64,000 bases of DNA from a virus. Taxonomy: Duplodnaviria; Heunggongvirae; Uroviricota; Caudoviricetes. Numbering within the stretch: the first letter of the stretch is position 1; every line of letters begins with the position of its first letter. The notes beneath the pieces are model-generated. The model did no database searches. It was given only the letters and a program-made list of their open reading frames with translations, and had not been told where the DNA came from. Where the stretch lies: IMG/VR virus record IMGVR_UViG_3300038499_000012, positions 1-64,000 of that record; one strand, given 5' to 3'. Positions 1 through 64,000 of this stretch are shown here, one piece after another. Made by a program: the position numbers and the translations under genes.

Positions 1-406
1 TACCCATACAAAGCCCGTAAGGGCAGGTATTGGTCGTTGGAAGACAACTGAACCTACTACCCGTGGCAGGGTAAAAGACATTAGGGATGCTTCCCTAGTC
101 CCTATTCCCTCTGTAGGTCAGTCTCGAAGGGCGTAATTACCTATCTTGCCCGCAAGGGCTGGATAGAGTCCAGAGTTCCATAAGCCTGTAGGAGTTCTGG
201 TTACAAGTTCCATCAGGTTCCCGGCCTAGTCGTGGGAAGGACTTCGATTCCTCCCACGACTAAAGCCGTGGGTTTCTTCTCGTGGAGGATCATGAGGCAA
301 AAGAGTCCATCAAAAAATTGATAGACTATGCCCAAAATCATGGTGATCACCCAAAAACACCTGAAACAGAAATTGAAAATAAAACCACAAACGAAAGGGG
401 CCTCCA
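1..406. other. non-coding structured region (possible ncRNA; may be partial at window edge)
   Basis: No ORF with a ribosome-binding site. GNRA-tetraloop hairpins gcccGTAAgggc (~13-24) and gcccGCAAgggc (~148-159). A 12-bp hairpin with a T-loop-like loop cTTCGAt at ~229-260. Confidence 0.25.
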
Positions 407-1207
407 ATGAAGGGGATCTTGATTAAAGCAGCCAAAAATCTATATGACCTACTTCTGGGTAAGGATCCCGAGGAAGAAAAGACCGTCCAGGAGAAGATTC
501 AAAGTGCTGTACAACGAGAGCTTGAGCTCGCAAACCTCAAGGAGACCACAGCTACCACAGCTATTTCCGCGGCACTGACCTACCGTAAGGAACTGGCCAA
601 ACTTGTTGCTCAGTCTCAAGAACTCCAAGTCCAGGCCCTCAAAGCCCAGAAAGCCGGAGAGGAAGACAAGGCCAAACGAATCCTCGCCCTGAGAATGGCT
701 ATTGATGAAAAGATAGCGGCCCAGACCGACCAATATCAAAAGTCGGATGCCGTAGCCAACAATGCTATCGTGGCTGCTAAAAAACAGTTCAAGAAAGCCC
801 AAGATGCATCCCAAGACCTTCCGAGAAAAATCATGCAGCTTGAAGTTAATAGTATGATGGACAAAGCCATAGCCTTTGAGAAGGACACAGGTTGGAAAAT
901 GTCCGCTCAGGAGAGCTACAAGGCCTTGGCAGATTCCATCGATCTGAAAACTGCACAACTTACAGCCCGAGCTCTGATTGAGGATTCATCTCAATTAGGG
1001 CTGGATGAAGAGGTCGGGAATGTGATAAAAGAAGGGCGATTCGAAGAAGAGTACAAGAAGCTACAGCAGGACTCTGCTATAGTAAGGGATGCCGACTACA
1101 CAGTCGTAGATAATGTGGCTACAACGGCTGCCAAACTTCTGGCCGAGCCGGCTTTTGGTGGTACTGTTCCAGGGCTTGAGGCTACCATTCCAAAGAAACT
1201 TACATGA
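407..1207 (+). CDS. PspA/IM30 (phage-shock protein A)-like coiled-coil protein
   Basis: ORF with RBS aaagggg. N-terminus LLGKDPEEEKTVQEKIQ... and long Q/A/E/K heptad coiled coil resemble E. coli PspA ([20 protein letters not shown]...). Confidence 0.4.
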   Translation: MKGILIKAAKNLYDLLLGKDPEEEKTVQEKIQSAVQRELELANLKETTATTAISAALTYRKELAKLVAQSQELQVQALKAQKAGEEDKAKRILALRMAIDEKIAAQTDQYQKSDAVANNAIVAAKKQFKKAQDASQDLPRKIMQLEVNSMMDKAIAFEKDTGWKMSAQESYKALADSIDLKTAQLTARALIEDSSQLGLDEEVGNVIKEGRFEEEYKKLQQDSAIVRDADYTVVDNVATTAAKLLAEPAFGGTVPGLEATIPKKLT

Positions 1208-1455
1208 GAATCAAACAGGCTATCACAGAGCTACAGAGGGCTCTGAAGAAGGTCGGAAATGTACGGATTCTAGTTGATACAGAGGCTGGAGAGTTCCCCT
1301 GTCACATGGTGGATGTAGACCACTTTACCGGCAGTGATGTATCAGAAAGTGGGGGAAAGGCCTACTGTCTTGTAACGTTAGATCCGGAAGTCATGTGTAT
1401 GGTACATCCTGTGCCTCCTCGGGCACAACCTTCAGTAAGGAAACACAAAGTATGA
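1204..1455 (+). CDS. hypothetical protein
   Basis: ORF whose start overlaps the upstream stop (ATGA). Confidence 0.3.
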   Translation: MRIKQAITELQRALKKVGNVRILVDTEAGEFPCHMVDVDHFTGSDVSESGGKAYCLVTLDPEVMCMVHPVPPRAQPSVRKHKV

Positions 1456-1655
1456 GTATAGAAAGACATCCGAACTTTCATGCATGCCAGTTTGCAGCGG
1501 AAATAACAGCATCTTATTTCGATTGTCTGAGAAATGAGACAGCAAAACAAGAACACCCTGACGTCACGCGGGCCATCGTTGAATTCGTATCATAAATCGA
1601 AGCGAGAGTTGATGAAACAGTGGCCTCTAACACCACAAAAGCTGAGTGAATATTT

Positions 1656-2108
1656 ATGTGCATGTGTTGTTCAGCAAAAGCACGGACTATCAAAAGGGAT
1701 ATCCTCCCAGGCTACAACCTCTTAAGGGCTACTGTAGATGTTGATGCATATTCCTCAGAGCTCTCAGTAATGACTCGTGAGGGCGTTGGACTCTCGTGGC
1801 CCAAGGGATGGTACGCCCTGCAGCGCTGGAATGACCCTGATATCATCTTTGAGCATAAACCAGCACCCGACCCACTTCAATTAGGAAAGCTCAACGCCAA
1901 CACACATCCTAAAGAATTCGAAGCCTGGAAAAAATGGGCAGATAATGCTGAAATTACAGAAAAATCTCTAACGCTCCCTGCCGATGTGGGATACTTTTTC
2001 GTGAGAGCCTGTAAGAAGGCTGGATATCGAAATCGAGACGGAAGATTGTCGTTCTGGTTAGTTGATTACTTGGGACGACAGCTCAAGCGAAAGGCAAGGT
2101 CCGTATGA
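1656..2108 (+). CDS. hypothetical protein
   Basis: 150-aa ORF; true start may lie downstream of the track start. Confidence 0.3.
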   Translation: MCMCCSAKARTIKRDILPGYNLLRATVDVDAYSSELSVMTREGVGLSWPKGWYALQRWNDPDIIFEHKPAPDPLQLGKLNANTHPKEFEAWKKWADNAEITEKSLTLPADVGYFFVRACKKAGYRNRDGRLSFWLVDYLGRQLKRKARSV

Positions 2109-2290
2109 CCCAAAGAGAAATGTTTGAAAAGTCCTTTCAGAGACCATGCAACTATTTTGAACTCTCTGGAGAAAGCCAGTGGGCCATCGATAAAGAATTG
2201 GGAATTCTAGACTGGGATGGAAAAGACCTGTCGAAAGCGGATAAGCTCAGATTCAAGAACCATTACAATAAGGAAAAAAGGCTTAAATGA
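2105..2290 (+). CDS. hypothetical small protein
   Basis: ORF with start overlapping the upstream stop (ATGA). Confidence 0.25.
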   Translation: MTQREMFEKSFQRPCNYFELSGESQWAIDKELGILDWDGKDLSKADKLRFKNHYNKEKRLK

Positions 2291-2631
2291 AAACCCACAA
2301 GCTAAAGACTCTGCCGGAGTATTTCAAAGCCCTCAAGGAAGGCTCCAAACCTTTTGAAATACGCAAAAATGACACGGACTTCCAGGTGGGAGACGAGCTC
2401 ACGCTGGCTGAATGGGACCCCATAGGAAAGAAAGAAACCGGTCACTACGTGGGCTGTCGAGTCACGTACGTCTTGGACAGCTCCTCATTTCCTGAAGGAC
2501 TCAAAGACGGTTACGTAATAATGGGCACCCAAATAAAAGAAGTCTGGATCAACCCCAACCTCGTTCCTTATCCGGAAGTTTTCACCAGGGAGTCTTGGAA
2601 AATGGGTGCCGTGGGCGTGATGGGAGTTTGA
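2287..2631 (+). CDS. ASCH/PUA-like domain protein
   Basis: GxKxxExR motif (GSKPFEIRKND) typical of ASCH domains; size ~110 aa. Confidence 0.45.
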   Translation: MKTHKLKTLPEYFKALKEGSKPFEIRKNDTDFQVGDELTLAEWDPIGKKETGHYVGCRVTYVLDSSSFPEGLKDGYVIMGTQIKEVWINPNLVPYPEVFTRESWKMGAVGVMGV

Positions 2632-2883
2632 ATGGCAGGATTCCTCGATAGCTATGAGTGGGAAGATTGGGACTTAGCCGAGTATGCCCTCGGTGAATCT
2701 TTAGGCATTTTACCTAAGGGCGGTTTTCCTGTAACTCATAATTGGGTAGTAACTACTGATACTCCTATGGGGAGGTTGTTGGGTAAAATGCTTCGTGAAC
2801 TTATTGATATAGGTTATTTAGAAACTGATGTAGATGATGACCTCCGCATCCGAAGATGCTCCAACTGGAAACTATCCCAATGA
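2632..2883 (+). CDS. hypothetical protein
   Basis: ORF immediately following the upstream gene. Confidence 0.3.
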   Translation: MAGFLDSYEWEDWDLAEYALGESLGILPKGGFPVTHNWVVTTDTPMGRLLGKMLRELIDIGYLETDVDDDLRIRRCSNWKLSQ

Positions 2884-3101
2884 AACCTTTCATCCTATTG
2901 GTGGCTACTGTAGATGGATTATATGGGACGGCAACTCAAGAAAAAACAGATTCAAAAGGTTCACGGTGCCAGTAGACCTACTAAACCTACACCGAAAAGG
3001 TTGAACTCTATAGTCACCGTGAAATCAGAAAAAATAACTAAGAATATTTTCGCTATGGCAGACATAGAACATGTGTAACATCCTTGACGTAGCTAACGTC
3101 A

Positions 3102-3392
3102 GTGTGGCGGGATTCCTCGATACAAAAAATGACTATAACAATGAAATCTCTCATCATCCTCATCACCTTCCTGAGCGTAGCGTCCGCAGAGTGCTACCTC
3201 AAAGCAGTCATCACAGCCTCCGGGACCAAAGGACTGTTCAGGACCCCTTACACCGTCGTACGTACCATCCAAGATACCCCCCAACTCCTACAGATAGACG
3301 GCATCAACGCCGGTGCCCGTGGGGATACCGTCACCGTGCATACGGGATGTGGCGGGACGTGTGAAAGAGGATTTTGCTGGGAAATAAAATAG
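3102..3392 (+). CDS. small secreted Cys-containing protein
   Basis: Signal-peptide-like MKSLIILITFLSVASA. Real start probably the internal Met (MTITMKSL). Confidence 0.3.
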   Translation: MWRDSSIQKMTITMKSLIILITFLSVASAECYLKAVITASGTKGLFRTPYTVVRTIQDTPQLLQIDGINAGARGDTVTVHTGCGGTCERGFCWEIK

Positions 3393-3434
3393 ACTTATAC
3401 CGTATGACCCTTCTGAAAGTAAAGGATAGTTAAA

Positions 3435-3740
3435 ATGACCCTGGGACAACGCATGCTTTTAGCTATAGCTAAAGAGCACATCGAACAAAGCAATACATCA
3501 GGAGCTCTGGACATCCTTTCCGCCATCCTTAAAGGAGATGGAGGCCCTTCTTCAGACATCACCGTGTACATCCGTAAGGATCAGGGGGAAATCATTCTGG
3601 GTACTTCTGAAGAAGGTATCCAAGGCAAGTACTTTGGGCCTATGGTGGCTAACTCCTCTCGCTGCGAAGAAGAGTATGAAGTCGTACGTATGGCATCCCC
3701 CATATCCATTCAAATTCAACCACAAATCGTGATAGGATAG
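3435..3740 (+). CDS. hypothetical protein
   Basis: ORF with RBS aaaggatag. Confidence 0.3.
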   Translation: MTLGQRMLLAIAKEHIEQSNTSGALDILSAILKGDGGPSSDITVYIRKDQGEIILGTSEEGIQGKYFGPMVANSSRCEEEYEVVRMASPISIQIQPQIVIG

Positions 3741-3746
3741 ACTACC

Positions 3747-4193
3747 GTGGGCGGAGAAGTACTTCTTGTCTTGGAAAAGGGAGAGGTGCATAAGCTTAGA
3801 AGATTTTTCGACATCAATCCAACAGTCTTCATAGAAGGTGATGATGGTATCTATTCTGTGGAAGCACCTACAAAAGGCGACGGATGTTGGATCGAGTTCA
3901 GAGGAGGAAATAAAGTTCAGGTAGGCTACCAAATATTTGACTTATGCTCAGAATGGGCCTTGGCTGTAGCCTGTGGCATCAGGGATAATTTCAAAGTCTT
4001 AAAAGGTGGTTGGGACTCAGTTGGGTATTGCAAAGATTTTTTCACTACCCATCCATTCAGGGCCAAGATAAGAGTGCTGCAGAGATTCCTGAAAGAAAAA
4101 CCCAATGCCGCTTCATTAGAATCCATAAAAGACTACAGAAAATACAAAAAAATGTATACCAAAAGAGTAGAAGAAATATTCAGAAGCGTATAA
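3747..4193 (+). CDS. hypothetical protein
   Basis: ORF. Confidence 0.3.
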   Translation: MGGEVLLVLEKGEVHKLRRFFDINPTVFIEGDDGIYSVEAPTKGDGCWIEFRGGNKVQVGYQIFDLCSEWALAVACGIRDNFKVLKGGWDSVGYCKDFFTTHPFRAKIRVLQRFLKEKPNAASLESIKDYRKYKKMYTKRVEEIFRSV

Positions 4194-4209
4194 AGAAAGA
4201 GAGTGATCT

Positions 4210-4884
4210 ATGGAACTTATGAAATCCCTGATCTGTGACTGGCATAATGCCTTCTTCACAGCAAATATTGTGTTCTGGATCATTTATCTGTTCATTACAC
4301 TCGTCGGAGGCTCGGACGGGTCAGACGTAAGCCACGATACAGACATGGATGGACACTTATTCTCAGGACACGATGTTCATCACGATGTCAGTCATGACGG
4401 GCACCCCAACATTACCAGTAATTTCCTGAACTTTTTAGGTATCGGACGATGCCCCATGAGTATCGTCTTCATGATCATGGGCATAAGTTTTGGATTCACA
4501 GGACTTGTGTGCAATACCGTCTTTTCATTCTTACGAATCATTCCAGCAGGCCTCTACTTCTTTCTATCCGCAATCATAGCTCTGATAGTATCCATGATCA
4601 TAACCAGCGCCTGCTCCCGGGTCGTAGCCAAGATAATGCCTAAGAAAGGAACCACAGCCATCGAACTCAGTAGTCTTGTAGGCCGATACGGAGAATCCTC
4701 AATCACCATAGACAGTAAAAGCGGCCGTGCTCGCGTCCAGGATCAGTATGGAACACTGCACAACATCTATTGCCGTATATCAAAAGATGATCAACCCATT
4801 CCACCTAACACAGAAATACTGATATTGCTTCGTGATGAAGAAAATGTCTTTGTTGTTACCAAAAAGCCCGGCTATCAAGCATAG
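4210..4884 (+). CDS. NfeD/YqiJ-like inner-membrane protein
   Basis: Multi-TM N-terminus plus OB-fold-like C-terminus. NFLNFLGIGRCPMSIVFMI... and ...GTLHNIYCRISKDD... resemble E. coli YqiJ. Sits directly upstream of the flotillin gene, as in the yqiJK pair. Confidence 0.5.
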   Translation: MELMKSLICDWHNAFFTANIVFWIIYLFITLVGGSDGSDVSHDTDMDGHLFSGHDVHHDVSHDGHPNITSNFLNFLGIGRCPMSIVFMIMGISFGFTGLVCNTVFSFLRIIPAGLYFFLSAIIALIVSMIITSACSRVVAKIMPKKGTTAIELSSLVGRYGESSITIDSKSGRARVQDQYGTLHNIYCRISKDDQPIPPNTEILILLRDEENVFVVTKKPGYQA

Positions 4885-4922
4885 GGCCCCTATATCCACA
4901 TACCACATAAAAGGAGTCTTGG

Positions 4923-6812
4923 ATGAAACTCAAAGTTTCTCTCACACTGATGCTGTTGACAGGTGTCGGAATCATCGCCCTGTCCATATTCGCAATCCCC
5001 GGAAATCTTTCCAAAATTATCTGGTCAGCAGTCGGATTGGGTATCATCGTCATCGCCGGCATAGGTCTTATCATCAGCACCCTCTATGTCAAAGCCAAAG
5101 GTAACCTCGCATATGTGAAAACCGGATCCGGGGGCCTGGAAGTCATCAAAGATAAAGGACGCATCATCATAGGCTTCCTGCATGAGATCATACCCGTGTC
5201 TCTGGAAACCATGAAGATTACCGTAGAACGAACCGGTAAGGAGTCACTGATAACCCTCGATAAGATGCGTGCGGAAGTCACCGCCGAGTTCTACATCCGC
5301 GTTAAAGCCGACGCAGATCAAGGAGATGGCAAGAAACCTATCTACGGAGGCATACAAACCGCAGCGAGAACTCTGGGTGATAAGATAGCATCCCGACGTA
5401 AAAATGATCAAGGAAGCGTCCTGGCAGCACAAACAGAAGCCGTCAAAGAACTCGAGAAGGAAAAGCTCATCGACGCCCTACGCACCGTAGCAGCCAAGAT
5501 CAGCTTGGAAGATCTCAACCTGAAACGCGATGAGTTCAAGAAAGCCGTTATGGAAGTGGTCAAAGATGGCCTCGAACAAAACGGCCTCGAACTGGAAGAC
5601 TGCACAATATCCTCTCTGGATCAGGCCCCCTCGGCCGTTCTGGATCCCAATAACTCCTTCGATGCTCAGGGTCTCAAGAACCTGCAACAAATCATCTCCC
5701 AAGCATCAGTGAAGACCAATGAACTGAGACGGACCGCGGAACTGCAGATCAAAAAGCAAGACGTAGAAACACGTAAAGCCATTCTTGATCAAGAGCAAGA
5801 CCAGAAGTTCAAGGAAGCAGATCAGGCGAAACAAATCCGTGCCTATACCGCCGAACAGAACAGAGTAGGATCCATGGCGGAAATAGCCTCCCAGGAAGAA
5901 GTAGCCAAAAGAGGTATCGCCAAAGACCAAGCCATCGAAACAGAGACCGTCCTTAAAACCCAAAAGGTCCAAATGGCAGTGGTTGAACAGACCAGAGCCG
6001 TTCAGACCGCGACTATTGAACAACAGAAATCCACAGAACTTGCGGACCGGTCAAAACAGATTGCTATAGCCCAAAAAGACGCCGAACGGGCTACGGTAGA
6101 CCAAAAACGTGCAGAGGCCGAAGCCCTAGCCGAAAAAGCCCGCCAAAACATCGAAACGGTCAAAGTCACTGAGACGGCCGAACGTCAGAAAAGTAAGCTC
6201 GTCATCGACAAACAGGCGCAAATCGAGCAATCACGCCAGGAAGAGCAGATGAAGGCCGACGTCAAGGCCTACACAACCGAGAAGGAAGCCCAGGGACGTA
6301 AGCAAGCTGCTGAAGCCGATTATCAAGCCCGGGTCAAAGCTGCTCAGGCCGATAAGGAAGCCGCCATGATGATTGCCGAAGGTTCCCGGGCATCAGCTAT
6401 GGTACCTGTCGAGGTCGCTCAGAAACAGGTTGAAGTCGATACCGCCCGAATAGCCAACGTTCTCAAACCCGAGCTCGAAGCCAAGTCCAATCACCAGAAG
6501 GTGTCAGTGGAATTGGAACTCGGGAAGCTGCAGATCGTGGCTCAACAGACTATTGGTGTCGAGTTCGCCAAAGCTATGGGTAGCATGACCTCCAAGGCCA
6601 ACATGACCATCTTCGGAGATCCCAGTACCCTCGCCACTATGTTTGAAAAGTTCTCCAAGGGCATGGGAATGGGGAAGATGGTAGAGGGCTTCCTACATAA
6701 CCCTGAGGCTGTATCGGCCATTCAGGGGCTCGTAGAGAAGGCTGGAGGAACTGTGGGCGGAATCGTGGACCGTCTCCTTCCCAAAAAGGATCCGACATCT
6801 GATAAGAAGTAG
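4923..6812 (+). CDS. flotillin-like SPFH/band-7 protein (YqiK/FloT-like)
   Basis: N-terminal TM segment, SPFH-like segment (LAYVKTGSGG...IIPVSLETMKITVE), then a very long EA/Q-rich coiled coil typical of flotillins. Confidence 0.6.
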   Translation: MKLKVSLTLMLLTGVGIIALSIFAIPGNLSKIIWSAVGLGIIVIAGIGLIISTLYVKAKGNLAYVKTGSGGLEVIKDKGRIIIGFLHEIIPVSLETMKITVERTGKESLITLDKMRAEVTAEFYIRVKADADQGDGKKPIYGGIQTAARTLGDKIASRRKNDQGSVLAAQTEAVKELEKEKLIDALRTVAAKISLEDLNLKRDEFKKAVMEVVKDGLEQNGLELEDCTISSLDQAPSAVLDPNNSFDAQGLKNLQQIISQASVKTNELRRTAELQIKKQDVETRKAILDQEQDQKFKEADQAKQIRAYTAEQNRVGSMAEIASQEEVAKRGIAKDQAIETETVLKTQKVQMAVVEQTRAVQTATIEQQKSTELADRSKQIAIAQKDAERATVDQKRAEAEALAEKARQNIETVKVTETAERQKSKLVIDKQAQIEQSRQEEQMKADVKAYTTEKEAQGRKQAAEADYQARVKAAQADKEAAMMIAEGSRASAMVPVEVAQKQVEVDTARIANVLKPELEAKSNHQKVSVELELGKLQIVAQQTIGVEFAKAMGSMTSKANMTIFGDPSTLATMFEKFSKGMGMGKMVEGFLHNPEAVSAIQGLVEKAGGTVGGIVDRLLPKKDPTSDKK

Positions 6813-6816
6813 TCGT

Positions 6817-6833
6817 TTCCCCTGTATAATACA
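6817..6833 (+). promoter_or_regulatory. promoter motif ttCCCCtGTATAATAca (member of a recurring CCCCGTATAATAA family)
   Basis: TATAAT at ~6825-6830, only ~6 nt from the ATG at 6837; the transcript could be leaderless. Confidence 0.35.
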
Positions 6834-6836
6834 GAC

Positions 6837-7538
6837 ATGCTCACAAAGATAACGACCTACTGTACCATGGGCTGTACGCACTGCTTGGAAGATGCGACAG
6901 TCCATGGTACGCATATGTCTGAGGAAACCTTCATAGCTGCTCTTGATTTCATCACGAAACACGACCTAAAGTTCATTCTGATCAGCGGAGGAGAACCTAC
7001 CGACCATCCTTTCTATGAGCGTTTCATAGGCCTGATACCTCCTGGAATAAAGGCCATCGTTCTGAGCAACGGCCTGTTCACTCTTGATGAACGGCGTCGT
7101 TTCTTGAACATGCCTGTTGATTATCAGATCATCAATGACCCTGCCTATTACCCAAAGATGGTTCCTCGAATAGAACAGGAAAACGTCCTGTACGATAATA
7201 AGGTCTTTGGAAACATCTACCCATTAGGACGTGCAAAAACTAATGGTCTCGAAGCTACTCGTCAGAGTCCCTCCTGTTACAACTTTAGGGCCCTGGTAAA
7301 GAATAGAAGAGACTTCATTGAGGGACTTTTGACTCTCAGAACTATGGGTAAAATGTGTAGTCCTTCTATTGATGTGGAAGGGAACCTACTTGCCGGGGAA
7401 TGTAGATTCTGTTCCAAGGTCGGGACAGTCTGGGATTCAAATATACGACTCACACAAAACTGCCTAGACCTCAAGTGCAATCGCTGTGGACTGTTCGATA
7501 ATCTCAGCCCAGCACTTAGAGCTCAGCTCAGTTGCTAA
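6837..7538 (+). CDS. radical SAM domain protein
   Basis: CxxxCxxC (CTMGCTHC) near the N-terminus, GGEPT motif, C-terminal Cys cluster. Confidence 0.5.
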   Translation: MLTKITTYCTMGCTHCLEDATVHGTHMSEETFIAALDFITKHDLKFILISGGEPTDHPFYERFIGLIPPGIKAIVLSNGLFTLDERRRFLNMPVDYQIINDPAYYPKMVPRIEQENVLYDNKVFGNIYPLGRAKTNGLEATRQSPSCYNFRALVKNRRDFIEGLLTLRTMGKMCSPSIDVEGNLLAGECRFCSKVGTVWDSNIRLTQNCLDLKCNRCGLFDNLSPALRAQLSC

Positions 7539-7974
7539 AGAAGCGAATGTGAAAGCAAAGCCATTCACGCCATTCACGCACATTAAACATATCTACAATG
7601 GGATTGTTAAGACCATTGAGTATTCCAAGGTTCATAGAAGGCACTCATTGGAAACTCCCCGAGTATTCCTAAAAGAGTTCTGCACCCTACGTCTGTCTCT
7701 ACCACGTAGACTTGGTAACACCACCCTGTGTTGGATGCTAATGGAACGCTATAAGAATGCGTTATGCGTAACATTAAATCAGGACCTGCTCAATCAGATA
7801 CTAGCGGGAAATCCTCGTAAGTACGATGGTGTATACCTAACATGGAATCAGGTTATCAGAGAAACAAGGATGTCTAAATTAGATTTAGTGGTTGTAGATT
7901 GCGCTTCACTTGTGGAGCGCCTGGACGATATCTACGAAAGCACTCAAGCATCTTTCTATGTTTTTATTTCATAG
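7486..7974 (+). CDS. hypothetical protein
   Basis: ORF overlapping the upstream gene end. Confidence 0.25.
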   Translation: MDCSIISAQHLELSSVAKEANVKAKPFTPFTHIKHIYNGIVKTIEYSKVHRRHSLETPRVFLKEFCTLRLSLPRRLGNTTLCWMLMERYKNALCVTLNQDLLNQILAGNPRKYDGVYLTWNQVIRETRMSKLDLVVVDCASLVERLDDIYESTQASFYVFIS

Positions 7975-7984
7975 GAGTACGAAA

Positions 7985-8218
7985 ATGTCAAGAGTATGTC
8001 ACGAGTGCGGATACAACGTCCAAAATCCGTTTCATGCGGTCAGCGGAGTGGTTCGAAATGGTTCCCGCACAGCCTACACGAATATGGAAGTGAGTCTCTG
8101 TGATACAGAATACGGCGTAATCAAACCATTTCTGCTGAATGAAGCCCCCGAAGGAACATGCTTTGGGGTGGATGGAGTGACCGGTTCTCTTGGGGGTTCT
8201 CGAACAGCGTTCAACTGA
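7985..8218 (+). CDS. hypothetical small Cys-containing protein
   Basis: Internal Met MSRVCHECGY preceded by RBS aggagt; the track ORF 7910 probably starts here. Confidence 0.25.
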   Translation: MSRVCHECGYNVQNPFHAVSGVVRNGSRTAYTNMEVSLCDTEYGVIKPFLLNEAPEGTCFGVDGVTGSLGGSRTAFN

Positions 8219-8523
8219 CAGGGGCTTACGAGAAGCACGGTACGTGGCAATACCTCAGCATGGAAGATGCCAAAAAACTACTGCCAAAAACTGCAAGAGA
8301 TTTATTGAACGAGCCGGAATGGTTTGAGAATACAGACAATACCTGGAAGGAAGCCTCTTGGGTCAAATAAAAGAACAACCTGTATGTCTACAGACGAACA
8401 CATATGTGCAAAAATCAAAATATGGGGAAGCCTCTTTTTAATAAAACCAGATAACTACTTGTACGGCACAATAGGATTAGGGGTGGCCTTAGAAGCAGGA
8501 AGATTGGAGCGATAAGGAGATAC

Positions 8524-9402
8524 ATGGAAGCAAAACCTTTTGTGAAATGGGCCGGCGGTAAGGGCAGACTTCTGGAACAATACGACCGATTCTTCCCAAC
8601 AGAACTCAAAAAGGGCACCATAAAAACCTACGTGGAACCCTTCGTAGGAGGAGGAGCCGTCTTCTTTCATATCGTTCAGAAATATCACATTGGAAAGGCT
8701 GTTTTATGTGACATTAATCAGGACCTGTGTAACACCTACAGCATCCTTCAAAGACAGCCCGAACTACTCATCAATATTCTTAAAGATATCCAAGAGGCCT
8801 ATTGGGCCAAAAACGACGCGGCTCGTGTAGCGTATTTCAATCTGATGCGCAGACGGTACAATACGCCATCCGTATCGTATACGGATAGAGCAGCCCTTTT
8901 TGTCTTCCTCAACAAAACCTGTTACAATGGTTTGTATCGAACCAACAGCCGCGGGGAATTCAATGCCCCTATAGGACGGTACGTCCAACCCCGCATACTG
9001 GATGCAACCAACTTTCGATTGGTATGCGAGGTCCTGAAAAAAACCGAGATCTTATGTGGAGACTTCGCAAATGTTTCCCAACACGTAGATGCGGATAGCT
9101 TTGTATACTTTGACCCTCCCTACAGACCCATTAGTAAAACATCTTCCTTTAGCTCTTTCGATAAGGCAGGATTCGGGAATTCTGAGCAGGAGCGGCTGGG
9201 ACAGTTCTTCAGAGACCTGGATCTTACCGGGGCCAAGCTCATGCTCAGCAACTCCAATCCAAAAGTTGTGAATCCTCATGACAATTTCTTTGACCGGCTC
9301 TTCAAGGGCTTCAAAATACGGAAGGTTTTGGCTCATCGATTCATCAACAGTGCCGGCGGAAAACGTGGGAAGATATCGGAGCTCTTAATCACGAATTATT
9401 AG
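8524..9402 (+). CDS. dam: DNA adenine methyltransferase (Dam family, N6-adenine)
   Basis: KWAGGKGRLL, EPFVGGGAVFF and DPPY motifs. Confidence 0.8.
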   Translation: MEAKPFVKWAGGKGRLLEQYDRFFPTELKKGTIKTYVEPFVGGGAVFFHIVQKYHIGKAVLCDINQDLCNTYSILQRQPELLINILKDIQEAYWAKNDAARVAYFNLMRRRYNTPSVSYTDRAALFVFLNKTCYNGLYRTNSRGEFNAPIGRYVQPRILDATNFRLVCEVLKKTEILCGDFANVSQHVDADSFVYFDPPYRPISKTSSFSSFDKAGFGNSEQERLGQFFRDLDLTGAKLMLSNSNPKVVNPHDNFFDRLFKGFKIRKVLAHRFINSAGGKRGKISELLITNY

Positions 9403-9427
9403 CACATCATTCATAAGGAGTATTGGG

Positions 9428-10003
9428 ATGAAGTATCTAGCTATTCTTCTGCTGTCAGTCAGTCTATCGTATGCCGGGCCAGAAGTCACAGTGGATCTAT
9501 CCAAGCTTTCATCAGAGGCCCGGGATGCCGTGCTGAAAACTGTGAACAATCAGCCCAAATCATCTTTTGATTCCCTGGTTGGTAAGGCTGTTACCGACCC
9601 AACAGTGGTAGTTGGATGGGCTAAGGACATAGGTTTGGCGGTAGCCGAGGTCTGCAAAGCCCTCAATGTCCAGGTCAATGAGTTCTCAAAAACTCGAGTA
9701 GGTGTTCTGATTACCGGACTCATCATATGGAAAGTGGCCGGTAAGGACATAATGTCTATTGTCGGATCGTGCGTGATAATGTTGATTTTTCTCCCCATAT
9801 GGCTATGGTCTTACCGTCATTTCCATATGCGAGAACGCATCGTTACAAAAGTTGAGGTACGAGGTAAAAAAGAAGTCCCTATTGAAGTAGGGTATATTTC
9901 CAGGTACGAGTTCAGGTCATCGGATGCTAGAGTAGCATCTGCTTGCGTCCATGTCGGATTATTGTTGGGTCTCATGCTTATTGTCGGTGTCATAGGTTGC
10001 TAA
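9428..10003 (+). CDS. secreted/membrane protein
   Basis: Signal peptide MKYLAILLLSVSLSYAG plus hydrophobic helices. Confidence 0.35.
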   Translation: MKYLAILLLSVSLSYAGPEVTVDLSKLSSEARDAVLKTVNNQPKSSFDSLVGKAVTDPTVVVGWAKDIGLAVAEVCKALNVQVNEFSKTRVGVLITGLIIWKVAGKDIMSIVGSCVIMLIFLPIWLWSYRHFHMRERIVTKVEVRGKKEVPIEVGYISRYEFRSSDARVASACVHVGLLLGLMLIVGVIGC

Positions 10004-10021
10004 AAGGACAAGGAGTATTTC

Positions 10022-10507
10022 TTGATGACTGATACTGTGTCAAAACTCAAGGAATTGTTAGAGGGGCGTAAGGTCTTAGCTGTTAATGAGTCCCCACAAA
10101 GGGACTCTATCTGTGAATTGGTGGTGGAGAACCTGGATAAAGACTGTTCAAGTTTCATCCTATTTGCCACTGATTTGGGATCATGGATAGGGAATGAAAG
10201 GGAGGGGGGTCTATTCAAAAATGTACGGGATCTGTTTGACGAAGTCTTTGAGCACAGTACAAAGACTCACAGTGTGACAGACGAGGATATCTACGAAGCA
10301 CATGAAGACACAATGCAGCGCACGTTAGGATTTCGATGCAAGAAGTGTCAGGAGCTGTTTTTGGTGGGTCTGACGACTGCTAAGGATTCTGAATATGCGG
10401 AGTTCTTCCAGACCCCAGAAGACCGCAGAAAGCTGGCTAAGGTAGTAGGGGATACGTATATCTTGAATGTAGCAACCCTAAAAGAGTGTATGGTCTGGTA
10501 TGAATAA
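10022..10507 (+). CDS. hypothetical protein
   Basis: ORF. Confidence 0.3.
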   Translation: MMTDTVSKLKELLEGRKVLAVNESPQRDSICELVVENLDKDCSSFILFATDLGSWIGNEREGGLFKNVRDLFDEVFEHSTKTHSVTDEDIYEAHEDTMQRTLGFRCKKCQELFLVGLTTAKDSEYAEFFQTPEDRRKLAKVVGDTYILNVATLKECMVWYE

Positions 10508-10979
10508 AGACGAAGTTAAAAGTTTGTTTGAAAGACATACTAAAAAGAACTACAAGAAAAGTGGTACTTTCCTTTATAGGTTCCCTTCTGAAAACGAAAC
10601 AGTTCTGACCATAGTTGCGGGAAAGCTTGAGGCTTTGAAAACTGCGGTATTCGGTGAGTCTGTTGTACTCCGTAATATATCTCTCGGTAGCTCAGCCGAA
10701 ACATACATCATTGATCTAGTAGTTTTTGCAAAAAGATACGACCTGATTGAAAAAAGTGTGACTGTTGACAAAGTCTTATGGAAATATTGCGAAGCAATAG
10801 GCAAAGTTGAAGCCTTCTGTTATCATGGAAAAACGATAGAGTTTGTTGCTCCTTGGGGGGAGAAAATGTTGTGTGAAGACGGGGATTACATAGCCAGGCC
10901 CTTGGGCGGTTCCCCCGAAGATATTTATAGAATTGAAAAGCAAACATTCAATCAGACTTATACGGAGATAGTAACCTAA
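10500..10979 (+). CDS. hypothetical protein
   Basis: ORF overlapping the upstream stop. Confidence 0.3.
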   Translation: MNKDEVKSLFERHTKKNYKKSGTFLYRFPSENETVLTIVAGKLEALKTAVFGESVVLRNISLGSSAETYIIDLVVFAKRYDLIEKSVTVDKVLWKYCEAIGKVEAFCYHGKTIEFVAPWGEKMLCEDGDYIARPLGGSPEDIYRIEKQTFNQTYTEIVT

Positions 10980-11049
10980 AAGGAAATCTGTACCATGGCC
11001 TGCTCAAATATTTACAATTTGAAACTCCACGAGACGATAGAAGTCAATC

Positions 11050-11757
11050 TTGGAATTGCGTATGGTTATGTCATCATTATCAGAGTCCCTGGAGGATGGA
11101 TCTACAAGATGCATGGTTCCGGATGCTTTGTTCCATATACAGAAGCAGACAAAGCACTCATCCAAATCTAAAGACAGGGAAATGTGTATGAATCAGAATC
11201 AACTAAATAGACTTTTGGACAAGCCCTATTGGCCTCCAAATCTCGAAGCCGATCGAATCTACGTCACGACGCACGACGACCACGACGGAGAGCCCTTGAC
11301 TGGCTACCTTTTGATATCTGTAGACCACATGGGAGACGCCTATATTAGCGTACACGGTGAGAGATTACGATTTAGGACGAAGGGCGGAGGTGGCAAATTT
11401 TCAAAGATAAGATCTGCGTTAGTACTACTCGCTGAAGCCATCCGACAAGAAGGTGAAGATCCCTTTCAGGATCGTAAGGACCCTCCCGAGCAGTACGTTG
11501 AGCAGGAAACGAGAATGTGCGAGTATTGCGACAGCTGTCCTTTGCAGTCACCCTGTGCACTTGAGCCGGAGCGTCCGCCTTGTGCCTCCTCCAGATTTGA
11601 GGAAGCTGCCAACGCCAACAGAGATTATACGGCCGCATTAATTGATTTAGAACATTTGGCACAGAATTTTGATGTGTATAAAAAAGCAAACGACTCTCGC
11701 ATTTTGCGTGAGGTTATCCAGCGCCTCGCACAACATTTCGTGACGAGGAAATCATAA
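11050..11757 (+). CDS. hypothetical protein (Cys-rich C-terminal region)
   Basis: ORF; start uncertain (several in-frame Met). Confidence 0.3.
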   Translation: MELRMVMSSLSESLEDGSTRCMVPDALFHIQKQTKHSSKSKDREMCMNQNQLNRLLDKPYWPPNLEADRIYVTTHDDHDGEPLTGYLLISVDHMGDAYISVHGERLRFRTKGGGGKFSKIRSALVLLAEAIRQEGEDPFQDRKDPPEQYVEQETRMCEYCDSCPLQSPCALEPERPPCASSRFEEAANANRDYTAALIDLEHLAQNFDVYKKANDSRILREVIQRLAQHFVTRKS

Positions 11758-11758
11758 A

Positions 11759-12031
11759 ATGGACTACATAGCAAAAATGAAAATTGATGGGACAACCGTC
11801 TGTAAAAAAGTATCCCGGGAAGAGGCATTCAAAATTATTCAGCCCTACCCGCAAGTGATGGTAGATTGTTTCGATGAGCACGGACATTATGGAAGTTTCG
11901 GATGCGTGTTCGCAACACAAGTTCAACTTAACCGTCAAATCGAGTATCACCATGAAGAAAAAACAACCGGCAGAAAAACCATCGGTAAAGAAGAAGATAA
12001 ACTATTACTGGCAGGACCCAGCCCTGGATGA
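11759..12031 (+). CDS. hypothetical protein
   Basis: ORF. Confidence 0.25.
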   Translation: MDYIAKMKIDGTTVCKKVSREEAFKIIQPYPQVMVDCFDEHGHYGSFGCVFATQVQLNRQIEYHHEEKTTGRKTIGKEEDKLLLAGPSPG

Positions 12032-12127
12032 ACTCAAAGACAGGAGAAGATCCGTATCAGATCCTGCTTCTTTTGTCCTGCATAAATCTGTTAGTGCCAG
12101 AAAACATTCTCGGAGCTCGGAGGACTG

Positions 12128-12565
12128 ATGGCCACTTTAATCAATGTTGCAGATATCGTGGAAGAGAACGGCAGGACCAATAGGGAAAACAACCTGGAGG
12201 AAATCCACGATATCCCTATCGGAACCCTTGTTGAGGTGAAATACGATAAGTGGCATTCTGGGGGTGCATGTGAAAAAATTCATGCCCGTTTATGGGTGGT
12301 GAGCCATGACCGGGACTGTGATGGTACTCCGCTCTATTCTCTGAGTCCTCACAAAACCGATACGTTCGAAGGAGCACGAATAGTTCTTCCTTCTGGTTTT
12401 TGGGGTACAGGAACCTTCGACGATCAGAAAACTATCCTAAACCTGAATGTGACCAAAGACATACTCAACAGCATATCGTCAGGATTTGCCAGAGAAGCCC
12501 TGACCCCCGTTGAAGTAACAAAAGAGCTTGAGGACGGTGTAGGCGCTTTGAGGTGGGAGAGTTAA
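12128..12565 (+). CDS. hypothetical protein
   Basis: ORF. Confidence 0.3.
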   Translation: MATLINVADIVEENGRTNRENNLEEIHDIPIGTLVEVKYDKWHSGGACEKIHARLWVVSHDRDCDGTPLYSLSPHKTDTFEGARIVLPSGFWGTGTFDDQKTILNLNVTKDILNSISSGFAREALTPVEVTKELEDGVGALRWES

Positions 12566-12568
12566 ATC

Positions 12569-13144
12569 ATGACCAAAACATTTGCGATAGGTATTGACTG
12601 TGAAACTGGGGGTTTGGACCCCGAGAAACACGCCCTGCTCTCTATTGGCTATGCCTTGGTCGACAAGTCTTTCAGGGTCATTAGCTGTGGAGATTTCTTC
12701 GTTAAAGCTAACCCCAAGCGGGTCATCCCAGCGGCCCTTCAGGTTAACGGCATCGACATGAAGACGCATAATCAAAGAGCTCAGCACAAAAAGACCGTAG
12801 CCCGCGCACTCCAGAACATCATCACACTCCATTTTGGAGACAAGCCAGCCAAAATCTTTGGACAGAACGTACCCTTCGACGTAAGCTTTCTTAATAAACT
12901 CAGCGTAGACACGGGCTATAAATTCAAATTCGATTACGGATACATAGACACACAGGCATTCACCCGGGTCCTTAAAGCTCTAGGGGAGCTACCTGTAGAG
13001 AATTGCAAGCTCACGACCTTGTGTAAGTACTTCAAAATACGAATAGGAAAAGCTCACACAGGACTCTCCGACATTCTCAGGACTGCAGCACTCCTACGCA
13101 AATTCAAAAGGTCTCTGGTTTTAGACCTAAGTCCACTGAGCTAA
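12569..13144 (+). CDS. DnaQ-like 3'-5' exonuclease (DEDD family)
   Basis: Exo I motif IGIDCETGGLDP and the general layout of epsilon-subunit-like exonucleases. Confidence 0.55.
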   Translation: MTKTFAIGIDCETGGLDPEKHALLSIGYALVDKSFRVISCGDFFVKANPKRVIPAALQVNGIDMKTHNQRAQHKKTVARALQNIITLHFGDKPAKIFGQNVPFDVSFLNKLSVDTGYKFKFDYGYIDTQAFTRVLKALGELPVENCKLTTLCKYFKIRIGKAHTGLSDILRTAALLRKFKRSLVLDLSPLS

Positions 13145-13153
13145 GGGGTAAAT

Positions 13154-13618
13154 ATGACTATAACGATTTCTGACAAGACCGCGGATTTCTTGGCTAAGTT
13201 CTCTGCCCTACTAGAGGCTCAAAACAACCAAGGTACTGCATCCCCGTTTTTCTATGTGGTACGAGGTACCAAGAAGATCGCAGCTCCTGCAGGCCAAACC
13301 GGTGACACCCGATACTACTACCAGGATACTTCATTTACCGAGGCGGAGCTAGAAAAGTACTGTCAAGAAAATGGGGAGGACTACGAACACGTTAAGGCTA
13401 CCTGTATCTCTTATGATCTTCAAGAGGTCGACGAGCACGTAAACGTATTCTTTACGATCGAAGGATATCACGAGCATATCAAGCTTAACGGGCATAATTA
13501 CCGGAATTACGAGTCATACGGGTCCTATCTTTTGCATGCTTTTCGGAACCCTGAAATAGCCTCATTGTTAGAGGCCATTAAAGAGGTAGGACGAGAACTC
13601 AAGAATGTAGGATCATGA
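13154..13618 (+). CDS. hypothetical protein
   Basis: ORF. Confidence 0.3.
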   Translation: MTITISDKTADFLAKFSALLEAQNNQGTASPFFYVVRGTKKIAAPAGQTGDTRYYYQDTSFTEAELEKYCQENGEDYEHVKATCISYDLQEVDEHVNVFFTIEGYHEHIKLNGHNYRNYESYGSYLLHAFRNPEIASLLEAIKEVGRELKNVGS

Positions 13619-14025
13619 AGGTATATAACAGACCTCCGGTGTCGTATCAAAGGGCCCTTCAGTGTATCTTACCAGAAATTGATATGGTGTGTAAAAGTAT
13701 GTTGCTGCCTAATCCTCAAATAAAAGCCGTTAGAGACTTTAGATCCTTAGGAGGATATGAACCTGACTCCTACCTAACGCACCCTTTAATTGTAATCAAT
13801 TTGGATCGATTACCCTTCTCACTACTCAAGAAAGGAGTGGACCTTAAAAGAATATTGAGTATGATTGTCTTGCACGAACTAGGACATGCATACCTAGATA
13901 GCCAAGGGGTTCCTTTGCCTCATGACGAAAAGAACATATACCATTTTTGGATAAAGTATTCCGAGACTAACTCAGTAGACCTTACGGTCTTGAAAGCAAA
14001 CATAATTGTTAAACTGTCGTCATAA
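13615..14025 (+). CDS. putative zinc metallopeptidase (HExxH)
   Basis: VLHELGHAYLD motif (ImmA/IrrE- or SprT-like). Confidence 0.3.
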   Translation: MKVYNRPPVSYQRALQCILPEIDMVCKSMLLPNPQIKAVRDFRSLGGYEPDSYLTHPLIVINLDRLPFSLLKKGVDLKRILSMIVLHELGHAYLDSQGVPLPHDEKNIYHFWIKYSETNSVDLTVLKANIIVKLSS

Positions 14026-14039
14026 GAGGTCAAACAGAT

Positions 14040-14312
14040 ATGTGGCCAGACTGCAAACATTGCAATTCCCCTGCCCGTAACAACCCTAAGACATGCCGTG
14101 CCAAAGGCAAAAAATTGGGCACCATGAAGGATTCCACAGGCAAGATCCCTGAGGTGAGTTCCCATATGGAGGCTCTGCAGCTCATCAAACAGGTCAGCGA
14201 GGACAAAAGAAGTCACTTCATGCTAGAAGATCTGTGTGACTGGCTGGAGCTCAAGATAAAAATAATGGGCACTCTTGCCGGCAGGGGTCTTAAATTGAGG
14301 AAGATATGTTAG
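14040..14312 (+). CDS. hypothetical protein
   Basis: ORF. Confidence 0.25.
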   Translation: MWPDCKHCNSPARNNPKTCRAKGKKLGTMKDSTGKIPEVSSHMEALQLIKQVSEDKRSHFMLEDLCDWLELKIKIMGTLAGRGLKLRKIC

Positions 14313-14345
14313 GGGTAGGATAGTCTGGCATACAAATTTCGAATT

Positions 14346-14404
14346 TCCCCCGTATAATAAAAGTGAATGCAGATCTTGACACGAATCCTTTTTAGTGGTA
14401 TATT
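14346..14404 (+). promoter_or_regulatory. tandem promoters upstream of the cas operon
   Basis: A cccccGTATAATAA motif at ~14346-14360. A sigma70-like TTGACA-N17-TATATT at ~14376-14404. Both lie ~70-130 nt upstream of the first cas gene. Confidence 0.35.
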
Positions 14405-14476
14405 AATCTCTGCCAGGCTATATTCGAGGGTAAAATAGACTTAAGGACGCCATATCAGGTAACCCAAGGAGAAGAT

Positions 14477-16342
14477 ATGATACAAAACGAAATCGACTTC
14501 TGCAGAAAAATTGTTGACCTTGCTGATGCAATCAAATTCCATACCTATTCCGTTCCTGCCGTGACCAAATCCAAACTGAATCCCAAGGGTAAAAAGGCAA
14601 AGCAGAAGGTTTTTCCGGCCTACCGTGCAATTCTCCAACCTGATGGACTTACCTTGTTGCCCCAGCAATATCGTAACGAGAACGTCTTAGAACATGCCTA
14701 CGCCCTTCAATACCGAAACTGTCCAGCCGATACCTCAGAATCCCGAGCAATCTACGGCTCAGATATCCGATTGGAAGTTCGAAAGAAGAAAGAGATCTGG
14801 GTCCGAAATCTTGAAACTCCGCTACTCAATAGCATAGTCTCTTCAGAACTCAGGACCATCAAAAATGCCCTAGCTCTGAGTTCTAAACGGATCCTGGAAT
14901 TCTACCAAAAACGAATGGATGAGTTCACCAATAGGGACCAGAACGGCAACACCCTAGACGATAACGAAGACATCGTATGCGGAATCTTCCTACACATAGA
15001 CTGTTCAATCCTTGGTTACGAACATTGGTACGAGATCCCCGGTGTACTTTCCGCTTCAGATACAGCCGAAATCATGAGGATCACCAACGAAGTTGGTGAA
15101 AAGAAGAAAGAGGCCGCATTTTTGGCCGTACCTGGGGAAGAATGCTATTCACTAGTCAAAAGTCTTCTCAATACGGTTGCATCCGGGGATGAGTCCTCAG
15201 ACAACCAGTTTCAGGATTTTGATTTGGCCGCACGACACAAATCATTCTCGTTAACGTCAGACGATAGACGAATCGTCGCTTTCTATTGGTCAAAAACGAT
15301 GAACATGCTCCGTGTTTCTATTCCCAAGACAAAAGGAGAATATTTCTTCAGAGTTGTGCCGTGCGGTGATTTCAGTCCTATGAATGCCCAAATGTTTATT
15401 GATAACCAAAAAGCATTCAGGGGCAAGTTTGATACCCAAGAGAAAGCCGAAAGTGGGGTATCAGAAGAGGACGATAATATCGAAATTATGCCTGACGAGC
15501 CTATTGATGGGTACGATAAAAAGATCTACAACATGGCCCAACAGGCCCCCTCGGGAATCACCTCGTTCGATATAACCCTTATGCACCGGGAATCCCATGG
15601 ACAGACAAATGTCTCAGAACTATCCAGACTCTACAGAAGTTCGTTCTGCCGGCAACTCAAACGTATCGAGGCGGTCTCGGAAGAAGTCACAAAAAAATAC
15701 AAGTGCACTTGGGAACCCCAGATATGGTCCGCACTGAATACCATCTACTCTCGGTGTGAAAAACGATATCTCAATATCATCGGGCAGATTTTTATGAAGT
15801 TATGGTCCGGAAGCTACAGAGGAATAGCTTCCCTTAAAGAACTTTTTATTGACGGAATACAATACAACATTCGCAATTCGGAAGGGCCTGGTGAATACGC
15901 CCTTCGTGTGGCGTACTTATTCTTGAAAAAACTCAACACAACGGAGGAGCAGATGGATGAAAAATCTTACCGTCTAGGAGAACTCTGTGCCGAGTTCTGC
16001 TGGCCCTTGATCTATCAGATCGGAAGTTTTGATAAGCAGTATTCAGGGTACATCACAAGGAAAGTCAAAAGTGTTGATGAGGTCACTGAGTTCATTGTTT
16101 TCTCCGAGGGAAAACTGATCCTGCATGCAGGTGAAATGATGTATGCCACTGGAAAAGGAGGTCAATTTCCTATCGGAGTAGTTCCAGATACAAGCTACTA
16201 CGCACTGGAAGCTCGAAAGCTCATCAAGGAAGGAATCGAAAAGTTTGATGCGCTTTCCTTTGCCGACGGATACTACTTCATGCGTGGTAACAAATTGTAC
16301 ACTTCCAAAAAAGGAGGCCAGAGTGAAGAATCAAGAGGTTAA
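14477..16342 (+). CDS. putative Cas8-like large subunit (divergent; possibly encodes Cas11 from an internal start)
   Basis: First gene of the cas operon, 621 aa, immediately upstream of cas7 with overlap. I see no recognisable motif; the assignment is positional only. Confidence 0.35.
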   Translation: MIQNEIDFCRKIVDLADAIKFHTYSVPAVTKSKLNPKGKKAKQKVFPAYRAILQPDGLTLLPQQYRNENVLEHAYALQYRNCPADTSESRAIYGSDIRLEVRKKKEIWVRNLETPLLNSIVSSELRTIKNALALSSKRILEFYQKRMDEFTNRDQNGNTLDDNEDIVCGIFLHIDCSILGYEHWYEIPGVLSASDTAEIMRITNEVGEKKKEAAFLAVPGEECYSLVKSLLNTVASGDESSDNQFQDFDLAARHKSFSLTSDDRRIVAFYWSKTMNMLRVSIPKTKGEYFFRVVPCGDFSPMNAQMFIDNQKAFRGKFDTQEKAESGVSEEDDNIEIMPDEPIDGYDKKIYNMAQQAPSGITSFDITLMHRESHGQTNVSELSRLYRSSFCRQLKRIEAVSEEVTKKYKCTWEPQIWSALNTIYSRCEKRYLNIIGQIFMKLWSGSYRGIASLKELFIDGIQYNIRNSEGPGEYALRVAYLFLKKLNTTEEQMDEKSYRLGELCAEFCWPLIYQIGSFDKQYSGYITRKVKSVDEVTEFIVFSEGKLILHAGEMMYATGKGGQFPIGVVPDTSYYALEARKLIKEGIEKFDALSFADGYYFMRGNKLYTSKKGGQSEESRG

Positions 16343-17309
16343 GCAGGTCGAGGTCGAGACCAATGGCGTTAAGAGGGCGGATCTTCTGATTCTGTGGACC
16401 AGCAGAAATTGCATCGTGAACGGTGATCCCTGGACAGGAGAGCAGCGCTATGATGAAGCCACAGGCAGACCTCTGTGCTCTGATGTCAGGCTTAAGGCCT
16501 TCGCCAGATGGTATGCAGACCACATACACCTTTTCGAACCCGGCCATCCTGCTCTGGATGTGTTTTTCAAGGATTTCACGCAGAGTGATATAGCTCTAGC
16601 CAGGGCCGAGAAAGAAGGGGCATCAGGAGCTTCCGTTCGGGTGCGTATGCTCAAGGCCAAGTACAAACCGGAAGAGGACTTGAAGACTCTGGTTCTCAAG
16701 TGCCTCGATTCTCGTGGTTTCGGAAACGTCGTCACGGAGAAGAAGACTCCGGTGCATCTCACAGGCCCGATCCAGTTCGAGCAGCTCAATCCGACTCTGC
16801 ATCAAGTGAAGCTGATGGAAAACCAGAATACCTGTCATCTTCCATCAGATATCAAGAACAATGCAGGAGCAATAGCCACCAGCAGCCTGGTTCCCTTCAG
16901 CATCAACCAAGTGGTCGGCGGGGTCTATTCAATCCTCGCTCTCGAAACCGGCCTGACGGAAGATGATGTCATCCTCATTCTTCGGTGCCTGTGGCGGGGA
17001 ATAAACTGTTACAAGAGCCGGAGCAAGATGGGGCAGAATTCAAGACTGATCTTGAAGATCAACTATCAAGATCTGGCAACAGCAACCGCCGATCTGAATA
17101 CCTTGGTCACACTCAAGAATTCAGAAGACAAAGGCCTTCGCAGAATAGACCAAGCCGTATGGGATTTTTCGAGGCTGGACAATCTCATGAAGGACCCCAA
17201 TGTCGTAACGGTTGAGTATCGTGCGGATTCCTTCATGAAGCCGGTACTCCTGGGTGCCATCTCGAAAGATACGGTTTCTAAAATGGTCGAGTTGCAAGGT
17301 CTCTGGTAA
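16323..17309 (+). CDS. cas7: Cas7 (Cascade backbone subunit; DevR/Csd2/Csh2-like N-terminal motif)
   Basis: GTG start 5 nt after aaggagg; track start 16245 is probably too far upstream. N-terminal NGDPwtgeqRyDeaTGrplcSDVrLKafaRwY resembles the NGDPDxxNxPRiDpeTGxGLVTDVCLKRKIRNY motif of I-B/I-C Cas7 and is also similar to CasC. Confidence 0.55.
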   Translation: MKNQEVKQVEVETNGVKRADLLILWTSRNCIVNGDPWTGEQRYDEATGRPLCSDVRLKAFARWYADHIHLFEPGHPALDVFFKDFTQSDIALARAEKEGASGASVRVRMLKAKYKPEEDLKTLVLKCLDSRGFGNVVTEKKTPVHLTGPIQFEQLNPTLHQVKLMENQNTCHLPSDIKNNAGAIATSSLVPFSINQVVGGVYSILALETGLTEDDVILILRCLWRGINCYKSRSKMGQNSRLILKINYQDLATATADLNTLVTLKNSEDKGLRRIDQAVWDFSRLDNLMKDPNVVTVEYRADSFMKPVLLGAISKDTVSKMVELQGLW

Positions 17310-17638
17310 GAAAAGAGAAGGTAAAGACCTTACACGGAAAAACGTGTAGGGTCTTACCAACTCATAGGAGTACTCGGTCAATTACCACCAGCACAAGGCT
17401 GGAGGCTTGTCCTTCCAAATTTCGTCCAGAGAACGATGACTCTAATGAGTCATAACGGAGGACTATAAGCCAATTGACTGTGGCTCATTATCATACAGCA
17501 TGCTGTATGATAATCACTTGTACTCAGAACTCTGTGAGTACTCGCTACAGTTCCTAAGATACATTATGGAAGAGAGCACGAGTCATTACTCGCTTCCTCC
17601 GCCACCACAAGGGTAGCGGTTTCCGCTCGTGAGGTTTT
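17310..17638 (+). other. structured non-coding spacer inside the cas operon (hairpins and a perfect 28-bp palindrome)
   Basis: No ORF. Imperfect ~16-bp hairpin with 6-nt loop (ggtaaagaccttacacg/cgtgtagggtcttacc) at ~17320-17358. atgactcTAATgagtcat at ~17436-17453. Perfect 28-bp palindrome attatcatacagca|tgctgtatgataat at ~17487-17514. gtactcagAACTctgtgagtac at ~17520-17541. Stem ggaag...cgagtCATTactcg...cttcc at ~17568-17610. Confidence 0.5.
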
Positions 17639-18385
17639 ATGAAAGCCGTAACCATACGAATTTCTGGTAGCCGGGCGCATTTCAAGCGGCCAAATACCAA
17701 CAACAATCCATGTACTTATGCCGTTATTCACAAACCAGCGCTTTTTGGAATCATGGGCGCTGTCTGTGGAATTCAGAGGGCAGAAATGGCATCCCTCTAT
17801 CCTAAGCTGTGCAGTGAAAATAAATCTGACGGCATAAAGATGGCCCTTCGAGTTCTAAATCCTATTTCAAAAGAGGCACATGGATTCACAAAACGAAATG
17901 TCACTCCAGTTCCTGAGCGCCAAGGGGATTTGAAGGGCTTTAAGAACAATTCCCGTGGCAGAAGGTTCTGTGAAGTCCTTCGAGATCCTTCTTATGAGGT
18001 CACACTGGGATCTCAGAATCCTCAATTCGTTGAGATATTATCGACCTTCAAAAATCAGATACTAGCCAATAGGTCGATTTATCCACACTACCTCGGCAGT
18101 ATTAACTGCATGTGTCAGCTGGCCTTCATATCGGACTCAGAAGTATCGGAAGAAAAAAACGGTGAGTTCTCTACCCGACACATTGTTACGAAAACAGGCC
18201 ATGAAATTTCTGACACAGGAGATATGGATATTCTGTGTGAGAATATCCCGATCGCAGAAGATGCCAATAGGAGATACACAGCCACTGCCGATGTCTATTG
18301 TTTCTGGGAAGGCCTACTGGACGTAAAAGGTTCTTATCAGACCATTTCCAACCAAACCGGAGATGCCACAGCATGTTTCATCTAA
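17639..18385 (+). CDS. cas5: Cas5
   Basis: N-terminal ISGSRAHFKRP...ALFGIMGAVCGIQR resembles E. coli CasD (LAGPMQAWGQP...LLGLLGACLGIQR) and the AhFrxP signature of Cas5 proteins. Confidence 0.6.
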   Translation: MKAVTIRISGSRAHFKRPNTNNNPCTYAVIHKPALFGIMGAVCGIQRAEMASLYPKLCSENKSDGIKMALRVLNPISKEAHGFTKRNVTPVPERQGDLKGFKNNSRGRRFCEVLRDPSYEVTLGSQNPQFVEILSTFKNQILANRSIYPHYLGSINCMCQLAFISDSEVSEEKNGEFSTRHIVTKTGHEISDTGDMDILCENIPIAEDANRRYTATADVYCFWEGLLDVKGSYQTISNQTGDATACFI

Positions 18386-20961
18386 GCTCCTATACGCTCA
18401 ACTGCATCTCGCACCCAGGCAAAAAACTCCTTCGTCATTCACAAGGTACGACGAAGGGACTCCTTGATCTATTGCCCAAAATAGCACGCCACTTAAAAAA
18501 AGTTGCTGCTGTGGTGGGCAATTTTCATGATACAGGAAAATTCCTTAATCGATATTTTCAGGACAAGCTTAGAGGAATCCTTTATAAAGACAAGTACACA
18601 CATCACTCCTACCTATCCATGATGTCCCTTTTGGGTTTTTTGCTTCCCGGTAATCATCAATACCGCTCCTACAGGGATATGGTAATAGCCCTGATATGCA
18701 TCATTAAACACCACGGAGGCATTCCGAATCTGGATAAACTAATCAACGACAAAGAACTAAAACAAATGCGGGATTACATCACAGAAGTCCAGTCAAAAGG
18801 ACTTCTTCCAGATATAACGGAATTCAGGCATCAAATAGGATTCGATGGAGACACGAAGCCTGTGTCAGAAATCAAGGACAGCTTGATACGATGTATTTTT
18901 TCTAGGGCAGATAAAATAAACAGCATTTTTACTCGAATCAGCGAGGAAGATCGATTGGGATTTTGGCTTGATTTGAGAATGGTGTTCTCCTGCTTGGTGG
19001 CTGCGGACAAGCAGGATGCAGGAGATCACAAACTTGATATAAATGACAAATTCCTTCGAAAGAAATTTCATAAAGGTATTAAGGCTTACATTGATAATCT
19101 TTCTAAAGTAGTAGCGAAAACGGAGAACGCTAGGAAACTGAACCTTATCCGAACCGAGATGAGAAAAGTGGCGGTACAGAACCTGATAGAAGTCGTAGCC
19201 GCCAATCCTGATAGGCGTCTATTTCAGCTCACATACCCGACAGGAGCGGGAAAAACGGTCATTCTGTACTGCTGTGGCTCGGTGATTCAACTGAAGAAAG
19301 GTTCCCGAAGAATAATATATTCCGTACCTTTTCTTTCTATAACGGATCAGGTTGCTACCATCATAGAGGAAATCTTCCCAAACGAGGAAGATAACATTCA
19401 GCGCATTGATTCCAAGGCCCAACCGGATGAAGATTTGGACTATGACCTGACATCAAGCGGTGATGATGTATCACCCTTGATGGAGGCGCTAAAAAAGTTC
19501 ATAAAAAACTTCATAAAGTTTACACTTAAAAAAGATATCAGTGACATCTCCGCAAACAAAATTCTTAAACAAGAACTCCAGGAGATTTGCTTCTCTTACC
19601 CATTGATCACAACTACATTCGTGCAGATGTTCCAAACTCTGACTACAGCCTCCAACCGTGGACTGATGAGATACAACGGGCTCTCTGGGTGTATATTTCT
19701 GATAGATGAAATTCAGGCCCTCCCACCGAGGCTCTACAACTTTTTAGTGGCACTTCTGGATGCCTTCTGCCGGCGCTTTGATAGCTATGCAGTTATATCA
19801 TCCGCAACAATGCCTTATTTCGATATACCGACGAAGTCAAAAGAAGGCCAGAAAATGTTTCCTGGCTACATGCCCCCTATCGAAATAGGAGACATCAGCT
19901 ACTTTGATGACCCCATCTTCAATCGGTATGATATCGTCGGTATAAAGACCAAGATGACCGTCGATAGTATTGCAGAGAAAATCCGCAAAGAGGAAAAATC
20001 CACTCTAGTGATATTGAACACGAAGAAGGATGCCAAAAGAGTCTATAAAAGAGTCAAAAAGACCGGAGAGGATGCAATTCTGCTTACAAGTTTGAATTGT
20101 GACCGGCAGGATATTTTAGACCTGTGTCAAAAAAAGTTAGATAACCATGAGCGCTTCTTTCTCATATCTACAAATCTCATAGAAGCTGGTGTGGATATCG
20201 ACTTCTGCACAGTATATCGAGAAATAGCCCCCCTGCCGAATATCATTCAGAGCGCAGGTCGAGGTAATAGAAATGGCAATCTCTACCCAGATAGAGCAAC
20301 CATTTATGTTTTTGATTTGATCGACGACAAGGGACGATCCCGATCAAAGTGTATATACAATGGCGATGTCGATGGACCATCCTTAGAATATGCTAAAAAA
20401 ATATTCCTTCTATCCGACAGGATTGCCACACCTGAATTAGAACTCCTGTCCCTTCAAAAGGCTTTCTTTATGGAACAGGGAGAAAATCTCTATTTTGGAA
20501 CTTGGGATTTCTCGATGCCTATCGAGGATGAGGAAGAAGATGAAGAAGAATACAAAACAAAACCAAAAAGGATGAACTTCGTAGATCTCATCAATGGATT
20601 CCAGTATGGAGACATTGGAAGATTTAGGCTGATTCCTGAATGCCGCTACGGAGCGCAGGTTCAATTCTATGTTCCAGAATCGGACGAGGATAAGAGATTT
20701 GAGAAGTTGGTGGAGTATCAGGCCGCGATTCAACAATCGGAAGAAGAGGACGTCCCTATTAAGACAAGGCTGGCTAATAAAAGGAAACTCCATCTACACC
20801 TTCGGGAAATGATGCCTCGGGTAGTTCAGATGAATCTTGGCGAAAAGGACCCTCCTCTTTCAGAGTTAGCAGAGTATGAAGGTATGGTGAGCCATTTGTA
20901 TAAACTAAAGCTGAAATACTACAGTAAGGAATACGGTATAACCTGGGAGGAACAACAATGA
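18373..20961 (+). CDS. cas3: Cas3 (HD nuclease + SF2 helicase)
   Basis: HD motif (VVGNFHDTGKF). Walker A YPTGAGKT. DExQ box LIDEIQALP. SAT motif SATMP. Helicase C-terminus QSAGRGNR. Start taken as the Met overlapping the cas5 stop. Confidence 0.8.
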   Translation: MFHLSSYTLNCISHPGKKLLRHSQGTTKGLLDLLPKIARHLKKVAAVVGNFHDTGKFLNRYFQDKLRGILYKDKYTHHSYLSMMSLLGFLLPGNHQYRSYRDMVIALICIIKHHGGIPNLDKLINDKELKQMRDYITEVQSKGLLPDITEFRHQIGFDGDTKPVSEIKDSLIRCIFSRADKINSIFTRISEEDRLGFWLDLRMVFSCLVAADKQDAGDHKLDINDKFLRKKFHKGIKAYIDNLSKVVAKTENARKLNLIRTEMRKVAVQNLIEVVAANPDRRLFQLTYPTGAGKTVILYCCGSVIQLKKGSRRIIYSVPFLSITDQVATIIEEIFPNEEDNIQRIDSKAQPDEDLDYDLTSSGDDVSPLMEALKKFIKNFIKFTLKKDISDISANKILKQELQEICFSYPLITTTFVQMFQTLTTASNRGLMRYNGLSGCIFLIDEIQALPPRLYNFLVALLDAFCRRFDSYAVISSATMPYFDIPTKSKEGQKMFPGYMPPIEIGDISYFDDPIFNRYDIVGIKTKMTVDSIAEKIRKEEKSTLVILNTKKDAKRVYKRVKKTGEDAILLTSLNCDRQDILDLCQKKLDNHERFFLISTNLIEAGVDIDFCTVYREIAPLPNIIQSAGRGNRNGNLYPDRATIYVFDLIDDKGRSRSKCIYNGDVDGPSLEYAKKIFLLSDRIATPELELLSLQKAFFMEQGENLYFGTWDFSMPIEDEEEDEEEYKTKPKRMNFVDLINGFQYGDIGRFRLIPECRYGAQVQFYVPESDEDKRFEKLVEYQAAIQQSEEEDVPIKTRLANKRKLHLHLREMMPRVVQMNLGEKDPPLSELAEYEGMVSHLYKLKLKYYSKEYGITWEEQQ

Positions 20962-21482
20962 AAGCATTTATTGTCGAGGGCGTCACATTAGGAGAAGACA
21001 GTTATACCAAGCATCAGCAGATTGCCGACCTGATTGATAGCAAAAATACTCGATTCCATGAAAGAGAAGACGGTTCCATCGTTCTTCTCTCAGAAACAAT
21101 GCCTGAGGGATCCAAATACACGGCCGTTGGAATGTCTTATTCTAAGGGTGAGATTCTTTCTTTCTCTATCAGAGCTTGTGTCTCAAAACGGTCAGGGGAT
21201 AAAGAAATTCCAATAACCAATATGACAGAGATAGTCAATTGGATAACCAGAAAGGCCAGAGAAAATGGTTTTGTTATCAACTTTTTTGACAATATTGAAG
21301 GCCCTTGTGTCAGAGATGTGACCAAGCCTGGATTTGTTTTCAAAATCAGTACCGTAGATTTTGCCGGCAACCTTACAGTCCTTGACAAGGACTTATTCGA
21401 CCGGGCCTTGAGAACCGGCATTGGAAGAAAAAAAGCTTTTGGCTGTGGAGTTCTCTGTGTTACGCGTAGTACAGATGTTTGA
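20958..21482 (+). CDS. cas6e: Cas6e (CasE) crRNA endoribonuclease
   Basis: C-terminal G-rich loop GIGRKKAFGCGVLCV matches E. coli CasE GIGPAKSMGCGLLSL. ~175-200 aa. ATGA overlap with cas3. Confidence 0.65.
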   Translation: MKAFIVEGVTLGEDSYTKHQQIADLIDSKNTRFHEREDGSIVLLSETMPEGSKYTAVGMSYSKGEILSFSIRACVSKRSGDKEIPITNMTEIVNWITRKARENGFVINFFDNIEGPCVRDVTKPGFVFKISTVDFAGNLTVLDKDLFDRALRTGIGRKKAFGCGVLCVTRSTDV

Positions 21483-21638
21483 TTTCCCGCCCACGCGGGA
21501 GTTTAATAATGAGACGCACTACTGTGCAGGAAGATCTTTCCCGCGTGACGCGGGAGTTGAATGTATAGAGTGTCGAGAACAGATGCAGCGTCATGATCTT
21601 TCCCGCATCACGCGGGGGTTGAATTAAGAGATTATTAA
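21483..21638 (+). CRISPR. mini CRISPR array (3 repeat-like units, 2 spacers) between cas6e and cas1
   Basis: Units tttcccgcccacgcgggagtttaat, ctttcccgcgtgacgcgggagttgaat and ctttcccgcatcacgcgggggttgaat, separated by spacers of ~28 and ~35 nt. Confidence 0.6.
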
Positions 21639-22508
21639 ATGATCTACACAGATTTAAGTGGCCGCCTACCTTTTGTCTATGTAGAAATGGGAAAGCTTAG
21701 GGTATCAGGAGCTTCCCTTGTTTTTGTCAGTGAATCCTCTGTGATTGCTATCCCCGTAGGTAGGATAGCTGCCGTATTCCTTGGACCTGGAATTTCTGTT
21801 ACGGACAGGGCTGTTCATTTGGCCGCTACTGCCGGAAGTATGCTTCTATGGGTAGGTGAGGGAATTACCAAGTGCTACGCAGTGTTACCTACACACCATC
21901 AATCCTCAAAGAATCTTTTATCCCAAATTGAGCTCCTCACCAAACATAAGACTAAAATCTTAAAACGATACACACTGCTTAGGTTTGGAAAAAAACTGCT
22001 GGCTTGGGAACGGCTTAATGAAAATAAGATACGAGGGATAGAGGGCAGCTTCATGAGAAAGGTATATGTAGAATGTGCTAAAAAATTCGGTATTCCCTAC
22101 GGAGGTCGATCCAAAGAGGGGTCCTGGGAAAACAATTCGGTCTATAATAAAGCCATCTCTATATGTAATTCTTACTTATACGGCATGGCTACAGCGGTTT
22201 TGATTGCCTTGGGTTACTCCCCAGCTCTTGGAATTCTACATAATGGAGACTCCTTCTCATTGTCCTTTGATATTGCCGACCTTTATAAACACAAGTTTTC
22301 GATACCTTTGGCATTTGAAGCGTCAAAAAAAGTCTTGGGATCGGATAACATCAGAATAGAAAAAGAAATCAGGATCATGGCTTTAGAAAAAATGAAGGGC
22401 ACTAATTTCGTTAAAGCTATGGTAGAAGATATTCAGGAAATATTCGATGACGGTATTCATCACGAAAAGAATATCAACGAGGACGAGGCGACTTCTGTCA
22501 GCTTATAA
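21639..22508 (+). CDS. cas1: Cas1 (type I-E-like integrase)
   Basis: VGRIAAVFLGPGISVTDRAVHLAATAGSMLLWVGEG aligns closely with E. coli YgbT VGSVACIMLEPGTRVSHAAVRLAAQVGTLLVWVGEA. GIEGSFMRKVY and YGMATAVLIALGYSPALGILHNG are also conserved. Confidence 0.85.
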   Translation: MIYTDLSGRLPFVYVEMGKLRVSGASLVFVSESSVIAIPVGRIAAVFLGPGISVTDRAVHLAATAGSMLLWVGEGITKCYAVLPTHHQSSKNLLSQIELLTKHKTKILKRYTLLRFGKKLLAWERLNENKIRGIEGSFMRKVYVECAKKFGIPYGGRSKEGSWENNSVYNKAISICNSYLYGMATAVLIALGYSPALGILHNGDSFSLSFDIADLYKHKFSIPLAFEASKKVLGSDNIRIEKEIRIMALEKMKGTNFVKAMVEDIQEIFDDGIHHEKNINEDEATSVSL

Positions 22509-22734
22509 TGCTGAGGTATCTTTAGGGGTTTACGTAGGATACCACAACGAAGGCGTGTATATGCGTATTCTTAAATGGTTGAGAAAAAATATAAAGGGGA
22601 ATGAAAAAATACTTATATTGCGTCCGGATAAATCCTGGATTGGCTTCTCAGATGAGTATTTTAATTGGGAATCTCAAGCGGTGTACTTAGATGGTGTTAA
22701 GTTATATAAACCTCTTCATTATTCTTCCGAATAA
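22447..22734 (+). CDS. cas2: Cas2 (type I-E-like)
   Basis: MTVFITKRISTRTRRLLSAYNAEVSLGVYVG aligns with E. coli YgbF ...[22 protein letters not shown]. Overlaps the cas1 3' end. Confidence 0.65.
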   Translation: MTVFITKRISTRTRRLLSAYNAEVSLGVYVGYHNEGVYMRILKWLRKNIKGNEKILILRPDKSWIGFSDEYFNWESQAVYLDGVKLYKPLHYSSE

Positions 22735-22797
22735 CCCATGTTTTAGTGCCCGTTCTTTGAAATAACACATTGATGTAAAAGGACATACCCTTTAAGG

Positions 22798-25700
22798 GTC
22801 TTTCCCGCGTCACGCGGGGGTTGAATATTACATTGTCGGGGTATTCGGGGTAGTCGGATGTCTTTCCCGCGTCACGCGGGGGTTGAATGAGTATGCCCCT
22901 TATACCGTAGGAGGAGACCGGTCTTTCCCGCGTCACGCGGGGGTTGAATTGGACTACGTATACGATACCTGTAGGTCTGTCTGGTCTTTCCCGCGTCACG
23001 CGGGGGTTGAATTCCGGTAGATTTGAGATCGTGTATTAGTTGGGGGTCTTTCCCGCGTCACGCGGGGGTTGAATCCCGAGTCCCTGTCTGTCGTAATATT
23101 GTGATCCGTCTTTCCCGCGTCACGCGGGGGTTGAATTATGGGAATAGGTGGGCCATCTATAGTAGTCTGGTCTTTCCCGCGTCACGCGGGGGTTGAATAA
23201 GAACTCTATAGCAGCGTAAGGAACTTTTGTTTTGTCTTTCCCGCGTCACGCGGGGGTTGAATTATCTACCCGACCGGGAATTCTTCCTCGGTCAGGTCTT
23301 TCCCGCGTCACGCGGGGGTTGAATCTTATCAAGTATGTACACAGGGTATGTTGTGGAGTCTTTCCCGCGTCACGCGGGGGTTGAATAATCGTCTGACCGT
23401 GCACGGACGCCCTCGGTTTGGTCTTTCCCGCGTCACGCGGGGGTTGAATGCCTGTGCACGTTATGGATGCAGACTGAGCGGCGTCTTTCCCGCGTCACGC
23501 GGGGGTTGAATATACTCCATGATCGCAGAGTGCATAGCACTGTTGTCTTTCCCGCGTCACGCGGGGGTTGAATCCACTAAATTGATCTATGATCACAGGG
23601 GGAAGTCTTTCCCGCGTCACGCGGGGGTTGAATGCCTGTGCACGTTATGGATGCAGACTGAGCGGCGTCTTTCCCGCGTCACGCGGGGGTTGAATGATGT
23701 GGATTTGAAGAAACTCGATATACCCGATTGTCTTTCCCGCGTCACGCGGGGGTTGAATCATCTTGTCCCCGTTTTTTGTACCGTCATAGTTGTCTTTCCC
23801 GCGTGACGCGGGAGTTGAATCATGGTAACGTCACGTCCAGACCGTGTCGCAGCGTCTTTCCCGCGTGACGCGGGAGTTGAATTCCCCGTGTGGTCAAAGT
23901 GGCTGGTAAAGTTGTCTGTCTTTCCCGCGTGACGCGGGAGTTGAATACAATCAGCTCAGTTCCGAACCGGCAGACGATCGTCTTTCCCGCGTGACGCGGG
24001 AATTGAATTTCCCGAAGTAGTTGGACAGAACTTCGTCCATGGTCTTTCCCGCGTGACGCGGGAGTTGAATATTCCCCCAATCCTCCGTTGTCCAACCCAG
24101 TTTGAGTCTTTCCCGCGTGACGCGGGAGTTGAATCCTACTTCAAACACGGACTTTTCAGCTGGTGGTCTTTCCCGCGTCACGCGGGGGTTGAATATGGAC
24201 GAGGCCTATGTTGATATCTTCAGCAGGTCTTTCCCGCGTGACGCGGGAGTTGAATCATTTCTCCGATACGCCTATGGTCAGATTTATTGTCTTTCCCGCC
24301 TACGCGGGAGTTGAATTGTTTACGATTTAAGAAAAGAGGGCTATTTGGAACATGTCTTTCCCGCCCACGCGGGAGTTGAATACCAAGACACGAATAGAAA
24401 TGGTGTTTCAGTCTTTCCCGCGTGACGCGGGAGTTGAATACTCTCGATTCGTGGTTTTATGCCAGACTATCTGGTCTTTCCCGCGTCACGCGGGGGTTGA
24501 ATCTATTATTCGTTGCTCTCGCAGGAAAGTCTTTCCCGCATCACGCGGGAGTTGAATGTGGTCAAGCGGGTTCTCACCGGATTCTGCGTCGTCTTTCCCG
24601 CCCACGCGGGAGTTGAATCAGCGGAATGCTAACCGGGGCAATATCCATTCCGTCTTTCCCGCGTGACGCGGGAGTTGAATAATCGGCTGTGTAGGAGGGA
24701 GGAGAGTGTGAAGTCTTTCCCGCATCACGCGGGAGTTGAATCCTGTACGATGAGTTCTTCTCCAAGGCGAAGTCTTTCCCGCGTCACGCGGGAGTTGAAT
24801 CTCATCAACAGCGTCAACACGTACCATCAACAGCGTCAACACGTACCGTGGAACGTCTTTCCCGCCCACGCGGGAGTTGAATTGGGGGTATCTATCAACG
24901 GGTCCCCCGTTTTGTTGTCTTTCCCACGTGACGCGGGAGTTGAATTATCATCTGCTTGTATGCCTCAAGGCAGACCTGGTCTTTCCCGCGTAGGCGGGAG
25001 TTGAATAATCCACTACGCAGACGAGATCATTAGTGATAGTGTCTTTCCCGCCTACGCGGGAGTTGAATACCGCCATCATCCGACGCCCGAACCTAGTGGT
25101 GTCTTTCCCGCGTGACGCGGGAGTTGAATTAAACACGGATCTTCGGCGACGACATTACCCAGTCTTTCCCGCACCACGCGGGAGTTGAATATTTCGAACC
25201 TACCTAGGGATAGTAATGAGGTGGTCTTTCCCGCCAACGCGGGAGTTGAATTCTCGAGGCGCTCTTGAAGGTTGTCAACCCGCAGTCTTTCCCGCATCAC
25301 GCGGGAGTTGAATAGGCATCCGAATAACGAAACCAGAAACGTTCTGTCTTTCCCGCCTACGCGGGAGTTGAATTAACCGATTGACTTGTCAAGTGCTAGT
25401 AGTGATGTCTTTCCCGCCTACGCGGGAGTTGAATTACACTCCATATGATCCGGAACCAATCCAGAAGAGTCTTTCCCGCCTACGCGGGAGTTGAATCATA
25501 TCTCCATAAACATTCGTCAAGAAGTTTGGTGGTCTTTCCCGCACTACGCGGGAGTTGAATCATCATGTCGTTCTCGCCAAGGAATGAACGGAATCTTTCC
25601 CGCACCACGCGGGAGTTGAATTGTAGGCCGTCCTACGCGGTTTGGTGGGCACTGCGTCTTTCCCGCCCACGCGGGAGTTGAATAGGCATCCGAATAACGA

Positions 25701-26369
25701 AACCAGAAACGTTCTGTCTTTCCCGCGTCACGCGGGAGTTGAATACAATGTCATCTCAGGGTGGTGTACTGGCGAATCTGTCTTTCCCGCGTGACGCGGG
25801 AGTTGAATCCTTCTGGACATACATGCAGAGACCCAACAAAGGGGTCTTTCCCGCGTGACGCGGGAGTTGAATCCCGTACCCTCGTTCCACGCTATTGACA
25901 CGCCGGTCTTTCCCGCGTGACGCGGGAGTTGAATTTCCTCGGTCGGGAACGTCGTTTCCAGGTCGTCAAGGTCTTTCCCGCCTACGCGGGAGTTGAATAC
26001 GACTATGGGAAGCAAATCAAGGATGTCGTAATCTTTCCCGCATCACGCGGGAGTTGAATGTGGTAGGACCCTGTATCTCAGGCTGTATCTTAGGCCGAGA
26101 AGTCTTTCCCGCCCACGCGGGAGTTGAATCACCGGCGTACAGATGGGTGCTGCCATGCAGCAGTCTTTCCCGCGTAGGCGGGAGTTAAATTATTCGTTTG
26201 TGGACCATGCCTTGACCTAGTCTTTCCCGCGTCACGCGGGAGTTGAATAGCTGCCGCTTCTTTTGCAGCTCTCACCGTCGGTCTTTCCCGCCCACGCGGG
26301 AGTTGAATCACACCCTGCTGGAAGAACGTATGGTCCGTCACTGTCTTTCCCGCGTAGGCGGGAGTTGAA
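22798..26369 (+). CRISPR. CRISPR array, 58 repeats (28-29 nt) and 57 spacers (mostly 32-33 nt); leader on the cas2 side
   Basis: Consensus GTCTTTCCCGCGTCACGCGGGGGTTGAAT with hairpin cccgcg/cgcggg followed by an 8-nt handle (I-E style). Repeats 1-16 are identical; repeats 17-58 carry ...GCGGGAGTTGAAT with many loop variants (TGAC, CTAC, CCAC, ATCAC, ACCAC, CAAC, GTAGG). Degenerate repeat remnants extend to ~26500. Confidence 0.95.
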
Positions 26370-26563
26370 TAGTTGAATAGTTGAATCTAAGAGTAATGGA
26401 AGAATTATTTTGTAGTTACTTTTCCCATCTACATAGAATGGGAGTTAAATAGGCTATATTCGAGGGATCAAATTTCCCGCGTAAGCGGGAGCATTTTATT
26501 ATGTTTTTTGGATACGGGTGTATAATAAGAACGGGTATAAGGAGTATTTCCCGCGTCAAACGG

Positions 26564-26929
26564 ATGTATCATGAAAGCATACACCATCACACACAATCCC
26601 CGAACGACCCTGATAAAGGGGGCAGTATGGACGATAGTAGCTCTGGGACTACTATTCATACTCTCAGTAGTCCTGATCATCCTATCCGTGTCTTGTACCA
26701 CACAGACCAGACACTACTCTTGGAAGTCGAAATGTGTACGACCGGTGCCAACATACACCGGGTCAATCAAATCCGAGCCGTCTACTATAACCTCATAGAC
26801 CTCATCAACCGGTCCCAGCCCAATGAGAAAACCACCCTTATGGAAGGATACCTTCATCATGTTGAACAACTGTTTCAATCGTTTGTGGCCACGGGCATCA
26901 TCAAGCGACTCCCCCATATTGACCTCTGA
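26564..26929 (+). CDS. hypothetical protein
   Basis: Internal Met of track ORF 26501, downstream of a GTATAATAA motif at ~26515-26529 and aaggagt; the alternative-frame 75-aa membrane ORF 26571..26798 is also possible. Confidence 0.2.
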   Translation: MYHESIHHHTQSPNDPDKGGSMDDSSSGTTIHTLSSPDHPIRVLYHTDQTLLLEVEMCTTGANIHRVNQIRAVYYNLIDLINRSQPNEKTTLMEGYLHHVEQLFQSFVATGIIKRLPHIDL

Positions 26930-27464
26930 TGCCACAACCATTATCAGCCCTACCTACACAGCCATCTCCACGGTTACAGTAGGCCTGGACTACCAACTGT
27001 CCCCAAACTTCACCTTCGGAATGCTCACCAAAACCGAACATAGGGAATTCCTCGAGCTCAACCGAAAAGAAGGGGCCCAAAAACTCACAAACCTCGCCAG
27101 ACTGTGTAACGAGATTCTGGAACCCGTCAGAACCTTCATGGGCTCAGCACTCATTACCTCCGCATTCCGCTGCCCAGCCCTCAATACGGACATCGGAGGG
27201 GCCAAGAACTCTCAACACGTTCAGGCCGAGGCCGCGGACATGGAATTCACCGGAGCTACGGAAGGGGCCCCTCTGAGAGAGGCATTCAACAAAATAGCGT
27301 TCACATCAACCATTCAATACTCGCAGATCATACTCGAATTCGGGCAATGGATCCATCTTGGCCTTATAAATGAAATCCTGTACCCGGGAAGGAAATTGCA
27401 GAAGCTCATAGCTTCAACCGTGAATGGAAAAACTGTGTACACTGCAGTGACAAAATCCATCTAA
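26823..27464 (+). CDS. peptidase M15-family (VanY/L-Ala-D-Glu peptidase-like) cell-wall hydrolase, candidate endolysin
   Basis: LSPNFTFGML... and ITSAFRCPALNTDIGGAKNSQHVQAEAADM match the Peptidase_M15 signature (ITSGYRxxxxNxxxGGxxxSxHxxGxAxD). True start probably downstream of the track start. Confidence 0.5.
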   Translation: MRKPPLWKDTFIMLNNCFNRLWPRASSSDSPILTSDATTIISPTYTAISTVTVGLDYQLSPNFTFGMLTKTEHREFLELNRKEGAQKLTNLARLCNEILEPVRTFMGSALITSAFRCPALNTDIGGAKNSQHVQAEAADMEFTGATEGAPLREAFNKIAFTSTIQYSQIILEFGQWIHLGLINEILYPGRKLQKLIASTVNGKTVYTAVTKSI

Positions 27465-27480
27465 AAGTTTATTCCTGGAC

Positions 27481-27500
27481 GATTCCCCCGTATAATAAGT
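27481..27500 (+). promoter_or_regulatory. promoter motif gattCCCCCGTATAATAAgt
   Basis: TATAAT ~21 nt upstream of the ATG at 27518; same motif family as 6817, 14346, 26515 and 49088. Confidence 0.35.
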
Positions 27501-27517
27501 GTGAAAGGAAACCTAAT

Positions 27518-27940
27518 ATGAAATATTTACTTGTTTTGGTGGGGATTGGGCTTCTTCACTTGGCTTGTGGTGATGCGGGGAATCCTGTAACAGGCACCAA
27601 AGACACTCTATACGTCAGGGATACCCTGATCATAAGGGATTCTTTGACTATTCGTGATTCTATGACCATAAAAGACACATTGGTGATTAAAGACACTCTG
27701 GTCAAAAAGGATACCATAAGCAGACGGGATACGCTAATTACCAGAGATACGATGTTCCGCAAAGACACCATATTCAGCAAAGATACGGTGTTCAGCAAAG
27801 ACACGGTATTCAGTAAGGACACCTTAATCCGAAGACACCCTGGTAAGAAAAGATACCCTAATCCGAAGGGATACATTGGTAAGGAGAGACACCCTAATCC
27901 GAAGAGATACATTGGTTTACATAGATTCTGTTTTGATTAG
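27518..27940 (+). CDS. lipoprotein with hexapeptide (K/R)DT(L/V)x(I/V) tandem repeats
   Basis: Signal peptide and lipobox LLHLAC. About 17 tandem 18-bp DNA repeats encode RDTLII/RDSLTI/KDTLVI... Confidence 0.4.
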   Translation: MKYLLVLVGIGLLHLACGDAGNPVTGTKDTLYVRDTLIIRDSLTIRDSMTIKDTLVIKDTLVKKDTISRRDTLITRDTMFRKDTIFSKDTVFSKDTVFSKDTLIRRHPGKKRYPNPKGYIGKERHPNPKRYIGLHRFCFD

Positions 27941-29297
27941 GCAGACTTGGTCCAAACTTGTTGATAGCATAAAAACCGCTTCTTATTTGATAGGTCTAAG
28001 AACAAACAATGAAGTTATCCTTATAGGAAGTGCTTCCGCGATAAACTCGACGACTCTTATTACCAATGCTCATGTATGGATGGGTGTTTTGAGTTCTTAC
28101 ATCCTTTTTAAACAGCAGGGAACGGTGGTCATTCCTATTGCGGTCCGAAATGGAAGTACATCAACAGGAACTAATGCCTATGCTTTAGACATAGGTGGTT
28201 TTCATGCGGATTACTCAAGAACTACCGTCTTCACTCCTGACATCGGATTTTTCAAATTAAACCAACCCCTACTCTCAACCAGTATTCTTGTACCGATAAA
28301 TGACACCATCCGGAATATCAGAACAGGCCAAGAAGTCGGTACTATAGGATATCCAGGAGAAACTTCTGACCGAGTTAATTACGTAGCTTACGCTACTTTC
28401 AAAAATGGTACTATATCCGCATTGACGCCTTTTGATACTTACCTAACAGCCAATACGTTTAATACCTTGGTGGTACAACATAATTTCAATACAACTGGAG
28501 GAACGTCAGGAAGTCCTATTTTTGATAACAAAGGACGCCTGATTGCCATCAATAATAGCGGAGCTGTTACCAATGTGTGGAACGATGCAACAGGCTCTTT
28601 CACATCTATCCCCACGGGGTCTATCGGGTATGGAATACGATCTGATGTTGTGAATGATATGTTCACGAGCGGCAGGTACGTGCTTGATACCATATCTACG
28701 TGGTACATTCCGAATCTCTATTCATTTTACCCGGGTAGTCGAATATGTCTTCGTAATGGAACACGATCGGTCTACATGAACACGACCATGTCTGTTGCTC
28801 AGGCATCAGCAAACGTGCTTTTTTCTAAGGCTGCACCTGATTATGTCTATTCAGATGGATCCCTGTTCTACACGGATAACGCTTCGTATGAAATACAGCT
28901 GATAAAAGGTGCATCTCTTCCTGATCATGTTTGGTCTATATTAATCATGGCTCCTGTAAGTACCATATACCAACCATCTTTCCGGGACTATTGGGGCATC
29001 ACCATAGGAACATCAAGGTCGTTCATTCTTGAATCTTATGGATATGGTTACACAAATGCTTTTTCGATCGACAGCTCAGTGTATTACTATAACTACTCTA
29101 CTAAGGGTATTGGTTTTGGATTCAAACAGAACGAATCAGACTGGAATTGTGATGCCATACAAATAGCAGTACCAGGTACTTTGGGGAAAACGACAGCCGG
29201 AACTTCTCATGAAATATTCGCAAATCCATCAATCAGACGTATTTCACCAAAAACGGTTGAAAAATATCCATTACCAATCAAAGTCATAACTAAATGA
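27876..29297 (+). CDS. trypsin-like (S1) serine protease domain protein
   Basis: TNAHVW (His), GGTSGSPIFD (Ser, GDSGSP-like) and ...INNSGAV. The N-terminus overlaps the upstream repeat region in another frame, so the start is uncertain. Confidence 0.4.
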   Translation: MVRRDTLIRRDTLVYIDSVLIRQTWSKLVDSIKTASYLIGLRTNNEVILIGSASAINSTTLITNAHVWMGVLSSYILFKQQGTVVIPIAVRNGSTSTGTNAYALDIGGFHADYSRTTVFTPDIGFFKLNQPLLSTSILVPINDTIRNIRTGQEVGTIGYPGETSDRVNYVAYATFKNGTISALTPFDTYLTANTFNTLVVQHNFNTTGGTSGSPIFDNKGRLIAINNSGAVTNVWNDATGSFTSIPTGSIGYGIRSDVVNDMFTSGRYVLDTISTWYIPNLYSFYPGSRICLRNGTRSVYMNTTMSVAQASANVLFSKAAPDYVYSDGSLFYTDNASYEIQLIKGASLPDHVWSILIMAPVSTIYQPSFRDYWGITIGTSRSFILESYGYGYTNAFSIDSSVYYYNYSTKGIGFGFKQNESDWNCDAIQIAVPGTLGKTTAGTSHEIFANPSIRRISPKTVEKYPLPIKVITK

Positions 29298-29944
29298 AAA
29301 ACTACCTCAAAGGACATCCGTTCCAGGAAGTCCTCCGCTTGCATAGGTCAGGAAAAACCACTAAACAAATGGCCACACTATTTCATTGCACCAGCCACAA
29401 TATCACCTACTGCCTACGGAAGCATGGCATACACCAGAACAAGGGCAAGAAACGACATCCGGCCTACGATGAAGTAGTCGAACTCCTGAAACATCATGTA
29501 CTTGTAGATGATATCGTTTCTAAGACCGGGGTCAAAAGAAACTACGTTAGAGACACGGCACGTCAAATCGGTGTCCGCCCTTTATACAAGCTGAGACACG
29601 ACAAACGGCTGGATGATGTTGAATGGCTCCGGAAGGTATATCTCAAGCAGAACAAGTCTAAAGAGCATATCTCTCGAATAACCAACACTAATCTGGCCAC
29701 CGTGATCAGGCAGATGAAGAAACTGAAGCTGCCGGCCAGATTCAAGTCCAGGGCGGATTACTCGTTCAGACCGCGGAGATACCCACAACTCAGAGACAAA
29801 AAGTACATGGTGGATCAGATGAAATCCGGGAAATCCATGCGGGAAATCGCTCTAGAAATAGGATGTTGTGAGAACTCTATCATCCGGGCACGAGTGAAAC
29901 TTGGGCTTATCAAAGAAGCTCCATGGACCCTAAGGATTTCCTGA
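29294..29944 (+). CDS. putative DNA-binding protein with repeated helix-turn-helix units
   Basis: Repeated basic HTH-like segments (TTKQMATLFHCTSHNITYCLRKHG..., NYVRDTARQIG, NLATVIRQMKKL, SMREIALEIGCCENSIIRAR). Confidence 0.3.
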   Translation: MKNYLKGHPFQEVLRLHRSGKTTKQMATLFHCTSHNITYCLRKHGIHQNKGKKRHPAYDEVVELLKHHVLVDDIVSKTGVKRNYVRDTARQIGVRPLYKLRHDKRLDDVEWLRKVYLKQNKSKEHISRITNTNLATVIRQMKKLKLPARFKSRADYSFRPRRYPQLRDKKYMVDQMKSGKSMREIALEIGCCENSIIRARVKLGLIKEAPWTLRIS

Positions 29945-30119
29945 CGGGAATTCATATGCACGGATGCACAGCAAACGAAAACGAGGATTAAAGCCCAGGT
30001 ACAACCTCCAGCAATGCGTTGGTCGGTCGGTGTGAGAATCTACACATTGCGGTAGAGGACTACCGGCGTAACGATCTGAAAACCTGGGCTATAAATAAAG
30101 GGATGGAAAGTGGGATCGT

Positions 30120-30323
30120 ATGAAACTGTCAAAGCGTAAACTTAAAGAATTACAAATACTTTCAACCGGCCACGACGCTCTACAGCACTGTGGGTATGAC
30201 TTTGTTGATAACCATCCCGAAGAATGGAGTAATTCCGATAAACAAATCTACGATTTAGTCAACGAAGTTGAAAAAAGGATGTTGACTGGTTTTTTAGAAG
30301 TACTCGGCGTGACTGTTGAATAA
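30120..30323 (+). CDS. hypothetical small protein
   Basis: ORF. Confidence 0.25.
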   Translation: MKLSKRKLKELQILSTGHDALQHCGYDFVDNHPEEWSNSDKQIYDLVNEVEKRMLTGFLEVLGVTVE

Positions 30324-30335
30324 GGAGATTCGTAA

Positions 30336-30809
30336 ATGCCCTGGGTAAAAAATATCAATCCTACACAAGAAGTTCTTGATGAACTCATGCATGAGTGTCT
30401 GAAGCAATCCAATAAACCGTGCCATGACTGTGGGGTATTACCAGGCCAAGCACACATCGGAGGCTGTGATACGGCTCGGTGTCTCGTTTGCGGTAATCAA
30501 TGGCTATCTTGTGGATGTAAAAAAGGTGAAGGGGATATATGGACAGGACTATGGCCAGGAACTATATCCTGCTATGAGTATGGATTAGTAAGTCATTGGG
30601 AGGGGGAATGTCCTATCAAAGGTTGGGGGAAGAACCAACCAACATTTGATTATAATGCAGAAGCTTTGCTTCGCCTGTATAAAGGCCACAAAAAGGTGTG
30701 CTCTTTTAAAGAGTTCTTGTCAAGAAACAACATGCTTGAAAAATATGCCCAGCTTCGACAGACAACTAAAAAGGACGGGAATAATGGAAGTATCTATTGG
30801 AATGACTGA
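30336..30809 (+). CDS. Cys-rich (zinc-binding?) protein
   Basis: CHDCG...CDTARCLVCGNQWLSCGC cysteine clusters; RBS aaggag. Confidence 0.3.
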   Translation: MPWVKNINPTQEVLDELMHECLKQSNKPCHDCGVLPGQAHIGGCDTARCLVCGNQWLSCGCKKGEGDIWTGLWPGTISCYEYGLVSHWEGECPIKGWGKNQPTFDYNAEALLRLYKGHKKVCSFKEFLSRNNMLEKYAQLRQTTKKDGNNGSIYWND

Positions 30810-31083
30810 GAATGAAGTGGAAAAGCTTGCAAGCGTGCACACCAGTCATGCTATCAATGCCTACATGGAAAATTCGCCCGACTTTGAGGATAGTGAGGCT
30901 CTTACGTCCATAGTCTTAGAATCTATGCGGCTTTTGGGCACCATACTTGTTAAACGTCATTGTGAAGAAATCCTGAAAGTGCAGGAACTCTATTTCGACC
31001 ACACTCGAAAGGTGAACGAGACAACAATCGACATACTCAAAAATCTCGTGATCGGAAGAATAAAGCCTTCCGAGAAAATTTGA
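30784..31083 (+). CDS. hypothetical protein
   Basis: Internal Met (MEVSIG) of track ORF 30646; the upstream part overlaps the preceding gene. Confidence 0.25.
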   Translation: MEVSIGMTENEVEKLASVHTSHAINAYMENSPDFEDSEALTSIVLESMRLLGTILVKRHCEEILKVQELYFDHTRKVNETTIDILKNLVIGRIKPSEKI

Positions 31084-31304
31084 CCATCCAAAGGGAGACC
31101 TTTATGGACGAACAGGATACCTTCCCCATTGATGATGAACTCTTCGGAAAAAGCTCTTTTGAGGACATGGTCGAGGAGTCCGAAAAAGCCTCACTTCCTC
31201 CAGAGGATTTTCGTGAAAGCTCTTTTGAGGACATGGTAGAGGAGTCCGAAAAGGCCTCACTTCCTCCCGAGGAAATGCCTGATTGCCGCAAAGAAGAAGA
31301 TTAA
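31080..31304 (+). CDS. small acidic protein with 21-aa tandem duplication
   Basis: SSFEDMVEESEKASLPPE appears twice, from a 63-bp tandem DNA repeat at ~31153-31278. Confidence 0.3.
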   Translation: MTIQRETFMDEQDTFPIDDELFGKSSFEDMVEESEKASLPPEDFRESSFEDMVEESEKASLPPEEMPDCRKEED

Positions 31305-31341
31305 AGTCTCTTACTCCACCCTCATAAAAGGAGTCCCTTCA

Positions 31342-31908
31342 ATGGCTGATCACAAGGTCATAGACTATTCGAAGATTGCCGAGTTCCTGAAAGAAAATCC
31401 TGATGCACCCTTCAGTGAATTCCAGGATAAATGTCCCGTGGATATCACGGACGTGACCTACTATAAGTACCGAAAATTGTCCCGCGCCGGAAAATGGAAT
31501 TGGGTCACCCCGATGTCAAAAACCGAGCGTGTTCAAACAAAACGACTGGCAAGAGATCTATTCGGAAAACCCGGCAAGAAGCCTGAAAAGGATCATGACA
31601 AGATTGTGGCCTATATTCAGGCCAATCCCGACGCGACCTACGAAGAGTTCAGGAAAGATACGACCTTTAAGCTGTCGTCGGGTCACTACTACAAGGTCCG
31701 AAAACAACAGACAGGAAGAACTTCCAAGTACTCACCTCGTAAGAGTCTCTACATGAGTCTTTTCAGGCATCCCACTGCCAGTATGTCTCAAGAGTCCAAA
31801 GACCTCCTGAAGAGCTTCGTAGACACGTTGAATGGCAGTAAACGGGCCAAGCTGGAAATCGTCGAGTACATATCACCGGCCATGCTTGAGGTCCGCGAGG
31901 TAAGATAA
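31342..31908 (+). CDS. hypothetical protein with two ~45-aa internal repeats
   Basis: DYSKIAEFLKENPDAPFSEFQDK...YYKYRKL versus DHDKIVAYIQANPDATYEEFRKD...YYKVRKQ. Confidence 0.3.
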   Translation: MADHKVIDYSKIAEFLKENPDAPFSEFQDKCPVDITDVTYYKYRKLSRAGKWNWVTPMSKTERVQTKRLARDLFGKPGKKPEKDHDKIVAYIQANPDATYEEFRKDTTFKLSSGHYYKVRKQQTGRTSKYSPRKSLYMSLFRHPTASMSQESKDLLKSFVDTLNGSKRAKLEIVEYISPAMLEVREVR

Positions 31909-31936
31909 CATACCACATAGAAAGGTTGGTGTCGGG

Positions 31937-32344
31937 ATGAACAAAAACCTACAGTTAGACGCCCTCCGGAATGAGAGGAACTGGATTGTTGAGGAAAGGA
32001 CCGGAGGAACCATTTCAATGACCAAGGCCATCAATGGTCGGGCAGTCCATGTGAGTCTCATCCGACAGCCGGGCAAGAAGAAGTATGAGCTACGATTTCC
32101 GTCATACATCTTCCAGTCGACAATCTCTCACTTCGGGCCGGCCAGTGATGAGGTCCGTCTCTGCAGGAATAAGCAACTGTTGTTCACGCTCATCAAGGCT
32201 TTGAAACGGTCAGCAGCATGGCCTCTTATTGATAACCAGCGTTTCCTGGTCATCAACAATTCCAACCCCAGGTCCAACAAGGCTATCCTGAAGAAGCAGC
32301 TTGAGGATATTGTGAACTACGATCCCAACAAGAAGGATATTTGA
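31937..32344 (+). CDS. hypothetical protein
   Basis: ORF. Confidence 0.3.
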   Translation: MNKNLQLDALRNERNWIVEERTGGTISMTKAINGRAVHVSLIRQPGKKKYELRFPSYIFQSTISHFGPASDEVRLCRNKQLLFTLIKALKRSAAWPLIDNQRFLVINNSNPRSNKAILKKQLEDIVNYDPNKKDI

Positions 32345-32785
32345 GTGGTCAAAAACTACACCTCTACAGTACCGGCAAACCGTTCGGTCCAGCACATAGA
32401 GGACCGGTTGGTTAAGCATAATGCCAAAAACATCCTGAAACTCTACGAGGACCAGTGTCTGGTAGGTGTGGCATTCATCATCCCAAACAACGGCAAAGAT
32501 ATCCCATTCAAGTTGCCGGCCCGTATCGACCGTGTGGAAGCCCGTCTTCGGAGTGTCATAAAAAGGCCTCGGAAGGGCACCTTAGGTAAGCTTAAGGAGC
32601 AAGCTGCTCGTACGGCATGGAAACTTCTGGCGGACTGGGTGGACATTCAGCTATCGTTGGTAGAGCTGGACCAGGTTGAGATGCTTGAAATTTTCATGCC
32701 CTACATATACGACTCTGAGAAGGATAAGACCTTTTTTGAGCGCATGAAGGACAGTGGATTCAAGCTTCTTGAACACAAGGGATGA
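32345..32785 (+). CDS. hypothetical protein
   Basis: ORF. Confidence 0.3.
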   Translation: MVKNYTSTVPANRSVQHIEDRLVKHNAKNILKLYEDQCLVGVAFIIPNNGKDIPFKLPARIDRVEARLRSVIKRPRKGTLGKLKEQAARTAWKLLADWVDIQLSLVELDQVEMLEIFMPYIYDSEKDKTFFERMKDSGFKLLEHKG

Positions 32786-33075
32786 CCATGAACAGATTTT
32801 TTGGTGTACTTCTTATTGTGTTTATTTTTGTGAGTGCTGGTGTTGGAATCTCTTACGGAATGATATGGATTGAAAACAACAGGGAAATTTCCCCTACTGA
32901 CTACCGCATGCTCGTTAGATATGAAGAGCCTGAGCTACAATTAATGATTCAGAACTTCATGGAAGACAACAAAATGACTCAGGGCGAGTTCATGAAAGTC
33001 ATTCGCAGGTCGAATAAGATTAGGGAATCAAAGGTGAATGTCGATAGCATCAAGCAGCTACTTCGAGGGCCTTGA
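32782..33075 (+). CDS. small membrane protein
   Basis: N-terminal TM helix FFGVLLIVFIFVSAGVGISYGMIWI. Confidence 0.3.
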   Translation: MTMNRFFGVLLIVFIFVSAGVGISYGMIWIENNREISPTDYRMLVRYEEPELQLMIQNFMEDNKMTQGEFMKVIRRSNKIRESKVNVDSIKQLLRGP

Positions 33076-33442
33076 AGCGGGTCACTACTCGAAGGGCTGC
33101 TTTCTTGTCGGGCTTGTTTTCAGGACTCTTTTTCCAGAAGGGATTATCAGTAAGGGCGTGTTCCTTTTGATGTTCCCCCTTCTTTTTGAAGAGTTCTAGG
33201 TTGGAGAGGGCATTATTGGCCTGATTACCGTCTTTGTGATGCACCTCTTCGTCTTTTCGCAGATAACGTCCTAATTTCAATTCCATAAGGGCAACATGAT
33301 GGTAGATATACTTAAGCTTTCTATCTTTGAGCTCCATTCCATGTGGATGAGGCGGATCAGTAACGCAGTACTTGTAGCCATTTCCCGATGCATCTACGAT
33401 GCTGCCTGGAACTATTTTGAATAACGGTTTCTTTTTGGCCAT
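33050..33442 (-). CDS. HNH homing endonuclease
   Basis: HHKDGNQANNALSNLEL HNH motif; free-standing 130-aa gene on the opposite strand to its neighbours. Confidence 0.7.
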   Translation of the reverse strand: MAKKKPLFKIVPGSIVDASGNGYKYCVTDPPHPHGMELKDRKLKYIYHHVALMELKLGRYLRKDEEVHHKDGNQANNALSNLELFKKKGEHQKEHALTDNPFWKKSPENKPDKKAALRVVTRFKALEVAA

Positions 33443-33475
33443 ACTTCAGATTGTATATCGAAAGATTATTACAGC

Positions 33476-33727
33476 ATGTATCCTAACGAATTTTGTGCTG
33501 ATTGCACGTACCAATTATGCGATAAGTGCGTGTGTTTTGAAGATTTTTACAAAAAAAGGAAATGGGATTGGGTAGATTGGTATTCACCCTCTCTCTATCC
33601 AAAAAAACCGAAATTTGAATATGTTCCCCCTTCTGAGCCAGAACAAAAGTTGGAATTAGAATACAACCTCTCTCATTCTAAATCGGAACTCACACCAATC
33701 CCTAAACGAAAGGTCCTGTGGAAATGA
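33476..33727 (+). CDS. hypothetical Cys-containing small protein
   Basis: ORF. Confidence 0.25.
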   Translation: MYPNEFCADCTYQLCDKCVCFEDFYKKRKWDWVDWYSPSLYPKKPKFEYVPPSEPEQKLELEYNLSHSKSELTPIPKRKVLWK

Positions 33728-34197
33728 CCACTATCGCTGTATCTTGTATAATTTCACTGTGTCTGGCAATCATCCTAGAGTTTATGGGTATGTGGTACCA
33801 AAAGCGTAGGATAGCCGAGCTCACAATACAGCTGGCAGATACGGCAAAAGTTGCCTCCCCCAAACAGGTGGCCCAACAGAAAGAGGAGGATGCCGGCAAA
33901 ACCGATAGCAATGAGCTCTACGGGGGTCTCGTACTCAAAACTACAAGTACCTGGTCCGGTCGGTCGACTGAGAAATATACCCTTACCGATAAAATGCCTG
34001 TGTTTGGGTCTATTTCTGAAGCGGCGGCATTTGGAGCCGGGATGTTGTCCAAAATGGAAGACCTATCAGTCGCGAACATATCTCCGTATGGGTATGTGAC
34101 TTCAACGGCCAACTACGTAGGATTGAAAATCATCGTTGGTAACATTATTGAGCAGATCAACGGACTGAACCAGAAAGGAGACGCACAAGCACAATAG
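33718..34197 (+). CDS. membrane-anchored hypothetical protein
   Basis: N-terminal TM helix. Confidence 0.3.
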   Translation: MEMTTIAVSCIISLCLAIILEFMGMWYQKRRIAELTIQLADTAKVASPKQVAQQKEEDAGKTDSNELYGGLVLKTTSTWSGRSTEKYTLTDKMPVFGSISEAAAFGAGMLSKMEDLSVANISPYGYVTSTANYVGLKIIVGNIIEQINGLNQKGDAQAQ

Positions 34198-34560
34198 AGG
34201 CATGGCAATACGCTTGCCGGAAGCGAAGCAAAAGAACCCATGTACCTCAACCTATGCTTCGAAATAGGGGTGTGGGAGCGGTGCTTCTAGTAGAAGTATT
34301 AGAATTTCGACTATCAGATGGATGTGTGGAGAGAATCATTCTCCTGCAACTTGAGGTGTGACCTCTTCTGAGGAGCACCAAGTGGAGTAAAATCTGCACC
34401 CAACAAGCCAAGTAATAATTAATGCGTAAGTGCTGTGCGCTAGTTAGATTAATTTTGCATCCAGCGGCCATCCATACGTTGATTATTCTAAAACCAATAT
34501 CTGAAGCGATTTTTTTAAAGATGTCCTCTGTTGTGCTTTTGCGACTCCTAGAAAGGTTCT

Positions 34561-34758
34561 ATGTTAGTACTATGTGACATGTGTGGCAAACCTTTGAAGG
34601 ATCTACCGTTACCTATCCCTATGAAGCATCGAGGGAAACTATATCGGTTGACTTTTCAAGTTCGTACCGGAAAAGGTAGATGGCAACATCTTTGGAAGAA
34701 CTCGGACTGTTGTTGTACTTGCTTGAAAAAATACAGGGATCGGTTAGTGCATGACTGA
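34561..34758 (+). CDS. small Cys-rich protein
   Basis: CDMCG...CCCTC cysteine motifs. Confidence 0.25.
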   Translation: MLVLCDMCGKPLKDLPLPIPMKHRGKLYRLTFQVRTGKGRWQHLWKNSDCCCTCLKKYRDRLVHD

Positions 34759-35545
34759 TCAATTCATCACAGGAGACTGTAGGAATGTCCTACCACAGCT
34801 TCCCGAAGAGTCCGTGGACTTAGTAGTCACTTCCCCGCCCTATAATCAGGATGTGGCGTATGAAGACCACATGGATGCTCTTTCCCATTCAGAATACATA
34901 GCATGGCTGAAAGACATCTTTTTCAAGATACACAGAGTCTTGAAGTTTGGTGGAAGGGTATGCATCAATGTAGGCGATGGAAACAATGGGGCTATACCTA
35001 CTCATTCCGACATCATTCAGTTCATGCAAGACCTGAGCTACATACCGATGACGACCATCATATGGGACAAAAAGAACTGTTCTAGCCGCACGAGCTGGGG
35101 GTCTTTTAAGTCTCCTTCCTGCCCATCTTTCCCTACTCCTTTTGAATACATATTGGTTTTTGCGAAGGGATCCAGGAAACTTCAGACTCCTGGGGAAACA
35201 GACCTGACCAAGGAAGAGTTCATAGAATGGTCCTTACCAATATGGTTCGTGCAGGCTAAGGATTACATGACTACGACCGCTTTGATAAACCGCGGGGTGC
35301 ATCCTGCTCCCTATCCTGAAGAAATACCCAAACGATGCATAAAGATGTTCTCTTGGAAGGATGCGGTGGTATTGGATCCCTTTGCGGGGTATGGGACTAC
35401 GGCCGTTGCCTGTAAGAAGTATGATCGACGATACATCTGCATTGAGCTTTCTGAGACGTATGCAGAAAAAGCACTTAAGCGTCTTGAAAATCTATCCGTA
35501 ATGGATTCTCTATTCGGGGAAGAAGATCTCGATGGCAAAATCTGA
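34751..35545 (+). CDS. DNA methyltransferase (N6-adenine/N4-cytosine, beta-class with SPPY motif)
   Basis: VVTSPPYNQ motif IV and C-terminal VLDPFAGYGTTAVA motif I (N6_N4_Mtase architecture). Confidence 0.75.
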   Translation: MTDQFITGDCRNVLPQLPEESVDLVVTSPPYNQDVAYEDHMDALSHSEYIAWLKDIFFKIHRVLKFGGRVCINVGDGNNGAIPTHSDIIQFMQDLSYIPMTTIIWDKKNCSSRTSWGSFKSPSCPSFPTPFEYILVFAKGSRKLQTPGETDLTKEEFIEWSLPIWFVQAKDYMTTTALINRGVHPAPYPEEIPKRCIKMFSWKDAVVLDPFAGYGTTAVACKKYDRRYICIELSETYAEKALKRLENLSVMDSLFGEEDLDGKI

Positions 35546-35643
35546 TCGTATTCAAGTCTTTCTGAAGAAGGCCAAGACTGAGATGTACATAGTTCTTGGT
35601 GATTGTGAGCCGGATGATTTGACGGATTCTGAAAAGTTGATAT

Positions 35644-36219
35644 TTGAAATCTTGTCGAGGGATTCTGATGTCGAATCTAAGAGTAAACTACATAGGTAAG
35701 CGTCTGCACGCACAGGGGCCTGGTACTAGATATACGATATGGGTTCAGGGCTGCAGCATACATTGTCCGGACTGCATGAATACCGATACCTGGGACCCGT
35801 CCGGAGGTAAGGACTACGATGTCCAGGAGCTTGCTGATGACATCCTTTCAACTAATTGGATCGACGGGGTAACCATTACCGGCGGAGAGCCTCTAGACCA
35901 ACTGGAAGCTGTTAGTGAGCTGTGCAGTCTAATATTTGATAAGGTATGCGTATTCCTGACTACCGGATATAAATTTTCGGAATCGTGTATCAGTGTTGGT
36001 GCACTGCGAATCTGCTCAATAATGCCTGTATTGGATATTTTATGTGTAGGTCCTTTCGAAGCTGTTAAGGTGTGTACGGATGGGTGGAGAGGATCATCCA
36101 ACCAAGCAGTGATGTTTTTGACCGATCGTGGTAAGAGTCAGAAAGATTTTCAAATTATCTCAAAAGAAATGATTGTATCTGCAGATGGTCAAGTTATTAA
36201 AACAGGATTTCATTTATGA
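35644..36219 (+). CDS. nrdG: anaerobic ribonucleotide reductase-activating protein NrdG-like (radical SAM)
   Basis: GPGTRYTIWVQGCSIHCPDCMNTDTW, TITGGEPL and WRGSSNQAVMFL parallel E. coli NrdG. Probable start is the Met at ~35668. Confidence 0.65.
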   Translation: MKSCRGILMSNLRVNYIGKRLHAQGPGTRYTIWVQGCSIHCPDCMNTDTWDPSGGKDYDVQELADDILSTNWIDGVTITGGEPLDQLEAVSELCSLIFDKVCVFLTTGYKFSESCISVGALRICSIMPVLDILCVGPFEAVKVCTDGWRGSSNQAVMFLTDRGKSQKDFQIISKEMIVSADGQVIKTGFHL

Positions 36220-36373
36220 TTAGAAAGAAAATAACAAAGACACCGGCTGCCAGATTTTGTGGGAATTGTGGTCGAATGGATATTGTAGGGAAAGACGATC
36301 CTTGCCCTAAAATACGTGCCTGTATTCTTTATGTAAAACCTGGCCAAGAGCTTAAATATTGGATTCCAAAATC

Positions 36374-36658
36374 ATGAAGAATGTGACCAAAAAAGAACTT
36401 GCCAGAGATATGGCTGATAGCGACCTGTCAATTCCTATTAATCAGGCTGTAGCTACAGAGATGATTGATGAGTTGATAAATATTATTCTGAATAAGTACA
36501 GGAAGGGCCGGCGTATCGAACTGAGAGGCTTTGGAACGTTTTACCCATACAAAAGAAGCGCTCGGGCCATCAGTAGTCCCGTAACGGGTGTCATAAGGAA
36601 AGTCAAAGCCTGTACCATGCTCAAATTCAGGGCTTCGAAGGATACTCAACGACCATGA
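36374..36658 (+). CDS. HU/IHF-family DNA-binding protein
   Basis: LRGFGTFYPYKRSARAISSPVTGV..KVKACTMLKFRAS matches the bacterial DNA-binding protein signature. Start at the Met with RBS. Confidence 0.6.
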   Translation: MKNVTKKELARDMADSDLSIPINQAVATEMIDELINIILNKYRKGRRIELRGFGTFYPYKRSARAISSPVTGVIRKVKACTMLKFRASKDTQRP

Positions 36659-37039
36659 AAGACGGACACGGACATACTCGTGGAGTGTATCTATGTGTTG
36701 GGAAAAAGTGCCCCAACTTTCCGTGTATTACATATTGCGGTACTCTAAGTGACTGGTGCAAGTATTACCCCGGGTATGGGTACTGCAACAGCAAAAAGTT
36801 TGGAAAACCACTTAACGGTTAGCGTTTACGATTTCGCATGTAGGGGCTATTGTCGATATATCCCAATTCTCGGTTGGTTTTGATCATCCGCAGCAGACTA
36901 ACCATAAAACGCACCACAAGAATCATAATCACGACAGCAAAAAAAATACTGACAATAAGGTTGAGCATGGGCGGGCCTCCAAGTGATCAAAAGAAATTGG
37001 ATCTATTTATATTGGAGAGTATCCATGCAAAACGAGCGG

Positions 37040-38170
37040 TTAAGCGACATTAAGAGTCATCGCACCGCCTGAGTGTATCAAATCATGGCTCGAGTCCATG
37101 TCGGATCTGCTCAATACTGCTACTGCATTATTCGTGTCATAGACTTTCACAACAGTCTTCTGCCACGTCCCGTCACGAGCTCCAGAAGGCCAGGATACTG
37201 AGGCGGTATAGTTAGGAGCCGTGTGGACAACCCGTTTGTTTTGACGGCCATCCTGATGCGTGTAGAACACTACGGCCCTGCTGATTTCCGATGTTGTATC
37301 AAAATAAGTGTCGGCACCCTTATTCTGTATAGTTTCTACTAAATATTCTGGATAGGCATGACTGATAACGGAGGATCCATCGGAAGCGGAAGTAGTATCG
37401 TAGTAGTTTGAGCTTCCGGGCATAAAGCCACTGCCTATCCTTGAACGAGGATTACCCCAAAGATCATTCTCGTAGTTCGTGTAGGGGGCGGTACCATTTT
37501 TTACTGAACTGTCAAGACCACCTAAAAATCTGTCTATCCTCCAAGATTCTTTTGAGGCGTTCCAGGCAGGAAGGGTTGTTGTCCAGTCTTTTGCACAATC
37601 TGTAACAGTTCCTGGTGCAAAATCTCCGCGAAAAGCACACTTCGTGTACTCTCCAGAAGGAGGGCCAGAATAATTGTTATAATCAAAAAGGGTGTCTTTT
37701 GCACGAAAAACTGCGCCACATCCAGCTATTATAAAATCTTCAGTTAATAATATAGAACCTTCAATATTTAGGTTTTGATAAATAGGGAATTGTGGTAGAA
37801 CCGGATATATGCGAAGGACACTGTTACGAATTATAGCAGGAGTAACAGATGTAAATATTGTGTTGTTCTCTACCGAAATAATTGCACCCTCTAAATAACA
37901 ACGGTATAATAAAAAATTTGAACAATCCTGAGCTCTTAATCTCCACGGACCATTAATTTCGGGAAGCCAGCTCGTAAGAGTCATGTCTGTTATAAAAGGA
38001 GATCCCAAATACACATTTCTTGAAGTATCCAATTGTCCTTTGATATGAAAAACATCTCCAGGAGTCACATACATATAGGAAAGAGCAAAAAACTGATCCG
38101 CCCCATAAGGAGTGCTGTCAGTCCCTAATCCATATTCTGATTTTTCAAGATTTACATAGTAATCGGCCAT
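37040..38170 (-). CDS. putative tail fibre/tailspike-like structural protein
   Basis: First gene of the minus-strand structural cluster; S/T/N/G-rich, beta-rich composition. Confidence 0.3.
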   Translation of the reverse strand: MADYYVNLEKSEYGLGTDSTPYGADQFFALSYMYVTPGDVFHIKGQLDTSRNVYLGSPFITDMTLTSWLPEINGPWRLRAQDCSNFLLYRCYLEGAIISVENNTIFTSVTPAIIRNSVLRIYPVLPQFPIYQNLNIEGSILLTEDFIIAGCGAVFRAKDTLFDYNNYSGPPSGEYTKCAFRGDFAPGTVTDCAKDWTTTLPAWNASKESWRIDRFLGGLDSSVKNGTAPYTNYENDLWGNPRSRIGSGFMPGSSNYYDTTSASDGSSVISHAYPEYLVETIQNKGADTYFDTTSEISRAVVFYTHQDGRQNKRVVHTAPNYTASVSWPSGARDGTWQKTVVKVYDTNNAVAVLSRSDMDSSHDLIHSGGAMTLNVA

Positions 38171-38171
38171 T

Positions 38172-38693
38172 TCAATTTCCTTCGCTAACAGTATGATCGG
38201 TCAGATATCCTATTTTCAAATCAAGTTTCTTAAAATCCGCACATACTCCCAAGCAGTTACATCCACAGTCATTGTGAAATTTAATGTTCCGCAGACTGGA
38301 ATTCCTAATCAAAATACAGGCAATATCAACATGCATCATATGATCAACAACCTTCAGTTGATAATCCCTAGTCCAACAGCACACCGCTCCATGATCTTGA
38401 TTCACCGACAGAAACTGGATCATCCTCTGAACGGTATCTGATTTTAGGATGACATCCCGATTCATCATCAAAAAGTATTCATCATCAGGCCAGTTCTTCA
38501 GCGCACAATCCCTGAGAATATTCCGACACTCTGTTATCGATAGAAGACCCTTAGTCTGATCAGGCTGACTCGGATCATCTCTTTGAGGCCTGGATACACA
38601 AACCGGCTCCAGTGGCACTGTTTGATTTGCCAGCCCATACAGAACCTTTCTGTGGAGCTCCATGCCATCCTTTAGCGGGATGAGTGCTTTCAC
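38172..38693 (-). CDS. hypothetical protein
   Basis: ORF inside the tail-fibre cluster. Confidence 0.3.
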   Translation of the reverse strand: MKALIPLKDGMELHRKVLYGLANQTVPLEPVCVSRPQRDDPSQPDQTKGLLSITECRNILRDCALKNWPDDEYFLMMNRDVILKSDTVQRMIQFLSVNQDHGAVCCWTRDYQLKVVDHMMHVDIACILIRNSSLRNIKFHNDCGCNCLGVCADFKKLDLKIGYLTDHTVSEGN

Positions 38694-41080
38694 AGGTGGC
38701 CACCGCCATATTTCAAGAGGATTCGAGCTACCTTCCCATTATTAGCCGGCACGAAATATGCGTACTTATCATCTATGAATCCTCCGCTGAATGAAGTAGA
38801 TCCAAGCAATCTGGCATAAATACTTCCAAATTGCACACAGGCGTAAACATCTCCGTTAGGAGCTGCGGCCATACTGCTCCACAGTCGGGACGTCTGTCCC
38901 AATGGAAGGAAATCTCCTACGCCAATCGTCTGCTTATAAATATCTCCATTCTCAACACAGGCGTAAACATCTCCGTTAAAAACTGCAGCCATGCCGTGCC
39001 AGTATCTGGCTGTCAGTCCCAATGTAAGGAAATCTCCTACACCACCCGCCTGCTTGTAAATGTTTCCAGGGCCATACACACAGGCATAGACATCGCCATT
39101 AGGAGCTGCGGCCATGCCCCTCCAATTTCTGGACGACTGTCCTAATGCAAGGAAATCTCCTACGCCCCCCGTCTGCTTATAAATGTCTCCACCTTGCACG
39201 CTGGCATAGACATTACCATTAGGAGCTGCGGCCATGCAACTCCAATTTTGACTCCCTTGTCCTAATGCAAGGAAATCTCCTACACCCCCCGTCTGCTTGT
39301 AAATGTCTCCACCATACACACAGGCATAGACATTACCATTAGGAGCTGCGGCCATGCCCCTCCAATTTTGACTCCCTTGTCCTAATGCAAGGAAATTTTC
39401 TATGCCTCCCGTTTGCTTGTAAATGTCTCCAGGACCATATACACAGGCATAGACATCACCATTGGGAGCTGCGGTCATGCCCATCCAGTATCTGGACGTC
39501 TGCCCTAATGTAAGAAAAGCACTCGCATCTGTAGAGGCAATCATATACGGAAAAAGATTCAGCACGCTCACTGTAGTGAAATCATACAAATCCACCCGAG
39601 CTAACTTGCATCCTGATCCACCTTTGTTTGGTACCAAATATCCGTACCGACCATCAGTGAATCCACCCTCAAATCCTACCAAGCTTGCATCCGTATTTGC
39701 CAAATTAAGGTATGAAACAGAGGTGAAATCCGTCAGATTAATCCTAGTGAAGTAACCATGATAGGCTGTTCCATCTAAAGTATGAGGTACAAGATATGCA
39801 CAGCTTCCATCCGTGAATCCTCCGCTGAATCCTTTTAGATTGGCGTTGTAGTCCGTTAGATTCAGAATACCAATGCCGGCAGCAGCGAAATTGGTAAGAT
39901 CTACTCGTACAAACTTTCCGAATGCAGCACCGTTGTTGTAAGGAACATAGTACCCGTATTTTCCGTCTGTGAATCCACCTCTGAAACCCTTCAGGCTTGA
40001 ATCAGTAAGGGCCAGATCCAATACAGTTGCTGTAGAAAAATTACCAAGATCTATCCGTCCTATATGTCCTGAAGTACTTCTATCTGGTACGTAATATCCA
40101 TAGGCACCATCCGTGAATCCTCCCCAGAATCCATATAGTTCTGAATCACTGGCTGGCATATTAAGAGACATTACTGTAGTGAAATCTGAAAGATCTATTC
40201 TACATGCTCTACCTGACGTATCACTACCATTTGGAACACAATACCCATATCTTCCATCCGTGAATCCTCCCCTGAATTTTCTTAAATCTGCGTGTGTTGA
40301 TGTCAAATTCAAAATACGTACAGAGGAATCATAAGGGTCTACCCTAGCTATTTTTCCATAATTGGTATTAGGAACAAAATAAGAATATCTTCCGTCAGAA
40401 AATCCTCCACTAAATCCAGTCAGGTCTGTATCCGCATCCGACAGATTTATAACGGTTGGCCTACCTAATGCATAGTAAGGAGAGTATCCACGAAGTCCGG
40501 TGTACCCCTGTACTCCTGTCTGACCTACGAGTCCCGTCTGTCCTATAAGTCCTGTTTGACCCTGAACTCCTGTTTGGCCTTGTACACCAGTCTGCCCTTG
40601 TACTCCTGTCTGCCCTATGAGTCCCGTCTGCCCCTGTATTCCTGTCTGCCCTATGAGTCCCGTCTGTCCTTGTACACCAGTCTGTCCCTGTACTCCTGTC
40701 TGACCTATGAGTCCCGTCTGCCCTGTGAGTCCCGTCTGTCCTGTGAGTCCTGTTTGACCCTGAACTCCTGTTTGGCCTTGAGTACCGCCGCTCGTTATCA
40801 TCGCAACCCAATTGGCGTTATTTGTACCATCAATAAGCTGCCAGATAACGTTATCATCAATCTGATATAGGGCCATGCCTTCGACACGAAAGGCATCAGG
40901 AAAACTGGATCGATCGACAGCGGAAGAGACGGTTCTCCATCCTCCAGGATAAGACATAGTACCGTCTACTTGGGCATTACCAGTAACATGAAGTCTTTGG
41001 AGAGTGTAGCTATCCGAGGCGTCCAATTTGGTATGATCAATAGCTCCGTCTGCTATCCATCGGCCTAATATCTGAGACAT
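38690..41080 (-). CDS. tail fibre protein with collagen-like GQTG repeats and ~47-aa tandem repeat modules
   Basis: Conserved N-terminus RWIADGAIDHTKLD. About 35 G-X-Y triplets (GQTGVQGQTGLTGQTG...). Repeats of ...DLxDFtTVxxLNLxxxDxxLxGFxGGFTDGxYGYxVP and NGDVYACVxGGDIYKQTGG. Confidence 0.55.
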   Translation of the reverse strand: MSQILGRWIADGAIDHTKLDASDSYTLQRLHVTGNAQVDGTMSYPGGWRTVSSAVDRSSFPDAFRVEGMALYQIDDNVIWQLIDGTNNANWVAMITSGGTQGQTGVQGQTGLTGQTGLTGQTGLIGQTGVQGQTGVQGQTGLIGQTGIQGQTGLIGQTGVQGQTGVQGQTGVQGQTGLIGQTGLVGQTGVQGYTGLRGYSPYYALGRPTVINLSDADTDLTGFSGGFSDGRYSYFVPNTNYGKIARVDPYDSSVRILNLTSTHADLRKFRGGFTDGRYGYCVPNGSDTSGRACRIDLSDFTTVMSLNMPASDSELYGFWGGFTDGAYGYYVPDRSTSGHIGRIDLGNFSTATVLDLALTDSSLKGFRGGFTDGKYGYYVPYNNGAAFGKFVRVDLTNFAAAGIGILNLTDYNANLKGFSGGFTDGSCAYLVPHTLDGTAYHGYFTRINLTDFTSVSYLNLANTDASLVGFEGGFTDGRYGYLVPNKGGSGCKLARVDLYDFTTVSVLNLFPYMIASTDASAFLTLGQTSRYWMGMTAAPNGDVYACVYGPGDIYKQTGGIENFLALGQGSQNWRGMAAAPNGNVYACVYGGDIYKQTGGVGDFLALGQGSQNWSCMAAAPNGNVYASVQGGDIYKQTGGVGDFLALGQSSRNWRGMAAAPNGDVYACVYGPGNIYKQAGGVGDFLTLGLTARYWHGMAAVFNGDVYACVENGDIYKQTIGVGDFLPLGQTSRLWSSMAAAPNGDVYACVQFGSIYARLLGSTSFSGGFIDDKYAYFVPANNGKVARILLKYGGGHL

Positions 41081-41095
41081 TGCGAATGTTCCTGA

Positions 41096-42781
41096 TTAAA
41101 GGTTTCCACTGAACTTTAGGGGGAATTTTACAACTTTCCCATTCACAGGACTGCCATACGGAACAAGATATCCGTACTTACCGTCTGTGAATCCATACTC
41201 AAAGTATTTCAAACTAGCATCACCAAAAAAACTCACCAAATCTAAAGTTCTCACACAATCAGATGTTGCTGTAAATATGGTTAAATCTATTCTAGCCAGT
41301 ACGCTATTTTCATAGGGAACAAGATACGCATATCTTCCATCAGTGAATCCACCATGAAATCCTGTTAAACTTGCATTAACAGTAGCAAGATTTATGGACG
41401 TTATGCCTGATACTGAAAAATTATTAAGATCTATCCGAGTAAAAAATTGATTAATAAAATACCCGTATTTTCCATCTGTGAATCCACCGTAAAAACCACC
41501 TGTTCCAATATTCAATCTTGTTATAGTAGAAAAATCGTCGAGGCTAACACGTGCTACTTCATCAGAAAAACCACCGCTGGGTCCATAATCATTGTACGGA
41601 ACAAGATATCCGTATTTACCATCAGTAAATCCTCCCTTATACGCAATAGCCGAACCGGGTGATCCTGGGGAAATTTGTAAAGAGCTTACTGTTGTAAAAT
41701 TATCTAAATCAGCTCGATAAAGGTTTTTTGCGTTAGAGGAGTCCCAACTAGGAATAAAATACCCGTAATTACCAGCTACAAATCCTCCACAAAATCCATA
41801 TTCACCTAGATCAAGAGAAGTTACCGTTGAAAAATCCGATAAATTCACACAAGCTACAGTGTGTCCTGGATCTGTGTATCCGGACACTCCTCGAGGAACA
41901 AAATATCCATATTTACCATCTGTGAATCCACCATTAAACCCTGTTAGAGTGGTGCTGATTGCCAATAAATCTAAAGTTGCCACAGAAGAATCTCTAGGGT
42001 CATAACGAGCAATTTTTCCGTCTAAAGGAGGGATAGAATTATTTCCTCGATACGGGACAAAATAACAATATTTTCCATCACTGAAACCTCCACAAAATCC
42101 AACTAAATCAGCAGCAGTAGTTTCCAAATTTAACAAGGTAGGTTTTCCAAGCCCGTAATAAGGAACATCTTGAGTTCCCTGAAGACCTGTCTGTCCCTGA
42201 ATCCCTATTAGGCCTTGTATTCCTGTAGAACCATATAGTCCTGTCTGACCCTGAACTCCTGTCTGACCCTGAACTCCCGTCTGACCTTGGACTCCCGTCT
42301 GACCCTGGACTCCGGTACGGCCCTGTAAGCCTGTGGGGCCTTGCAGACCTGTCTGATACTGGATACCCGTCTGACCCTGAATTCCTGTCTGCCCCTGGAC
42401 TCCTGTATGGCCTTGTAATCCTGTAGGACCGTACAGACCCGTTTGTCCTTGTACTCCAGTAGATCCTATGACACCTAATGTTCCCGCGGCTACTATTTCT
42501 ATCGCCGTCCATTTTGAGTTATCGGTGCCATCATAAAGCTGCCACGTGACATTAGTATCTTTCTGAAAAAGAACCATGCCTTCAATACGCATGGCATCAG
42601 GAAAGCTTGAACGATCGCTTTCAGAAGCTACCGATACCCAGCCTCCAGGCATGGACACGGTACCATCAACTTGTAGACTCTCAGCGCGGAATCCGGACAT
42701 GACGTATGAACTGTCAGAGCTATCGAGCTTCACGGCAGTTATATCGTTATCTGCAATCCATCTGCGTTCTATTTTAGGCAT
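41096..42781 (-). CDS. tail fibre protein paralog (collagen-like repeats)
   Basis: N-terminus RRWIADNDITAVKLD...SVASESDRSSFPDAMRIEGM is homologous to the 38690 protein; GxY repeats; GGFTDGKYGYxVP modules. Confidence 0.55.
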   Translation of the reverse strand: MPKIERRWIADNDITAVKLDSSDSSYVMSGFRAESLQVDGTVSMPGGWVSVASESDRSSFPDAMRIEGMVLFQKDTNVTWQLYDGTDNSKWTAIEIVAAGTLGVIGSTGVQGQTGLYGPTGLQGHTGVQGQTGIQGQTGIQYQTGLQGPTGLQGRTGVQGQTGVQGQTGVQGQTGVQGQTGLYGSTGIQGLIGIQGQTGLQGTQDVPYYGLGKPTLLNLETTAADLVGFCGGFSDGKYCYFVPYRGNNSIPPLDGKIARYDPRDSSVATLDLLAISTTLTGFNGGFTDGKYGYFVPRGVSGYTDPGHTVACVNLSDFSTVTSLDLGEYGFCGGFVAGNYGYFIPSWDSSNAKNLYRADLDNFTTVSSLQISPGSPGSAIAYKGGFTDGKYGYLVPYNDYGPSGGFSDEVARVSLDDFSTITRLNIGTGGFYGGFTDGKYGYFINQFFTRIDLNNFSVSGITSINLATVNASLTGFHGGFTDGRYAYLVPYENSVLARIDLTIFTATSDCVRTLDLVSFFGDASLKYFEYGFTDGKYGYLVPYGSPVNGKVVKFPLKFSGNL

Positions 42782-42808
42782 TCCTGCTCAATCCGTGCTA
42801 AAAGATTA

Positions 42809-43993
42809 TTAACCCAATGCACTTCTGTATCCAGTAGCAACTATGCGTGCTATTTTTCCAATGTTGCTACCACCTACTCCTGTGCGGGCCGTTCGGAAGC
42901 TCTGAATGTATGCATACGTTTTATCCAAGAAACCCCCTCGGCAAGAAACTATTTGTGCATCATAAGTACGCAAATCAAGTATTTCGACGCCAGAGGGTGT
43001 AAAATTGTTCAAATCAATTCTGACCATTTTACCATAGCTATCCGGTGTTATATAGGCATAACGTCCATCACAAAAACCGTTGTTAAACCCTACCAATTCT
43101 GCATCTATGGCCCCTAAGTCAAGAACAGTGACTCCACTGGCAGTGAAATTATTTATGTCAATACGGGCTAACTTACCTGTTAGAGTTATAGCATCTGCTT
43201 TGGTGGCTGGAACCACGTACACATAACGGAAATCAGTGAAAGGTCTTCCAAAATTAGCCATATCAGCATCAACCGTTGTAAGATCGATATAACTAAAATG
43301 ATTAATGTCAAAATTCAGTGTATCAAAACGAACTATCTTTCCATCTGATCTAGCTGCTGAACAGATATATCCATAACGCCCATCTAAACACAGCCCCTTG
43401 AAAAGGGAATACGTCTGGGGTGGAGGTAGAGGGACATTTGTTACGGTTATTGCAGTAACACCCCCCGCTGCAAAATTATTTGTATCAACTCTAATAATTG
43501 TTGACGATGAAAATGGACAAAGATAAAGATACCTACTATCAAGGGCACACCCATTAAATGACTTGTAATTTGCATTTATTGCAGCAAGATCTAGTACTGT
43601 TACTCCTCCTGTTGTAAAATCGATCATGTCAAATCTTACAAGATAACCATGTATAACGTCACCCCCGTGAGGAGCTGCATAGCCATAGCGCCCATCGGTA
43701 ACACCATCAAGATACCATATATAAGCAGGGTTGATCGTAGTAAGATCAATAGAGGTTACTGTAGAAAAATCACGTAAATCAATACGAGCTATTTTTCCAT
43801 GGCATACACCAGCAATAGCTGCTGGAATGAAATAACCATATTGACCATCTGTGAAACATCCATTGAATCCTGTTAAAGTAGCATCACCCGCTGCTAAATT
43901 TGCGATACGAGGTCTTCCCAAAGGATACCACACATCCGATTTACCAATAAAGGCCCGTCCCGTCTCTGTATCCACTTGTCCTAATAATGACAT
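42809..43993 (-). CDS. tail fibre-associated repeat protein
   Basis: The same ~47-aa GF(N/S)GxFTDG(Q/R)YGY module is repeated about 7 times. Confidence 0.4.
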   Translation of the reverse strand: MSLLGQVDTETGRAFIGKSDVWYPLGRPRIANLAAGDATLTGFNGCFTDGQYGYFIPAAIAGVCHGKIARIDLRDFSTVTSIDLTTINPAYIWYLDGVTDGRYGYAAPHGGDVIHGYLVRFDMIDFTTGGVTVLDLAAINANYKSFNGCALDSRYLYLCPFSSSTIIRVDTNNFAAGGVTAITVTNVPLPPPQTYSLFKGLCLDGRYGYICSAARSDGKIVRFDTLNFDINHFSYIDLTTVDADMANFGRPFTDFRYVYVVPATKADAITLTGKLARIDINNFTASGVTVLDLGAIDAELVGFNNGFCDGRYAYITPDSYGKMVRIDLNNFTPSGVEILDLRTYDAQIVSCRGGFLDKTYAYIQSFRTARTGVGGSNIGKIARIVATGYRSALG

Positions 43994-44002
43994 ATCTTCT
44001 CC

Positions 44003-45112
44003 TTAGTAACCATCGGTACTCATGAGATTTGATCCAATTTTCATTATGTTACCACTACAGCCAACAGCACGCTTCTCATACGGATATAAAGCAAAAGCTT
44101 CTTCCGGTGTTGAAGATCCCAACCAAACAACACATCCTTTGTATATCCCTAATAATCCAGTTGCTCCCCATTGAGCAGATATATGAGGTAACCGAAAATT
44201 TGCGGAAGAAGGAAAAACAGCAATTTCAACGGCAGTTGTTCCATTATATTCAAGAATTTTGTATAGGGGTACTGAAACGCTGCCTTCGCTGGATATGATG
44301 TAAAGATTACCGTCATTCCATTGACCTGCCCAAAAGCAATAACTGGATGCAAATGAAGTACCTGTGACCAGTGTTGTATAGGAGGAAGAATCTATCCATC
44401 GGATAACTGTGGCAGGAACTGCCGCAGTCCCAACCCATTTTCCTGTGAATGTATACAATACACCATTATAAGAACAATGACGGCAGTACATAGCTTGCGT
44501 AAACGTAGGCGGGTTGTACACAGGCCCCCGGTCAAATACAAAAACGCTTACTCCGTCCCACCTATAAATATTCTGCTTAGTTGCAGCGTACAGGGTACCT
44601 GCATTAACAAAAAGCTGCATGACTTGTGTTCCTGCAACACCAGATCCTGATATAGCCATACTTGCAACAATTGACCAAGCACTCTCACCATCCCATCGAA
44701 GAAGATATGAAGTTGTCCCAACTGCTGCTACACCTACAGCAAAAATGGTACCTGAAAAGACAACGGGAGGACATGAGAAATTGAGGATACTACTTACTTG
44801 GGGGGCTACGATTATAAAGGCACTACCATCCCACTTGTAAAGTACACCACCTATCCCCGCAACTGTGTATAGCTCATTATTCAGCACAACCGGATGGTTA
44901 TATGAAAAAGCACTCGTACCTTGACCTCCGGTGTAAAACGGATCGGCCAATGCAGTCCATGTACCTGTTAGATCGTCGCAACTTATTACAGCGGAACGTG
45001 TTAAAGGAGCTGTGGCATACGTACCTGCATATATCCTGTTGTTCCAAAGAACACAGCTTGTTATGCTCTCCTGTACGGCATAACCGCTGGCATAATTTCT
45101 TAAATAAAACAT
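44003..45112 (-). CDS. putative structural protein (beta-propeller-like)
   Basis: Y/G/T-rich repeats (LYxxxG...W); within the tail cluster. Confidence 0.3.
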   Translation of the reverse strand: MFYLRNYASGYAVQESITSCVLWNNRIYAGTYATAPLTRSAVISCDDLTGTWTALADPFYTGGQGTSAFSYNHPVVLNNELYTVAGIGGVLYKWDGSAFIIVAPQVSSILNFSCPPVVFSGTIFAVGVAAVGTTSYLLRWDGESAWSIVASMAISGSGVAGTQVMQLFVNAGTLYAATKQNIYRWDGVSVFVFDRGPVYNPPTFTQAMYCRHCSYNGVLYTFTGKWVGTAAVPATVIRWIDSSSYTTLVTGTSFASSYCFWAGQWNDGNLYIISSEGSVSVPLYKILEYNGTTAVEIAVFPSSANFRLPHISAQWGATGLLGIYKGCVVWLGSSTPEEAFALYPYEKRAVGCSGNIMKIGSNLMSTDGY

Positions 45113-45113
45113 A

Positions 45114-45812
45114 CTACCATGTTCTTTCGTGTACAGATCTTACCCAGGTATTCGTTGCTACGCAATCATACAAATAACCTGTGGTAGAGTCGTAATACCG
45201 CTGACCTTTGACACCCGTTCCTGTTGGAGTAGGTATCGATAAAACATATTGTTCAACAATAGCTATATTAGAATCTTTTAATAACAGTCCTGTAGAATCT
45301 GTAAATGCTGCAAGATGATCTGCTACAGATACAGCAGGATCCTTAACTACAGCCCCTTTGGTACCTACATAACGATACCCGGAAATTTTGAAGGGCTTGG
45401 ATAATGACGACGTACTGCCCGAAAATATCAAAACACCAGTCTGATAATTGAAAAACCATCCGCACGGATCCGTTGAAAAAATCTCCACATTAGTATTTTG
45501 ATACACGCGAATAATGTAGTCCGATCCATATTTTGGAGGAACCCAATCCTTTAACCTACTCCCAGAATATGCATAGTAACACTGCTGACTTCCAACCGAA
45601 GTATCCTCAGTCATTGTGAACAGCACCCGCTGCTCCGCTACACCATTCGATACGGCAAGTGCCGCTGAAGATGGTATTGAAGAAGTCCACACATCTTGAA
45701 GACTCTTATTGATTAAGTCATCCGCTTCTTCATTGTAATACTGTTTTGAAGATGAGGTGACCCGCCTATCAATAAGAGTCTTAAATGATAAATCCGCTTG
45801 CGTCCAAGACAT
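45114..45812 (-). CDS. putative tail fibre component
   Basis: ORF within the cluster; stop/start junctions with its neighbours. Confidence 0.3.
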   Translation of the reverse strand: MSWTQADLSFKTLIDRRVTSSSKQYYNEEADDLINKSLQDVWTSSIPSSAALAVSNGVAEQRVLFTMTEDTSVGSQQCYYAYSGSRLKDWVPPKYGSDYIIRVYQNTNVEIFSTDPCGWFFNYQTGVLIFSGSTSSLSKPFKISGYRYVGTKGAVVKDPAVSVADHLAAFTDSTGLLLKDSNIAIVEQYVLSIPTPTGTGVKGQRYYDSTTGYLYDCVATNTWVRSVHERTW

Positions 45813-45821
45813 GATGATTCC

Positions 45822-47933
45822 TTATATTACTAAACCGGTGATGACCATCCTGGAAGCCCGAGCAGCAGATCCGTTCTTCAACGTGACTTTTATATATACA
45901 TACCCGTTTGAGTCTGATGAAGTAGATGTGCCAAACGTAAGATTCAGAGTAGTGCCACTGGACGTTCCAAGCCGACACCCATTACTATCCCCAAAGTCAC
46001 GGCCGGCATCCATCCATCCCGTAGGAGCAAAAGAAGGTGTAACAGAGGGCAAACGCACCTCAAGATTCAAATTACCAGCCCCATCCGCGGAAATGTCCGT
46101 GTAATTTATCCCTGTGAACACTATACGCATATTGGAATAGGCTGATCCAATATTTACTCCCCATACAATAACCTGCTCCCCAGTGAATCCCGTATAATCC
46201 GCCGTCTGTGTAGGCAAATACCCCGACGTGAAATTCAAACTCGGATAAGTCCAATAAGTGTCATACAGCTGTCCATCGCCATTAGTGAGAAGACTGCTCG
46301 ATGTCCAATTACCCGTAAGAGCGCTGGTCTTATCGTCAAAATTCCGGGTCAGAGGTATTCGGTAGTTCTCATCAAACATCGTAATGTCACCACTGGTGCT
46401 GTACGAGGTTGAATAAGTATTCACCAACCGATTCTGAGATGCAGACGTACTGGTCGCAGAAGTCCCACTAGGCTTGGTGGCTGTTATCGTGAGCCGGGCA
46501 TTGGAGCTATACACATTCGAAGCATTCAAAGAATCCAAGCCAGTCCTATCCAAAACATAGGCCTGGTCATAAGCAAACACCGCTCCGCCAATACTAAGAT
46601 TGGCAGCAGTTAGACCGGACATGGAATAGGAAATAGGATTGGTAGGACGGATACACTGATTCGCAAGATTAGCTATGATAGCATGAAGGTTAAAAGTATC
46701 ACCATTGTAGTAGTACCTGACACCAGATAGGTACCTGCTGCTGCCCAAAGTGTTCTGAGTAACAGTCGCATCATCGGTGAACACAGGCGTAAGATTGCTG
46801 TTATCATACCAGAATTTAGTACTGCCGGTCTGCTGTGTCGTATCCCCCACCACGTACATCATTGAGTGATAACTGTATCCAGGACTAGATTGGGTATAGT
46901 TTATACGTGCGTTGGCCTTACGCCACACAGTGTTGTATGTGTCTAAAGCCGAGATAGTGACCGTACCTGTGGTTCCTGTACCAGAAGAAGTGTCCCTGGA
47001 AGAACCTACCGCCCCATCCGAAAAATGTACCACAGATCCTACGTCACCACCAAAAGTCGATCCAGCCTTGAATGATGTAGAAGTGCTTGGAGACGTAAGA
47101 ACGTATGCGTTAATAATCACATAATCTGTTATTGAATCTCCAGCTACTTTACCATCCTGATACCAAGAACTATTTAATCCTGTGGGAAGGATTGCGGTAT
47201 ACTTAGTAACCCCACTGAGTGTCAGAGTACCAGATAGGGCACTAGGGGGCGTGGGAGCTATTGCCAATAGCAGATCATTAATGGAATCGATGGCGTCTGC
47301 GGTATACGTGCTTGCTGTGAATGGGAAAATGCCGCTATAAGTAGCATCTGAGGGCCATCCAAGAGGTATGGCATTTGCTTCATTGGCTCCTGTTATTCCC
47401 TGTATCCCTGTTTGTCCATGCAAACCAGTCTGGCCTAAAACACCGGTCTGTCCTTGAATACCGGTATCGCCTTGGAATCCAGTATCGCCCTGATACCCTA
47501 TTTCTCCTTCAGCTCCTGTTGGTCCTTGTATGCCCGTCTCGCCCTGAATGCCTGTTTGACCAAGAACTCCTGTTTCGCCCTGAATGCCCGTCTCGCCCTG
47601 AACTCCTGTCTGACCCTGAACTCCCGTCTGACCCTGAACTCCCGTCTCGCCTTGGACACCTGTTTGGCCCTGAATTCCGGTGGGGCCCTCAACTCCTGTA
47701 GAACCTAATGGACCTGTTTCTCCTAAAACCCCTGTCTGCCCTTGGATTCCTGTGGGGCCTTGAAAACCGGTTGGACCCTGCAAACCTGTAGTTCCCTGTG
47801 CTCCTGTGCCACCCTTTACCGCAACATTAACGGCATCTTTGATGGTGCTATGGGCATCGAAGGGTATATCTTGGGCCCTGAGTGCGTCGGGGTCGTTCCA
47901 ATCAAGTTCTATCCATTTTCGTTTGGTTTTCAT
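45822..47933 (-). CDS. tail fibre protein with collagen-like triple-helix region
   Basis: About 50 GxY triplets (GTGAQGTTGLQGPTGFQGPTGIQGQTG...) followed by a large S/T-rich C-terminal domain. Confidence 0.5.
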   Translation of the reverse strand: MKTKRKWIELDWNDPDALRAQDIPFDAHSTIKDAVNVAVKGGTGAQGTTGLQGPTGFQGPTGIQGQTGVLGETGPLGSTGVEGPTGIQGQTGVQGETGVQGQTGVQGQTGVQGETGIQGETGVLGQTGIQGETGIQGPTGAEGEIGYQGDTGFQGDTGIQGQTGVLGQTGLHGQTGIQGITGANEANAIPLGWPSDATYSGIFPFTASTYTADAIDSINDLLLAIAPTPPSALSGTLTLSGVTKYTAILPTGLNSSWYQDGKVAGDSITDYVIINAYVLTSPSTSTSFKAGSTFGGDVGSVVHFSDGAVGSSRDTSSGTGTTGTVTISALDTYNTVWRKANARINYTQSSPGYSYHSMMYVVGDTTQQTGSTKFWYDNSNLTPVFTDDATVTQNTLGSSRYLSGVRYYYNGDTFNLHAIIANLANQCIRPTNPISYSMSGLTAANLSIGGAVFAYDQAYVLDRTGLDSLNASNVYSSNARLTITATKPSGTSATSTSASQNRLVNTYSTSYSTSGDITMFDENYRIPLTRNFDDKTSALTGNWTSSSLLTNGDGQLYDTYWTYPSLNFTSGYLPTQTADYTGFTGEQVIVWGVNIGSAYSNMRIVFTGINYTDISADGAGNLNLEVRLPSVTPSFAPTGWMDAGRDFGDSNGCRLGTSSGTTLNLTFGTSTSSDSNGYVYIKVTLKNGSAARASRMVITGLVI

Positions 47934-48108
47934 GCCCGCAAGACCAATATTAGAGTGGGGATGCCCAAGTGACGGAATATGTGTAGGGTATTAGTAGATT
48001 ATGATGGTCGAAGAACTGTTTCCGTTGCTTTTCAAACTTCCTCAAAGGTATTTTTGTTGGTATAGATTGTTTGTAGGTACTCCACCCAATCCTTAGCAGG
48101 AGTGAGTC

Positions 48109-48567
48109 ATGAACGATTCCCCAGAGGAATTTCCTGTTTCTGTTGAACAGCCTAAAGAAGACCCGCCTAGTACTCTCAGACAGCCTAGTTCCCTAAGAGA
48201 AGTGAATCTTCTTCTTAAAAGCCACCTTCCTCCGTCATCTCCTTTAATCCCAAAACCATCTAGACCTTACGTGAAGTGTTCCTTTTTTCTCACCAAAGAG
48301 GACGGGTCAGACGTACAAATTTTTAATGCCCGACTTATGGAAATGCCCAGGAAGAATGACGTCTTCTTGATCGATAACACCACCTTCGAAGTCGTTAGCT
48401 TCACCAGAATTCTGGCTTTCGCCAATGAGGAACAGGACTATGTAAAAGAGGTGAAGGTGGATGTCTTGGTACGAAAACGTCCTGTCTTCCATCACGGAAA
48501 CGATCAGGAAGAGGATCAAGACCCTTCTGAAGAGCGTAGACCCTTTCAAAGACGTTATTCAAGGTGA
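48109..48567 (+). CDS. hypothetical protein
   Basis: ORF. Confidence 0.3.
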   Translation: MNDSPEEFPVSVEQPKEDPPSTLRQPSSLREVNLLLKSHLPPSSPLIPKPSRPYVKCSFFLTKEDGSDVQIFNARLMEMPRKNDVFLIDNTTFEVVSFTRILAFANEEQDYVKEVKVDVLVRKRPVFHHGNDQEEDQDPSEERRPFQRRYSR

Positions 48568-49014
48568 GCAGTAGTAGTACCCACTAGCCGGGTCCGTTCT
48601 GATAGACACAGATACGGGTTTCTGGAATTGATACCAGGAACCCTTCGTATTCAGCTTAAAATAGTGAATCCAGTACGTTTTCTTGATCACTACCACATCA
48701 CTGACCTTGGTATAGTAAGTCTCGACAACGATTCGGTACTCCTCTAGGCTGTCAGGTTTGAAGACCAGAAAACCATAGTCTGGTACATAAATACTACGAC
48801 CTGAGACCTTAAACTCAAAATCACAGTACCTTGGTGCTCTACTATAATCGATTATTTCGTATTCGAATTTTGAACCTCGAACAGTCTGGTTGTATTCCAG
48901 CTGCTGTTTTGAATAGTCTTTCACCACTGAAGACAGCAACCGTATGAAATCGTAATTCCCATCCTGAGCCAGGCATAGAATAGGCATAATCAACAGTGTT
49001 TTCAGCCACTTCAT
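48559..49014 (-). CDS. secreted protein
   Basis: Signal peptide MKWLKTLLIMPILCLAQD. Confidence 0.35.
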   Translation of the reverse strand: MKWLKTLLIMPILCLAQDGNYDFIRLLSSVVKDYSKQQLEYNQTVRGSKFEYEIIDYSRAPRYCDFEFKVSGRSIYVPDYGFLVFKPDSLEEYRIVVETYYTKVSDVVVIKKTYWIHYFKLNTKGSWYQFQKPVSVSIRTDPASGYYYCSP

Positions 49015-49087
49015 AGTAACCTCCTTTTTTTAGTTATGCGATTAAATTAGGAGCTTATTACAGAAGGTTTATATTTGCTGGGATTGG

Positions 49088-49100
49088 GCGTATAATAAGT
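49088..49100 (+). promoter_or_regulatory. promoter motif gggcGTATAATAAgt
   Basis: Same family as the other four copies; ~20 nt upstream of the ATG at 49118. Confidence 0.3.
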
Positions 49101-49117
49101 ACAGGAAGGAGCAACTT

Positions 49118-49351
49118 ATGGTCAGATTACCGAACAATAAGGTCAACATTACCTGGGAACAGCTGAAAGCCGCTACGGGTATGTCTGAGACCTTTTACAT
49201 TGAATTGAGTGAGTGCGAGAGGTACCACGACCTGAACGAGAGCTACAAGAAAACACGGGAACCGTACACGAAACCTGAATGCAGGACGATTAGTTTTCGG
49301 AAGGAACTCCATGAAACTGGCAACGGAAGCGGAAACGACCACTGTTTCTGA
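49118..49351 (+). CDS. hypothetical protein
   Basis: ORF with RBS aggaaggag. Confidence 0.3.
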   Translation: MVRLPNNKVNITWEQLKAATGMSETFYIELSECERYHDLNESYKKTREPYTKPECRTISFRKELHETGNGSGNDHCF

Positions 49352-51212
49352 AGAAGTTCCATCCTACTCCTTTGGCATCCGTAGCCTCGATATGGGTTTG
49401 GTCATCGAGGTCCTACGGTCCAAAATGTACACCAATCCCATACGCATCATCTGCCAGGAAATAGCTGCAAACGCCCGGGATGCAAATCGAGAAGCGGGCA
49501 ATAAGAACAGTCCGATCAAAATCCGTTTTGACCAAAACTTTTTCAACAACAAGGGCTGCAGCATAGTCATAGAAGATGATGGTCCTGGTATCAGCCCTGA
49601 ACGCATGACCGAAATCTTTATCAACTACGGAGCATCAACAAAGCGCCATACCAACACTCAGACCGGAGGATTCGGACTCGGATGTAAGACCCCCTTCGCC
49701 TACACGGACACTTTCACTATCCTGACGAAAGTCGATGGAGTCAAATACACCTATCAGGCTGTAATTGAGAAGAACCGTACCGGAAAGATTTATCTGTTAT
49801 TTCAAGAACCCACTTCCGATCCAAACGGCACCGCCATCATCATTCCAGTTGGAGAGTACGAAAAAAATACCTTCATCAAAGAATGCCATAGGGCTACCCT
49901 TTTCTGGAATCCCAGGCCGGTATTAGATCCAGCTTTTATTACGCCTTTGCCGGCCCTGAAAAAGCATGAGGACAGTTTCATCATAGACACGGGATTCTGT
50001 GGTCTCTACGCCGCGGGTATATACGCTCTTGTGGACGACATACCCTACTTTTTCAACAACAATGATAGCTTCAATAAAATCGCTATTTTTCTCCGATTCA
50101 AGACAGGGGAACTGTCCATATCAGCTAATCGGGAAACGCTGCACATGGACAACGAGACGGAAGAGAAGATCACAAAACGATATAAGAGTTTTGTTGCATC
50201 TTACACAAAAGCTGTTTTCGAAGAGATAGACAAGGCCCCGACATATTATCACGCGGCAATCTTGTATAGTGCTTGTTCCGACAACCCTATAGTGATGGAA
50301 TGCTGTGAAGATCCCAAATGGAATGGCATCCCAATCAAAACTGATTTCAATGATCTTTTTCATTTCTTAAGATTGAAGAAAGGGACACACTTAGAATCCG
50401 TTTATCAAATACCAGCCGATTTTTTGGTTGTTCCTAAGTATATCAATGATGCCAAGTCTTTTCACAAAGCTCGGTTCAATGAAGCCGCGCTTAAACATCC
50501 AGATTCAAAACCATATCTGATATACGCAACGGGTGGTAGTGAAGAAGAAAAAGAAAAGTCCCTTATTGCTCTCCTCAATACATGCGGCAAAACAGAGTTT
50601 CTGTCTTCGATACGCATCCAAAAAAAGTCTTGTTCTATCAGAGAAAAACGAAATACTCTCGTATATCACTGTTCTACTGGATGGCACAGCAGAAATCCGA
50701 TATCTCCACAACGTATAGACTCCACCGCAAAAGGGTACTATATTCCATTCAAGTTCAAAAGAGATCTGACCCAGGAACAGATGTATTGGGGCAGGAATAT
50801 TTCCGCCATATCGAAAGAGAACGTATATTTCGTCAAAGGGCACTCAATAACGGCGTATCCAAACCTCCTACCGTTGTCGGTTGCGGAGAAGAAATATGAA
50901 GAGCAATTCAAAAATCAAGCCCGTTCAGGTGTATTCAAGAAACATGGACTTGACTTAAAACTACTCAGGAAATTGAATTTTCCTAAAGAAATAAAGAAAC
51001 TGATAGGCCCGGATGTTGCGGATGACTTCGTCATAAACGAAAAAATGCTTGCTAAGTACATAACCGAACAAGAAAAGATCGAGATAAAAGGTATTTTGAC
51101 GACATATCCTTTGCTGACTTATTACAATGGCCCTCATACGGAAGAATTCAATAAATACATACAGGTAAACTACCGCCAGGACAAGCCGGCGGCTTTAGAC
51201 CTGAATCCCTGA
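49311..51212 (+). CDS. GHKL-superfamily (histidine kinase-like) ATPase domain protein
   Basis: N-box EIAANARDA, G1 box IEDDGPGISPERMTEIF and G2 box GGFGLGCK; no HisKA/DHp region. Confidence 0.5.
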   Translation: MKLATEAETTTVSEEVPSYSFGIRSLDMGLVIEVLRSKMYTNPIRIICQEIAANARDANREAGNKNSPIKIRFDQNFFNNKGCSIVIEDDGPGISPERMTEIFINYGASTKRHTNTQTGGFGLGCKTPFAYTDTFTILTKVDGVKYTYQAVIEKNRTGKIYLLFQEPTSDPNGTAIIIPVGEYEKNTFIKECHRATLFWNPRPVLDPAFITPLPALKKHEDSFIIDTGFCGLYAAGIYALVDDIPYFFNNNDSFNKIAIFLRFKTGELSISANRETLHMDNETEEKITKRYKSFVASYTKAVFEEIDKAPTYYHAAILYSACSDNPIVMECCEDPKWNGIPIKTDFNDLFHFLRLKKGTHLESVYQIPADFLVVPKYINDAKSFHKARFNEAALKHPDSKPYLIYATGGSEEEKEKSLIALLNTCGKTEFLSSIRIQKKSCSIREKRNTLVYHCSTGWHSRNPISPQRIDSTAKGYYIPFKFKRDLTQEQMYWGRNISAISKENVYFVKGHSITAYPNLLPLSVAEKKYEEQFKNQARSGVFKKHGLDLKLLRKLNFPKEIKKLIGPDVADDFVINEKMLAKYITEQEKIEIKGILTTYPLLTYYNGPHTEEFNKYIQVNYRQDKPAALDLNP

Positions 51213-52410
51213 GCAAGTAACGCTATGACGCGATACAACCTCAAGTCCATAACCCGATCTTTCTTGGGTGTTTACAGACCCCATCCTGCGAAAGCCTTGC
51301 TCTCGCAGGATATATCGTCCCCGTATATTCTTAGAAGCCGTCAGGTCTGCATCTCCTCTGTAGCCGCAGGCCATACATCGGAATTGCAAACCAATACGGT
51401 TCCCCTTAGCAATATGGCCACATTTCGGACACGTCTGAGATGTGTAGGCCGGGTCTACTGTCTCAGTCTTTATGCCTTTCTCGGCAAGCTTATAGCCCGC
51501 CTTGAACTGCAAAGAAGAATACGGCCACCGACAAACCTTCTCTCTAAGGTCCTTGCCCTTTTTCAGAGAAGCTTCTCGGATATTGCTAAGGTCTTCGAAC
51601 ACGACCACCCGAGCATTAGACTTAACGGCGTACTGAGTCAAGGCCTTAGAGGCAACATGCATAAGCTGTTCCGTAATGGCCCTTTCGCGGTGTGCCAATC
51701 GCTGAAGAAGGCGATGGGCCGACCGGGTACCTACGGCTTGAATCTTACTCCGTCGAGTCCTGATACATTTTCTCTGGTGGTTAAGTTTTCCGCCCGAAAA
51801 GAAGAAGGCTTTATTATTGGAGGAGTTCGAGGCAACAAGCATACGCTTGATGCCAGAATCCACTCCAATGATACAGCCCTGTTGAGCAGGTTCAGGGATG
51901 TCTTTTTCGTAGCTCAGAAGCAGGTACAGTTTATTTTTGACTTGTTTAAGTTTCGAGTCCTTCCACGTATTTGTCGGAGCTATGCTCGGGTGATACAAGG
52001 AAATGCGTTCACCCCAAAGGGTGACACCTTTCCCCGACTTGTTGAAGTCCCGTTTCCATACCAGAGGGATCACGGCGTTCTTAAAGACTGCCAGTTTCCA
52101 TCTTTTGTTGGACTTGGCCGTGTTATATGTAGCTGCAATTTGCTTGCAGATACTGCAGGCAAGTTGCGAAGGAAGTTGGAACTTATCACGAAGGACGGGG
52201 TAATGGGCTTTGGCGATGCGATTCGAGTTCAGCTCTTTGGAGTTGAAGACGATAGGCGAGAGCCAGTTAAGGGCCTGGATATAATTTTGGATTATTGTTG
52301 GGGCCTTAGAGGAGCCATTAATTTTGATTTTAGTAGTTCTGATAGTTTTCACGGTAGTAGGTCCTATGTACTACCGTAGTGAATATCGAAAGATTATTAC
52401 GGTATCCGCT
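51050..52410 (-). mobile_element. IS605-family tnpB-only element (IS1341-like); ends approximate
   Basis: TnpB ORF. Subterminal hairpin cggtagta...tactaccg (~52352-52376) at the tnpB 5' end. TTAC next to the 18-bp motif at ~52383-52400. Confidence 0.35.
51195..52352 (-). CDS. tnpB: TnpB (IS200/IS605-family OrfB, RuvC-like RNA-guided nuclease)
   Basis: RuvC-I GVDSGIKRMLV, RuvC-II VVFEDLSNI, zinc finger CPKCGH...CMACG, RuvC-III DADLTASKNI; GTG start. Confidence 0.8.
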   Translation of the reverse strand: MKTIRTTKIKINGSSKAPTIIQNYIQALNWLSPIVFNSKELNSNRIAKAHYPVLRDKFQLPSQLACSICKQIAATYNTAKSNKRWKLAVFKNAVIPLVWKRDFNKSGKGVTLWGERISLYHPSIAPTNTWKDSKLKQVKNKLYLLLSYEKDIPEPAQQGCIIGVDSGIKRMLVASNSSNNKAFFFSGGKLNHQRKCIRTRRSKIQAVGTRSAHRLLQRLAHRERAITEQLMHVASKALTQYAVKSNARVVVFEDLSNIREASLKKGKDLREKVCRWPYSSLQFKAGYKLAEKGIKTETVDPAYTSQTCPKCGHIAKGNRIGLQFRCMACGYRGDADLTASKNIRGRYILREQGFRRMGSVNTQERSGYGLEVVSRHSVTCSGIQV

Positions 52411-52437
52411 CGTGTCACAATCATAAAAGGAGTGATT

Positions 52438-53523
52438 ATGGACTTGGGATGGATCATCACAAAACAGCATGTCATCGTCGCCCACAACGGTGTTCCGCAG
52501 GCGTTTCCCAAAACAGCTTCCATCTATTCACAGATCATGAAGTTTATCCGGAAAAAGGATAAACAAGGACTCATAGGTCTTCTGCATCCTGAGAAAGCTG
52601 TGGAGCATTTTTCCAATGGACAGCTGGAGATGACCGGTAATCAAATCAAGAAAAAGGACACTGGAGAAGCGATCGATGGAATTTTGGCGCAAAAAGTATT
52701 CGGATTCATAAACAATGGACACCCATATACTCCTTACAAGAAATTCCTGAAGAATCTGGAATCCAATCCCAATAAGGATTCCAGAGATCAGTTGCTCATT
52801 TTCCTGAAGCACAATAATTTCCCCATAACCCCTGATGGGTGTTTCCTAGCCTATAAGTACGTGACGGAATCCAACGGTAAGTTGATGGACTCGTACTCGA
52901 AGACCTTCAACAACAATCCTGGTCAAATCGTCGCCATGGATCGCAAGGATTGTGATCCTGACCGGACTGTTACCTGTAGTAAGGGACTCCATGTCGCGGC
53001 ATATGCTTATGCTAAGGATTGTGGTGGGGGTTCCACAGTCATTCAGGTCAAAGTGAACCCCAAGGATGTTGTGGCAGTTCCTGAAGACCACAACAACCAA
53101 AAAATAAGGGTATGCAGGTATGAAGTTCTAAAAGCCGGGGCGGGAGAGGTAACGGCGGACTACAGCCGAATTTCAAAGCAGGAAATACCGTCACAAGTAC
53201 AGCAGGACGATAAGATCAATTTCAACACCATGTCCGGACAGGCCATCATTGATTACGTGAAGGAGAAGACTGGCCATGTCATCCCAGTGACTCCCAAGAG
53301 CAAGAAAAGCGTCATCAAGCATGCCCTGAAGGCTTTGGGTATGGCTTCCAAAGTATCGACGAAAGACACCATTGACCTCAAAGGTAAGTCAGGGAAAGAG
53401 ATAGTGGATCTTGTCTTCGCACAAACAGGAGCCAAAATTACCTGTTCCGTTAAGAGCAAAAAAACCGTACTGAAACAGGCCTGGAGCTTCCTCGTAAACC
53501 ACGGCCTTAAAGTAGCAACCTGA
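52438..53523 (+). CDS. hypothetical protein with C-terminal ~40-aa tandem repeats
   Basis: Start at MDLGW with RBS aaaaggagtg. Repeats SGQAIIDYVKEKTGHVIPVTPKSKKSVIKHALKALG and SGKEIVDLVFAQTGAKITCSVKSKKTVLKQAWSFLVNHG. Confidence 0.35.
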   Translation: MDLGWIITKQHVIVAHNGVPQAFPKTASIYSQIMKFIRKKDKQGLIGLLHPEKAVEHFSNGQLEMTGNQIKKKDTGEAIDGILAQKVFGFINNGHPYTPYKKFLKNLESNPNKDSRDQLLIFLKHNNFPITPDGCFLAYKYVTESNGKLMDSYSKTFNNNPGQIVAMDRKDCDPDRTVTCSKGLHVAAYAYAKDCGGGSTVIQVKVNPKDVVAVPEDHNNQKIRVCRYEVLKAGAGEVTADYSRISKQEIPSQVQQDDKINFNTMSGQAIIDYVKEKTGHVIPVTPKSKKSVIKHALKALGMASKVSTKDTIDLKGKSGKEIVDLVFAQTGAKITCSVKSKKTVLKQAWSFLVNHGLKVAT

Positions 53524-53534
53524 AGGAGATAGGC

Positions 53535-53801
53535 ATGAGCTCAATAACCATCAAGAATGCCACGGTATGGCTGACGACTGTGACTCTGACAGAACTAATG
53601 GATGCCTGTGAGGATGCCAAAGAGAAAGGCCTGACTCAGGTAACCATCAGGTCGGAATTCGTTCCCATCGAGTTCGTAGTGGACTTAAAACCTGAGACAG
53701 AATCCCTGGGATATCAAATGGTCATACCGGAAAAGTCTTCTGAGGATAACGGCGGTAGGGTCATTGAATTCAAAAAACCGACAAGGCCATCAGCAGCATG
53801 A
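53535..53801 (+). CDS. hypothetical protein
   Basis: ORF with RBS aaggag. Confidence 0.3.
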   Translation: MSSITIKNATVWLTTVTLTELMDACEDAKEKGLTQVTIRSEFVPIEFVVDLKPETESLGYQMVIPEKSSEDNGGRVIEFKKPTRPSAA

Positions 53802-54235
53802 TCATAAAGGACTTCGAGCATGGTGGATTTCCAATCAACAAACGGAATCCTGTCCTATGCTTTTTTACAGGGGATGGAATACAGCCCACGGCCGTTTTCA
53901 TTGCCTATGATCGAACAACCTTAAAAACCATACTCACGAGTAGAGTTATCGTGAAATGCCTGGGTATTTGGCCGGGAAAAATGAACACAGACTGCTACCC
54001 TCTGAATATTGAAGAATACAAAGATATCCCGACACCCCCTTCAATAAACAGAGACATAGACAACGCAATCAGCATCGTACTAACATATGGCAAGAAACAG
54101 AAGTTATCCGGAGTACGTTACAGCATCCCAAAAGAGGAAGGGGAAGGCTTTGTAGAAATTGTTTCCAAAGACCCTGATCTCGCAGAGTATGTCACCAAAG
54201 TAGGGCTCAAACACAGCTCAATAATCGAGGAGTGA
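53798..54235 (+). CDS. hypothetical protein
   Basis: ORF overlapping the upstream stop. Confidence 0.3.
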   Translation: MIIKDFEHGGFPINKRNPVLCFFTGDGIQPTAVFIAYDRTTLKTILTSRVIVKCLGIWPGKMNTDCYPLNIEEYKDIPTPPSINRDIDNAISIVLTYGKKQKLSGVRYSIPKEEGEGFVEIVSKDPDLAEYVTKVGLKHSSIIEE

Positions 54236-54312
54236 CCGTCAACGTGAAAAAAGTGGATATCTCCCAGCATCGGAAGATTTTCAAGACTAACCGTTAAACA
54301 AAAGTTGATCAC

Positions 54313-54582
54313 ATGAGAATATCTTCGGCACGTGCAGATTCTTTAGCACAGGCTGTGGCATACATACAAGATGGCGAAATAAGTCGCCCAATTCGCATGA
54401 TTAACGAGGTAATCAAACAATTACGTGATAGTGACGACCCCAAATTGCCACCGTTTGATGGTGTGTGGAATCATGTAAAGCAGAAGTTGTGGATCGAAGG
54501 TAGACCTGAGATCAATCTTGGAACGTCTGCAAGCTGCAAAGAAACTTACGATTACATTGCAAAAATAGGGGCATATCCGTGA
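54313..54582 (+). CDS. hypothetical protein
   Basis: ORF. Confidence 0.3.
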   Translation: MRISSARADSLAQAVAYIQDGEISRPIRMINEVIKQLRDSDDPKLPPFDGVWNHVKQKLWIEGRPEINLGTSASCKETYDYIAKIGAYP

Positions 54583-54935
54583 GATATCCAGACAGGGAAC
54601 CTAGGAAGATAAGTTCAGTTAACGTGGGTAAGTTTATTGATCATGAGGCTGTTCCTCAAGAAGATGGCAGAATAGCAGTCTTTAAATTCACGAGACTGAC
54701 GAAGAACAGTTTGGGGAATATGCGAAGATGCTTGTAGCATCCGAGAAAGATGTAGATTCCTTTTCAAATGAGATACCCCCATACGAGGCCATTAGTGCGG
54801 GTGAGAAGCTACATGCGTATAAGTATGGCGGAATCTTGTCCATGCGAATGGGATGGTATATCACTCCTAAAGTAGAACCAAATAGAGTTTTAAGGTCGAA
54901 GCAAATAGCCATGAGCTAAGATAGGATACCCAACG

Positions 54936-55253
54936 ATGCTTATGAAACTTCATATAGAACTCGATACCGTAGCCGTAGTGAAGAAAGAAGACCTATTATA
55001 CAGTCCTGACGGGACCTTACTGGGAGTCCAACCCCCTTTTGCATCACGTATCTTGCGTGAGACTGTGGGAAATGTCCCGGATACAGACATAAGAGTAAGC
55101 CTTGAGGAAATCAAGGGAGAGAAAGACCTTCCACAGGATTGGGAAATGAACTGCATCCCTTTCTTTGAAGAAGAGGACCGTACCATACGAGATATCCTTG
55201 AACAGAAACACATAGATGAAACCCATATACTTTGTGACCGCCATAGCGTCTAA
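54936..55253 (+). CDS. hypothetical protein
   Basis: ORF. Confidence 0.3.
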   Translation: MLMKLHIELDTVAVVKKEDLLYSPDGTLLGVQPPFASRILRETVGNVPDTDIRVSLEEIKGEKDLPQDWEMNCIPFFEEEDRTIRDILEQKHIDETHILCDRHSV

Positions 55254-55500
55254 TGAACGTGCATACAGGAGCAGGTGCTGGGCATGGTACCCTAATATGT
55301 TAGGGGCATCCAAAGCTGCCCTACGTAACGACAGCGATATGCACGAGCAGTCCTACGACTATCTTGTGATAGAAAAGATGTCGTCTGGTGTGATGCAGAT
55401 AGCCGAACAGGTCCAATGGTATCGCTGGGTGAAAGGAAAGTGGAAGGATTGTAGTGTCCCCAAGTTTGCTAAAGGTATCGTCAACTGGTGCGTGGGGTAG
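55216..55500 (+). CDS. hypothetical protein
   Basis: ORF. Confidence 0.3.
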   Translation: MKPIYFVTAIASNERAYRSRCWAWYPNMLGASKAALRNDSDMHEQSYDYLVIEKMSSGVMQIAEQVQWYRWVKGKWKDCSVPKFAKGIVNWCVG

Positions 55501-55730
55501 AAATGAAAGAACGTATGCCATTCGTTATCCAAGGAAATTTCAGGAAAGAATTTCTGGAGAGTATGGGCTATAAGCCGTTCGTTCCAGCACCGATTGAAAT
55601 AAGTAAAGACCCTGTCATGCCGATAATGCATATCGTTGAAGGATTATTTCCTAAATGCAAATATTTTAACGATAAAAACATAGATGCTACCACACAGAAT
55701 CAAACCTTAAATAAAGTGGGACACCTATGA
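55488..55730 (+). CDS. hypothetical protein
   Basis: ORF. Confidence 0.3.
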   Translation: MRGVEMKERMPFVIQGNFRKEFLESMGYKPFVPAPIEISKDPVMPIMHIVEGLFPKCKYFNDKNIDATTQNQTLNKVGHL

Positions 55731-56179
55731 CGAGCCCATGGTTAGACTCTTTGTTTGATGGGATAGAATTAGACATCTCTGACAAAAAACGAGCAATAGA
55801 CCTGATAAAGAAAGCCCTTAGCTCACTGAGCCCCCTAGAACTGGAAGAGCTGCATGCATTGCAGCCAAGTATCATGGTGGAAGTTACTCGTAGTTCGGAT
55901 GCGGTTGTTAGAGGAAAGAATAGAGAGGAATACCCGACCTTCGTAGTTGTAGGTAGTAATAACGGGACGGCTCTCTGTTTGGGCCCCTGTCCTGACCCTG
56001 ACCCATCAAGAAAAGAACAGCCTTATTACTGGAGAGATGCAGGTCAGTGGGGTACCTACGCCAAAAAAGTAGAAGGCCAACTCCTGATAGATTATCCAGA
56101 GATGCCTCATCTACACAACACTCCTCTGATTGAGATCAGCCAAAAAGAATGGCGAAAGAGCAACGACAGGTATCTATAA
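55727..56179 (+). CDS. hypothetical protein
   Basis: ORF. Confidence 0.3.
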   Translation: MTSPWLDSLFDGIELDISDKKRAIDLIKKALSSLSPLELEELHALQPSIMVEVTRSSDAVVRGKNREEYPTFVVVGSNNGTALCLGPCPDPDPSRKEQPYYWRDAGQWGTYAKKVEGQLLIDYPEMPHLHNTPLIEISQKEWRKSNDRYL

Positions 56180-56385
56180 ACCTTTCTTGACTAGACTGCA
56201 ATGAAGAGTTTGAAATGGCAACATTTTCCCTTATTCTTCTCTGCGGAGTGTTGCTGCTTTTTAGAGCAATAAAACTATTCAATGACGTCAGAATATTTAT
56301 TGGCATGGTCACTCTTGTTGTAAGCTTATTTTGCTTCTGGTGTTGCTTATACCTTCTGACCCACTGATGCCCTAACGCAAAAAAT

Positions 56386-56412
56386 AAAGGGACCGATATT
56401 TCTACCGGTCCC
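56386..56412. terminator. bidirectional intrinsic terminator-like hairpin
   Basis: gggaccg-atatttcta-cggtccc stem-loop with T/A-rich flanks, between convergent gene sets. Confidence 0.35.
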
Positions 56413-56438
56413 TTCTCTTCGTTCTCAACCTCAATTCA

Positions 56439-56606
56439 TCAATTTTTACAAGGACGAGGACGACCCTTCGGCTTGATGATGAACTGCTCCCACATCTTCA
56501 CTACTACTTCAAAAATGAATAGATTGTGGGACCTGGCATATTCCTCAATCTGCTTATAGACCGACTGAGGAACGCCTATGGGTTGTTTAGGCTCAGCTCT
56601 TGGCAT
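56439..56606 (-). CDS. small ribbon-helix-helix-like protein (not in the ORF track, 55 aa)
   Basis: ATG 3 nt after the Ro60 stop, using caggagtaagt as RBS. MPRAEPKQPIGVPQSVYKQIEEYARS resembles Arc/CopG-type RHH. Confidence 0.25.
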   Translation of the reverse strand: MPRAEPKQPIGVPQSVYKQIEEYARSHNLFIFEVVVKMWEQFIIKPKGRPRPCKN

Positions 56607-56608
56607 AC

Positions 56609-58075
56609 TTACTCCTGTTCTGCCACAACCTGCCCGGTAGGAACGCCTTCTTCGAATATCCGGATGTAGTCCAGAACAGCCTCAGACCACCCATTGATAT
56701 GCACCCACTTCGTACCGTAAGCAACACCACAGTCGTAGGTGTTAACATTGACGATGTAGTTGTGCGTTCCAAAAGCATTGGCCTTGTCCGGCGATTGACG
56801 ACTTGAAATGTCACAATCCTGCTCATCGGTGAATACAATGATCCGATCAGCAGTCTTTTCCTTATCATGCACGAAATTCATCACCTGAGTGAGGAAGATA
56901 CCCCCACCACCCAGAGGACCCGTCAAAGCGTAGATGACATCAGACAGGGCAAACCCTCTACGAGACGGTACCAACTGAGTCTTGTGAATCCTCGTACTAT
57001 CACAGCCGGCAGTAGCATAGATAACCGGGTCTTCACAAAGCTCCCTGGCAATCATTGCCAATGCACAGCCAGCTCGAGCTCGGTCCATCTCGGACTTTTT
57101 GGATACCTGAGCGTGATACATGCTCCCCGATACATCGACGATAAGGATCGTCTTGCCATTGAGCTTAGGCTTACCCTCCATAGTCTTCATGAACGCCACT
57201 TCAAGATCCGGCTCGAACTTTGGAGCATGAATAGCCGCGGCAATGTAACGAAACGGCAGCACCTGGGTGCTCTTCATGTCCCGTACAGCCTGTGACACCA
57301 GCTTAGGAGTCACTTCAGCCTGAGTCATGTTACGAAGATTCCGAATCAATGCCAAATCACCCAGCTTCTTCTCCTTCAGAAGCCGTTCCCAAGAGTCCTT
57401 GTTGTTACCCTTGGCGGAAATCTCAACTTCCCAAGTATCAGGAGTCTTCAAGGTGCCGGTGATAAGCTTCTTGAATAGGTCGCTACCAGGATCCTGAGGA
57501 AGAGACGCACCTGCCTTTCTAGCTTTCCTGGTAAATCCTGCCACACCAGTCTTCGGCTTCGCATGACTCAGAAACAGGACATCACGAAGTTTGACATCCT
57601 TATCTTGATTGTACTTGGACAGGGCATATTCCGAGAACTTGTTGAATGCCGCAGCCAAGCCCTTTTTGACCTGAGAAGATACAGACTGGTTCTTATCATC
57701 AGACCAATAGATGGACATGAACTCAGAGAGCTCATCAGGACGCTGAATAACCTGTTCAAGCGTACGGGAAACAAGATGCTTATGGGTGGAAAGACGGGCC
57801 ATTTCCCGAACGAGAAGCAGAGGGACATGCCTCAACTTCATCAGAGTTCGGGCTTCAAGGGCGATTTCAGCGACCTTATTGGCCGGCAATTGAGGAATGA
57901 GATCCTTAATCCGTTGGGCAATAGAAACCCCGGACTCGTAGTGGGTATCTTCCCACAACAGACAGCTCATCACTGCCCTGCGAAGAAGTTCCTCGGCATT
58001 GGTGATCTTTTTGGTGATCGCACCCTCATGAGTGTGGGCAGGAGTCGGGGGAGTCTTTTTGTTGATCGATGCCAT
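56609..58075 (-). CDS. rsr: Ro60-like ribonucleoprotein (TROVE + vWA domains)
   Basis: DVLFLSHAKPKTG matches the Ro60 DLLRLSHxKP TROVE signature. vWA MIDAS ILIVDVSGSMYH. Start set at MASINKK (RBS aggaga) rather than track start 58138. Confidence 0.6.
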   Translation of the reverse strand: MASINKKTPPTPAHTHEGAITKKITNAEELLRRAVMSCLLWEDTHYESGVSIAQRIKDLIPQLPANKVAEIALEARTLMKLRHVPLLLVREMARLSTHKHLVSRTLEQVIQRPDELSEFMSIYWSDDKNQSVSSQVKKGLAAAFNKFSEYALSKYNQDKDVKLRDVLFLSHAKPKTGVAGFTRKARKAGASLPQDPGSDLFKKLITGTLKTPDTWEVEISAKGNNKDSWERLLKEKKLGDLALIRNLRNMTQAEVTPKLVSQAVRDMKSTQVLPFRYIAAAIHAPKFEPDLEVAFMKTMEGKPKLNGKTILIVDVSGSMYHAQVSKKSEMDRARAGCALAMIARELCEDPVIYATAGCDSTRIHKTQLVPSRRGFALSDVIYALTGPLGGGGIFLTQVMNFVHDKEKTADRIIVFTDEQDCDISSRQSPDKANAFGTHNYIVNVNTYDCGVAYGTKWVHINGWSEAVLDYIRIFEEGVPTGQVVAEQE

Positions 58076-58279
58076 TGGACACTCTCCTATGTTATTTAGG
58101 ATAGGATGGGGAACAAACGGGCAGGGGTCTTTCCACATTATCAGTATGAAGTATCCCTACTCCTACGCCACCACCCTAATACTCGACAGCCTCAAAAAAT
58201 AAAGGACAGGGAACAAACAACAAGAGTTTTTTTCGATGATTGAAGTAGCCCTTGTCAACGCCACTGTCCTATTTTATCT

Positions 58280-58440
58280 GGCGGGGAACAAACGAATCGG
58301 GGCTTTTTTTCTGTTGCTCTACCAACTGAGCTACCGCCCCGTAAATGTGGAGCGGGTAGGACTCGGACCTACGACCCACAGTTTGATATGAAGGATCCCA
58401 ACTCTACGCCACCGCCCGTAATGGTTTCAACCCACGCATC
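58280..58440 (-). ncRNA. candidate Y RNA-like ncRNA with permuted tRNA-like module (T-arm, closed acceptor hairpin, D-arm)
   Basis: On the minus strand: T-arm-like gtagg-TCCGAGT-cctac, then ccgctcc-A-catttac-ggggcgg (a 7-bp acceptor-like hairpin closed by a loop), then TA-gctc-AGTTGGTAG-gagc, a canonical D-arm (~58313-58376). Lies ~180 nt upstream of rsr on the same strand. Confidence 0.4.
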
Positions 58441-58614
58441 AATACAGGATGCGACACAAATTAAAGGATCTCAGGAACAGACGAACCAGGACTGCCCTTT
58501 CGGGCGTTCCATGTAATGAAGTATCCCGATTCTAACGCCATGAGATCCATTTCCGAAGTGCACCTTAAATATACGACCACAAAATTGAAAAGTCAAATAT
58601 TTTTTAATTTATTT

Positions 58615-58800
58615 TTAGAGGCCCCATCTAGAGGCTGCGTCCTCAAGCCCTTTCTCGGCCGGTTCCACAGGCTGAGTATATTTACACTTAGGAAAATTTG
58701 TACACCCAAGAAAATACTCTTTGGTAAGTTTATTCTGCCTCTTGACTAGCTTACCATCACACCTGGCGCAGTCCCATATGGTGATGTCTTCGTCCTGCAC
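58615..58800 (-). CDS. topoisomerase-type C4 zinc-ribbon protein
   Basis: CARCDGKLVKR...FLGCTNFPKCKYT (zf-C4_Topoisom-like). Confidence 0.45.
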   Translation of the reverse strand: MQDEDITIWDCARCDGKLVKRQNKLTKEYFLGCTNFPKCKYTQPVEPAEKGLEDAASRWGL

Positions 58801-58803
58801 GCT

Positions 58804-59523
58804 CTACCACCAATTTTTGAGGTATAGATACAAAGCGGTTTCAGACGTTTTCACGAATGAAAACTGGTCAAGCTTATCCGACAAAAACAGATAGAACTCT
58901 TTATCATGATCCCGGTATTTTGACCAATCAAAACCCATAGCCATAACCTTATCCATAAATATCCGTGACAACAACATGGACCCACTTCCCACAGTCCCTT
59001 TCTTAAAATCGCAGTTGGTCATAACACTACCCAATCTGTTTTCATGAATCATTAAAAGCGGACACAATACCCCATCAATTCCGTCTTTCAAATAACGTGT
59101 CATAACTTTCAGACAATCCGGCATGAGTACGTCATCCGAATCAAACATTTTCACATACTCAGACTTACCCTTCCACTCAAAAATCCATTGCCGAGCGTTA
59201 CCCGCATGCCCCGTATAAGCACCCAGATGTCTGACCAGCACACCCTTCTTACAATACTCTACAGAGGCTTTAGGCCCATATTCGGAAGGAATCCTGCTAT
59301 CCTCAGGCGTATACCAATACTTCTCTATCATAGACTCGAGCTGTAAATGATTATCCTCTACCCAAAGTACGATTCTTTTGGGCTCATAAGTCTGATAGAA
59401 AGCACAACACAGGGCAATCTGCAGGCGCATGAAATGATTAGATACAGTAGGAACAAATAGATCAATCAATGGGTTTTCTGACATAAATACCATAGTTGAA
59501 GGTGGAGCTGTGATAAGAAACAA
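58804..59523 (-). CDS. putative glycosyltransferase (GT-A-like)
   Basis: DSDD (DxD-like) motif; weak. Confidence 0.25.
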   Translation of the reverse strand: MFLITAPPSTMVFMSENPLIDLFVPTVSNHFMRLQIALCCAFYQTYEPKRIVLWVEDNHLQLESMIEKYWYTPEDSRIPSEYGPKASVEYCKKGVLVRHLGAYTGHAGNARQWIFEWKGKSEYVKMFDSDDVLMPDCLKVMTRYLKDGIDGVLCPLLMIHENRLGSVMTNCDFKKGTVGSGSMLLSRIFMDKVMAMGFDWSKYRDHDKEFYLFLSDKLDQFSFVKTSETALYLYLKNWW

Positions 59524-59980
59524 ATAAAGACTTCAATACAGGATATCGCTCCAGCATTATCTGAGGAGTCAGGTCATCCTGAACATGACACTCATTATCA
59601 GGACCTTTTTGAGGAAGCTCATAGGGCACTGCAACAATCAGCTCTGAACACTTTGGCAGGATCCGTTCAAGAAGTGCCTGTGCCCTGATTATGGATATGT
59701 GCTCAAGCACATCGCCCATAATGATCAAATCGTAATATTTGAATTCAAAAGTACAGATATCTGCTATGAATATCTTTCGATACTTATTTTCAAGATTATA
59801 CTCCCGCACATATGAACCCCAGATTTCACAGGCATCCATATTCAGATAAGGGGGTCTGAGAAGCTTTGAATAGGCCCCCTTACCTGGCCCCACATCCAAT
59901 ATTTGTATACTCGTATCAGGAAACCGGGTTGTGATGTACTCCAGAGTCTCTTGCTTGAAAACATGCGTGCTGTCAGGCAT
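59462..59980 (-). CDS. class I SAM-dependent methyltransferase
   Basis: Motif I ILDVGPGKGAY and motif ~IV IIMGDVLEHI. Confidence 0.5.
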   Translation of the reverse strand: MPDSTHVFKQETLEYITTRFPDTSIQILDVGPGKGAYSKLLRPPYLNMDACEIWGSYVREYNLENKYRKIFIADICTFEFKYYDLIIMGDVLEHISIIRAQALLERILPKCSELIVAVPYELPQKGPDNECHVQDDLTPQIMLERYPVLKSLFVSYHSSTFNYGIYVRKPID

Positions 59981-59982
59981 CT

Positions 59983-61752
59983 TTATCCCGCCATCTCTTT
60001 CCCGTAGACATTAAAATACGTACGTCTAAACAAATCACTCGGATAGGTATCCCGCTTTTCCCCCCTATAAGATCGAGACCTTGCATAACTGATGTTTAGG
60101 TACAATTTTGCGCGGGTCATCGATACGTAGTATAGCCTTTCCTCCTCCTTCAAATCCTCGGAAAGTTTATGGGGCCACACTTCGTGCTCAACACCCACTA
60201 CAAATACCCTATCAAACTCCAAGCCCTTACTAGCATGGGCTGTCATGAGCTGTACCCCGTGCCCCGAGTCTTTCTCCAGGAAACTACTACCCAATATCAA
60301 AGACTCGATAGAATCAAAACCTGAGGCAACATCCAATAAGGCATCCACCATGGCTATATCCGAATCCTTATCCAATGAAGCCTTATAAGCTGTACGTTGC
60401 AAGATAACGTTCAAAGCATCTAACGGACTAATACCCTTAGTATCATCAAGAGCTTTCAATAACGCTTTTATGGCCGGCATCTCCTCCGCCACGGAATCTA
60501 CATAAGGCCGACCTTCATGTAGCAGACGTTCAATTTTGGCGTCCCCAAAGCCCCTTTTAGGGACATTGATTATTCTGGCAAGACTCTCAACATCCTCCCT
60601 ATTGTTCCCTGCCTTAAGGAATGCCAAAAGATCCTTCACGACCCGACGTTTGAAAAACGGAACGTCCCCAACAACCTTATAGGGTATCTGGTGTCTGCTG
60701 AATGCTTTCTCGAATTCCAGGGATCGGGTATTCACTCGGTATAGGACTGCGAAGTTCTCGTAGTCATTCATCTGTTTGATGGCCAGAGCTACACGCTCAG
60801 CTTCTTCTTCCGTACTCATAAATTGGGTAAGGGACACCTTACCTGAAATGGAGGACTTGGCAACCATCGGTTTGCCGTATTGTAGAAAGTTGTTGGCTTG
60901 AGTAATGATTTCAGGGCATGACCGGTAGTTGTATGTAAGAGAACAGTCAGAAGGAGAATGCTTGTTTATGAAATCCTGAATGTTCTGAGGACGGGCCCCT
61001 CGGAATCGGTAAATGGATTGGTTGAGATCTCCAACGAGAAACAATGTCTTAGTAGCTGTTGGGTCATAAAGGAGCATGACAATATCAAACTGGACCTGAG
61101 AGGTGTCCTGCACTTCATCTACCAGAATATGTTTCCAGAGCTCTGTATAATGCTTTCTGCAGTCATCATACTCGAGGCATTCCAAAGCGAATAGAAGCAG
61201 GTCATCAAAATCACAGGCATTGTTCCTTTTTAGGATCTCCTCATACTGTTCATAGACCATCGCCTCAACCTCATCCAAGGCCGGTTCCTGCGTTCCTGAA
61301 GACTTGTACCGACTGATAGCCCTCAAGATGTCGTAGGGGCTTTCCTTGCGATTACGGGCCTTTAGGATGGTTTTTACGACGGTTACCTGATCTGAGTCGT
61401 CATAAATTGTGAAAGGTACTTTCAAACGGGTGTATTGAGCATACTCACGGATGATGCGTACGCACATGCTGTGGATGGTGCTGATCTGCATTCCGGTGAT
61501 ATCATGCTCTTTTTTGATCCTGGACTTCATCTCGTCCGCGGCTTTATTCGTAAAAGTGATGGCACATATGCTGCTTGGAGGCACCCCAGAGTCTAATAGG
61601 TGATATATCTTCGCCACGAGACATCGAGTCTTACCACTACCAGCTGAGGCGTGAACTATCGTAGGGGAGGGGGCAAGAATTGCTGCTTCTTGCTCATCGT
61701 TCAGTCCGTACTTCATTCCGAAAAAATTCCTCGTTGTTTCAGACGTGGGCAC
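59983..61752 (-). CDS. UvrD/Rep/PcrA-like superfamily I DNA helicase
   Basis: Walker A ASAGSGKT, motif Ia ITFTNKAADEM, DExx ILVDEVQD, motif III LVGDLNQSIY; ~590 aa. Confidence 0.8.
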   Translation of the reverse strand: MPTSETTRNFFGMKYGLNDEQEAAILAPSPTIVHASAGSGKTRCLVAKIYHLLDSGVPPSSICAITFTNKAADEMKSRIKKEHDITGMQISTIHSMCVRIIREYAQYTRLKVPFTIYDDSDQVTVVKTILKARNRKESPYDILRAISRYKSSGTQEPALDEVEAMVYEQYEEILKRNNACDFDDLLLFALECLEYDDCRKHYTELWKHILVDEVQDTSQVQFDIVMLLYDPTATKTLFLVGDLNQSIYRFRGARPQNIQDFINKHSPSDCSLTYNYRSCPEIITQANNFLQYGKPMVAKSSISGKVSLTQFMSTEEEAERVALAIKQMNDYENFAVLYRVNTRSLEFEKAFSRHQIPYKVVGDVPFFKRRVVKDLLAFLKAGNNREDVESLARIINVPKRGFGDAKIERLLHEGRPYVDSVAEEMPAIKALLKALDDTKGISPLDALNVILQRTAYKASLDKDSDIAMVDALLDVASGFDSIESLILGSSFLEKDSGHGVQLMTAHASKGLEFDRVFVVGVEHEVWPHKLSEDLKEEERLYYVSMTRAKLYLNISYARSRSYRGEKRDTYPSDLFRRTYFNVYGKEMAG

Positions 61753-61932
61753 CAGATAGGAATAGGATTTTCACCCCCTACATCAGGGACCTTCTTATAG
61801 CCTTCCATGGCTCCACAGGCTGCCCCAGTTCCATCCAATTTACCTGGATACCCATCTGCACAGTCCCTACAATCATCGATTAACAGCTGACGCTTATGTT
61901 TGGGATTGATTACCGGTCCAAACAACCAGTAT

Positions 61933-62100
61933 CTACGTCTCACTTTTAGGTTTCCTTTTTTGAGCTAAACGTCTACGCCAATATATAAGATCTTTAACCT
62001 TGTTGGCATACCCATTTTTAGGCTGTTGACCACTCTGGATGCTTTTGATTTCTTCCGTTAAGGCATCGATCTTGGAGATGATTTGGTTTCGATTTTTCAT
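61933..62100 (-). CDS. small basic protein (55 aa)
   Basis: ATG just downstream of the terminator hairpin (MKNRNQIISKIDALTEEIK...). Replaces the composite track ORF 61933..62382. Confidence 0.3.
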   Translation of the reverse strand: MKNRNQIISKIDALTEEIKSIQSGQQPKNGYANKVKDLIYWRRRLAQKRKPKSET

Positions 62101-62106
62101 AAATAA

Positions 62107-62137
62107 GGGAGGGCCTTTGTTGAGTTCAGGCCCTCCC
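62107..62137 (-). terminator. intrinsic terminator hairpin
   Basis: gggagggcc-N13-ggccctccc followed by a T-rich run on the minus strand. Confidence 0.45.
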
Positions 62138-62171
62138 TTATGATACGAAAGATAACGGATAAGATAAAGTT

Positions 62172-62321
62172 CTATTTCACAATAGGAAACAACTCCGCAA
62201 TTGCTGACTTGATTTCTTCCTCGGGCCATCCTCTTTTTTTGAGCAGGGCTTTGAACTTTCTCTTCAATGGATCGGACTTCTTTCGCGTAGACTTTTTCAA
62301 TGGAACGGACTTCCTGGGCAT
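62172..62321 (-). CDS. small Lys/Arg-rich protein (49 aa)
   Basis: RBS caaggagtaaagATG. MPRKSVPLKKSTRKKSDPLKRK with an internal duplication. Confidence 0.3.
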   Translation of the reverse strand: MPRKSVPLKKSTRKKSDPLKRKFKALLKKRGWPEEEIKSAIAELFPIVK

Positions 62322-62346
62322 CTTTACTCCTTGTGACAGGCAAAAT

Positions 62347-62377
62347 CTTCTGCTCTAGCCAAACTGAGCTACACCCC
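62347..62377 (-). ncRNA. tRNA 5'-half-like fragment (acceptor + D-arm + partial anticodon stem)
   Basis: Minus strand GGGGTGT-A-GCTC-AGTTTGGCTA-GAGC-A-GAAG... with no matching 3' half nearby. Confidence 0.3.
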
Positions 62378-62555
62378 ATCAAAATACATCAGCACGCAGT
62401 GTTATCAATATACATGAAGGAAGCCTAAAGCTGCTTATTGAGCAGCACGTCCAGGTTCTCGACTTCTGGGACGGTGTCAGAGATGAACACACCTTAAGTC
62501 ATTGAGTCCTTCTTTATAAAATGCTTTTTGAACTGGAAGCAAGTATATTTAGAAT

Positions 62556-63431
62556 ATGCCAAAATACATAAAAGTACGGTGTTCTTTGTGTAAGTTACCC
62601 TTTGAGAAATCTTCACAAAGATATAATGAAGCAATAAAAAAGGGTTCTAAACTATTTTGTTCCTCCAAATGTCGTATAACTGACAGGACTACCTCTAAGG
62701 ATCTGACTTGTGACCTGTGCGGTAAAAAGTTCGTAAGGCAGAAGTACGCTATTAGGGATGGTCATAACTTTTGTAGTCAGTCCTGCTCTGCTCGGTATAC
62801 AAATAAAGGCAGGGCCATGAAAGAGTCTACCAAAATTAAAATATCCTCTAGACTATCTGGTGTTAAAAGAACGGAAGAGCAGAAAAAACAGACTCAACAA
62901 AGAATAATGCTGTCTGGCCACTTTTCAGGAAAATTGTTCACAGGGATACGTATCTCAAATTGTGTTGTTTGTGGTAAACTCTTTTGTTCTCGTGCTGCTG
63001 AAAAGAGAAAGACATGTTCTAAAGATTGTAAAACGATATCAAGCACTAAACTGAGGACATATCAGAATGGTTCTAGAAAGGCTGTTTGGTTTTTTAATCC
63101 ATTTCAAAATAAAAAAGTTTTATTGGAGTCCTCTTGGGAGGTTAAAACAGCAGAAATGCTCTGTGCTTATAATATAGAATGGACTCGACCTGAACCAATG
63201 AGTTGGATAGATATTAACAACAAGAGGCATCTGTATTTTCCTGACTTTTATCTACCAAAGTATGATACATATTTAGACCCCAAAAATCCTTTTTGTATGA
63301 ATAGAGACAAAGAAAAACTCGCCTATTTTAAAAACAGAATAAATTTGATTTATGGTGATATGACGATAATCAATCAGTATATAGAGAATATAACTCGGAG
63401 TGACAGGACTCGAACCTGCATTTCCCGTTAG
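62556..63431 (+). CDS. Cys-rich zinc-ribbon repeat protein with possible PD-(D/E)xK nuclease C-terminus
   Basis: Repeated CxxC...CxxC pairs. C-terminal YFPDFYLP...YLDPK resembles a PD...(D/E)xK core. The 3' end overlaps the tRNA on the opposite strand. Confidence 0.3.
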   Translation: MPKYIKVRCSLCKLPFEKSSQRYNEAIKKGSKLFCSSKCRITDRTTSKDLTCDLCGKKFVRQKYAIRDGHNFCSQSCSARYTNKGRAMKESTKIKISSRLSGVKRTEEQKKQTQQRIMLSGHFSGKLFTGIRISNCVVCGKLFCSRAAEKRKTCSKDCKTISSTKLRTYQNGSRKAVWFFNPFQNKKVLLESSWEVKTAEMLCAYNIEWTRPEPMSWIDINNKRHLYFPDFYLPKYDTYLDPKNPFCMNRDKEKLAYFKNRINLIYGDMTIINQYIENITRSDRTRTCISR

Positions 63432-63476
63432 GGACCTGAACCCAAATCAGGTGGGTAGCCATTACCCTACACTCCG
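63395..63476 (-). tRNA. tRNA (type II-like long variable arm; isotype uncertain, anticodon loop TTTGGGT)
   Basis: Cloverleaf: acceptor CGGAGTG/CACTCCG, D-arm GGGT-AATGGCT-ACCC, anticodon stem CCTGA/TCAGG, variable hairpin TCCC-TAAC-GGGA, T-arm GCAGG-TTCGAGT-CCTGT, discriminator A, no encoded CCA. Confidence 0.55.
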
Positions 63477-63578
63477 TATTCAACAAAAATCATGGAACCT
63501 AAAGCTCTATCTATCACTTAATGTTTTTAAAAAAAAATAGTAGGGCACGTGCTCTAGCCAGACTGCGCTACTCTCCGT

Positions 63579-64000
63579 TTAGATTCCGTACTTGATCAGA
63601 TACTCGTTCGATACCGCCTTAAAACTGGTCTTTCTATCCTTACCTTTCATCCTAAACACAATACCTTCACGTAGCACATTAGTATTCAGAGGACAAGGTC
63701 CGTCCGCCATTTTCAAAATATCTTCAAGAGTATGTCCGAGCACCAGGTCTCTGTACAGGATAGGTACCGTCTTGAGACCTAACTTTGTACAGAACTCTTC
63801 CATTTCCTCCAACTCAAGATATCGGGACTTCTCAATATCGAACACATAAAAAATGTAGACATCCTGTCCCTTGAGTTTGTGCCGATTGTCGTTGATACCT
63901 TCACCTACGCATTCCCCTTGTATAGCATACCCCTCAGGAAGTTTGTTCCGAAGGTCATACTTGTTAGCAACTTTCCAGAAGGAGTTCTTTTCAGTCTCTT
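63579..64000 (-). CDS. ATP-dependent RNA ligase-like protein (C-terminal part; 5' end beyond window)
   Basis: Frame is open to the window edge. EGYAIQGECVGEGI (nucleotidyltransferase motif IV EGxV-like) and REGIVFRMKG (motif V-like), Rnl2/DRB0094-type. Confidence 0.45.
   Translation of the reverse strand, partial: ETEKNSFWKVANKYDLRNKLPEGYAIQGECVGEGINDNRHKLKGQDVYIFYVFDIEKSRYLELEEMEEFCTKLGLKTVPILYRDLVLGHTLEDILKMADGPCPLNTNVLREGIVFRMKGKDRKTSFKAVSNEYLIKYGI

Follow-up and report, generated by a model that had tools for sequence, protein, structure and literature searches.

The window analysed here is a stretch of 64,000 nucleotides whose collagen-like tail fibres, RIIA/RIIB, helicases and own CRISPR-Cas genes identify it as part of a tailed phage. 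In T4 the RIIA and RIIB proteins are membrane-associated and counteract abortive infection. The phage also carries two DNA methyltransferases, and its CRISPR-Cas system is a full type I system with at least 42 repeats. The genome is at least 120 kb long, as the first protein described below is also encoded on a contig of 120,760 bp.

Near the start of the window lies a row of genes on the plus strand. It begins with a protein of 266 amino acids that we call X (407..1207) and continues through about ten small co-oriented phage ORFs with overlapping stop and start codons (1204..4193). Only one ORF in this block, a DUF3850/ASCH ORF at 2287-2631, has a Pfam/PHROG match. There follow a polytopic membrane protein of the YqiJ type (NfeD2-like, 224 amino acids, 4210..4884), a flotillin-like protein of the SPFH2/YqiK type (629 amino acids, 4923..6812) and a small radical SAM protein (233 amino acids, 6837..7538). 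The ORF list agrees with the first-pass annotation on the positions of these four genes. That annotation had read X, the YqiJ-type protein and the flotillin as PspA-like, NfeD-like and flotillin-like, and had grouped them as in bacteria.

The flotillin reading was borne out. The Band_7 model (PF01145) matches residues 61-236 with an E-value of 4e-11 and 43.7 bits against a cutoff of 23.6, and we found 1555 full-length homologues (>90% coverage) listed by NCBI and JGI as ‘flotillin family protein’ or ‘YqiK’. The separate Pfam flotillin-domain model and all NCBIfam models gave no match to this protein. Its layout consists of an N-terminal hydrophobic hairpin (residues 1-59), the SPFH domain and a long helical region, of which residues 271-540 are rich in Ala, Glu, Gln and Lys, a coiled-coil-type composition. 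For the preceding gene, the NfeD-like label holds only in the YqiJ/NfeD2 sense, an equation that rests on earlier work (PMC2636767). YqiJ_N (PF21001) matches at 1.9e-9 and 38.1 bits (cutoff 23), whereas the YqiJ_OB domain stays below its threshold (18.7 bits, cutoff 25.4) and the canonical NfeD model had no match in the Pfam search. Hydropathy places membrane segments at residues 13-35 and 72-143, with a His/Asp-rich loop between them (35-66) and a soluble domain at the C-terminus, which aligns to its end with cellular YqiJ proteins. The profile searches thus recovered more than generic coiled coils or transmembrane helices, namely Band_7/SPFH and YqiJ_N.

X is a soluble, all-helical protein with no membrane segment in its hydropathy profile. 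Its proposed kinship with PspA could not be confirmed directly: a Pfam search gave no PF04012 (PspA_IM30) match to X at E <= 0.1 or at E <= 1, its closest representatives (P0130-P0138) likewise lack one, and the profile of the X core does not match PspA or Vipp1 (hhalign of the core against canonical members, E 0.0075, prob 5%). What stands is a link at the level of the family. In a first step, hhalign joins the X core to distant members of its own family (99.9%, E 1e-37), and in a second these members align with Vipp1 plus PspA over 215 columns (96.4%, E 1.3e-9); in reversed-sequence controls the signal is lost (E 0.1-0.6). PF04012 is matched by 21 of the 53 X-family members (best 2.8e-15), and the bridge proteins P0144 and P0148, with 38.6 and 34.5 bits, lie at or above the cutoff that Pfam sets for this model. 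The X-family profile (A2) also finds Vipp1 of Synechocystis (7o3w) over its full length, at 4.2e-9. This two-step, transitive profile link supports the placement of X as a probable, very divergent PspA/ESCRT-III-like protein.

An AF2 model of X (pLDDT 81, >93 in the hairpin), built on an alignment that included PspA-positive family members, has its helices in the order of PspA: a0 3-17, a1 27-82, a2/3 86-162, a4 172-191 and a5 207-225. With Foldseek the top PDB neighbours of the model are Vipp1 and PspA, although these matches are weak (E 0.009-0.3) and other helical hairpins score too. The predicted a0 is only weakly amphipathic, with a hydrophobic moment of 0.23 compared with 0.42-0.54 for PspA/Vipp1, and the ‘K-D-P-E’ hinge that follows it resembles the ‘K-A-E-D-P’ of those proteins. 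Outside the PspA core, a C-terminal motif (A241..L245..F250-G-G252) is conserved in X and specific to its family. X could instead be a generic coiled-coil partner of YqiJ/YqiK, unrelated to PspA, with a PspA signal that is compositional. The missing direct matches and the other hairpins in the Foldseek output would fit this, as would the recovery in the profile search of P0158, a long repetitive coiled-coil protein, at 3e-8. We consider it quite unlikely, for just 50 clusters among 1.84 billion match the family, nearly all of 250-300 amino acids and in a single full-length stretch. The loss of signal on reversal, the bridge proteins that reach the PF04012 cutoff and the collinearity of the X-family/PspA alignments from a0 through a5 also argue against it, and the gene of a further bridge protein, P0140, lies in an X-YqiJ-Band_7 neighbourhood as well.

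The grouping of the three genes proved to have a close cellular counterpart. X, YqiJ and flotillin form one contiguous operon in several cellular genomes: in L001 and L002/L003, which are Parcubacteria-type contigs (ParAB, TopA, GroEL, UvrA, HisRS), in L022, cellular by its PfkB, Na+/H+ exchanger and PCMT genes, and in L012, L009 and L011. X shares 42-64% identity with the product of the gene that immediately precedes yqiJ in these loci; for the phage YqiJ the values are 42-58% over its full length, and for the flotillin 58-68%. The phage YqiJ_N gene ends 38 nt upstream of the flotillin gene, a pairing seen in all cellular relatives examined. All three proteins rank the cellular loci congruently (L009 > L012/L022 ~ L002 > L001 > L011). 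This contiguity in cells and these congruent identities indicate that the phage captured a three-gene bacterial operon as a unit. The roughly 3 kb of unrelated phage ORFs that now split X from YqiJ are missing from the contiguous cellular triads and, judged by this comparison, were not part of the ancestral operon. A second phage-like lineage (L019) retains X and YqiJ with the same split, and its insert of about 3.3 kb lies at the same position but is not homologous to that of the window. No flotillin was found adjacent to the module in this lineage, which suggests that X, YqiJ and flotillin need not be an obligate trio.

Could the genes be non-functional passengers, or the product of a chimeric assembly of phage and cellular DNA? 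The closest homologues on long contigs are indeed cellular. However, the arrangement, including the junctions with phage genes, is the same in three independent assemblies (ENA, JGI and Logan), which excludes misassembly. The module is embedded among phage ORFs whose start and stop codons overlap, and GC content is uniform. The module genes are also under strong purifying selection in the phage, with dN/dS of 0.06-0.09 at dS 0.6-0.7 (YqiJ 0.087, flotillin 0.061). We regard this explanation as extremely improbable.

The radical SAM gene directly follows the module, as had been noted (Radical_SAM, 1.5e-8, 35.4 bits, cutoff 29.5). Its product has a CxxxCxxC motif at residues 9-16 and a Cys-rich C-terminus. 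The gene stays beside the module in a variant phage that is 93% identical, with a dN/dS of 0.058. Shared with the rSAM/SPASM gene beside the L022 triad is the generic core alone (E 0.009), and there is no similarity to the gene downstream of the CPR triad. Membership of the radical SAM gene in the module is not supported by these comparisons.

Bacteria with linked PspA, flotillin/SPFH and YqiJ genes have been described before (PMC11237479, PMC8581546). The operons described in PMC11237479 link the same three types of gene, a PspA, a TM-band7-coiled-coil-flotillin and a YqiJ/YuaF protein, and share with the phage a YqiJ-type protein with three transmembrane segments and a membrane-anchored SPFH/flotillin. 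They are built around a CesT/Tir-PspA dyad, usually with an AAA+ ATPase, whereas the phage region and the neighbouring genes of the closest cellular triads showed neither domain. They also differ in that the phage PspA belongs to a very divergent, unannotated subfamily and the phage operon is split by about 3 kb. By its gene content, then, the phage module is classed as an abbreviated variant of the CesT/Tir-PspA-flotillin-AAA+-YqiJ operon class. The E. coli yqiJK operon, with an SPFH2 flotillin and an NfeD2 protein (PMC2636767), has the same YqiJ-then-YqiK order, YqiJ_N and Band_7 domains, N-terminal anchor and long coiled coil, but no PspA-like gene. The phage proteins are distant from the enterobacterial ones, and even Planctomycete copies are only about 40% (flotillin) and 23% (YqiJ) identical.

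Among phages such genes are scarce: PspA-family genes occur in two of the 50,697 deposited phage records and a YqiJ-flotillin pair in one, the Sinorhizobium jumbo phage Phosso (PV764938). Its YqiJ-SPFH-XpaC-TelA cluster resembles that of the window in that the pair adjoins other membrane-stress genes. However, the proteins are about 30% identical to ours, and an XpaC-like gene and TelA stand in place of a PspA-like gene. Phosso is an outgroup in the tree, which suggests that it acquired the pair independently. The T4-like phages 44RR, Aeh1 and RB43 also encode SPFH/Band 7 ORFs (PMC1524935), which have no detectable tblastn similarity to the flotillin of the window and for which YqiJ or PspA partners were not reported.

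As a functional model we use the pspA-ydjGHI (samGHI) system of Bacillus subtilis. There the integral membrane partners YdjG/H bring in the SPFH protein YdjI, and YdjI in turn places PspA at the membrane (PMC8581546; bioRxiv 10.64898/2026.02.06.704340). The systems are not orthologous at the sequence level. YdjI is cytosolic whereas the phage flotillin is membrane-anchored, and YqiJ takes the place of YdjG (zinc ribbons) and YdjH (a TPM domain). Within 1-10 kb, where the ORFs were scanned against Pfam, no PspB/PspC/PspF, TPM or zinc-ribbon partners were found. By this analogy we lean, with modest confidence, towards a captured operon that holds the cytoplasmic membrane of the host tight and energised during infection. 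The genes would be expressed from a block of non-structural phage genes, the polytopic YqiJ-type protein and the anchored flotillin would form a scaffold at the membrane's cytoplasmic face, and the soluble X would be drawn to it. In the manner of ESCRT-III-fold proteins, X may polymerise there where the membrane is stressed, and the polymer could limit the leaks that phage membrane proteins, or host abortive-infection effectors aimed at the membrane, bring about. We infer from the characterised systems that the proteins interact physically, that X polymerises and that the phage benefits. In E. coli, yqiK mutants show no clear stress phenotype (PMC2636767), which counts against a membrane-maintenance reading.

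Two other functions deserve consideration. The flotillin and YqiJ may form a membrane microdomain or cage that concentrates phage proteins for replication, assembly or lysis timing. X would then shape the membrane or serve as an adaptor specific to its family, and would not be a repair protein. Such a role, which takes in the earlier suggestion of a compartment or of help with virion assembly, is in keeping with the known scaffolding by flotillins (PMC2636767, PMC11237479), the remodelling of membranes by ESCRT-III-fold proteins (PMC8281802), the large genome and the C-terminal motif of X, which could serve as a docking peptide. We nevertheless think it unlikely: the module is linked to no phage client proteins, the cellular operon occurs without any phage, the X-YqiJ inserts of the two phage lineages are wholly different, the second lineage lacks an adjacent flotillin, and genes for a nucleus-like structure or internal membranes were not found in the window. 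Competition between phages is another candidate, in which the module would alter the host membrane so that superinfecting phages are stopped at DNA entry or at lysis. Membrane proteins are frequent among exclusion proteins, and the CRISPR-Cas system and methyltransferases point to an investment in competition or defence. We rate superinfection exclusion as improbable, since the module has no homologues among the known exclusion proteins, PADLOC returned no match and the cellular homologues lie in housekeeping neighbourhoods rather than defence islands.

A bolder version of membrane maintenance, which we hold to be doubtful, is that the divergent PspA with its own flotillin/YqiJ platform makes up a minimal, self-sufficient ESCRT-III-like system for counter-defence. 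It would actively reseal the host membrane, or stabilise it, in the face of depolarising abortive-infection effectors or premature holin action, and the phage, large and CRISPR-bearing, may infect ultra-small CPR bacteria. The CPR host is suggested by the presence of Parcubacteria (CPR) genomes among those with the nearest cellular operons; if correct, membrane integrity could be especially limiting in such small hosts.

The linkage of PspA, flotillin and YqiJ in bacteria and the presence of SPFH genes in phages are already known; a phage-borne, minimal version of the three looks new. With it, the host functions carried by phages come to include envelope-stress and membrane-repair machinery, and a very divergent PspA subfamily, so far without annotation and strictly linked to YqiJ/flotillin, comes to light. 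The compactness of the three genes, free of CesT/Tir, AAA+ and regulators, makes them convenient for studying how ESCRT-III-like proteins are brought to SPFH scaffolds. The phage versions, with a split operon in both lineages and no adjacent flotillin in one, are natural ‘deletion and insertion experiments’ that hint at which partners are indispensable.

The window covers the initial 64 kb of an ENA contig of 79.9 kb and belongs to a tailed phage. It carries three collagen-like tail-fibre genes, RIIA, RIIB, helicases and two DNA methyltransferases. No close relative was found by megablast among 50,697 deposited phages, and none in IMG/VR by X patterns, flotillin patterns or CRISPR repeat scans. 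A 120,760-bp JGI contig also carries a protein identical to X, the product of the first gene of the module. The four genes named by the first-pass annotation all lie on the plus strand where it had placed them: X (407-1207, 266 aa), a YqiJ-like membrane protein (4210-4884, 224 aa), a flotillin-like SPFH protein (4923-6812, 629 aa) and a radical SAM protein (6837-7538, 233 aa). Its reading of the second and third as an NfeD(YqiJ)-flotillin(YqiK) pair holds, NfeD being taken in the YqiJ/NfeD2 sense, with Pfam matches to YqiJ_N at 38.1 bits (cutoff 23) and to Band_7/SPFH at 43.7 bits (cutoff 23.6); YqiJ_OB reaches 18.7 bits on the YqiJ-like protein, under its cutoff of 25.4. The radical SAM call is likewise borne out, at 35.4 bits (cutoff 29.5) over the N-terminal CxxxCxxC part. 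Approximately 400 nt at the contig start (1-406), 5′ of X, are apparently non-coding and include a T-arm-like tRNA hairpin at ~230-272. Neither ARAGORN nor Rfam gave a match in 1-406, and promoter and terminator scans gave no informative signal.

The description of X as PspA-like stands at the level of the family, through a transitive link to PspA_IM30/Vipp1, but not as a direct Pfam match. Direct searches with X matched nothing in Pfam (PspA_IM30 included), NCBIfam, PHROGs, PADLOC or PDB sequences, and the narrow X-family profiles were also negative (A1 and A3 against the PDB, A1 against Vipp1). A profile built from the nine closest sequences recovers just 50 proteins from 1.84 billion cluster representatives, nearly all of them 250-300 aa long and aligned over their full length in a single stretch. 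The Pfam PspA_IM30 model is nevertheless matched individually by 21 of the 53 X-family members, the best at 2.8e-15. Some members bridge the two groups. P0144, P0146 and P0148 have E-values of 3e-12 to 3e-10 against the narrow X profile and score 38.6, 33.1 and 34.5 bits, respectively, against PF04012 (cutoff 33.9), while P0140, which is located in an X-YqiJ_N-Band_7 triad, matches X at 1e-17 and PF04012 at 8e-5. The 53-member profile in turn matches Vipp1 of Synechocystis (7o3w, 4.2e-9, residues 10-237) and of Nostoc (3e-7).

As a guard against circularity, hhalign was run on separated core, distant and canonical sets, with reversed-sequence controls. Core and distant members align at 99.9% probability (E 1e-37, 261 columns). 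The distant members align with the canonical set at 96.4% (E 1.3e-9, 215 columns), where that set combines Vipp1, taken from the 53-member profile search, with an E. coli PspA sequence entered by hand. Core against canonical gives E 0.0075 and 5% probability, collinear across the N-terminal 106 columns; the reversed controls reach E 0.1-0.6, with no more than 39 columns aligned.

An AlphaFold model of X from a deep alignment has a pLDDT of 81, rising above 93 in the hairpin, and its helices (3-17, 27-82, 86-162, 172-191 and 207-225) follow the a0-a5 order of PspA/Vipp1, with an additional C-terminal helix at 237-252. The N-terminal helix is weakly amphipathic, and the hairpin tip 'ALKAQKAGEEDKAKRILAL' resembles the PspA/Vipp1 tip 'AKLALTNGEENLAREALA' in pattern. 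In PDB fold searches with both X models Vipp1/PspA entries lead, but at weak E-values (0.009-0.3) and with generic helical hairpins also listed; a BFVD fold search yielded no viral structure with significant similarity to X. We conclude that X very likely belongs to a highly divergent branch of the PspA/IM30 family that has had no annotation until now, and that it is linked to this family transitively and not directly. Past the PspA-like core, residues 237-252 (window 1115-1165) hold a near-invariant family motif, A..LL..P.FGG, which is a candidate partner-docking peptide.

The same three genes occur together outside the phage. The flotillin-like protein has ~1,555 homologues, and bacterial ones, e.g. 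from Planctomycetes, share ~40% identity from end to end and go by the names 'flotillin family protein' or 'YqiK'. Its nearest homologues on long contigs (58-60% identity) lie on two non-viral, Parcubacteria-type (CPR) contigs: L001, with ParAB, RelA/SpoT, TopA, DprA, HisRS and FtsA, and L002, from a Candidatus Portnoybacteria assembly, with GroES/EL, UvrA, UvrC and SecG. On both, an unannotated gene of 271/272 aa is followed by a YqiJ_N gene and a Band_7 gene. The upstream product is a full-length homologue of X (42-48% identity, E 3e-57 and 5e-72), and the YqiJ proteins are 42-44% identical to that of the phage. A contiguous triad is also found in L009, a phage or cellular contig (64% identity to the phage X, 58% to YqiJ and 68% to flotillin), in L012, in the more distant L011 and in L022, a cellular contig of 47.8 kb that encodes a PfkB kinase, an Na+/H+ exchanger, PCMT and SpoU. 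A scan of GTDB genomes found a single locus. In every X-bearing locus with enough downstream sequence a YqiJ gene lies within 3.5 kb. Because the similarity ranks across loci are identical for all three proteins, they have evolved and moved as a unit, and in cellular loci the three module genes make up a single operon.

A distance tree places the phage flotillin with P0001-P0004 and L009, and this group is sister to a clade with the Parcubacteria-type copies, far from the Planctomycete clade. Parcubacteria-type contigs and a MAG labelled Deltaproteobacteria/Thermodesulfobacteriota are equally close candidates for the donor lineage. On the 3′ side of the triad, L001 (12089-13638) and L002 (12054-13546) carry two further genes. 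The first encodes a conserved zinc-ribbon-like protein of 335-344 aa with many CxxC pairs, which recalls YdjG of B. subtilis; the product of the second, 156-158 aa long, gives a weak Pro_CA_2 match. Both are absent from the window and were ruled out as phage genes.

The phage has 3.0 kb of sequence between X and YqiJ, with ~10 small ORFs that share one orientation and whose stop and start codons overlap; the sole recognisable domain among them is a DUF3850/ASCH protein (2287-2631, PHROG 'RNA-binding protein'). In a variant of this phage, with a flotillin 93% identical, YqiJ is likewise followed by flotillin, radical SAM and Dam methylase in turn. Comparison of the two variants gives a dN/dS of 0.087 (YqiJ), 0.061 (flotillin) and 0.058 (radical SAM), with dS at 0.6-0.7, and therefore these genes are under strong purifying selection within the phage lineage. 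Contigs of a second phage-like lineage (L006-L008, L016-L019), with X 52% identical, carry a YopX gene, many small ORFs and an RNA ligase related to the one at the window end. There too YqiJ (52% identity) is ~3.3 kb from X (e.g. L019 780-6433), with insert genes unrelated to those of the window, one of them an inosine-uridine nucleoside hydrolase. As this lineage also splits the two genes around an unrelated insert, X and YqiJ are the pair that is kept, with a gap that turns over. No SPFH gene was found within 4 kb 3′ of its YqiJ, even by unfiltered HMM searches, and in the L019 lineage a 295-aa membrane protein occupies the expected place; flotillin is either dispensable in this lineage or located elsewhere.

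The radical SAM gene, which adjoins flotillin in the variant phage too, was rejected as a fourth member of the module, as cellular triads are without an orthologue. The rSAM/SPASM gene that L022 has at this position is unrelated (E 0.009 to the phage protein, generic core only), and L001 and L002 have the Cys-rich protein there, with no similarity to it. Residues 35-66 of the YqiJ-like protein (window 4312-4407) form a His/Asp-rich loop, DGSDVSHDTDMDGHLFSGHDVHHDVSHDGH, between membrane segments 1 and 2. The loop is longer and still richer in HD repeats in the Parcubacteria-type homologues and Asp-rich in the Planctomycete one, and may bind metal.

Known systems suggest how the module might work. 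PspA and Vipp1, which have the ESCRT-III fold, form polymers on membranes and protect these (PMC8281802). For its membrane localisation, PspA of B. subtilis depends on the SPFH protein YdjI, itself recruited by the membrane proteins YdjG/H (PMC8581546; bioRxiv 10.64898/2026.02.06.704340), and SPFH2 flotillins co-evolve with NfeD2 partners, i.e. YqiJ-type proteins (PMC2636767). By analogy, YqiJ and a membrane-anchored flotillin would form a platform at the cytoplasmic face of the host membrane; this would recruit soluble X, which would then curb leakage while infection runs. The module lies in a long plus-strand block of non-structural genes, outside the minus-strand tail-fibre block; this position suggests that its products act inside the cell and are not part of the virion. 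T4 RIIA and RIIB function against membrane-level abortive infection, and the RIIA (49311-51212) and RIIB-like (52324-53523) genes of this phage point to the same concern. Alternatively, the module may serve as a scaffold or build a compartment, or it may act in superinfection exclusion, or X may be an adaptor that is not a PspA; the empty direct searches with X are compatible with this last reading, and the profile link through its family argues for the PspA branch. The ORF between the RII genes (51225-52379) has no PHROG match and could represent the N-terminal portion of a RIIB that is split or divergent.

Phage SPFH ORFs have been known since 2006 (PMC1524935). Since operons of PspA, TM-band7-flotillin and YqiJ have been described, with a proposed flotillin-PspA interface (PMC11237479), the cellular association is already known. 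What appears to be new is the minimal operon without CesT/Tir and AAA+, the divergent PspA branch, and the capture and splitting by phages. Among deposited phages a YqiJ-flotillin pair occurs only in the 469-kb Sinorhizobium phage Phosso (L013, PV764938, 355001-359181). There, in contrast to the window, YqiJ (annotated hypothetical) and SPFH/flotillin are joined to XpaC-like (Halogen_Hydrol) and TelA genes and not to PspA, an independent acquisition. The Phosso genes form a membrane/tellurite-stress set of another kind, carried by a jumbo phage. Canonical PspA/Vipp1 is matched in two of the 50,697 deposited phage records, both unannotated metagenomic 'Bacteriophage sp.', and X and the bridge protein P0144 in none. 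The papers on Psp comparative genomics consulted here do not mention viruses.

The phage also carries an apparently complete type I CRISPR-Cas locus (14477-26248), with the genes for a candidate large subunit (14477-16342, no Pfam match), Cas7 (16245-17309), Cas5 (17639-18385), Cas3 helicase (18298-20961), Cas6e-like (20958-21482) and Cas1 (21639-22508). The array (21534-26248) has at least 42 copies of the 29-nt repeat GTCTTTCCCGCGTCACGCGGGGGTTGAAT at up to three mismatches, where none are expected by chance. The repeats come in two variants, two copies lie 5′ of cas1, and the spacers could reveal the host or competing elements. Near the window end a minus-strand tRNA-Pro(TGG) (63395-63476) shares 37 nt with the 3′ end of a plus-strand ORF that has HNH-endonuclease/resolvase-like matches (62556-63431). 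The minus-strand RNA-ligase-like gene (~63600-63998) is common to this phage and the L006 lineage.

What the first reader, a model, noticed from the sequence alone, without database searches (positions are those of the whole stretch)
14346..26500. Phage-borne hybrid type I CRISPR-Cas: I-B/I-C-like effector order with I-E-like adaptation and processing module, no separate cas11 or cas4
The full locus reads cas8-like, cas7, cas5, cas3, cas6e, mini-array, cas1, cas2, then a 58-repeat array. Cas1, Cas2, Cas6e and the repeat (29 nt, cccgcg/cgcggg hairpin plus 8-nt GGTTGAAT handle, 32-33-nt spacers) look type I-E. The order cas8-cas7-cas5-cas3 is the I-B arrangement, and the Cas7 N-terminus carries the NGDP...TG..L.SDV.LK...R.Y motif of DevR/Csd2/Csh2 Cas7. 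There is no stand-alone cas11, no cas4, and cas3 sits between cas5 and cas6e. I do not recognise this gene order as a described subtype. The locus lies inside what looks like a phage genome (tail fibres, HNH, MTases), so it may be used against competing mobile elements or host defence islands.
Basis: partly seen in the sequence, partly recalled or inferred. Interest (0 to 1): 0.85.

Follow-up and report, generated by a model that had tools for sequence, protein, structure and literature searches.

The report
Phage-borne I-B/I-E hybrid CRISPR-Cas
A bacteriophage genome carries an intact adaptive CRISPR-Cas system that joins type I-B interference proteins to type I-E RNA-processing and spacer-acquisition proteins through a chimeric repeat. 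It belongs to a rare, metagenome-only lineage that I did not find described, and it seems to repress its own promoter with a degenerate guide RNA.

Summary
Window 14376-26499 holds one + strand unit in this order:
- promoter
- cas8b, with a conserved internal cas11 start
- cas7b, cas5b, cas3, cas6e
- a three-repeat mini-array
- cas1e, cas2e
- a 58-repeat array
- a degenerate crRNA-like unit

HMMs split the proteins cleanly. Cas8, Cas7, Cas5 and Cas3 score best as I-B. Cas6, Cas1 and Cas2 score as I-E.

The same gene order recurs in every relative with enough contig. These span at least five deeply diverged lineages (Cas8 25-29% identical). All are metagenomic and their flanks look like phage.

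An exhaustive search of 1.84 billion protein representatives found only about 17 full-length Cas8 clusters of this clade. The next-closest Cas8 hit whose context I could read sits in a canonical I-B locus with cas4.

The repeat itself is chimeric. It has an I-E-like hairpin that covaries between lineages, followed by an invariant TTGAAT handle like the I-B ATTGAAAT.

The missing cas11 and cas4 are expected, not odd. Cas11 is internally translated in I-B, and I-E adaptation needs no Cas4.

A CreR-like pseudo-spacer matches 16/16 nt just downstream of the cas8 promoter. A 262-nt structured insertion sits between the ancestral ribosome-binding site and the start codon of cas5.

No spacer target was found. 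Novelty: new variant of a known kind.

The parts
14376..14404 (+). Promoter of the cas operon: TTGACA, 17-nt spacer, TATATT, with TG before the -10 hexamer
   Evidence: This is the best sigma-70 match in 14000-27000, at 11 of 12 positions. It is 100% conserved in the close relative L032.
14412..14430 (+). Predicted target of the CreR-like RNA: GCC flank (14412-14414) plus AGGCTATATTCGAGGG (14415-14430). It lies 7-26 nt after the -10 hexamer.
   Evidence: The 16-mer occurs only here and at 26451, with 0 expected in shuffles. It is conserved in L032.
14477..16342 (+). cas8 (large subunit, 621 aa), Cas8b/Cas8c superfamily
   Evidence: PADLOC Cas8b1 scores 3.5e-20. Pfam, NCBIfam and PDB sequence searches gave no hit. 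The AF2 model has pLDDT 80 and its best folds are I-C Cas8c, 8dfs_I and 8g9t_K. The clade has about 17 clusters.
15953..16342 (+). Predicted internally translated cas11 (129 aa), in frame within cas8
   Evidence: An invariant Met column is preceded by GGAGG 6 nt upstream. An equivalent ATG with a Shine-Dalgarno motif is present in 8 of 8 cas8 genes compared, one of them shifted by two codons. The C-terminal part of the model is mainly helical with one short beta-hairpin. The mechanism is known for I-B, I-C and I-D (10.1101/2020.04.18.045682).
16323..17309 (+). cas7 (328 aa), Csh2/DevR type
   Evidence: Cas7b 8e-32 and PF05107 2.9e-27. The closest solved chain is 7xz3, a Csh2-family protein. 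The GTG start has AGGAGG upstream.
17324..17355 (+). 13-bp hairpin just after the cas7 stop codon
   Evidence: Inverted repeat I2. It is conserved in L032 and kept through compensatory changes in L033.
17377..17638 (+). 262-nt highly structured insertion between the ancestral cas5 Shine-Dalgarno motif and the cas5 ATG. It is not ancestral to the system.
   Evidence: It is absent from L032 and L033 (69-77 nt gaps) and from all distant relatives. The fold z-score is -8.65. There is no match in Rfam, GenBank phages or viral contigs.
17639..18385 (+). cas5 (248 aa), I-B type
   Evidence: Cas5b 5e-26 and TIGR02592 4e-21. Cas5c models match only the N-terminal 40 residues.
18373..20961 (+). cas3 (862 aa), fused HD nuclease and SF2 helicase
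   Evidence: Cas3b 1.4e-107 with full-length coverage; TIGR01596 HD and TIGR01587 core also hit. The motifs FHD, PTGAGKT, DEIQ and QSAGRGNR are visible in the translation.
20958..21482 (+). cas6e (174 aa), repeat-hairpin endoribonuclease
   Evidence: TIGR01907 scores 54.1 bits, above its 45.2 cut-off, and PF08798 scores 4e-18. The closest solved protein is T. thermophilus Cse3. The catalytic His and the G-rich loop align with Tth and E. coli CasE.
21480..21624 (+). Intra-operon mini-array: degenerate repeat (21480-21507), 26-nt pseudo-spacer, repeat (21534-21562), 33-nt spacer, repeat (21596-21624)
   Evidence: It is absent from L001, L006, L012 and L014, where cas1 follows cas6e directly or overlaps it.
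21639..22508 (+). cas1 (289 aa), I-E type integrase
   Evidence: TIGR03638 scores 225.6 bits, above its 215.6 cut-off. E. coli Cas1 scores 1e-40. The motifs RGIEGS, LHNG and DIAD align with the E. coli motifs RGIEGS, VHTG and DIAD. The residue numbers E141, H208 and D221 come from my own knowledge.
22447..22734 (+). cas2 (95 aa), I-E type
   Evidence: PF09707 scores 32.7 bits, above its 24.7 cut-off, and Cas2e scores 2e-7.
22735..22797 (+). Leader (63 nt) between cas2 and the first repeat
   Evidence: The first 17 repeats next to it are identical and the distal ones are degenerate.
22798..26370 (+). Main CRISPR array: 58 repeats of 28-29 nt and 57 spacers
   Evidence: The hairpin covaries across lineages and the TTGAAT 3' end is invariant.
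26418..26499 (+). CreR-like degenerate mini-CRISPR: pseudo-repeat 1 (to 26450, handle AGTTAAAT), pseudo-spacer 26451-26471, pseudo-repeat 2 (26472-26499). Pseudo-repeat 2 is a hairpin followed by a T-run and doubles as a terminator.
   Evidence: Sequence. Both hairpins fold. Terminator-like site at 26474-26491. The pseudo-spacer matches 16 of 16 nt (18 of 21) to 14415-14430.

Best explanation
This is an intact type I CRISPR-Cas system carried by a phage. It descends from type I-B, and its Cas6b and Cas4-Cas1b-Cas2 block has been replaced by a type I-E block (Cas6e, Cas1e, Cas2e).

**Likely mechanism** (inferred from family knowledge unless marked as shown):
1. A sigma-70-type promoter at 14376-14404 drives one + strand transcript through all cas genes and the array. 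The promoter match is shown.
2. Cas6e cuts each repeat at the 3' base of its hairpin. This gives crRNAs with an 8-nt 5' handle (G/A)GTTGAAT, a spacer of about 33 nt and a 3' hairpin.
3. Cas5b caps the I-B-like handle, about six Cas7b subunits cover the spacer, and Cas8b plus internally translated Cas11b complete a Cascade complex.
4. After PAM-dependent R-loop formation, the HD-helicase Cas3 degrades the target DNA.
5. Cas1e-Cas2e insert new spacers of about 33 bp at the cas2-proximal leader without Cas4.

The chimeric repeat is what lets the two modules work together. It combines an I-E-type hairpin for Cas6e and Cas1e-Cas2e with an I-B-type handle for Cas5b.

A degenerate crRNA-like unit after the array probably guides Cascade to the first transcribed bases of the cas operon. 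There it would repress the operon without cleavage, as CreR does.

The phage most likely uses the system against competing mobile elements or host loci. The targets are unknown.
For: **Module identities.**

**One operon.**
- Genes overlap or abut: cas8/cas7 by 20 nt, cas5/cas3 by 13 nt, cas3/cas6e by 4 nt.
- There is a single repeat family.
- Composition is uniform.

**Functional integrity.**
- All ORFs are intact.
- Aligned motifs matching the known Cas1 catalytic residues (residue numbering from my own knowledge), the Cas6e catalytic His and G-loop, and the Cas3 HD and helicase motifs are present.
- The 17 leader-proximal repeats are identical and the distal ones degenerate.

**Conserved architecture.** The order cas8-7-5-3-6e-1e-2e-array recurs in L001, L006, L012/L013 and L014. 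The partial contigs L011 and L015 are consistent with it. This holds despite only 25-29% Cas8, 34-39% Cas7 and 25-31% Cas6e identity.

**Outgroups.** Canonical I-B loci carry cas4-cas1-cas2, and L008 also carries a Cas6 of the I-A/I-B type (L008 and L035).

**Chimeric repeat.**
- The hairpin is 98.3% paired across four lineages, and 3 of 6 pairs show compensatory changes. Slid controls give 33-57%.
- TTGAAT is invariant. The canonical I-B locus L008 ends its repeat in ATTGAAAT.

**Internal cas11.**

**CreR-like unit.**, read against the CreR definition in 10.1101/2023.03.10.532045.

**Phage context.**. Relatives' flanks also look like phage.
Against: - There are no expression, processing, interference or adaptation data.
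- No protospacer was found for any of the 58 spacers or for the 26-nt mini-array pseudo-spacer, so PAM and targets are unknown.
- The effector proteins score below NCBIfam's curated I-B cut-offs. The nearest solved Cas8 fold is I-C, not the one solved I-B Cas8b.
- A 262-nt insertion separates the ancestral Shine-Dalgarno motif from the cas5 start codon. It could reduce expression of everything downstream.
- One relative, L014, has a degenerate Cas1 and no cas2, so adaptation is not maintained everywhere.
- The CreR-like unit could be checked in only one other complete array end, L013. No obvious counterpart was seen there.
- The window contains no capsid or terminase gene, so a prophage or phage-plasmid is not excluded.
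Confidence: 0.78

Rival explanations
1. The locus is a chance juxtaposition, or an assembly chimera, of two unrelated systems: an adaptation-less I-B effector cassette next to an I-E remnant. It would not be one co-adapted system.
For: HMMs assign the two halves to different subtypes. Module shuffling and in-situ exchange are common in CRISPR-Cas evolution (PMC12669027).
Against: The same junction is present in at least five deeply diverged lineages. In the window, cas3 overlaps cas6e by 4 nt. The same contig was recovered in independent ENA and Logan assemblies, and the protein search also reports a JGI source. There is only one repeat family. It combines an I-E-type hairpin with an I-B-type handle. 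No I-E effector gene (cas8e, cse2, cas7e, cas5e) is present.
Confidence: 0.02
2. The system is decaying or has been repurposed. It would no longer interfere or adapt, and would serve mainly as a regulatory or guide-only device, or as a relic.
For: A 262-nt insertion lies between the Shine-Dalgarno motif and the ATG of cas5. Distal repeats are degenerate, and some spacers are odd: 26, 42 and 54 nt, the last with an internal duplication. No spacer has a match anywhere that was searched. The relative L014 has lost cas2 and the Cas1 catalytic residues. Regulatory crRNA-like units are present.
Against: All seven cas ORFs are full length with catalytic motifs. The insertion supplies its own GAGG 4 nt upstream of the ATG. 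The 17 identical leader-proximal repeats carry unique spacers, which argues for recent acquisition. Cas3 keeps its HD and helicase motifs.
Confidence: 0.12
3. The locus belongs to a bacterial chromosome or integrated prophage and defends the host. It would not be a weapon of a free, virulent phage.
For: No capsid, portal or terminase gene lies in the window. A tRNA-Pro sits at 63395-63476. I-B arrays in prophages are known from the literature (one search list, e.g. the C. difficile paper PMC4556805).
Against: Both flanks over 64 kb are phage-like: rIIA and rIIB, tail fibres, HNH endonucleases, methyltransferases and many small unknown ORFs. No housekeeping gene was seen. Relatives sit in similar contexts. 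No Cas8 relative and no array of this repeat type exists in 185,579 species-representative genomes.
Confidence: 0.1
4. It is better filed as a type I-C derivative than as a I-B derivative.
For: The best structural matches of the Cas8 model are I-C Cas8c chains, with probability 1.0 and TM 0.41-0.50. The solved I-B Cas8b, 8ip0_J, is only a weak hit. Cas7c and Cas3c models also score well.
Against: The gene order is that of I-B, not cas3-cas5-cas8c-cas7. A dedicated Cas6 is present. Cas5 matches Cas5b over its full length but Cas5c only over 40 residues. The only Cas8 HMM hit is Cas8b1. The closest Cas8 relatives outside the clade sit in canonical I-B loci.
Confidence: 0.08

Closest known systems
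Type I-B CRISPR-Cas (Cas8b1/Csh lineage; e.g. Haloferax, Clostridium, Thermotoga systems)
   Same: The effector gene order is cas8b-cas7-cas5-cas3. Cas7 is of Csh2 type and Cas5 of Cas5b type. Cas3 is a fused HD-helicase. Cas11 is encoded inside cas8 through an internal start. The crRNA has an 8-nt 5' handle ending in TTGAA(T/A).
   Different: There is no Cas6b, no Cas4, and no Cas1b or Cas2 of the PF09827 type. The repeat is 28-29 nt with a stable GC-rich hairpin placed directly before the handle. Spacers are about 33 nt. Cas8 forms a separate clade: E<=1e-50 within the clade, against about 1e-20 and C-terminal-only matches to other Cas8b.
Type I-E CRISPR-Cas (E. coli / T. thermophilus Cascade)
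   Same: Cas6e keeps the catalytic His and the G-loop. Cas1e scores above the curated I-E cut-off. Cas2e is of the CT1978 type. There is no Cas4. The repeat is 28-29 nt with a hairpin of 5-6 bp, and spacers are 32-33 nt. The L012 repeat GTTTTCCCCGCACTTGCGGGG resembles the E. coli GAGTTCCCCGCGCCAGCGGGG; the E. coli sequence is from my own knowledge.
   Different: There is no Cas8e (Cse1), Cse2, Cas7e or Cas5e. The handle is (G/A)GTTGAAT instead of ATAAACCG. cas3 lies inside the operon, between cas5 and cas6e.
CreR / CreA crRNA-like regulators (Liu et al., bioRxiv 10.1101/2023.03.10.532045; CreTA of Haloarcula I-B)
   Same: It is a degenerate repeat, pseudo-spacer, degenerate repeat unit. The pseudo-spacer's PAM-proximal 16 nt match a site that abuts the promoter of the effector cas operon. 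The complementarity is partial, as expected for binding without cleavage.
   Different: It sits at the far end of a 58-repeat array, 12 kb from its target, in a phage-borne system. The pseudo-spacer is only 21 nt. No toxin partner is evident. Neither the PAM nor repression has been verified.
Phage-encoded CRISPR-Cas systems (Vibrio phage ICP1 type I-F; systems in huge phages)
   Same: It is a complete effector, adaptation module and array carried in a phage genome.
   Different: The subtype composition differs: a I-B effector with I-E processing and adaptation. The targets are unknown. The contig is at least 120 kb, so it has not been shown to be a 'huge' phage.

Membership tests
Type I-B CRISPR-Cas | Signature large subunit of the Cas8b family | tested here: met
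   The PADLOC Cas8b1 profile scores 3.5e-20 over residues 225-551. Outgroup relatives lie in canonical I-B loci. Caveats: there is no NCBIfam or Pfam hit, and the nearest solved fold is Cas8c.
Type I-B CRISPR-Cas | Effector operon cas8b-cas7(Csh2)-cas5b-cas3 with Cas11 made by internal translation | tested here: met
   Scores fall below the curated NCBIfam cut-offs: 108.9 against 171.55 for Csh2, and 75.8 against 97 for Cas5h. The internal ATG with a Shine-Dalgarno motif is conserved in 8 of 8 genes. Translation itself cannot be tested here.
Type I-B CRISPR-Cas | Cas6b-type processing nuclease and a Cas4-Cas1b-Cas2 adaptation module | tested here: not met
   Cas6 is Cas6e (TIGR01907, above its cut-off). 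Cas1 is Cas1e (225.6 bits, against 41.7 for Cas1b). Cas2 is of the CT1978 type. No Cas4 ORF is present.
Type I-E CRISPR-Cas | Signature Cas8e (Cse1) plus Cse2, Cas7e and Cas5e effector proteins | tested here: not met
   No protein of the locus matched a I-E effector profile at E<=0.01 in PADLOC, NCBIfam or Pfam.
Type I-E CRISPR-Cas | Cas6e, Cas1e and Cas2e; a 28-29-nt hairpin repeat; no Cas4 | tested here: met
   The repeat hairpin is supported by covariation. The handle sequence differs from that of I-E.
Type I-C CRISPR-Cas | No Cas6, Cas5c acting as the processing nuclease, and the order cas3-cas5-cas8c-cas7 | tested here: not met
   Cas6e is present. Cas5c profiles match only residues 5-42. 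The gene order differs. Only the Cas8 fold resembles Cas8c.
CreR/CreA crRNA-like regulators | A degenerate mini-CRISPR (pseudo-repeat, pseudo-spacer, pseudo-repeat) associated with the cas locus | tested here: met
   In 26418-26499 both pseudo-repeats keep TTTCCC...GGGAG hairpins and fold as predicted.
CreR/CreA crRNA-like regulators | Partial, PAM-proximal complementarity of the pseudo-spacer to a site in or next to the cas promoter | tested here: met
   Pseudo-spacer positions 1-16 are identical to 14415-14430, which starts 10 nt after the -10 hexamer. Positions 17-19 mismatch. Shuffles expect 0 matches.
CreR/CreA crRNA-like regulators | The target is flanked by a functional PAM, and Cascade-dependent repression occurs | not testable with these tools
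   The flank is CTGCC, but the system's PAM is unknown because no protospacer was found. Repression needs a reporter assay.
Phage-encoded CRISPR-Cas | The locus is embedded in a bona fide phage genome | tested here: inconclusive
   Tail fibres, rIIA and rIIB, HNH endonucleases, methyltransferases and a DNA polymerase exonuclease-like gene (phrog_192, "DNA polymerase exonuclease subunit") flank it on both sides. There is no capsid or terminase gene in the window, and the genome is not closed.

The most novel reading that the evidence does not exclude
This clade would be an undescribed, phage-restricted type I variant. By current rules it would be a new I-B variant. In it, a I-B Cascade has stably adopted Cas6e as its processing and 3'-hairpin subunit and Cas1e-Cas2e as its integrase. 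A co-evolved chimeric repeat makes this possible. In the window phage the system is also self-regulated by a CreR-like guide. That would make it a natural demonstration that Cas6, the repeat and the adaptation module can be transplanted as one unit between type I subtypes.
Probability: 0.55. Interest if true: 0.65.

Novelty: new variant of a known kind. Interest (0 to 1): 0.6.

Why it matters
Classification of CRISPR-Cas treats effector, processing and adaptation modules as semi-independent. Well-documented natural cases where Cas6 and Cas1-Cas2 of one type I subtype serve the Cascade of another, over long evolutionary time, are few.

Here the exchange is ancient and conserved. It is also written into the repeat: the hairpin follows the I-E partners and the handle follows the I-B partners. 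That directly shows which RNA elements each protein module reads.

This gives a natural template for engineering mix-and-match type I systems. It also offers a compact adaptation module that needs no Cas4 for I-B/I-C-type editors.

The lineage seems confined to phages. It adds a complete, apparently adapting type I system to the short list of phage-borne CRISPR-Cas weapons. The CreR-like unit suggests that even phage-borne systems monitor their own Cascade level, possibly as a sensor of anti-CRISPRs from rival elements.

Tried and rejected
**Searches for relatives**
- GenBank phages, DNA similarity over the cas region: no match.
- IMG/VR with Cas7 and with a Cas8 alignment: nothing.
- 185,579 species genomes with a Cas8 alignment: nothing.
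- A 16-sequence Cas8 alignment was too diverse to make search patterns.
- JGI metagenome scan: it returned only contigs already known.
- A profile search of the 5.8-billion-protein index with three Cas8 sequences added nothing. The exhaustive HMMER search was what revealed the clade.

**Searches for arrays of this repeat type**
- Species genomes: 16 single hits, at roughly the chance level I estimated (about 13).
- IMG/VR: 0 hits.

**Spacer targets**
- Window self-matches are at chance level.
- GenBank phages: none. PLSDB plasmids: none.
- Two spacers scanned exactly in IMG/VR: none.
- Cross-targeting among all fetched loci, including spacers of L006, L013 and L014: none.

**RNA and the insertion**
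- Rfam found no family for the repeats or for the cas7-cas5 insertion.
- The insertion has no match in GenBank phages or IMG/VR.

**Ideas rejected**
- Related spacers that target variants of one site: rejected. Only two exact duplicate pairs exceed the shuffle null.
- A stand-alone cas11 in the cas7-cas5 gap: rejected. The gap is non-coding, and most of it is a lineage-specific insertion.

**Other**
- A CreR counterpart was looked for in L006 and L013. None was evident.
- Four literature searches found no description of a I-B effector paired with Cas6e, Cas1e and Cas2e. The supplement of the 2025 classification has none either. The library is not exhaustive.

Full report

Yes. ORF listing and translation show seven + strand genes between 14477 and 22734. 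The repeat GTCTTTCCCGCGTCACGCGGGGGTTGAAT occurs 42 times at up to 3 mismatches, with none expected by chance. Allowing 28-nt variants with a shorter loop, the main array has 58 repeats (22798-26370) and 57 spacers. The spacer mode is 33 nt.

The first 17 repeats next to cas2 are identical and the distal ones vary. This places the leader in the 63 nt between cas2 and the array.

A degenerate copy overlaps the cas6e stop codon (21480-21507) and precedes a 26-nt pseudo-spacer.

**2. What are the proteins?**

PADLOC, Pfam and NCBIfam agree on a clean split.

| Protein | Best assignment | Score |
|---|---|---|
| Cas8 | Cas8b1 | 3.5e-20 |
| Cas7 | Cas7b/Csh2 | 8e-32 |
| Cas5 | Cas5b | 5e-26 |
| Cas3 | Cas3b, full-length HD + helicase | 1.4e-107 |
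| Cas6 | Cas6e, TIGR01907 | 54.1 bits (cut-off 45.2) |
| Cas1 | Cas1e, TIGR03638 | 225.6 bits (cut-off 215.6) |
| Cas2 | I-E CT1978 type, PF09707 | 32.7 bits (cut-off 24.7) |

- The I-B effector proteins are divergent and fall below NCBIfam's curated I-B cut-offs.
- No I-E effector profile matched any protein.
- Against solved structures, Cas1 is closest to E. coli Cas1 (1e-40). Cas6 is closest to T. thermophilus Cse3. Cas7 is closest to a Csh2-family protein and then to I-C Cas7.
- Cas1 motifs that align with the E. coli catalytic motifs, the Cas6e catalytic His and G-loop, and the Cas3 HD and helicase motifs are present.
- An AlphaFold model of Cas8 (pLDDT 80, pTM 0.78) matches Cas8c of I-C Cascades best. 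It matches the single solved I-B Cas8b only weakly. The large subunit therefore belongs to the Cas8b/Cas8c superfamily.

**3. The missing cas11 and cas4**

An alignment of Cas8 from the window, six clade relatives and a canonical I-B locus shows one invariant Met column. It lies 117-131 residues from the C-terminus. In the DNA, every gene has an in-frame ATG there preceded by a Shine-Dalgarno-like motif. In the window this is GGAGG, 6 nt upstream of the ATG at 15953.

This is the internal Cas11 start described for I-B, I-C and I-D (10.1101/2020.04.18.045682; PMC11899642). The lack of a separate cas11 is therefore ordinary for this effector type. The lack of cas4 is ordinary for a I-E adaptation module.

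**4. Is the hybrid a one-off?**

No. Looking up contigs that encode relatives gave the same order, cas8-cas7-cas5-cas3-cas6e-cas1e-cas2e-array, wherever the contig was long enough:

- L001/L002
- L005-L007
- L012/L013
- L014
- the partial contigs L011 and L015, which are consistent with it

These lineages are deeply diverged from the window.

| Protein | Identity to the window |
|---|---|
| Cas8 | 25-29% |
| Cas7 | 34-39% |
| Cas5 | 33-38% |
| Cas3 | 36-42% |
| Cas6e | 25-31% |
| Cas1 | 48-51% (26% in L014) |

An exhaustive HMMER search of 1.84 billion representatives with a Cas8 profile found 139 hits. Only about 17 are full-length with E<=1e-50. After a gap, the remaining hits match only the C-terminal half. 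Every clade member looked up is metagenomic and unnamed.

The outgroup hit whose context could be read (L035), and the Cas7 relative L008, sit in canonical I-B loci with cas4-cas1-cas2; L008 also has a Cas6 of the I-A/I-B type.

No relative was found in IMG/VR or in 185,579 species-representative genomes. No array of this repeat type exists there either.

The flanks of relatives are dense in small unknown ORFs and in HNH, PcfJ and Band_7 genes. They look like phage.

**5. The repeat is itself chimeric**

| Locus | Repeat |
|---|---|
| Window | GTCTTTCCCGCGTCACGCGGGGGTTGAAT |
| L012/L013 | GTTTTCCCCGCACTTGCGGGGATTGAAT |
| L006 | GTTATCCTCACGCCGGTGAGAATTGAAT |
| L014 | GTTTTCCTCACACTAGTGAGGGTTGAAT |

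The stem changes through compensatory substitutions. It is 98.3% paired, and 3 of 6 pairs show changes on both sides. Slid controls give 33-57%. The 3' TTGAAT is invariant.

The canonical I-B locus L008 has a different, 30-nt repeat that ends in ATTGAAAT. The E. coli I-E handle is ATAAACCG; that sequence is from my own knowledge.

The inference is that the hairpin co-evolves with Cas6e (and Cas1e-Cas2e) and the handle is held constant for Cas5b and Cas7b.

**6.

The best sigma-70 match in the region is TTGACA-17-TATATT at 14376-14404. After the last repeat comes a degenerate unit:

- pseudo-repeat 1, ending in the handle AGTTAAAT (to 26450)
- a 21-nt pseudo-spacer, AGGCTATATTCGAGGGATCAA (26451-26471)
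- pseudo-repeat 2 (26472-26499), whose hairpin is followed by a T-run and reads as a terminator

The first 16 nt of the pseudo-spacer are identical to 14415-14430, which starts 10 nt downstream of the -10 hexamer. Positions 17-19 mismatch. The 16-mer occurs nowhere else in the window, and shuffles expect 0. The promoter and the target are 100% conserved in the close relative L032.

This matches the definition of CreR/CreA regulators: a degenerate mini-CRISPR whose pseudo-spacer partly matches the cas promoter (10.1101/2023.03.10.532045). The PAM and the repression itself are untested. No counterpart was evident in L013.

**7. An insertion in front of cas5**

The 330-nt cas7-cas5 gap folds far better than shuffles (z = -8.65). 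Close relatives L032 and L033 (Cas7 90% and 88% identical) have gaps of only 69-77 nt.

Alignment shows that the window carries a 262-nt insertion (17377-17638). It sits exactly between the ancestral Shine-Dalgarno motif (AGGAGTACTCG) and the cas5 ATG. There is no target-site duplication. Rfam, GenBank phages and IMG/VR give no match.

The insertion ends in GAGG, 4 nt before the ATG, so cas5 may still be translated. Its nature is unexplained.

**8. Context and targets**

The window encodes the following:

- three collagen-like tail fibres
- rIIA and rIIB
- two DNA methyltransferases
- HNH endonucleases
- a DNA polymerase exonuclease-like gene (phrog_192, "DNA polymerase exonuclease subunit") and a UvrD-like helicase
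- one tRNA-Pro

Composition is uniform. The phage is distant from all GenBank phages.

None of the 58 spacers, nor the 26-nt mini-array pseudo-spacer, has a match in the places searched. These were the window, GenBank phages, PLSDB plasmids, the fetched relatives and, for two spacers, IMG/VR. The biological targets and the PAM are therefore unknown.

**9. Comparison with known systems, and novelty**

By the current classification principle, the signature effector defines the subtype. Adaptation and effector modules are known to shuffle (PMC12669027). On that basis this is a I-B-derived system.

It fails the I-B features concerning Cas6b and Cas4-Cas1b-Cas2. It fails all I-E effector features. 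I found no description of this combination in the papers searched.

What stands out is the combination of conserved architecture, a separate Cas8 clade, a chimeric repeat and apparent restriction to phages. I rate it a new variant of a known kind.

It is interesting to specialists for three reasons. It shows module transplantation with repeat co-evolution. It is a complete adaptive system borne by a phage. And it seems to regulate itself. It is not categorically new.

Noticed in passing
window 26418-26499 and 14412-14430: A degenerate repeat, 21-nt pseudo-spacer, degenerate repeat unit lies after the array. Its first 16 nt equal the sequence just downstream of the cas8 promoter, flanked by CTGCC. 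It looks like a CreR/CreA-type autoregulator. Pseudo-repeat 2 doubles as a terminator.
   Followed up: yes
window 17377-17638: A 262-nt insertion rich in hairpins (fold z = -8.65, including a perfect 28-nt palindrome at 17487-17514) lies exactly between the ancestral ribosome-binding site and the ATG of cas5. It is absent from two close and all distant relatives. It has no target-site duplication and no match in Rfam, GenBank phages or IMG/VR. Its nature is unknown.
   Followed up: partly
window 21480-21624: The intra-operon mini-array has a third, degenerate repeat that overlaps the cas6e stop codon, plus a 26-nt pseudo-spacer (AATGAGACGCACTACTGTGCAGGAAG). The whole mini-array is absent from L001, L006, L012 and L014. 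No target was found in the window.
   Followed up: partly
window 27602-27613 (- strand): The first 12 nt of the 33-nt mini-array spacer (GTATAGAGTGTC) match here, inside the 5' part of ORF 27518-27940. I estimate an anchored 12-nt match at about 0.008 per spacer. The flank CTGAC resembles the CTGCC flank of the CreR-like target. This may be self-regulation or chance.
   Followed up: partly
window 24801-24854; 23450/23634; 25314/25684; 26371-26386: Several array irregularities were seen. One spacer is 54 nt and contains a 22-nt tandem duplication. There are two exact duplicate spacer pairs. The handle AGTTGAAT is duplicated twice in tandem right after the last repeat.
   Followed up: partly
L014 16817-17729: In this relative the Cas1-like gene is degenerate. 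It is 242 aa, 26% identical, and the aligned catalytic His and one Asp are replaced. There is no cas2 before the array. Adaptation seems to have been lost in one lineage of the clade.
   Followed up: partly
window 17324-17355: A 13-bp hairpin lies directly after the cas7 stop codon. It is conserved in L032 and maintained by compensatory changes in L033. It may be an mRNA-stabilising or attenuating element that sets the Cas7:Cas5 ratio.
   Followed up: partly
window 27518-27940: This ORF has a hydrophobic, signal/lipoprotein-like N-terminus (by eye) and 18/36-nt tandem repeats that encode DTL-rich units. It lies just downstream of the CRISPR locus.
   Followed up: no
window 26546-26558: A solitary half-repeat (TTTCCCGCGTCA) lies between a TGTATAAT -10-like box with an AAGGAG ribosome-binding site and the ATG at 26571. 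It may be another repeat remnant.
   Followed up: no
window 4210-7538 and L014 93-1487: YqiJ_N and Band_7 (SPFH) genes, and a gene with only a faint radical-SAM match, lie upstream of the CRISPR locus. A Band_7 gene lies in the same relative position in L014, which suggests that the carrier phages are related.
   Followed up: no
window 38690-47933 (- strand): Three large collagen-like tail-fibre genes carry long 18/54/90-nt tandem repeats that encode G-x-x units.
   Followed up: no

Follow-up and report, generated by a model that had tools for sequence, protein, structure and literature searches.

A divergent phage cas8b gene that probably carries a nested, in-frame cas11 within a type I-B/I-E hybrid CRISPR-Cas locus

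The window analyzed here, the 64,000-nucleotide stretch at positions 1 to 64,000 of the IMG/VR virus record IMGVR_UViG_3300038499_000012 (Caudoviricetes), carries from position 14477 an operon in the order cas8-cas7-cas5-cas3-cas6e-cas1e-cas2e, followed by a CRISPR array; all of these features lie on the plus strand. A putative sigma-70-like promoter for the operon at 14376–14404 (TTGACA, 17 nt, TATATT), a consensus match only, agrees with 11 of the 12 consensus positions, has an extended -10 TG and is the best site within 14000–18000. The first gene is an ATG-initiated open reading frame of 621 codons that spans exactly 14477–16342 and encodes a protein of 71.2 kDa, preceded at 14466–14471 by the Shine-Dalgarno (SD) motif AAGGAG with a duplex energy with the anti-SD of -8.5 kcal/mol. 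The cas7 gene (16323–17309) begins with a GTG at 16323 that gives a 20-nt overlap with the end of cas8, and its SD motif AAGGAGG lies at 16311–16317; since both this GTG and the SD motif fall inside the disordered cas8/cas11 tail, translational coupling is suggested. Downstream lie cas5 (17639–18385) and cas3, which encodes an HD nuclease and helicase (18373–20961; called from the ATG at 18373, with the TTG at 18298 as an open alternative), followed by cas6e, a predicted I-E-type repeat endoribonuclease gene (20958–21482), cas1e (21639–22508) and cas2e (22447–22734). The array at 22798–26248 combines the 29-nt repeat GTCTTTCCCGCGTCACGCGGGGGTTGAAT, which folds into a GC stem-loop, with spacers of ~33 nt in ~55 units, of which 42 repeats were detected at up to three mismatches, and the repeats decay toward the far end. 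Two spacers scanned against viral contigs gave no target that would have revealed a PAM, the mini-array spacer found no partner within the window, and an Rfam scan over 14000–27000 returned nothing credible. Self-regulation by a spacer directed at the region upstream of cas8 was considered and set aside as chance, the 14-nt PAM-distal match being a kind of seed of which 0.31 are expected at random.

The operon divides by profile into two parts. Cas7 (PF05107, 2.9e-27; Csh2/Cas7b, 3e-31), Cas5 (Cas5b PDLC02096, 5e-26; TIGR02592, 4e-21) and Cas3 (Cas3b PDLC01759, 1.4e-107) all match I-B profiles best, while Cas6 exceeds the curated I-E cut-off (TIGR01907, 54.1 versus 45.2; PF08798, 4e-18), as does Cas1 (TIGR03638, 225.6 bits versus 215.6), on which the Cas1b model scores only 8.7e-11, and Cas2 matches PF09707 at 8e-8. 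Because Cas6, Cas1 and Cas2 are of I-E type and the operon lacks cas6b and cas4, the locus reads as an I-B/I-E hybrid and not as a canonical I-B system, which would have cas6b and a cas4-cas1b-cas2b adaptation module; its setting is phage-like. Nor does the locus resemble type I-E in its core. Type I-E combines Cas6e, Cas1e and Cas2e with a separate Cse2/Cas11e, whereas no Cas8e/Cse1 or cse2 occurs in the window; the I-E models fit Cas5 and Cas3 poorly (Cas5e, E 0.03; Cas3e, 3e-26 versus 1e-107 for Cas3b), Cas7 is not I-E-like either, and the order cas8-7-5-3-6e differs from the cas3-8e-11-7-5-6e of type I-E.

We assign 14477–16342, from a sequence profile and a predicted structure, as a very divergent cas8b, encoding the large subunit of an interference complex of the Cascade type. 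The PADLOC profile PDLC01107 "Cas8b1" matches residues 225–551 of the 621-aa protein (E 3.5e-20); the same model matches its close relatives at 1e-25 to 1e-33 and the distant relatives recovered with a profile of the protein at 1e-89 to 1e-192. Its identity to canonical Cas8b1 relatives is only ~17–24%. The AlphaFold2 model (pLDDT 88.4, pTM 0.87; residues 616–621 below 50 and disordered) retrieved from the PDB, as its best nine Foldseek matches, exclusively Cas8c chains of type I-C Cascade (E 2.4e-7 to 2.4e-3; TM up to 0.49–0.52), the next match lying at only E 0.97, and no solved Cas8b appeared among the matches. Together with the operon position, the Cas8b1 profile match and the Cas8c matches underlie the large-subunit reading, and the earlier proposal that the size and position of this first cas gene fit a large subunit is thereby upheld. 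Against PDB sequences, the protein alone, a 140-sequence profile and a C-terminal profile gave chance matches only. Scans with Pfam and NCBIfam found zero matches for the protein and for ten relatives, members of the canonical Cas8b1 profile included, which indicates that this Cas8b subfamily is not represented in these libraries and that their failure says little. The earlier note had called the protein unrecognisable, with no motif matching Cas8b; the second statement holds for Pfam and NCBIfam and fails for the PADLOC Cas8b1 profile, and the first is too strong in light of both that profile and the structural matches to Cas8c.

The same note had remarked that no separate cas11 exists, and this was borne out wherever we looked. 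No unassigned plus-strand open reading frame of at least 80 aa lies between cas8 and cas2, those in the 329-nt gap between cas7 and cas5 are all 38 aa or shorter, and none of 18 flanking open reading frames matches Cas11 or Cse2 in PADLOC. A candidate cas11 is instead found inside cas8b itself, at 15953–16342, where the in-frame ATG at 15953 encodes M493, the first residue of the peptide "MDEKSYRLGELCAEF", and 129 residues run from there to the end (M493–G621; 14.6 kDa, pI 5.9), forming at the same time the C-terminal domain of full-length Cas8b. The SD motif GGAGGAG at 15943–15949, encoded by T-E-E-Q codons, precedes this ATG with a spacing of 3 nt (5 nt for GGAGG). Its energy of -9.5 kcal/mol places it among the best 2% of all codon positions in cas8b and on a par with the annotated starts of the window, which average -7.4, and M493 is the sole in-frame start codon with a strong SD among the last 165 codons. 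In the AlphaFold2 model M493 sits within a loop (487–494) between helices 473–486 and 495–514, and the predicted 129-aa product adopts a Cas11-like helical-bundle fold. The linker codons here are rich in Lys, Glu and Gly and hence in purines, and such codons can mimic an SD by chance. The two computational checks that the earlier note had suggested came out in its favor, structure prediction returning a Cas8 fold for the whole protein and a Cas11-like fold for the C-terminal segment, and inspection of the gene returning an internal ribosome-binding site with an in-frame ATG. We regard it as highly improbable that the system has no Cas11 function or that Cas11 is encoded elsewhere, with the fold match a generic helical-bundle resemblance.

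An exhaustive profile search recovered 139 relatives of the 621-aa protein, a word-indexed homologue search a single distant one; 18 at E < 1e-30 occur among 1.84 billion representative proteins, and those in 185,579 species genomes share only 22–24% identity. A related-locus search of viral contigs with the single 621-aa protein and a tblastn search against GenBank phages gave nothing. The arrangement at the internal start is widely shared: 119 of 132 relatives (90%) have a Met in the 12 residues that precede a conserved S-x-x-(L/Y)-x-x-G motif, compared with 16% of random 12-residue windows, a comparison that takes the relatives as they stand, uncorrected for phylogeny. At the level of DNA, all six SD-using relatives with readable sequence carry an SD-like motif before an ATG located 117–131 codons from the stop (L001, -5.7; L009, -7.0; L010, -12.2; L011, -8.7; L012, -8.7; and the split gene of L005, -5.6 kcal/mol), and these motifs rank within the top 0.5% to 10% of codon positions of their loci, although the amino acids around the internal start differ among the six. 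The order cas8-cas7-cas5-cas3 is common to L001, L005, L010, L011 and L012, and L009 is cut after cas5. Bacteroidota relatives retain the Met and lack an SD both there and at annotated gene starts, so that the signal tracks the initiation mode of the host instead of being dictated by the protein sequence.

These observations bear on the possibility that the C-terminal helical domain acts only when fused in Cas8b, as in type I-F1 Cas8f, with no free Cas11 and with the Met and the purines as by-products of a charged linker. A K/E/G-rich linker could indeed yield SD-like sequence by chance, the SD ranks no higher than the top 9–10% of codon positions in two relatives, and local mRNA structure at the internal start is not distinctive, being weaker than the gene mean in five of six loci of which just two reach the top 12%. 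The cryptic internal site of Thermotoga maritima, moreover, made no Cas11 in E. coli (PMC13199841), which implies that a conserved site need not be efficient. A fused-only domain is difficult to reconcile, however, with a Met kept in 90% of the relatives where the background is 16%, with an SD at the homologous ATG in all six SD-using relatives despite differing residues and in none of the non-SD Bacteroidota, or with the failure of T. maritima Cas8b1 to co-purify in the absence of Cas11 (PMC13199841). We therefore consider this explanation unlikely, all the more so because one lineage has the domain solely as a separate gene.

In that lineage (L005–L008) the large subunit stops eight codons past the equivalent ATG, leaving a truncated cas8 of 531 aa, and the C-terminal domain is a separate 136-aa gene in a different frame, directly upstream of cas7. 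The four contigs read, of seven on record, come from four samples and share one and the same split junction. These relatives show that the segment can stand alone as a gene, which holds for them and not for the 14477–16342 gene. The stand-alone 118-aa protein P0130 (L013) was set aside, since several broken cas genes on its contig suggest assembly indels; P0140, of 126 aa, lies directly upstream of cas7.

A free small subunit might alternatively arise by proteolysis of full-length Cas8b in the linker. Residues 487–494 are predicted to form an exposed loop, and an earlier I-B study, according to the account in McBride et al. (10.1101/2020.04.18.045682), took a C-terminal Cas8b fragment for a cleavage product; in that account, however, the fragment starts with Met and is re-read as the product of an internal start. 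Cleavage, moreover, cannot supply Cas11 in excess of Cas8, and it leaves both the conserved SD with its ATG and the split-gene relatives unexplained, so that we judge this route most unlikely. Internal initiation at ATG 15953 accommodates the SD, the linker position, the conservation and the split-gene relatives alike, in agreement with the earlier suggestion that the C-terminal ~130 aa could be an internal product, and we conclude from sequence and structural modelling that the cas8b gene probably carries a second, in-frame cas11 gene.

Internal translation of Cas11 has been demonstrated experimentally from cas8b, cas8c and cas10d (10.1101/2020.04.18.045682; PMC11899642), with I-B precedents in Haloferax volcanii (PMC11899642), in T. 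maritima I-B1 (PMC13199841) and in the reporter assays of McBride et al. (10.1101/2020.04.18.045682). The earlier note had placed such a start within cas8 of types I-B, I-C and I-D, which is correct for the first two, whereas type I-D has cas10d as the host gene (10.1101/2020.04.18.045682). The locus resembles type I-B Cas8b/Cas11b in placing the large-subunit gene first, ahead of cas7-cas5-cas3, without a separate cas11, in its conserved in-frame start and ribosome-binding site ~120–130 codons before the stop, and in a product of ~15 kDa (14.6 kDa as predicted for this locus and 15.1 kDa for the Cas11 of T. maritima; PMC13199841). A canonical comparison, L014, a Bacteroidota I-B system in a Spirosomataceae MAG, falls within the same Cas8b1 profile family (E 2.7e-130) and shares both the cas8b-cas7-cas5-cas3 core and the conserved Met, there before an S-x-S-Y-x-x-G motif; unlike the present locus it is chromosomal and not phage-like, has cas6b upstream and cas4-cas1b-cas2b downstream, and shows no SD before either its internal Met or its gene starts. 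To I-C Cas8c/Cas11c (Desulfovibrio vulgaris 7kha and 8dex; 8g9s, 8g9t and 8g9u) the protein shows 10–12% identity and a whole-chain TM of 0.39–0.49, the Cas7 and Cas5 profiles favor I-B over I-C, and type I-C processes crRNA by Cas5c without a Cas6, whereas the system here has Cas6e. The 8g9s, 8g9t and 8g9u entries are titled "Type I-C CRISPR-Cas3 for genome editing".

In the mechanism that we propose, ribosomes starting at ATG 14477 would produce the 71-kDa Cas8b, whose final 129 residues would form a helical Cas11-like domain, and independent starts at ATG 15953, guided by GGAGGAG at 15943–15949, would produce this domain alone as a 14.6-kDa protein. If the complex resembles the solved I-C Cascades and the biochemically characterized I-B and I-D complexes, several free copies of Cas11 would be arrayed along the "belly" of the Cas7 backbone and may stabilize the DNA strand displaced in the R-loop, while the fused copy within Cas8b may cap the minor filament. 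That the internal site is used, how many copies of Cas11 a complex holds and where they sit are all inferred.

With types I-B, I-C and I-D already known to translate Cas11 from an internal start, the mechanism itself is not new; the setting, a rare phage-associated I-B/I-E clade, may be. In the literature searched we found no described I-B/Cas6e hybrid or phage-borne I-B system, which is no proof of absence. We put forward tentatively, as a possibility somewhat short of an even chance, that these loci form a rare, apparently phage-restricted clade and an undescribed I-B variant, in which an I-B core (Cas8b/Cas11b, Cas7, Cas5 and Cas3) is joined to I-E Cas6e and adaptation proteins, Cas6e docks on an I-B backbone, and cas11 is either nested or stand-alone. 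If this is true, the clade would document the fission or fusion event that turns a separate cas11 gene into a Cas8 C-terminal domain or the reverse. For annotation, this cas8 gene escapes Pfam and NCBIfam, and reconstitution of the system would need Cas11 to be supplied separately, without which the complex may fail to assemble, as in T. maritima (PMC13199841). For evolution, nested and split cas11 side by side, with a host-dependent signal (an SD within the clade and none in Bacteroidota), offer unusually clean comparative support for internal initiation. At the level of the system, a phage in which I-B interference is combined with I-E processing and acquisition in a complete, adaptation-competent hybrid, together with an array of ~55 repeats, shows that modules have been shuffled, the Cas6 subunit among them.

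The 621-codon ORF at 14477-16342 (+ strand, ATG start), whose coordinates in the earlier note proved exact, is the first gene of a co-directional cas operon and has, 5 nt before its ATG, the Shine-Dalgarno (SD) motif AAGGAG and, ~70 nt upstream, a putative sigma-70-type promoter of near-consensus sequence (TTGACA-17-TATATT with a TG extension). No Pfam or NCBIfam model recognises the 621-aa product, and no PDB chain is detectable for it by sequence, profiles included. Its earlier description as unrecognisable is nevertheless too strong: the PADLOC Cas8b1 profile matches residues 225-551 (E 3.5e-20). In a word-indexed search across 5.8 billion proteins, the sole matches were the protein itself and one relative, 29% identical. 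The two-sequence profile of this pair, run exhaustively against 1.84 billion cluster representatives, retrieved 139 proteins, 18 of them at E < 1e-30. Most of these 18, the clade considered below, are 566-636 aa long and have an N-terminal 'MLxNEL' motif in common, a few being shorter fragments; the other matches, aligned mainly at profile positions 370-580, cover a wide range of canonical Cas8b1-profile proteins. Structure prediction, which the earlier note had proposed, gave a confident AlphaFold2 model from a 140-sequence alignment (pLDDT 88.4, pTM 0.87), and a Foldseek search of the PDB placed Cas8c chains from type I-C Cascade in the first nine ranks (E values of 2.4e-7 to 2.4e-3), with the tenth match at E 0.97. 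Operon position, Cas8b1 profile and fold thus agree on a divergent Cas8b-type large subunit, in favour of the original large-subunit reading, and we conclude that the protein is a highly divergent member of the Cas8b family.

The peptide that had been suggested as an internally initiated Cas11 starts at Met493 (ATG at 15953), with 129 codons to the stop. In the model, Met493 lies within a loop (residues 487-494) that follows helix 473-486 and precedes a C-terminal module composed of helices 495-514, 516-529 and 533-549, a beta-hairpin (554-567) and helices 570-585 and 592-612. The Thr-Glu-Glu-Gln codons before Met493 read ACGGAGGAGCAG, so that GGAGG and the ATG are separated by 5 nt. Pairing with the 16S anti-SD has a duplex energy of -9.5 kcal/mol, a value equalled by only 2% of the codon positions in the gene, compared with a mean of -7.4 kcal/mol for the annotated starts of the window. 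Within the last 165 codons no other in-frame ATG, GTG or TTG has a strong SD. The mRNA around this start is not clearly unstructured, and the SD argument is weakened by the purine-rich nature of charged linkers.

Conservation of the start was assessed in the 140-sequence alignment, where a Met occurs no more than 12 residues before a conserved S-x-x-(L/Y)-x-x-G motif in 119 of 132 informative relatives, compared with 16% of random 12-residue windows, a comparison uncorrected for phylogeny. Several relatives lacking this Met have one a few residues upstream, or a Val that may correspond to a GTG start. Reading the DNA of six further SD-using relatives revealed an SD-like motif before the homologous ATG in every case, encoding residues that vary by locus: AAGGAAG in L001 (-5.7 kcal/mol), GGAAAGGAAG in L005 (-5.6), GAAAGGGG in L009 (-7.0), AAGGAGGAGGAA in L010 (-12.2), AAAGGAGAAG in L011 (-8.7) and AAAGGAGAAA in L012 (-8.7). 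In two relatives the internal SD ranks only in the top 10% of codon positions. Four Bacteroidota relatives keep the Met without an SD, and in L014, which comes from a Spirosomataceae MAG and is the sole Bacteroidota locus checked in this respect, ordinary gene starts also lack one (mean -0.6 kcal/mol). A Met kept with no SD is what a start codon that follows the initiation mode of its host would show; it would be surprising had the purine run arisen as a by-product of the protein sequence.

A split lineage bears on whether the module can exist apart from Cas8b. In loci L005-L008 the large subunit is 531 aa, ends 8 codons past the equivalent ATG and has no fused Cas11-like domain, and a gene of its own, 136 aa long and in a different frame, encodes the C-terminal module directly upstream of cas7 (at 6428-8411 of L005 the truncated cas8 and cas11 overlap by 23 nt). 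Seven contigs carry this split form; the four that were read, which come from three ENA assemblies and a JGI metagenome, share an identical junction. Judged from this gene layout, and barring an undocumented frameshift, the module can only be produced there as a free protein. That the domain acts only when fused to Cas8b is improbable in our estimate, and we give small weights to release of the small subunit by proteolysis or to no Cas11 function. The earlier statement that no separate cas11 exists also held for the ORFs covered: between cas8 and cas2 the operon has no unassigned + strand ORF of 80 aa or more, the + strand of the cas7-cas5 gap has only ORFs of up to 38 aa, and PADLOC found no Cas11 match among 18 flanking ORFs. 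Linker position, SD, Met conservation, split relatives and the lack of a rival cas11 all support the nested reading, and we consider it highly probable that a predicted cas11 lies within cas8b and is translated independently.

Internal translation of Cas11 is an already known mechanism, established in types I-B, I-C and I-D (10.1101/2020.04.18.045682; PMC11899642; PMC13199841), and the manner of working proposed here is the same as that of nested cas11 in types I-B and I-C. By analogy with these three types, ribosomes initiating independently at 15953 would supply several 14.6-kDa Cas11 copies per Cas8b; the free copies would line the Cas7 backbone as the minor filament, holding the non-target strand, and the identical domain fused to Cas8b would cap that filament. 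The large subunit may fail to assemble without Cas11, as reported for T. maritima (PMC13199841). Both the SD of cas7 (AAGGAGG, 16311-16317) and its GTG start fall within the disordered tail at the C-terminus of cas8/cas11, an arrangement suggesting that cas7 translation is coupled to each of the two reading events upstream.

Several other features of the locus were recorded. Between cas7 and cas5 lies a 329-nt non-coding insert (17310-17638; 27-63 nt in relatives), dense in perfect palindromes such as ATTATCATACAGCA/TGCTGTATGATAAT, with a predicted RNA MFE of -123.9 kcal/mol (z = -8.7 versus shuffles), no Rfam match and no second copy in the window; candidate identities are a structured RNA, the remnant of a mobile element or a regulator internal to the operon. 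A mini-array (21483-21624) lies between the cas6e stop and the cas1 start, whereas in the relatives L011 and L012 the next gene follows cas6e with no gap of this kind; it comprises a degenerate repeat (~21483-21507) and two near-perfect repeats (21534-21562 and 21596-21624, starting ATC not GTC) enclosing a 33-nt spacer, GTATAGAGTGTCGAGAACAGATGCAGCGTCATG, that has no match elsewhere in the window. In the main array one spacer is present in two identical copies separated by three units (23450-23482 and 23634-23666), and Tandem Repeats Finder reports 125-186-nt super-periods at 22860-23700, reflecting likeness among some non-adjacent spacers; segmental duplication or repeated acquisition from related targets could account for both. 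Distal repeats (23792-26248) are of a GTGAC...GGGAG variant versus GTCAC...GGGGG and become ever more degenerate and irregularly spaced, consistent with a leader at the cas2-proximal end, near 22735-22797. The PAM-distal end of spacer 24440-24473 matches 14 nt exactly at 14319-14332, just upstream of the cas8 promoter; since chance alone would yield ~0.31 seeds of this kind across the full set of spacers, the match is probably coincidental.

Downstream of cas8b, the + strand carries cas7 (16323-17309, GTG start), cas5 (17639-18385), cas3 (18373-20961), cas6e (20958-21482), cas1e (21639-22508) and cas2e (22447-22734), followed by the CRISPR array (22798-26248, 29-nt repeats). Cas8b, Cas7, Cas5 and Cas3 are I-B-type and Cas6e, Cas1e and Cas2e I-E-type, with TIGR01907 (Cas6) and TIGR03638 (Cas1) above curated cut-offs; as the locus also has no cas4, it is not canonical I-B. 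The nearest cellular relative, L014, in contrast has the canonical order cas6b-cas8b-cas7-cas5-cas3-cas4-cas1b-cas2b, with the cas6b and cas4 that the present operon lacks. The order cas8-cas7-cas5-cas3-cas6e(-cas1e) recurs in every clade member whose sequence extends far enough to judge. No relative above 24% identity was found in one genome per species across 185,579 species, and no close relatives in IMG/VR or GenBank phages.

At 12569-13144, 1.3 kb upstream of cas8, is a gene for a DEDDh (RNase T/DnaQ-like) exonuclease (PADLOC 'DEDDh, CAS-associated', 6e-19; also PF00929). DnaQ-like domains trim prespacers in some I-E systems, and by analogy this enzyme could do so here, where cas4 is absent; an ordinary phage exonuclease is just as plausible a reading. 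The window also encodes collagen-like (collagen-repeat) tail-fibre proteins, a phage-type DNA helicase and an rIIA-like protein (38690-47933, -; 49311-51212, +; 59983-61752, -), the last with its best GenBank match in a 462-kb uncultured phage (LR756500.1, 38.6% identity). Database records place an identical Cas8 sequence on a 120,760-bp contig, and the window seems to belong to a large phage genome. Relatives are flanked by runs of small unannotated ORFs on the same strand, and the clade appears in phage-like settings. The system appears to be a hybrid I-B/I-E variant, carried by phages and as yet undescribed; we found no such hybrid in the literature searched, which does not prove that no description exists. 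The occurrence of nested and split cas11 within one clade is a useful comparative argument.
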